From Chiloscyllium plagiosum (taxonomy: Eukaryota), in NCBI RefSeq assembly GCF_004010195.1, contig NC_057718.1:105634907-105654906 (forward strand): a DNA stretch of 20,000 nt, given 5' to 3'. Each line of letters begins with the position of its first letter. Positions within the stretch are counted from its first letter, which is position 1. Positions 1 through 20,000 of the stretch are shown piece by piece. The notes under the pieces were generated by a model. That model searched no databases and was not told the origin of the DNA. It saw only the letters and a program-made list of their open reading frames with translations. Made by a program: the position numbers and the translations under genes.

Positions 1-146
1 GTCTTTGATTGATGTAATCTCTCTTTTTTTTTAAACTTCCCTTGTACGTTCTGCTGATCAAATACTATCTGCGCATATATCCACTTTGTAGTTCAGAGGG
101 GAGTTCTCCATCTGCCACCAACAGCCTGAATCCCAGATACTTTCTT

Positions 147-282
147 GGAGAAAATTACTGCAGATGCGGGAATCTGTATGAAAACAACAAATTGTGGAGA
201 TCACAGTAGGTCAGACAGCATCCATGGAGAGAAAGCGAGCTAATGTTTTGAGTGTAGATGACTTTTCATCAGAGCTGAAGTG
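147..282 (-). mobile_element. Penelope-like element terminal repeat (pLTR) fragment with decayed hammerhead motif (238-276)
   Basis: Minus strand reads AGCT-CTGATGA-A-AAGTC-ATCTA-CACTC-AAAA-CATT-AGCT followed by ...GGATGCTGTCTGACCTACTGTGATCTCC..., the same layout as the other pLTR copies in the window. Confidence 0.7.
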
Positions 283-522
283 ATATTGTCTATCTGCTCA
301 GCTTTGAAAACAATTTCTCTCATCTTTTCCCCTTTTCTTTATTCATTCTATACTATCTGTCTCTGTCTGCTGTAGAAGATAGAACATTAAGCGCAGTACA
401 GGCCCTTCAGCCCTCGATGCTGCGCTGGCCTGTGAAACCAATCTGAAGCCCATCTAACTTACACAATTCCATTCGCATCCATATGTTTGTCCAACGACTA
501 TTTAAATGCCCTTAAAGTTGGC

Positions 523-632
523 TAGGAGAAAGTGAGGACTGCAGATATTCATTAGGAAGCCCAAACTGTCGATTCTCCTGCTCCTCAGATGCTGCCCTGA
601 CCTGCTGTGCATTTGCAGCACCACACACTCGA
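523..632. mobile_element. Short rearranged Penelope pLTR insertion inside the CR1 3' end
   Basis: TAGGAGAAAGTGAGGACTGCAGAT (pLTR end, minus orientation) is joined to GTCGATTCTCCTGCTCCTCAGATGCTGCC... (plus orientation). Flanked by a 12-bp direct repeat CTTAA(A/C)GTTGGC at 511-522 and 633-644. Confidence 0.75.
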
Positions 633-1668
633 CTTAACGTTGGCGGGCCTATGATTGTTACAGGCAGGGTGTTCCATGCCCCTACTACTCTCCAAGTAAA
701 AAATCTACTTCTGACATCTGTCCTATATCTATCATCCCTCAATTTAAAGCTATAACTCCTCGTGCTAGCCATCACCATCCGAGGAAAATGCTCTCACTGT
801 CAACCTGATCTAATCTTCTGATCATCTCGTATGTCTCTATTAAGTCACCTCTCAACCTTCTTCTCTGTAATGAAAACAGCCTAAAGTCCCTCAGCCTTTC
901 CTCATAAGACTTTTCTCCATACCAGGCAACAGTCTAGTAAATCTCCTCTGAATCCTTTCCAAAGCTTTCACATCCTTCCTAAAATGTGGTGGCCAGAACT
1001 GTACACAATACTCAAAGTGCGGCTGCACCAGATGTTTGTACACCTGCAACATGACCTCATAGTTCTGAAACTCAATCCTTCTACCTAAACGAGCTAACAC
1101 ACCATATGCCTTCTTAACAACCCTATCAGCCTGGGTGGCAACTTTCAAGAATCTATGCACACCGAGATCTCTCTGTTCATAGCCCAGTATTCTGTATTAG
1201 TGTTACTCATTCTAAAGTGAATCACCTCACACTTTTCCACATTAAACTCCATTTGCCACCTCTCAGCCCAGCTCTGCAGCTTATCTATGCCCCTCTGTAA
1301 CCTGCAACATCCTTCTGCACTGTCCACAAAGCGTCACCTGCAAATTTACTAACCCATCCTTCTACGCCACTTTAACACCCCACCCTAAACAATGGTGGAC
1401 CCAAAACAGATCCTTGCGGTACCCCACTAGTAAATGAACTCCGGGATGAGCATTTCCCAACAACCACCACCCTCTGTCTTCTTACAGCTAGCCAATTTCT
1501 GACCCAAACCACTACATCACTCTGAGTCCCATGCCTCTGTATTTTCTGCAACAGCCCACCATGGGGAACCTTATCAAACGCCTTACTGAAATCCATATAT
1601 ACCACATCAACCGCTTTACCCTCATCCACCTATTTGGTCACCTTCTCAAAGAACTCAACAAAGTTTGT

Positions 1669-1982
1669 GGGTGGCACAGTAGCACAGTGGTTAGCACTGC
1701 TGCCTCACAGCGCTTGAGACCCGGGTTCAATTCCCGCCTCAGGCAACTGACTGTGTGGAGTTTGCACATTCTCCCCGTGTCTGCGTGGGTTTCCTCCGGG
1801 TGCTCCGGTTTCCTCCCACAGTCCAAAGATGTGCAGGTTAGGTGAATTGACCATGCTAAATTGCTATAGTGTTAGGTAAGGGGTAAATGTAGGGGTATGG
1901 GTGGGTTGCGCTTCGGCGGGTCGGTGTGGACTTGTTGGGCTAAAGGGCCTGTTTCCACACTGTAATGTAATCTAAAAAAAAA
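1669..1982 (+). mobile_element. tRNA-derived V-SINE (HE1-like elasmobranch SINE), full length, inserted in CR1
   Basis: A-box-like TAGCACAGTGG, B-box GGTTCAATTCC, V-domain GTGTGGAGTTTGCACATTCTCCCCGTGTCTGCGTGGGTTTCCTCCGGG, CR1-like tail GGGCCTGTTTCCACACTGTAA..TCTAA(A)n. It splits the CR1 RT between the QHCFVK and LLSSLRR segments. Confidence 0.92.
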
Positions 1983-2959
1983 CCTACCTTCACAAAACAG
2001 TGCTGACTATTCCAAATCAAATTTTTCCTTTCTAGATGATTACAAATGCTATCTATTACAATCTGTTCCAAAACTTTGCCCACAACAGAAGTAAGGCTCA
2101 CTGGTCTATAATTACCAGGGTTGTCTTTACTCCCCTTCTTGAACAAGGGAACATTTGCTATCCTCCACCTTCCGGCACTATTCCTGTAGACAATGACGAC
2201 AATAAAGAGCAAAGCCAAAGGCTCTGCAATCTCTTCCCTCAATTCCCAGACAATCCTAGGATAAATCCCATTCAGCCCAAATGACTTATCCATTTTCACA
2301 CTTTCCAGAATTACTAACACCTCCTCCTAATAAGCCTCATCCCATCTACTCTAATAGCCTGTATCTCAGTATCTCCTCAACAACAGTCTTTTTCCTGCTT
2401 GAATACTGATGAAAAATATTCATTTAGAGCCTCCCCTATCACCTCTGACTCTATGCACAACTTCCCACTGCTGTCCTTGATTGGGCCTAATCTTACTCTA
2501 GTCATTCTATAGGTATGTCAGGACTAAAATAAAGTTTTAGGGTTTCCTTGATCCTATCTGCCAAAGACTTCTCACGTCCCCTCCTGGCTCTTCTTAGCTC
2601 TCTCTTTAGGTTCTTCCTGGCTAACCGTAACTCTCAAACACCCTAACTGAGACTTCACACCCTCATCTTTACATAAGCCTCCTTCTTCCTCTTGACAAGA
2701 GATTCAATTCTTTAGTAAACCATGGTTTCCTCACTCGACCATTTCCTGCCTGCCGGGCAGGTACGTACTTATCAACAACACACTGTAGCTGCTCCTTGAA
2801 CAAGCTCCACTTTCAATTGTGCCCATCCCCTGCAGTTTCCTTCCCCATCCTATGCATCGTAAATCTTGCCTAATCGCATCATAATTGCCTTTCCCATGCT
2901 ATAACTCTTGCAATATCTACCTATCCTTTTCCACCCGTAAAGTAAACACAATAAAAATG

Positions 2960-3030
2960 GTAGAACATAGAATATAGAAAAGTACAGACAGAACAGGCCT
3001 TTTGGCCCACGACGTGCCAAGGATTAATCC
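2960..3030 (-). mobile_element. Severely 5'-truncated CR1/SINE 3' tail nested in CR1
   Basis: TAGAACATAGAATATAGAAAAGTACAGACAGAACAGGCCTTTTGGCCCACGA resembles the CR1 3' terminus seen at 15410-15465. Confidence 0.7.
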
Positions 3031-3054
3031 TAAAAAATTGTGGTCACTATTACC

Positions 3055-3468
3055 TGCAACAACTATTTCTGTCCCTGCTCTATGTCTCCAAAATGGCTTT
3101 TCCAGCAACACATTTTTCAGCTCTGATCTCCAGCATCTGCAGTTCTCACTTTCTTCTAGTTGATTTTAACCTACTGCGAATCCTCTTGCAAGGACGCCTT
3201 CCTTGAAGAAGGTCTCTTCCTCCCTCTACAAGGATTTCAGTGAGTCCCTCTCTCACTGCACCCCCCAGGTCATCTCCTCTGCCCTGAAGCTCTTCAGCCA
3301 CGTCCTCAAATAGACTCGCTACCACAGCCACATCTCCATTCCTGAAGAAGGGCTTATGCCCAAAACATTGATTCTCCTGCTCCTTGGATGCTGCCTGACC
3401 TGCTGCACTTTTCCAGCAACACATTTTTCAGCTCTGATCTCCAGCATCTGCAGTCCTCATTTTCTCCT
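3055..3468 (+). mobile_element. Internally deleted Penelope-like insertion (partial pLTR + ORF 5' end + pLTR) with 9-bp TSD
   Basis: TSD ACTATTACC at 3046-3054 and 3469-3477. Direct repeat 3097-~3158 / 3408-3469. Decayed ORF start at 3194 (TPSLKKVSSSLYKDFSESLSHCTPQVISSALKLFSHVLK*TRYHSHIS). Decayed hammerhead at 3338-3373. Confidence 0.8.
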
Positions 3469-5068
3469 ACTATTACCAAAGTGCTCACTTACACTCAATT
3501 CTAACACCTGGCCTGGTTCATTATCCAGTACCAAATCCAATGTGGCCTTGCCTCTTGTTGGCCTATCTATATACTGTGTCAGGAAACCGTCCTGCACACA
3601 TTGGACAAAAACTGACCCATCTAAAGTACTTGAATGATAGCATCTCCAGTAAATTTAAGAAATTAAAGTCCCCCATAACAACTACCCTTTTTTTCTCACT
3701 TCTATCCAGAATCATCTTTGCAATCCTTTCCTCTGCATCTCTGGAACTTTTCAGAGGCCTATAGAAAACTCCCAACAGGGTGACCTCTCCTTTTCTGTTT
3801 CTAACCTCAGCCCACACTACCTCGCAGTCGAGTCCTCATCAAATGTCCTTTCTGCCACCGTAATACTGTCATTGACTAGCAATACCATATCTCCCCCTCC
3901 TACTGAAACATCTAAACCCCAGAACCTGCAACAACCATTTCTGTCCCTGCTCTATGTCTCCAAAATGGCTACAACATTGAAGTCCCAGGTATCAATCCAC
4001 GCTGCAGGTTCACCTACCTTATTCCAGATGCTCCTGGTTTTGAAGCAGACACTTTTCAAACCACCTTCCTGCTTGCCGGTACACTCTTGCGACCTTGGGA
4101 CCTTATTTATGACCTTACTACTCTCAATCTCCTGTACACTGGAACTACAATTCAGGTTCCCATCCTCCTGCTGAATTAGTTTAAACACTCCTGAAGAGCA
4201 TTAGCCAATTCCCCCACCCCCCAGGATATTGGTACCCCTCTGGTTCAGGTGTAGACCATCCTATTTGTAGATGTGCCACCCACCCCAAGTGCATTTAAGG
4301 GACACAAAAAGAAAGCTGGAGGTTCTTTAGCCAGAACCTGCATATATCTGAGCTGTTGTCATATTTAGAAGAAAGGTCCAAATTTCTTTTTGTGAGTGGT
4401 AGTGACTGACAATTCTAATCTTTTACATGTAAGATGGAATCCTAATTAAGCAATTTTATCTGTTTACATTGCAGATGTTCTGCAGAGACATAGAGTCTGT
4501 TGGTGATCAGAGATTAGCAGGTTGGATAAAAGATGGTGCCTGGAGTCCAGGAAATAACATCCGTGCATGATGTTTATCAGAAACGTTCCTACTTTAAGCA
4601 AGATTCTTCCTTCTCCCAAGTGCTTCAATTTCTAAGTCCAGTCTCCTACTGACCATTGATATCCTTCACCTTTTGCAGTAGCAGATGCTCCTGGGCAAAT
4701 CTCAACTCCTTTTACTGTATTACAGCAGCTAAAGTTCAAAGCAGCCACCTGTATTATGCCCCCAGTGACCAGGTATCGAAGGGTAAAGTCTGTCTGGATA
4801 TCTGTTCAGGCTGAGAATCTGTGCTGGCCCCAAACTGTTGGCCTGTAAAGATCTATCCAGCGAGTGTAGAAAATAACTATTCTCAAGAAATAGTTCTCAG
4901 AAAAGCACAAATGATTATATGGAAATTATCAGAAATAGATAAAAACATTGGATTAATGCTATTGGGTACATAATGCACACTGATATCCTCTGCCAGTACA
5001 TTTATTTGAAAATTAACAGATGATTAAATGGGAAGAAAGTACCAAATAAAAGATCAGGAGTATTCAAT

Positions 5069-5071
5069 TAT

Positions 5072-5102
<31 letters not shown>
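5069..5102. repeat. (TA)n microsatellite, one interruption
   Basis: TATATATATATATAATATATATATATATATATAT read directly. Confidence 0.95.
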
Positions 5103-6409
5103 GACTGAATACTCAAAGTGCCTTTACGTCTAGATGAACTAATGTGTAATATTAAAATATTTAAAAACAATTGCCCATTAGTTTAAAACAAATGCATTGT
5201 CTTTAATTGGGATACCTGGCTTGTAAACTGTAAAATTACAGTTTGCTTTCGACATTCTGTTCATACTTTTAATGACAGTGTGCAGACATTGAACAATTTA
5301 TACACAAACTTTAATACTTATGTAACTAGTACAAATATTTATTTGTCCTTATTTTTGATGGCATTATTAAATCACTGTCTGAAAAACTGTATTTTTTTCC
5401 ACCCAATTCACTATAATACTTTCGTGCCCTCTATAATATGCCCTTGTCGATTTTATTATATGGTGCAACCCTCCTCTTGGAATATCAACTATACTTCAAC
5501 AATACCGTTTAACATTATCACCCACCAAACAGCCTGTGTGTCTGAAATAGAATAGGTTTCATTTATGTAAGAAAAAATGAAGCTGGAGATAAAAGTTCCG
5601 ATTCTGAATTTATATCACAAGGAAGCAGAACACTTTAATCATACATTTTAACTGTAATCTTCAAATAATGCATTTCAAAGACTGTATGCAGTCTTGCATA
5701 AAAGCAAAGATTAACCAAACATACCTTTTAAAAGGAACAAAATTAGACTTAAACTTGCAGGTAAAATGAAATGCCACTTACCACTGCTTTCGGTTTTCAT
5801 TTGCGTTTTGCACCACAATTTTGCAACTGTAGGTTTTATTGACTATTTCAACCAGTATTTGGTTGTAAAATATGACATTTTTCTGTGCAGCACTCCCAAA
5901 TTTACAAACCTGATAAAGCATCAAATGTTGCCACTACAAACAATTCCTATTCTCACCTGCTTGTATTTATTTTATTGATACATTCTGCAATTTTGTGTTT
6001 TAAATTCATGACTTAATTACTCAATGCTTAAAAATGTTAAGTGTTCATCATGTAGAATGTCATTCTGTTTCTAGGTAACCCGACTCACTTATCTTGTGAG
6101 TAGCTGACCAGGAAAGGTTCAGTTTGAACCCCAACCTATGCAGTGTTACAGCAGGACATTGCACCCAGATTGGCCTCAGCAAATTCAACAGGATCCCTGC
6201 TTCTGATCAGCACCAATTGTGGAAAATGCATGTAAATTAATACACAGGAAGGCCAGGATTAAATTCGGCTGTGTCACCTTAATATATTGCTGCCATCCAC
6301 TGTCAAGGTTCACATCTGAATTATATCTGACTTGAGACCTTAACTGCATCTTTCCATAGAAGCCACCCAACTGGCTGAGCCATGTTGTCTCGAAGTAGTT
6401 AGTGACTGT

Positions 6410-6520
6410 GGACAAACAGGAGGCTGGAAGAACATAGCAAGCCAGGCAGCATCAGGAGGTGGAGAAGTCAACATTTTGAGTATTACCCCTTCTTCAGGAC
6501 TAAATGTGGGGGTGGGGGGC
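6410..6520 (-). mobile_element. Penelope-like pLTR fragment with decayed hammerhead (6466-6501)
   Basis: Minus strand: AGTC-CTGAAGA-AG-GGGT-AAT-ACTC-AAAA-TGTT-GACT then TCTCCACCTCCTGATGCTGCCTGGCTTGCTATGTTCTTCCAGC. Confidence 0.75.
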
Positions 6521-7042
6521 ACTACAATGACTGTGTTTTTCTGCGCAGGACCTGCTAAAGGTTAAATATCATACAGGCAAAAGGATTTAAATGCATTAAA
6601 ATTTGAAGAAAAGGAGTTCTTGCCTAACATCTTACACAACACAAAGTCCCTACATTTTTCAGGGAACATTGATGCCTAGTTTCTTCAACATCTTTGTTTT
6701 TACTGTGTCTGAGATATCGCTCCTGAGTAAAATTGCTGAGATCTATGGAGCTCCTTAGAGATACAGCCACCTGTTGCAGTCCCCTCTTTCTCTTAATGCT
6801 GTCTTACTCACTTGCCAGTAGAGGCAGTTCTGCTAGACCACACATGACTGCAGCCAAGCAATGAGAGTCAGCTAATAAAAATGTGACACAGAGATAACTC
6901 GCTGCTTAAACAAAGTGAACATTCCAGAGTGATAAACCACACAAGTTAATCAGCATGCTGAAATGAGAAACCAACAACTAACAGTGTAGTGATTTATTTA
7001 AATACTGTAAGTGAGGGCAATTTCTACCATCAAGCAGCCCTA

Positions 7043-7635
7043 GTCATAGAGATGTACAACACGGAAACAGACCCTTCGGTTCAACTCGTCCATGCTGACC
7101 AGATATCCTAACCTAATCTAGTCTGATTTGCCAGCACTTGGCCCAGATCTCTCTAAACCTTTCCTATTCATAAACCCATCCAGATGCCTTTTAAATGTTG
7201 TAATTGTACCAGCCTCCACCACTTACTTTGGCAGGTCATTCCATACACGCACCACTTTGTGTGAAAAAGTTGCTCCTTAGATCCATTTTAAATCTTTCCC
7301 ATCTCACCTTAAACCTATGCCCTCTAGTTCTGGACTCCCCAGCCCAGGGAAAATACCTTGTCTATTTATCCTATCCATGCCCCTCAGGATTTTACAAACC
7401 TCTTCAAGGTCACCCCTCAGTCTCAGAGGTAAAACAGCCCCAACCTATTCAGCTGCTCCCTTTAGCTCAAACCCTCCAATCCTGGCAACATCCTTGTAAA
7501 TCCTTTCCTAACCCTTTCAAGTTTCACAACATCCTTCTGATAGGAAGGTGACTAGAATTGCACACAATATTCCAAAAGTGGCCGAACCAATGCCCTGTAC
7601 AGCTGCAACGTGACCTCCCAACGCCTATATTCAGC
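7043..7635 (-). mobile_element. CR1 LINE 3' fragment (5'-truncated)
   Basis: 3' terminus GTCATAGAGATGTACAACACGGAAACAGACCCTTCGG. The minus strand encodes decayed ORF2 C-terminal motifs (LEYCVQF, RMLPGLEGLS) that parallel 376-1100. Confidence 0.9.
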
Positions 7636-7949
7636 ACATAGAGTGAAGTGTCAGGGCATTCTAAAATTGAAAACTGGCTCTGCAAGCAATACAAGATCCG
7701 CATTTAAATAAAACATTCCAATTTCTAAATGATTCCTGTATCCACTCCTGATGCAAACCTGTTCACCTAAGGCAATAAATCAAGCAGCAAACTCCTTAAT
7801 GACAAGGTTTCTATGCTTCCTGCCCACAAAAGTGTGGCCTGAGCAAGCCAGTTAACAGCCAAATGAACGACAACTGTGTACCAGATTCATAGCCCCATGT
7901 TTTGGGGAAATCAAATTTTAATAACATAAATAATTTAGTTTAAATCATT

Positions 7950-8070
7950 TTCTGTGGCTAAATGGGGAGTAGGGGAGAAATTGATAGTAATAAGAATGCA
8001 GAGTTTGTACAGCGGGTGGCAAAGATGATGACTTCAGATTTCTCCATTTTAACTGGAAATTGCAGCCATA
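7950..8070 (-). mobile_element. Ancient L2-like LINE fragment
   Basis: Minus strand TGCAATTTCCAGTTAAAATGGAGAAATCTGAAGTCATCATCTTT resembles the L2 RT motif NFLQLNxxKTEVIIF (frameshifted). Confidence 0.4.
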
Positions 8071-8622
8071 CGAATACTCAACATCAGACAAGTACAACAG
8101 TAGAGTGGATGCAAAAGACTGAAGTTAAATTATATTCTTTAAAATAAATGTTTGGAATTTTAATGGCTTAACAGCTTGGTGATGAACAGGGGTCTCTGTA
8201 ATACAACATTGACTATCCCACTGAAGTGGAAAATCTTGAAACTAGTGAGGCAGTTGGTTATTTTATATAAAAAGCTAATAGCATAAACCATGTCATGTTC
8301 CAGCCTGGGAAAAGCAGTTACAGACCTTTAGTTGAGGTACATTTCGTTGTAATTCTCGAGAAAATCAGCCTTTCCAGAGCACACAGTTTGCAAGCATTTT
8401 AACAAAACCCTCTCCTCCATATCCCTGCCAAAAGGTGTAACATATTCTGATAGAATTTAACAACCTGCTCTCTGTTTGGAGAAGCAAAGAACTCAGATGC
8501 CACAAAAATTAAATTTAGGACATTCAATTACTCCATGTTAGCAATACAGTAACACGTTGCACGTGAAACACTATAACATTCCTAAAGTAGCTAGTTTCCA
8601 AAAAAGAGCTAATTAGGGACCA

Positions 8623-8720
8623 GAGCTGAAAATGTGTTGCTGGAAAAGCGCAGCAGGTCAGGCAGCATCCAGGGAACAGGAGAATCGACGTTTCGGGCAT
8701 AAGCCCTTCTTCAGGAATCC
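8623..8720 (-). mobile_element. 98-bp solo Penelope pLTR insertion with perfect 14-bp TSD
   Basis: CTAATTAGGGACCA at 8609-8622 and 8721-8734. The interior is the reverse complement of the pLTR at 3338-3436. Confidence 0.9.
8682..8719 (-). ncRNA. Type-I minimal hammerhead ribozyme motif, intact core
   Basis: Minus strand GAUUC-CUGAAGA-A-GGGC-UUAU-GCCC-GAA-ACGU-C/GAUUC. All conserved core nucleotides are present, with GUC cleavage triplet (cut predicted between 8687 and 8686) and palindromic ACGU stem III. Confidence 0.75.
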
Positions 8721-9067
8721 CTAATTAGGGACCAAAAAGGGGATTTCTGCACAAAGTCAGAGGGCTTGGATAAGGTACTGAATGAATACTTTCTGTCTTC
8801 ACTAAGAAAATAGACACTACCAAAGCCAGAGTGACATAAGGTCGTTGAAACACTGGACAGCTCAAAATTAATTAATAGAAAAGCCTGGCTGTACTTAAAT
8901 TTACCAAGATGAGAATATCTGAAACCAAGGATACTTGGGGAAATAAGTGTGCAAATTAGAGACACACTGATCATACCATATTGCAATCCTCCTTAGGTAC
9001 GGATGGTGCCAAAAGATGGGATAATTGCACTGTTACACCAGTGTTCAAAAGATTGGTTCAAGGACAG

Positions 9068-9146
9068 ATATTTTCTAATCAAATTGTTCAGAGATGCTAT
9101 TACATGCCTCTGAAGGATATGAACCTGGGTCACCTGGCTCAGAAGG
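9068..9146 (-). mobile_element. Short tRNA-derived SINE-like fragment nested in CR1
   Basis: Reverse complement CCTTCTGAGCCAGGTGACCCAGGTTCATATCC...AATAGCATCTCTGAACAATTTGATT is similar to 9465-9541. Confidence 0.55.
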
Positions 9147-9439
9147 ATTCAACGATAAGTTAAGCAACTACAGGCCAGTGAGTTTAACCTCCGTGGTGAG
9201 GAAAATTATATAAATGTGAATTAGAACAAAATTAATAGCCATTTAGATGAGTTGAATTAATTAAGGAAAACCAATTTGGATTTGTTAAGGACTAATTGCA
9301 CTTAAGTAACTTGATTGAGTTTAGTGATAAGCATCATGCTGTTGATCTGGTGCAGATGGTCTTCCAAAATGCATTTGAAAAAGAACTACATAACAGGTAA
9401 AATGAAACCTCATGGAATAAAACGGACATCAAAGGGATT

Positions 9440-9545
9440 CTTGTAGTGCTGTGGTAGTATCCCTACCTCTGAGCCAAGAGATCTGGGCTCAAGTCCCTCC
9501 TGTTCCAGACCTGCAAAATAACATCGCTGAACAAGTTGATTTATA
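9440..9545 (+). mobile_element. Short tRNA-derived SINE nested in CR1
   Basis: A-box-like TAGTGCTGTGGTAG and B-box-like GGGCTCAAGTCC. It interrupts the CR1 RT reading. Confidence 0.6.
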
Positions 9546-10674
9546 AAGTATCTAAATTGGACATTGGATGGAAACAAAACTATCTGAGTATTGGGAAACA
9601 GAGAGTAGTGGCAAATCATTGCTTTTGGGGCTGGAGGAAGATATGAAGTGGGATTCCCCAGGATCAGAATTGGGACCATCGTTTTTCTTTATCTATATTA
9701 AATGACCTGGACATTGTTGTGAAAAGCATAAATTCAAAGGTTGAGGATGACACAGAATTTGGAAGTATAGTGAACTACAAGTAGGACAGACAGAATTCAG
9801 GAGGACATAAGTTGGTGGAAAGGGCTGACAATAAGAAGAAATTCAGTGTAGTTGTGTAAAACAACAGCCTTTCAGGAAGAATGAAGGGAGGCAATATGTA
9901 ATAAAGGGTACAACACTAAATGGTGTGGAAGCAAAGGGAATTTGAGGTATATGTACATAAATCATTGAAGGTGACACAACAGGTTGAAACTATATTAATA
10001 AGTCACATGGGATGTTAAGTTTAATAAATAGAGGCATGCAGTACAAAAATAGAGATTATGATGAGCCTTTATCAAACATTCTTGGCATGACACTTTAGGA
10101 CAAATGTCAATGCACCAGAAAAGGTACAGAAAAGATTTACAAGTATGGCTCCAGGGATGAGAGACTTCAGTTTAAAGGATACATTGGAAAAGTTAGGGCA
10201 GCTGTCCTTAGAGAAGGCGAGAGGACCTTTGATAGAAGTATTCAAAATCATAAGTATTCTCAACAGACTACAATGGGAGAAACTGGTTCTCACTTGCCCA
10301 CCAATGGGAACAGAGGACACCGATTTTAGATGAATGGCAAAAGGACCAATGGCAACATGAGAATAAACTTTTCATGCGAAAGGTTGGGATCTGCAATGTA
10401 TCATCTGACAGTGTGGTGGAGGCAGGTTTGCTTGAGTGATTAGGGTCTGGAATGTACTGCCTGAGTGTGGTGAAGATAGATTCTATCAAAATTTTCAAAA
10501 TGGGACAAGATAATTATTTGAAGAAATAAAATGAAGGGCCTCAGAGAAAGTGTGCAATCAGACTAGCTGAATTGTACTTGCAGAGAGCCAGAAGAGACAT
10601 GACAGCCCAAATGTCTTCCTTTTATGTGGTAACTATTCTAAGATTTGATATCAAAGAACAGAAACCAACATATG

Positions 10675-10904
10675 TTTAGATCAGACTGGTGCTGGAAAAG
10701 CACAGCAGGTCAGGCAGCATCCAAGGAGCAGGATAATTGACGTTTTGGGCGTAAGCCCTTCATTAGGAATCATTCCTGACGAAGGGCTTTTGCCCGAAAC
10801 GTCGATTTTCCTGCTCCTCGGATGCTGCCTGACCTGCTGTGCTTTTCCAGCACCACTCTGATCTAAACTCTGGTTTCCATCATCTGCTGTCCTCACTTTT
10901 GCAT
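10675..10904. mobile_element. Palindromic (inverted) Penelope pLTR pair with 15-bp TSD
   Basis: TSD AGAAACCAACATATG at 10660-10674 and 10905-10919. The 96-bp inverted arms 10675-10770 and 10772-10867 are separated by 1 nt. Confidence 0.9.
10772..10809 (+). ncRNA. Type-I minimal hammerhead ribozyme motif, intact core
   Basis: AUUC-CUGACGA-A-GGGC-UUUU-GCCC-GAA-ACGU-C/GAUU. Cleavage predicted after 10803. Confidence 0.7.
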
Positions 10905-10965
10905 AGAAACCAACATATGCCAATATAAAACATGAAAGTTTTAATCTAAGATTGTTTAATGTATC

Positions 10966-11120
10966 ACATAGAATCATAGAGACGTACAGCATGGAAACAG
11001 ACCCTTTGGTCCAACCCGTCCATGTCAACCACATATCCCAACCCAATCTAGTCCCACCTGCCAGCACCCGGCCCATATCCCTCCAAACCCTTCCTATTCA
11101 TATACCATCGAAATGCCTTT
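10966..11120 (-). mobile_element. CR1 3' tail
   Basis: ATAGAATCATAGAGACGTACAGCATGGAAACAGACCCTTTGG... is collinear with 7043-7195. Confidence 0.85.
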
Positions 11121-11365
11121 TTCTCTCCTTCCTGCACTGACCTCACTATGTGCTTCCTTCGTCTGTTCTTCTCCCTTTTAAAACTGCTGTTGTTTTGATT
11201 TGTTTTTCCAAAGTTCCAAAACAATGCAACAGCATATAAAACAGTAATGACTGCTCCTGGAATTCGAGGAAATCACCTCCAACACCTAAAATATCTCAAA
11301 AAAAAGAGCAGCTGTTACAGATGGAAACTTTTCCTGTCCTCCATCTTGGATTACCCAGAATCCTT
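11121..11365 (-). mobile_element. Probable 5' end/UTR of a shark retroelement
   Basis: Minus strand begins GGATTCTGGGTAATCCAAGATGGAGG, which I recognise as a recurrent shark repeat start with a YY1-like CAAGATGG. Family assignment is from memory only. Confidence 0.4.
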
Positions 11366-11366
11366 T

Positions 11367-11548
11367 CTCTCCATGACACCGAACTCCTTTGTTCCGTGAG
11401 CATGATCTTAACCTCCACAACCACCTGGTGAAGGACCGGTACTCCGAAGCTAGTGCTTCCAAATAAACCTGTTGGACTATAACCTGGTGTTGTGAGAATT
11501 TTACCGTTGTCCACCCCAGTCCAAAGCCGGCACCTCCAAGTCATGGTA
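11367..11548 (+). mobile_element. Penelope-like pLTR, second major family, decayed hammerhead (11422-11455)
   Basis: CAC-CTGGTGA-A-GGACCGGTACTCC-GA-AGCT-A-GTG followed by CTTCCAAATAAACCTGTTGGACTATAACCTGGTGTTGTG. Confidence 0.7.
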
Positions 11549-12180
11549 ACCTAAATAGTAACTCACCCAATGTTTATTTATCAGCAAATGACTTTACAAC
11601 CTTAAAGAGTTTCAATGTAGCAGAATACTACGTTGTGCTTTACAAGTCATAAAACAGTGTCACTTCACACTTACAGTAAACAATGCCACAAGCTTTCTAT
11701 CAGTATTATTACCATGGCATGACTAAGATGATATGGCTGCTAATGAACATGGCTTCTGACATCAAAAGCAGTTTGAGTTCACGGAAAGGAACTGGTTGAA
11801 TGAAAGAAAGCAGCAGAGGGTGTAACGTAATGGAGGAGCTGGGGTGGAAGGTGTTAATAGGGAATGGAGTGCCCTAGGGCTTGGTGATGGGGTTCCTGCT
11901 GTTTCTGATCTACAGCAACAGTTTAAGACACAGAATCCTAATGTAAACTGATTATGTTTGCTGATGATACTAATTAGAGGGATTGGCTGTTGAAAGAGAT
12001 GAAGCACCCAGGGACCTAAAGTAGCAATTAGACAAAATGTGCAATTGGGATAATCAGTGGTAGATGAAATTTGATCAGCTAAATGCCAGCAAAATGCTTG
12101 GAACAAATAGAGTCAGCAATGTCATCAGAGGTCTGCTTCGATTTGACATTGTCCCAGTAACTGCAATGTAAAACTGTTAC

Positions 12181-12324
12181 CTCATTTAGCTGTTTGTTGC
12201 GAGTTGATATTACTGATTGGATAGCTGACTGTTTACTTCCTCCTTTTAAAGCTGCATCCCTCCTCGCCTGTTCCAGAAGGAGTCTTGCTCGCTCTTTCAG
12301 TTCTTCCTGTCTTGTTGCCATTCT
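12181..12324 (-). CDS. EHBP1: EH domain-binding protein 1, single internal coding exon (48 codons, phase 0/0)
   Basis: Translation RMATRQEELKERARLLLEQARRDAALKGGSKQSAIQSVISTRNKQLNE matches the vertebrate EHBP1 segment RLLSRQEELKERARVLLEQARRDAALKAG...RQLSD as I recall it. Acceptor ttttatctttaaacag| at 12325, donor GAG|gtaaca at 12180. Length 144 nt. Confidence 0.93.
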
Positions 12325-12849
12325 CTGTTTAAAGATAAAAATGTTAAATTCATTAAAACCTGTTTATTTTACACTGAACATATCAGTAAGTAATATTCTG
12401 TTTGCAGACATTATTATAAAAGTGTGACTGTATCATAAATAGCAAGAAATGCTAAAAACTAATATTGGGCAGATTTTCCCAGATAACCTCAATCATGGTT
12501 TTAGTTCAATTGCAAACTATTATGTATGCATTAAATCAACGAGATCATAATTATTTTTTCCACTTTTGGTTAATAACGGGACTACTAAAAACACCCTGTG
12601 AAAGACTTTGCAGTATAGAGGTATATGAATTAAAAATAACTGTCTCGCAATATGCTTCCACAACTGTGTTGCACTGAAAAAGGAAAGCAGATCTTGGATC
12701 ATCAAATGTTTCCACATTTGCATACTGAGGATTGACTAGCCAAGGATCGTTTACTGGGAGGAAAATAAAATCATATTTCATTTTTCTCCTATTCATCTAC
12801 AACAACCAGATACTGTTTATCATTCAAGGCTTGCGAATGTCACAAGCTA

Positions 12850-13385
12850 GATATTTATTGCTAATTACCCTCGAGGAGGTGTGGTGAGCTGTCCCTTGAA
12901 TCGCTGCACTCCATGTGCTGTAGGTGCACCCACAGTGTTACTCAGAAGGGACTTCCAGGATTTTGACCCAGTGACAGTGAAGGAACAGTAATGTATTTCC
13001 AAGTCAGGATGGTGAACTTGCACGAGATGGTTCTCCAATTCATGTGCTGCTCTTGTATTTCTCGTTAGATTTTGTCCATTTAGAATCTGCTGTCTATGGA
13101 GACTTAGTGGGTTGTGCACCCTGTAGATGGTACATGCTTGTGTCAATGTGAGTCAGTGATGGACAGAATGAATGTTAAAGGTGTTAGATGGGATGCCAAT
13201 CAAACAGGCTGCTTTTTTCTGGATGCTGTAAAGTTTCTGGAGTGTTGTTGGAACTGCACTCATCCAGCCAAGTGGTGAATATTCCATCACACTCCTGATT
13301 TGCACCTGGAGGATAGTATTTGGCAAGCAAGAGGCGAGCTATTCACTACATAATTACTAACCTCTAACGTTCTCTTGTAGAACAG
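12850..13385 (-). mobile_element. L2/Crack-like LINE 3' fragment
   Basis: Minus-strand remnants QIRSVMEYSPLGWMSAVPTTLQKLYSIQKKAACLIG and SFTVTGSKSWKSL, typical of the ORF2 C-terminus of CR1/L2-group LINEs. Ends in ...GCAATAAAT. Confidence 0.75.
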
Positions 13386-13407
13386 TACTTACATTTTAGT
13401 TTCTCTT

Positions 13408-13842
13408 CAATGGAGCACTTCAGCTATAAACAGAGGCTGCATAAGCTAGGGTTGTTTTCTTTAGATCATAAATGGTGGAAAGGCATCCTGATTGAAGTTT
13501 GTCAGATGATGAGGGGCATGGAAAGCATGAAGAGAAAGCGCTGCTCCCTCTAGTTGTATAGTCAATAACAAGCAGGCATAATTATAAGGTGAAAGGCAGG
13601 AGGTGTAATTGGGACTTGGGGAAATTCTTTTCAACCAGAGGGCAGGGGGAAGTTGAAATGCACTGCCAAGGATGGTAGTTGAGGTGGAAGACCTCACAAC
13701 CTTTAAAAGTACTTGGATGAGTACTTGGAAATGTCAAAACATTCAAGGCTACGGGCGCAGTGCTGGAAAGTGGGATTAGAGTAGATTTAAAGTAGATTTT
13801 GTTTGTACAGGTTTGATGGACCTCTTCCAAACTGTACAATTT
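13408..13842 (+). mobile_element. CR1 LINE 3' fragment
   Basis: MEHFSYKQRLHKLGLFSL, LIEVCQMMRG, FFSTRG..WNALP-like remnants and a CR1-like tail TGATGGACC..CTGTACAAT. Confidence 0.8.
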
Positions 13843-14224
13843 TGGAAAGTGAGACCAGTCCACAGGCATTGGCTTCAACGTCTGGTGGTTTCCCTCTACA
13901 CAGTCTACTTAAGAACTCATGAAGCAGCCTCACTGCCTTCCCAAGGTCCCCATGACTTATTTCGTCTCTTCAAGCTTCTTTTGCTCCACAATATATATAG
14001 TCGATGCACCACATAACAATACAGTCCAATTCTTGTCATCACTTTAGTGAATACAATTGCATATTGTCTATGGCTTTAATCTCCTATAATTGGATATCCA
14101 TACAGTCCACAGTATTGTAGTTATGGTTTAATCAGCATTTTCTGCTTTAGAACTTGTAAAAAAGAGTGTAATAATTGAGGGGGAACATTAATCTTCATCA
14201 AGACTGAATCAGAAGATGAGTTTT

Positions 14225-15380
14225 CAGATTGTTTTGAAGGAGCAATAATTTGTTGAACCAGCTGGGGGTGAAGCTACTTTGGAGATAGCATTGCACTATG
14301 AGGCAGATTAATTAGTAATCCCCTATCAAAACATCCATTAGCAGGGAGCAGAGAAAGATGATCATAAAATAACTGAATTCCACATGAAGTTGAAAAGCAA
14401 CATACTCCAAGTCAAACAAGAATGCAATGCAATGCAAATTGCACAGGTTCTGAGTGGATGCTGGCTAAGATTGATTGGGTTAATGGACTGAAACATATGG
14501 CAATAAACTAAGGCTGCAAATCATTCAAATGTCACCTCCGTGTGTTACAAAGAGCATGTAGGTGCTAAGTGGAAGGGCAAGTAATTAAAAGGCAATAGAA
14601 ATTTTACACAATCACTGTGTTCTGAGGAGAACAGAAATCAGAAAGGTAAAGGAACAACCTGCACTCAAATTAGATCAAAACAGATGGAATGTGTGACCAA
14701 CCAGCACTGCCGTTCATGCCCAAGTTCTGAAATGAATATGCTTAAGGAGCTAGAAGAACAAATTAATAAAGGAGTGGAAGGTGGCACATCCACTGGCGCA
14801 CACACACACTGCACACACAACATGGCAATGTCAGCAGTGAACGGACACATCTTGACACCTGTGGCAGTCACCTGACATCACTGAGACCGTCTGCATGCAC
14901 GGTGGCCATTATTGATCAAGACTGCTTTAGAAGCCAAAGGGACATGAAAATGTGGGGAAAAAGTAGAATGGGTAAACTAGCCAGAAAATAGAAACAAATT
15001 GTAAATGCTTTTACAAGTCTAGTAAATGGATTATAGCTAAAATAAATGCTGGTCCTTTAAAGGTATAGACAGCAAAAATTAAGAGTAGTAAGGAAATGGC
15101 AGTTATTCAACAAATATTGTGTCTGTCTTCAGGGTACAAGACAAGGAATATAACAGAAATAGAGAGTAACCTGTGGTCTTACAAGAGTGAGGGCCTTAAA
15201 GTAGCTAATATTAACAGAGAAAAAGTATTCAAGAAACATAGAGACTAAAATCTGAAAAATCCTCAGGTTCTGAAAGAAATACTGTATAGTGAAGTCACTG
15301 GGGAATCTTCATAGACTCGAGAATAGTCCAAGCAGATTGGAAGTAAATAAAGAAAGTAAATGTAACACTGCGACAGTAAA
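14225..15380 (+). mobile_element. Old CR1 ORF2 remnants (endonuclease end and linker), interrupted around 14530-14920
   Basis: GATGATCATAAAATAACTGAATTC (SDHNMIEF-like), GGTAAACTAGCCAGAAAATAGAAACAAATTGTAAATGCTTTTACAAG (KLARNIKTNCKxFYK-like), AAATATTGTGTCTGTCTTCA, VQADWK..VNVT. Confidence 0.7.
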
Positions 15381-15409
15381 GTCTTGCTGCTTGCTTGTCT
15401 GCCCTTTGT

Positions 15410-17691
15410 GAACATGGAACATAGAACAGTACAGCACAGAACAGGCTCTTCAGCCCACGATGTTGTGCCGACCACTGATCCTCATGTATGCACCCTCAAA
15501 TTTCTGTGACCATATGCATGTCCAATAGTCTCTTAAATGTCCCCAATGACCTTGCTTCCACAACTGCTGCTGGCAACGCATTCCATGCTCTCACAACTCT
15601 CTGTGTAACAAACCCACCTCTGACATCCCCTCTATACTTTCCTCCAACCAGCTTAAAACTATGACCCCTCGTGTTAGTCATTTCTGCCCTGGGAAATAGT
15701 CTCTGGCTATCGACTCTATCTTTGCCTCTGATTATCTTGTATACCTCAATTAGGTCCTCTCTCCTCCTCCTTTTCTCCAATGAAAACGTCCGAGCTCAGT
15801 CAACCTCTCTTCGTAAGATAAGCCCTCCATTCCAGGCAGCATCCTGGTAAACCTCCTCTGAACCTTCTCCAAAGCATCCACATCTTTCCTATAATAGGGC
15901 GACCAGAACTGAACGCAGTATTCCAAGTGCGGTCTGACCAAAGTTTTATAGAGCTGCAACAATATCTCACGACTCTTAAACTCAATCCCCTTGTTAATGA
16001 AAGCCAAAACACCATATGCTTTCTTAACAACCTTGTCCACTTGGGTGGCCATTTTAAGGGATCTATGTACCTGCACACCAAGATCTCTCTGTTCCTCCAC
16101 ACTGCCGAGAATCCTATCCTTAATCCTGTACTCAGCTTTCAAATTCGACCTTCCAAAATGCATCACCTCGCATTTATCCAGGTTGAACTCCATCTGCCAC
16201 CTCTCAGCCCATCTCTGCATCCTGTCAATGTCCCGCTGCAGCCTACAACAGTCCTCTATACTGTCAACGACACCTCCAACCTTTGTGTCGTCTGCATCCT
16301 TGCTTACCCAGCCTTCAATCCCCTCATACAAGTCATGAATAAAAATTACAATCCGTAGAGGCCCAAGGACGGAGCCCTGTGGAAAACCACTGACTTCCAG
16401 GCAGAATACTTTCCTTTTACTACCACTCGCTGTCTTCTGTTGGCCAGCCAATTTTGTATCCAGACAGCTAAGCTCCCCTGTATCCCATTCCTCCTGTCCT
16501 TCGGAATGAGCCTATCACGTGGAACCTTATTAAATGCCTTGCTGAATTCCATATACACCACATCCACAGCTCGACCCTCATCAACTTTTCTAGTCACACC
16601 CTCAAAGAACTCGATAAGGTTTGTGAGGCATGACCTGCCCCTCACAACGCCGTGTTAACTGCATTTAATCAAGCCATGCTCTTCCAGATGGTCATAAATC
16701 CTATCCCTCAGAATCCTTTCTAATACCTTGCAGACGACAGACGTGAAACTTACTGGTCTGTAATTGCCGGGGATTTCCCTATTTCCTTTCTTGAAGAGAG
16801 AAATTACCTCCAGTGGAGAGCAAGTATGCAAAGATCTTCGCAAGTGGTGAAGCAATTGCATTTCTCGTTTCCCAAAGCAGCCGAGGACAAATCTGGATCA
16901 GGCCTGGCGACTTGTCAATCTTAATGTTTAACAAAATTTTCAGCACATCAGCTTCCCCTATCTCTATTCATTCCAGCGTGCACACCTGCTCTTCAAAGGT
17001 TTCATTCACTACAAAGTTCGTTTCTTTCGTAAAGACAGAAGCAAAAATCTCATTTAGGGCTTCCCTTACCTCCTCAGACTCCACACACAAATTCCCTATG
17101 CTATCCCAGATCGGCCCTACTCTTTCTTTGACCATTCTTTTATTCCTCACATAAGTGTAAAATGCCTTTGTGTTCTCCCTAATCCGTTCTGCCAAGCCTT
17201 TCTCGTGGCCCCTCCTGGCTCTCCTCAGACCATTTTTGGTCCTTCCTCGTCTGCCTGTAATCCTCTAGAGCTGAGCTTGACCCTAGCTTTCTCCACCTTA
17301 TGTAAGCTACCTTTTTCCTTTTGACAAGAAGCTCCACTGCTCTCGTCATCCAAGGTTCCTTTATCTTACCCCTTCTTGCCTGTCTCCGAGGGACATATTT
17401 ATTCATCACTTGCAACAACTGTTCCTTAAACAATCTCCACATGTCTATAGTGCCTTTACTATGGAACAATTACTCCCAATCCATGCTTCCTAACTCATCT
17501 CTAATCGCGTCATAGTTTCCTCTTCCCCAATTAAATATCCTCCCATTTTGCCTATTCCTCTTCTTCTCCATAGATATGTGAGGCAGTTGTGGTTACTATC
17601 TCCAAAATGCTCTCCCACCACAAGATCTGAGACCTGCCCCGGCTCGTTTCCGAGCACCAAGTCTAGAATGGCCTCTCTCCTCGTCGGCCTG
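15410..17691 (-). mobile_element. CR1 LINE ORF2, 5'-truncated, moderately young, small internal deletions
   Basis: AILDLVLGNEPGQV, GEHFGDSNHN, PWMT, NYRPVSFTSVVCK, GRSCLTNLIEFF, YMEFSKAFNKVP, PQGSVLGP, KDADDTK (YADD-like), RPHLEYCVQFWSP, AWNALP. 3' terminus GAACATGGAACATAGAACAGTACAGC. Confidence 0.96.
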
Positions 17692-18240
17692 AAGTTGTGT
17701 ATCTGCACAATACTCACTGTATATCTTTTCACTAACTGTAAATGTATATTTCTATACATGGTTTTAAAGAAATAGTAAGAAAAATCTTAATTCCTGCATC
17801 ATGTATTTCACAGATCTAGAGTGCCATGTTCACTATTTACAAAATTCACCATTCTTCAGGAATGCACTCCCTACAAACAGGGAGTGTCGACTGTATTTAA
17901 AGAAGGCAGGGACAACAAAAACAGGGAATTAGCTACAGGCTTGTTGGCCTGACAGTCACTGCAAAGACACATTAAAACAGTGCTATACAAAAGGTTTATG
18001 CACAAAGTAAAAACACAGTGAGTTGGGCTGGGGGTAATATAACAGTACGAATATTGATTAACCTTCGGAAACAAAGAGAATGGAAAAATTGAATATTTCC
18101 AAGCCGGCAGGTTGTCCTTCAAAGCTCTGCAATCTCATGTGACCTTTCATGCCAATATATGCACCATACCATTCAGTTTCAAAAACAGAAGTTGCTGGAA
18201 AAGCTCAGCACATCTAGCTGCATCTATAAAGAGAAATCAA

Positions 18241-18278
18241 AGTTAACATTTCGGGTCCAGTGACCCTTCCTCAGAATT
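18241..18278 (-). ncRNA. Type-I minimal hammerhead ribozyme motif, near-intact
   Basis: Minus strand AAUU-CUGAGGA-A-GGGUC-ACUG-GACCC-GAA-AUGU-U/AACU. Core intact, stem III ACGU>AUGU, one stem I mismatch. Confidence 0.65.
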
Positions 18279-18676
18279 GATGACAGCTAGGAAAATGTTG
18301 GTTTATATGCAGAAGAAAGGGGGAGGGGGGAGGTTTAAGATCTGGCTGGAAGGCTGAATAGCTGTTAATGGAGACTGTTAATGGTTAACAATAGGTAGTA
18401 TGTAATGGCAGACTATGTGTTAACAAGGCCTGGTATGGGCTAGGGGGCTAGGACATGAGGGAGTTCAGGCCCTAAAATTATTGAACTTGATATTGAGTCC
18501 TGAAGGCTATAGGGTTCCCGCGCAGAAAATGAGGTGTTGTTCTTCCAGCTTGTGCTGAGCTTCACTGGAGCACTGCAGCAAGCGTGAGACAGAGATGTTG
18601 GCCAGGGAACAGCGTAGTGTGTTAAGGTGGCAAGCAACTGGAAACTCAGAATCTTTTTTTGAAGGCAGAACTTAGA

Positions 18677-18991
18677 TTTTTTTTAGATTAGATTCCCTAC
18701 AGTGTGGAAACAGGCCCTTCGGCCCAACAAGGTCCACACCGACCCTCCGAAGAGTAACCCACCCAGACCCATTTCCCTCTGACAAATGCACCTAGCACTA
18801 TGGGCACTTTAGCATGGCCAATTCACCTGACCTGCACATTTTTGGACTGAGGGAGGAAACCAGAGCACACAGAGGAAACCCACGCAAACACGGGGAGAAT
18901 GTGCAAACTCCACACAGTCACCCAAGGGTGGACTCGAACCTGGGACCCTGGTGCTGTGAGGCAGCAGTGCTGACCACTGAGCCACCGTGCA
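18677..18991 (-). mobile_element. HE1-like V-SINE
   Basis: Reverse complement has tRNA head TGGCTCAGTGG..GGTTCGAGTCC, V-domain and (TCTAA)n(A)n tail. Confidence 0.93.
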
Positions 18992-19109
18992 TTTTGTGAA
19001 GTGGTCACCCAGTCTACACTTCGTTTCCCCAAAATAGAGGAGACCACACTGTGAGCAGCAAATGCAGTAGACTAGATTGTGAGAACTGAAGGTAAAGTTC
19101 TGCCTCACC

Positions 19110-19417
19110 TGCACGGTGGCTCAGTGGTTAGCACTGCTGCCTCACAGCACCAGGGTCCCATGTTCGATTCCAACCTCGGGTGACTGTCTGTGTGGAGTTT
19201 GCGCATTCTTCCCGTGTCTGCGTGGGTTTCCTCCCACAGTCCAAAGCTGTGCAGGTCAGGTGAATTGGCCATGCTAAAGTGCCCATAGTGCTAGGTGCAT
19301 TTGTCAGAGGGAAATGGGTCTGGGTGGGTTACTCTTCGGAGGGTCGGTGTGGACTGGTTGGGCTGAAGGGCCTGTTTCCACACTGTAAGGAATCTAATCT
19401 AACTTAATCTAAAAAAA
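19110..19417 (+). mobile_element. HE1-like V-SINE
   Basis: TGGCTCAGTGGTTAG A-box, TGTTCGATTCC B-box, V-domain with an internal deletion between GGTTTCCTCC repeats, AATCTAATCTAA tail. Confidence 0.93.
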
Positions 19418-19680
19418 TGTTTGGGGCCTTGGATACTGAGGAGGGAGGAGGTAAATGGGCAGGTGTAACAACTTCAGGGGTTGCAAGGGAAGGTGCTGTG
19501 GGGGGTTGGGATTGGGTGGGCAGTTTGTGTTGTGGTGTAGTCAGTGAAGGAAGAGTGGACCAGTGTCCTGGAGGGAATGATCCACATGGAAGGCGAACAC
19601 GGAAGGGGAAGGGAATACATGTCTGGTGGTGGCATTTCGCTGGCAGTGGCAGAAATGGCGGTTGATGATCTTCTGGATGG

Positions 19681-20000
19681 TGAAGAGAAAAAATGATGTG
19701 CAAAGGTAAACTGGCCAAAAATATAAAGGAGGATAGTAAAAGCTTTTTTAGGTACGTGAAAGGCAAAAAAATGGTTAAGAGTAAAATTGGGCCCTTGAAG
19801 ACAGAAACAGGGGAATATATTATGGGGAACAAAGAAATGGCAGAAGAATTGAATTGGTACTTCAGATCTGTGTTCACTGGGGAAGACACAAGCAATCTCC
19901 CTGAGGTAACAGTGGCTGAAGGACCTAAACTTAATGGAATTTATATTTGCCAGGAATTGATGTTGGAGAGACTGTTAGGTCTGAAGGCTGATAAGTCCCC
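19681..20000 (+). mobile_element. Young CR1 LINE ORF2 fragment, continues beyond window
   Basis: Open frame GKLAKNIKEDSKSFFRYVKGKKMVKSKIGPLKTETGEYIMGNKEMAEELNWYFRSVFT...LKADKSP, the CR1 endonuclease-RT linker. Confidence 0.9.

What the first reader, a model, noticed from the sequence alone, without database searches (positions are those of the whole stretch)
238..18278. At least eight hammerhead ribozyme motifs from ~5 Penelope repeat families, with covarying helices, in EHBP1 introns
Seen: CUGANGA-(A)-stemII-GAAA-..UH motifs at 238-276(-), 3338-3373(+), 6466-6501(-), 8682-8719(-), 10733-10770(-), 10772-10809(+), 11422-11455(+), 18241-18278(-). Helix I differs between families yet stays paired (AGCU/AGCU, AGUC/GACU, CAC/GUG, AAUU/AACU, AUUC/GAUU). 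Stem II likewise varies (GGGC/GCCC, GGGUC/GACCC). Stem III is a loopless 4-nt palindrome (ACGU or AGCU) or a decayed version of it. All copies carry an extra A between A9 and G10.1. Established: Penelope-like elements carry minimal type-I hammerheads thought to cleave as dimers, and an extra A at this position occurs in the CChMVd viroid hammerhead. Inference: this density (~1 per 2.5 kb) implies a very large, mostly unannotated ribozyme load in this genome, inactivated mainly by CpG decay (CCCGAAA>CCCAAAA, ACGU>ACAU/AUGU).
Basis: partly seen in the sequence, partly recalled or inferred. Interest (0 to 1): 0.75.

Follow-up and report, generated by a model that had tools for sequence, protein, structure and literature searches.

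The report
Penelope retroelement stubs with minimal hammerheads
The eight motifs are real but mostly decayed copies of a small self-cutting-RNA motif already known from Penelope-type jumping genes, present about 300,000 times with an intact core in this genome, and the way the short copies end suggests they were likely copied from the capped front of an uncut RNA rather than acting as working ribozymes in the host gene.

Summary
All eight motifs are at the stated places. They are minimal type-I hammerheads in the terminal repeats (pLTRs) of five Penelope-like element (PLE) families, the kind described by Cervera and De la Pena (2014). Only 3 of 8 keep an intact core, and 10733/10772 are one inverted insertion. 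A genome-wide core pattern gives 309,475 matches (control 1,470); sampling suggests about 0.8 million with decayed copies, against 4,000-9,000 reported for coelacanth and Xenopus by a stricter method. Helices covary between families. G12 decays as fast as other CpGs, and orientation across the EHBP1 region is unbiased (17 vs 16), so the copies look neutral. Short copies mostly begin at or near the ribozyme's first base, often after an extra G, and rarely at the cut site. Family B has a poly(A) signal 10 nt behind the cut, used in RNA reads. Likely mechanism: reverse transcription runs off the capped 5' end of uncut RNA. The scan has noted this model and the poly(A) signal before on other DNA of this and related genomes; I found neither in the papers searched. 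Cleavage is untested.

The parts
200..277 (-). Family E pLTR stub; decayed hammerhead 238-276 (G12>A, stem II broken)
   Evidence: other E copies lie about 420-450 nt downstream of a GIY-YIG ORF
512..624 (+).
3097..3469 (+). Family A compound copy: tail (3097-3158), 5' part of the PLE ORF (about 3160-3337), then hammerhead 3338-3373 (G12>A) with its tail; read as a template jump after run-off (inferred)
6424..6501 (-). Family D pLTR stub; decayed hammerhead 6466-6501 (G12>A, stem II weakened)
8621..8720 (-). Family A solo stub of 100 nt with an intact hammerhead (8682-8719) at its very 5' end, preceded by two G not in the element; 12-nt target-site duplication; sense to EHBP1
10675..10903 (.). 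One family A insertion of two head-to-head arms: hammerheads 10733-10770 (-, G5>A, G12>A) and 10772-10809 (+, intact); tail on one arm only; target-site duplication of about 15 nt; predicted to fold as a 97-bp hairpin
11422..11455 (+). Family B hammerhead, decayed (A6>G, one A lost, stem II broken); antisense to EHBP1
11462..11482 (+). Family B poly(A) signal AATAAA (11462-11467) and the poly(A) addition positions (11479-11482) seen in RNA reads of the family, not shown for this copy
12181..12324 (-). Host exon of 144 nt between AG and GT, likely EHBP1
   Evidence: sequence; gene identity from downstream bMERB exons
18201..18278 (-). Family C hammerhead 18241-18278 (core intact, stem III AUGU) and tail; A18278 is the predicted transcription start; sense to EHBP1
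18302..18307 (-). TATAAA 29 nt upstream of the first base of the family C hammerhead (predicted promoter)
   Evidence: sequence
18420..19700 (-). 3' part of the broken PLE ORF that owns the family C hammerhead: Cys-rich linker, GIY-YIG domain (18992-19105), ORF end near 18470; interrupted by two SINE copies

Best explanation
These are the pLTR ends of five Penelope-like retrotransposon families, each carrying a minimal type-I hammerhead, and the genomic copies are mostly short dead stubs likely made when reverse transcription ran off the capped 5' end of an uncut element RNA. Shown: PLE origin, the motif anatomy, neutral decay, the pile-up of 5' ends at the ribozyme's first base, the extra G there, two preferred 3' ends, and poly(A) addition just behind the family B ribozyme. 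Inferred: transcription starts at the first base of helix I (TATA about 30 nt upstream in families B and C, initiator-like TCA-TT/TCA-GTT). The PLE protein nicks target DNA and primes inside the RNA 90-130 nt downstream, then copies back through the uncut ribozyme and adds a base opposite the cap. It then either joins to the target (solo stub), joins a second such copy made from the other target strand (head-to-head pair), or jumps to another RNA (compound copy, or a long copy). The ribozyme is under selection only in source elements. There it would cut slowly, as a dimer of the 5' and 3' pLTR copies or with help from the protein. Intronic stubs such as these likely do not cut the EHBP1 pre-mRNA.
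For: GIY-YIG ORF ends followed by the matching family within 1.5 kb: B 5 of 5, G 7 of 7, A 14 of 25 hits (9 none), and for the window's GIY-YIG type 29 C, 6 A, 2 E, 1 B, 6 none of 44 (loci partly chosen by that protein). Across 11 family representatives helix II is paired at 43 of 44 positions and helix I at 39 of 44, against permutation means of 29.2 and 23.7; stem III is ACGU 7, AGCU 2, AUGU 2. G12>A occurs in 19/97 A, 12/48 B and 10/39 C copies; in A the rate (0.20) matches other CpG sites (0.17). Intact cores over 380 kb: 17 plus, 16 minus. 5' ends of 114 tail-anchored A-type copies: 65 within -10..+14 of C3, 0 at the cut site; 3' ends 49 and 49 at two sites about 35 nt apart. Inverted arm adjacent in 26 of those 65 and 0 of 29 longer copies. 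Genome-wide, 8,259 copies have a non-C base before the first helix base; the first 100 rows give G 59, A 27, T 14 (hand tally). Before the cut site G:A is 17:32 (hand tally; Fisher P 1.6e-4). Poly(A) reads 56 + 167, and 260 reads extend 5' with an intact-ribozyme consensus; no genomic A-run there. Frangieh 2024: uncut RNA is the dominant substrate in vitro, with two internal start sites.
Against: No RNA 5' end was mapped: the reads laid showed no place where many molecules begin or end, so the start site rests on DNA junctions. Family A1 has no canonical TATA. The 5'-end tally mixes subfamilies and some family D copies, and an incomplete reference panel can mimic truncation; in the young A1 subset it is 13 of 24 within -12..+11 and none at +12..+50. 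Some G before +1 can come from the inverted arm; after dropping 20 palindromic and 4 point-mutant rows it is 44 of 76. The representatives were picked as intact-looking and are related, so the permutation P overstates. No family A poly(A) site was seen. Family D was not linked to an ORF. No gap-free full-length element was recovered. Cleavage was not tested.
Confidence: 0.75

Rival explanations
1. Same elements, but short copies stop near the ribozyme because the polymerase stalls or folds back there (self-priming on the local near-palindrome), not because the RNA begins there.
For: Inverted junctions often use short homologies around the CUUC/GAAG near-palindrome; Arkhipova 2013 reads head-to-head palindromes as self-priming.
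Against: Ends lie past the whole structure, not at its 3' base. Solo stubs with clean target-site duplications end at the same base (window 8621-8720). The extra G is concentrated at +1. Three families with different upstream sequence share the pile-up.
Confidence: 0.15
2. The stubs are an independently mobile, SINE- or retrozyme-like family that is cut out by its ribozyme, circularised and reinserted.
For: Enormous copy number relative to ORF-bearing copies (42,927 exact family A motifs against 95 tail-ORF junction matches for one subfamily pattern); retrozymes derive from PLE pLTRs.
Against: No tandem arrays in the window; 0 of 114 copies start at the cut site; subfamily sequences match those attached to ORFs; stubs lack the upstream promoter and the ORF start that the anole protein needs.
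Confidence: 0.05
3. Sense-oriented intact copies cut host pre-mRNAs (as trans dimers or with PLE protein) often enough to matter, making a genome-wide regulatory or mutational load.
For: About 300,000 intact cores; stubs are transcribed within host RNAs, 95% of laid reads run on into unlike sequence; the anole ribozyme is protein-assisted.
Against: No strand bias in the EHBP1 region (17 vs 16; all families 58 plus vs 65 minus); G12 not protected; monomers inactive in vitro; the hammerhead dimer fold is never the predicted minimum; the 10733/10772 pair folds into a hairpin.
Confidence: 0.05

Closest known systems
Minimal hammerheads (min-HHR) in pLTRs of metazoan PLEs, Cervera and De la Pena 2014 (PMC4209133; parts 1-2 of 4 read, supplements not seen)
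   Same: Type I fold, no loop III, palindromic 15.2-16.2, extra base between 9 and 10.1, G10.1-C11.1, several families per genome, mostly single dispersed motifs, opposite-strand pairs.
   Different: About 309,000 intact cores here against about 4,000 (coelacanth) and 9,000 (X. tropicalis), by a looser pattern; sharks are not named in the text I read; that paper proposes cut-and-circularise templates, whereas the stubs here carry the uncut ribozyme.
Poseidon element PAc of Anolis, Frangieh et al. 2024 (PMC11167929; parts 1-2 of 4 read)
   Same: Two internal reverse-transcription start sites giving an optional 30-40 nt tail; both target strands cut and extended; uncut RNA is the substrate; no RNA-seq ends at the cut site.
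   Different: The window's family C has a Neptune-type Cys linker; the paper does not describe 5' ends piling at the ribozyme's first base, an extra G, or a poly(A) signal behind the ribozyme.
Complex PLE insertions with inverted pLTR and tail (Arkhipova 2013, PMC3846280; Craig 2021, PMC8557442; passages read)
   Same: Head-to-head inverted copy, tail at one end, target-site duplications of about 8-15 nt, putative TATA and initiator in the pLTR.
   Different: Here most insertions are only 90-130 nt and both arms end at one shared position.
Non-LTR retrozymes (Li et al. 2026, bioRxiv 10.64898/2026.07.22.740005; parts 1-3 of 5 read)
   Same: Type I hammerheads related to PLE pLTRs; reported in one chondrichthyan.
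   Different: Retrozymes are defined as tandem arrays with a ribozyme per unit; the window copies are solitary or inverted.
Cap-derived untemplated G of full-length LINE-1 and SVA insertions (PMC4859970, passages read); R region and strong-stop DNA of LTR elements (recalled)
   Same: Extra G at the 5' junction; in family B the order TATA, start, repeat, poly(A) site, priming sites resembles U3-R-U5.
   Different: Priming is on nicked target DNA, not tRNA, and the repeat holds a hammerhead; the analogy is inferred.

Membership tests
PLE min-HHR | Core CUGANGA...GAAA...UH | tested here: met
   Intact in 3 of 8 window copies and in family majorities; 309,475 genome-wide.
PLE min-HHR | Helices I and II with compensatory changes between families | tested here: met
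   39/44 and 43/44 paired across 11 hand-picked representatives; U.U at pair 3 of helix I in family A.
PLE min-HHR | No helix III loop; palindromic 15.2-16.2 | tested here: met
   ACGU 45, AGCU 21, CpG-decay forms ACAU 15 and AUGU 15, other 6 of 102.
PLE min-HHR | Extra nucleotide between 9 and 10.1 | tested here: met
   A in 8 of 8 window copies; A 88, U 11, G 3 of 102 sampled.
PLE min-HHR | Self-cleavage as dimer or with protein | not testable with these tools
   Only folding energies; no cut-site ends in poly(A) RNA reads, a weak test.
Endonuclease-positive PLE | RT plus C-terminal GIY-YIG ORF upstream of the pLTR | tested here: met
   GIY-YIG (Pfam E 0.0012, below the curated cut-off) upstream of A, B, C, E, G; RT motifs seen by eye in broken ORFs, no Pfam RT hit; D not linked.
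Endonuclease-positive PLE | Inverted 5'-truncated copy and optional 30-40 nt tail | tested here: met
   Window 10675-10903; two 3' ends about 35 nt apart in 98 of 114 copies.
Neptune clade | Cys-rich linker between RT and EN, and placement in an RT tree | tested here: inconclusive
   C-x3-C-x2-C linker in family C ORFs including the window's; no tree built; linker not examined for A, B, D, E.
Non-LTR retrozyme | Tandem units each with a hammerhead | tested here: not met
   No such array in the window.
Conserved host intronic hammerheads (RECK type) | Single-copy, canonical helix III, conserved sequence | tested here: not met
   High-copy repeats, no helix III, neutral decay; no Rfam hit.

The most novel reading that the evidence does not exclude
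PLE pLTRs work like true LTRs: the hammerhead is the first 35 nt of a capped transcript and, in family B, lies inside an R-like repeat that ends at a poly(A) site upstream of the priming sites. Every insertion would then begin as a strong-stop cDNA from the 5' copy, and long copies need a jump to the 3' repeat. The roughly 0.8 million stubs would be a fossil record of that step at single-base resolution, and the family B stubs a large pool of portable poly(A) sites.
Probability: 0.45. Interest if true: 0.7.

Novelty: new member of a known kind. Interest (0 to 1): 0.35.

Why it matters
The motif class is known, and these copies are most likely neutral fossils. Two things remain worth having. 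The count (about 309,000 intact cores) is well above the published figures I read, and Rfam misses all of it. The junctions also bear on an open question, how PLEs replicate and what their ribozyme is for: they favour uncut, capped RNA as template, in line with the 2024 in vitro work, and give exact start and poly(A) positions to test.

Tried and rejected
My first two descriptor scans were faulty (treated N literally; one search allowed no helix-I mismatch) and were replaced. A DNA search of the genome returned nothing because common words are skipped. The NT-C2 family search was blank with no positive control, and the Atlas gave no usable hit for the exon peptide. Long 'open frames' chosen for full-length elements were assembly gaps. 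Rfam scans found no hammerhead. No RNA holder was listed for the exon region. Run X21 laid 0 reads (no test), and one search showed no spliced EHBP1 joint. (8,618) undercounts untruncated copies because of its first degenerate letter, so I did not use it for a fraction. A cut-site hotspot: 49 of the first 100 rows begin at the cut, against 22 and 29 in the two neighbouring classes; about a third of the 49 are deletions, point changes or palindromes, so at most a weak excess. A dimer role for 10733/10772 was rejected: opposite strands, hairpin of about -169 kcal/mol. Lunse, Weinberg and Breaker 2017 is not held; I know it only from citing reviews.
Full report
Observation. All eight motifs are in the sequence as stated, with the extra A. 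A minimal-hammerhead descriptor finds 3 with a perfect core (8682-, 10772+, 18241-; 0 in 50 shuffles) and 5 with one core mismatch (shuffle mean 0.1). The copies at 238, 10733 and 11422 are too decayed for the descriptor but match their family profiles. The two at 10733 and 10772 are arms of one insertion, 10675-10903, between a target-site duplication; it folds into a 97-bp hairpin. A ninth copy at 558-617 has lost its core. Rfam reports no hammerhead in the window or in four other loci.

Host. The window lies at G000:C9:105.63-105.65 Mb in a 3.56-Gb genome, by its repeats likely a cartilaginous fish (my inference; SINE labels recalled). Two bMERB exons lie 117-140 kb downstream on the minus strand and match EHBP1 chains in the PDB (E 3e-15 and 1e-20). 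The window has one clear exon, 12181-12324 (minus, AG/GT, 144 nt); its link to EHBP1 is inferred. Five motifs are therefore sense to the gene, two of them with intact cores.

What the repeats are. The 18241 motif sits at the end of a broken ORF with a Cys-rich linker and a GIY-YIG domain, which has 47,412 candidate relatives in the genome. In the loci held, GIY-YIG ends are followed by the matching ribozyme family: B 5 of 5, G 7 of 7, A 14 of 25, and C in 29 of 44 for the window's type. Family E follows such an ORF in two loci; D was not linked. These are pLTRs of endonuclease-positive PLEs. Cervera and De la Pena 2014 describe this motif, with the extra base, the palindrome and dispersed single copies, and report about 4,000 in coelacanth and 9,000 in Xenopus.

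Load. An exact family A pattern has 42,927 matches, family B 4,990 and a strict family C pattern 299. A generic intact-core pattern without a pairing requirement has 309,475, against 1,470 for the reversed control. In 68 evenly picked 10-kb pieces (656 kb without N), profile searches found 158 copies covering the core and none in a shuffle; this scales to about 0.7-1.0 million. The methods differ from the 2014 ones, so the fold difference is approximate.

Covariation and decay. Across 11 representatives helix II holds at 43 of 44 and helix I at 39 of 44 positions with several pair types, against permutation means of 29.2 and 23.7 (hand-picked, related copies). Family A keeps a U.U mismatch in helix I. 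Within families the pattern is decay. G12>A is found in 19/97 A, 12/48 B and 10/39 C copies, at the rate of other CpG sites, while the ten other core sites change at 2.5%, 5% and 9% per site. CpG loss is thus the largest single lesion but under half of core changes in A (19 of 43). Across 380 kb around the window intact cores are 17 plus and 16 minus; within the known gene span all families give 20 plus and 27 minus. Nothing here suggests selection for or against sense copies, though the numbers are small.

How the stubs arise. Anchoring on the tail alone, 65 of 114 A-type copies begin within -10..+14 of C3, 29 further upstream, 20 downstream and none at the cut site; 98 end at one of two 3' positions about 35 nt apart. 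The latter matches the two internal start sites shown for the anole element. An inverted arm abuts 26 of the 65 and none of the 29. Genome-wide, 8,259 copies have a non-template base just before the first helix-I base, and it is G in 59 of the first 100 rows. One base earlier there are 3,575, many of them a subfamily variant. At or just after the cut site there are 696, 49 of the first 100 starting at the cut, with G:A 17:32 before it. Starts at +1 thus outnumber starts at the cut roughly 15-fold after allowing for the filters, and the G excess is significant. These tallies were made by hand from rows on contig C1 (C1-C4). An untemplated G is the accepted mark of a copied cap in LINE-1 and SVA. 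Families B and C have TATAAA about 30 nt before their pile-up, and 4 of the 5 listed B copies with a non-C base before that start have G. Among 30 copies holding the tail-ORF junction, many show an ORF fragment followed by a new ribozyme copy, two with an A-run at the joint, as in window 3097-3469; this fits jumps onto RNA 3' ends. I noted the run-off idea before seeing the scan's earlier notes; the extra-G and TATA tests were prompted by them.

RNA. In one poly(A) single-cell run with the species label of the best DNA holder (about 2% read), 2,747 reads lay on a family A element. Nearly all covered the stub region, on both strands, and 95% ran on into unlike sequence; no start or end pile-up was found. 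The stubs are read through inside host RNAs. For family B, 223 reads carry poly(A) 12-15 nt after AATAAA and 27-30 nt after the predicted cut, and 260 extend 5' with an intact-ribozyme consensus. The genome has no A-run there, and the hexamer is AATAAA in 28 and ATTAAA in 20 of 66 copies. By eye, B stubs end downstream of this site, so a transcript's 3' repeat would lack the priming sites, which is the logic of an LTR's R region (inferred). A poly(A) library would lose 5' cleavage products, so the lack of cut ends is weak evidence.

Literature. Seven searches gave no paper on shark PLE hammerhead counts, on 5' ends at the ribozyme's first base, or on a poly(A) signal behind it. Supplements of the 2014 paper and of the 2026 preprint, and the 2017 RNA Biology paper, were not seen and may bear on this. 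The scan itself holds 702 notes on the theme, including the cap run-off model and the poly(A) signal in this genome; these are unchecked AI notes, not support.

Verdict. Real motifs, known kind, neutral fossils in EHBP1 introns. The interest lies in the copy number and in the junction evidence on PLE replication, which still needs RNA 5'-end mapping and a cleavage assay.

Noticed in passing
window 3052-3098 and 3924-3970: A 47-nt piece of the surrounding LINE, from about 450 nt downstream of the insertion, is duplicated at the 5' junction of the PLE insertion, suggesting a templated capture of nearby DNA.
   Followed up: no
window 18683-18991 and 19110-19410: Two SINE copies in opposite orientation flank the GIY-YIG fragment and form long inverted repeats of about 91%; could give double-stranded RNA in the pre-mRNA.
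   Followed up: no
L067:2224-2947: Three family F hammerheads (U as extra base, longer stem II) within 750 nt, two in tandem 226 nt apart on one strand; the nearest thing to a retrozyme-like dimer in the sample.
   Followed up: no
L162 and L168, ORF-fragment junctions: Runs of 7-8 A between a 5' ORF fragment and the next ribozyme copy, as expected from a jump onto a short polyadenylated transcript.
   Followed up: partly
L063:9036 and relatives: A family A subfamily has restored the helix-I U.U to U-A and changed loop II, a natural pair for testing whether the mismatch tunes cleavage.
   Followed up: partly
window 764-4314, 15400-17700, 19680-20000: CR1-type LINE fragments on the minus strand (RVT_1 hit at 15753-16511) host several of the insertions.
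   Followed up: no
EHBP1 span, G000:C9:105.495-105.647 Mb: Family C copies are 9 sense against 3 antisense (19 vs 10 over 380 kb); small numbers, opposite to a purge.
   Followed up: no
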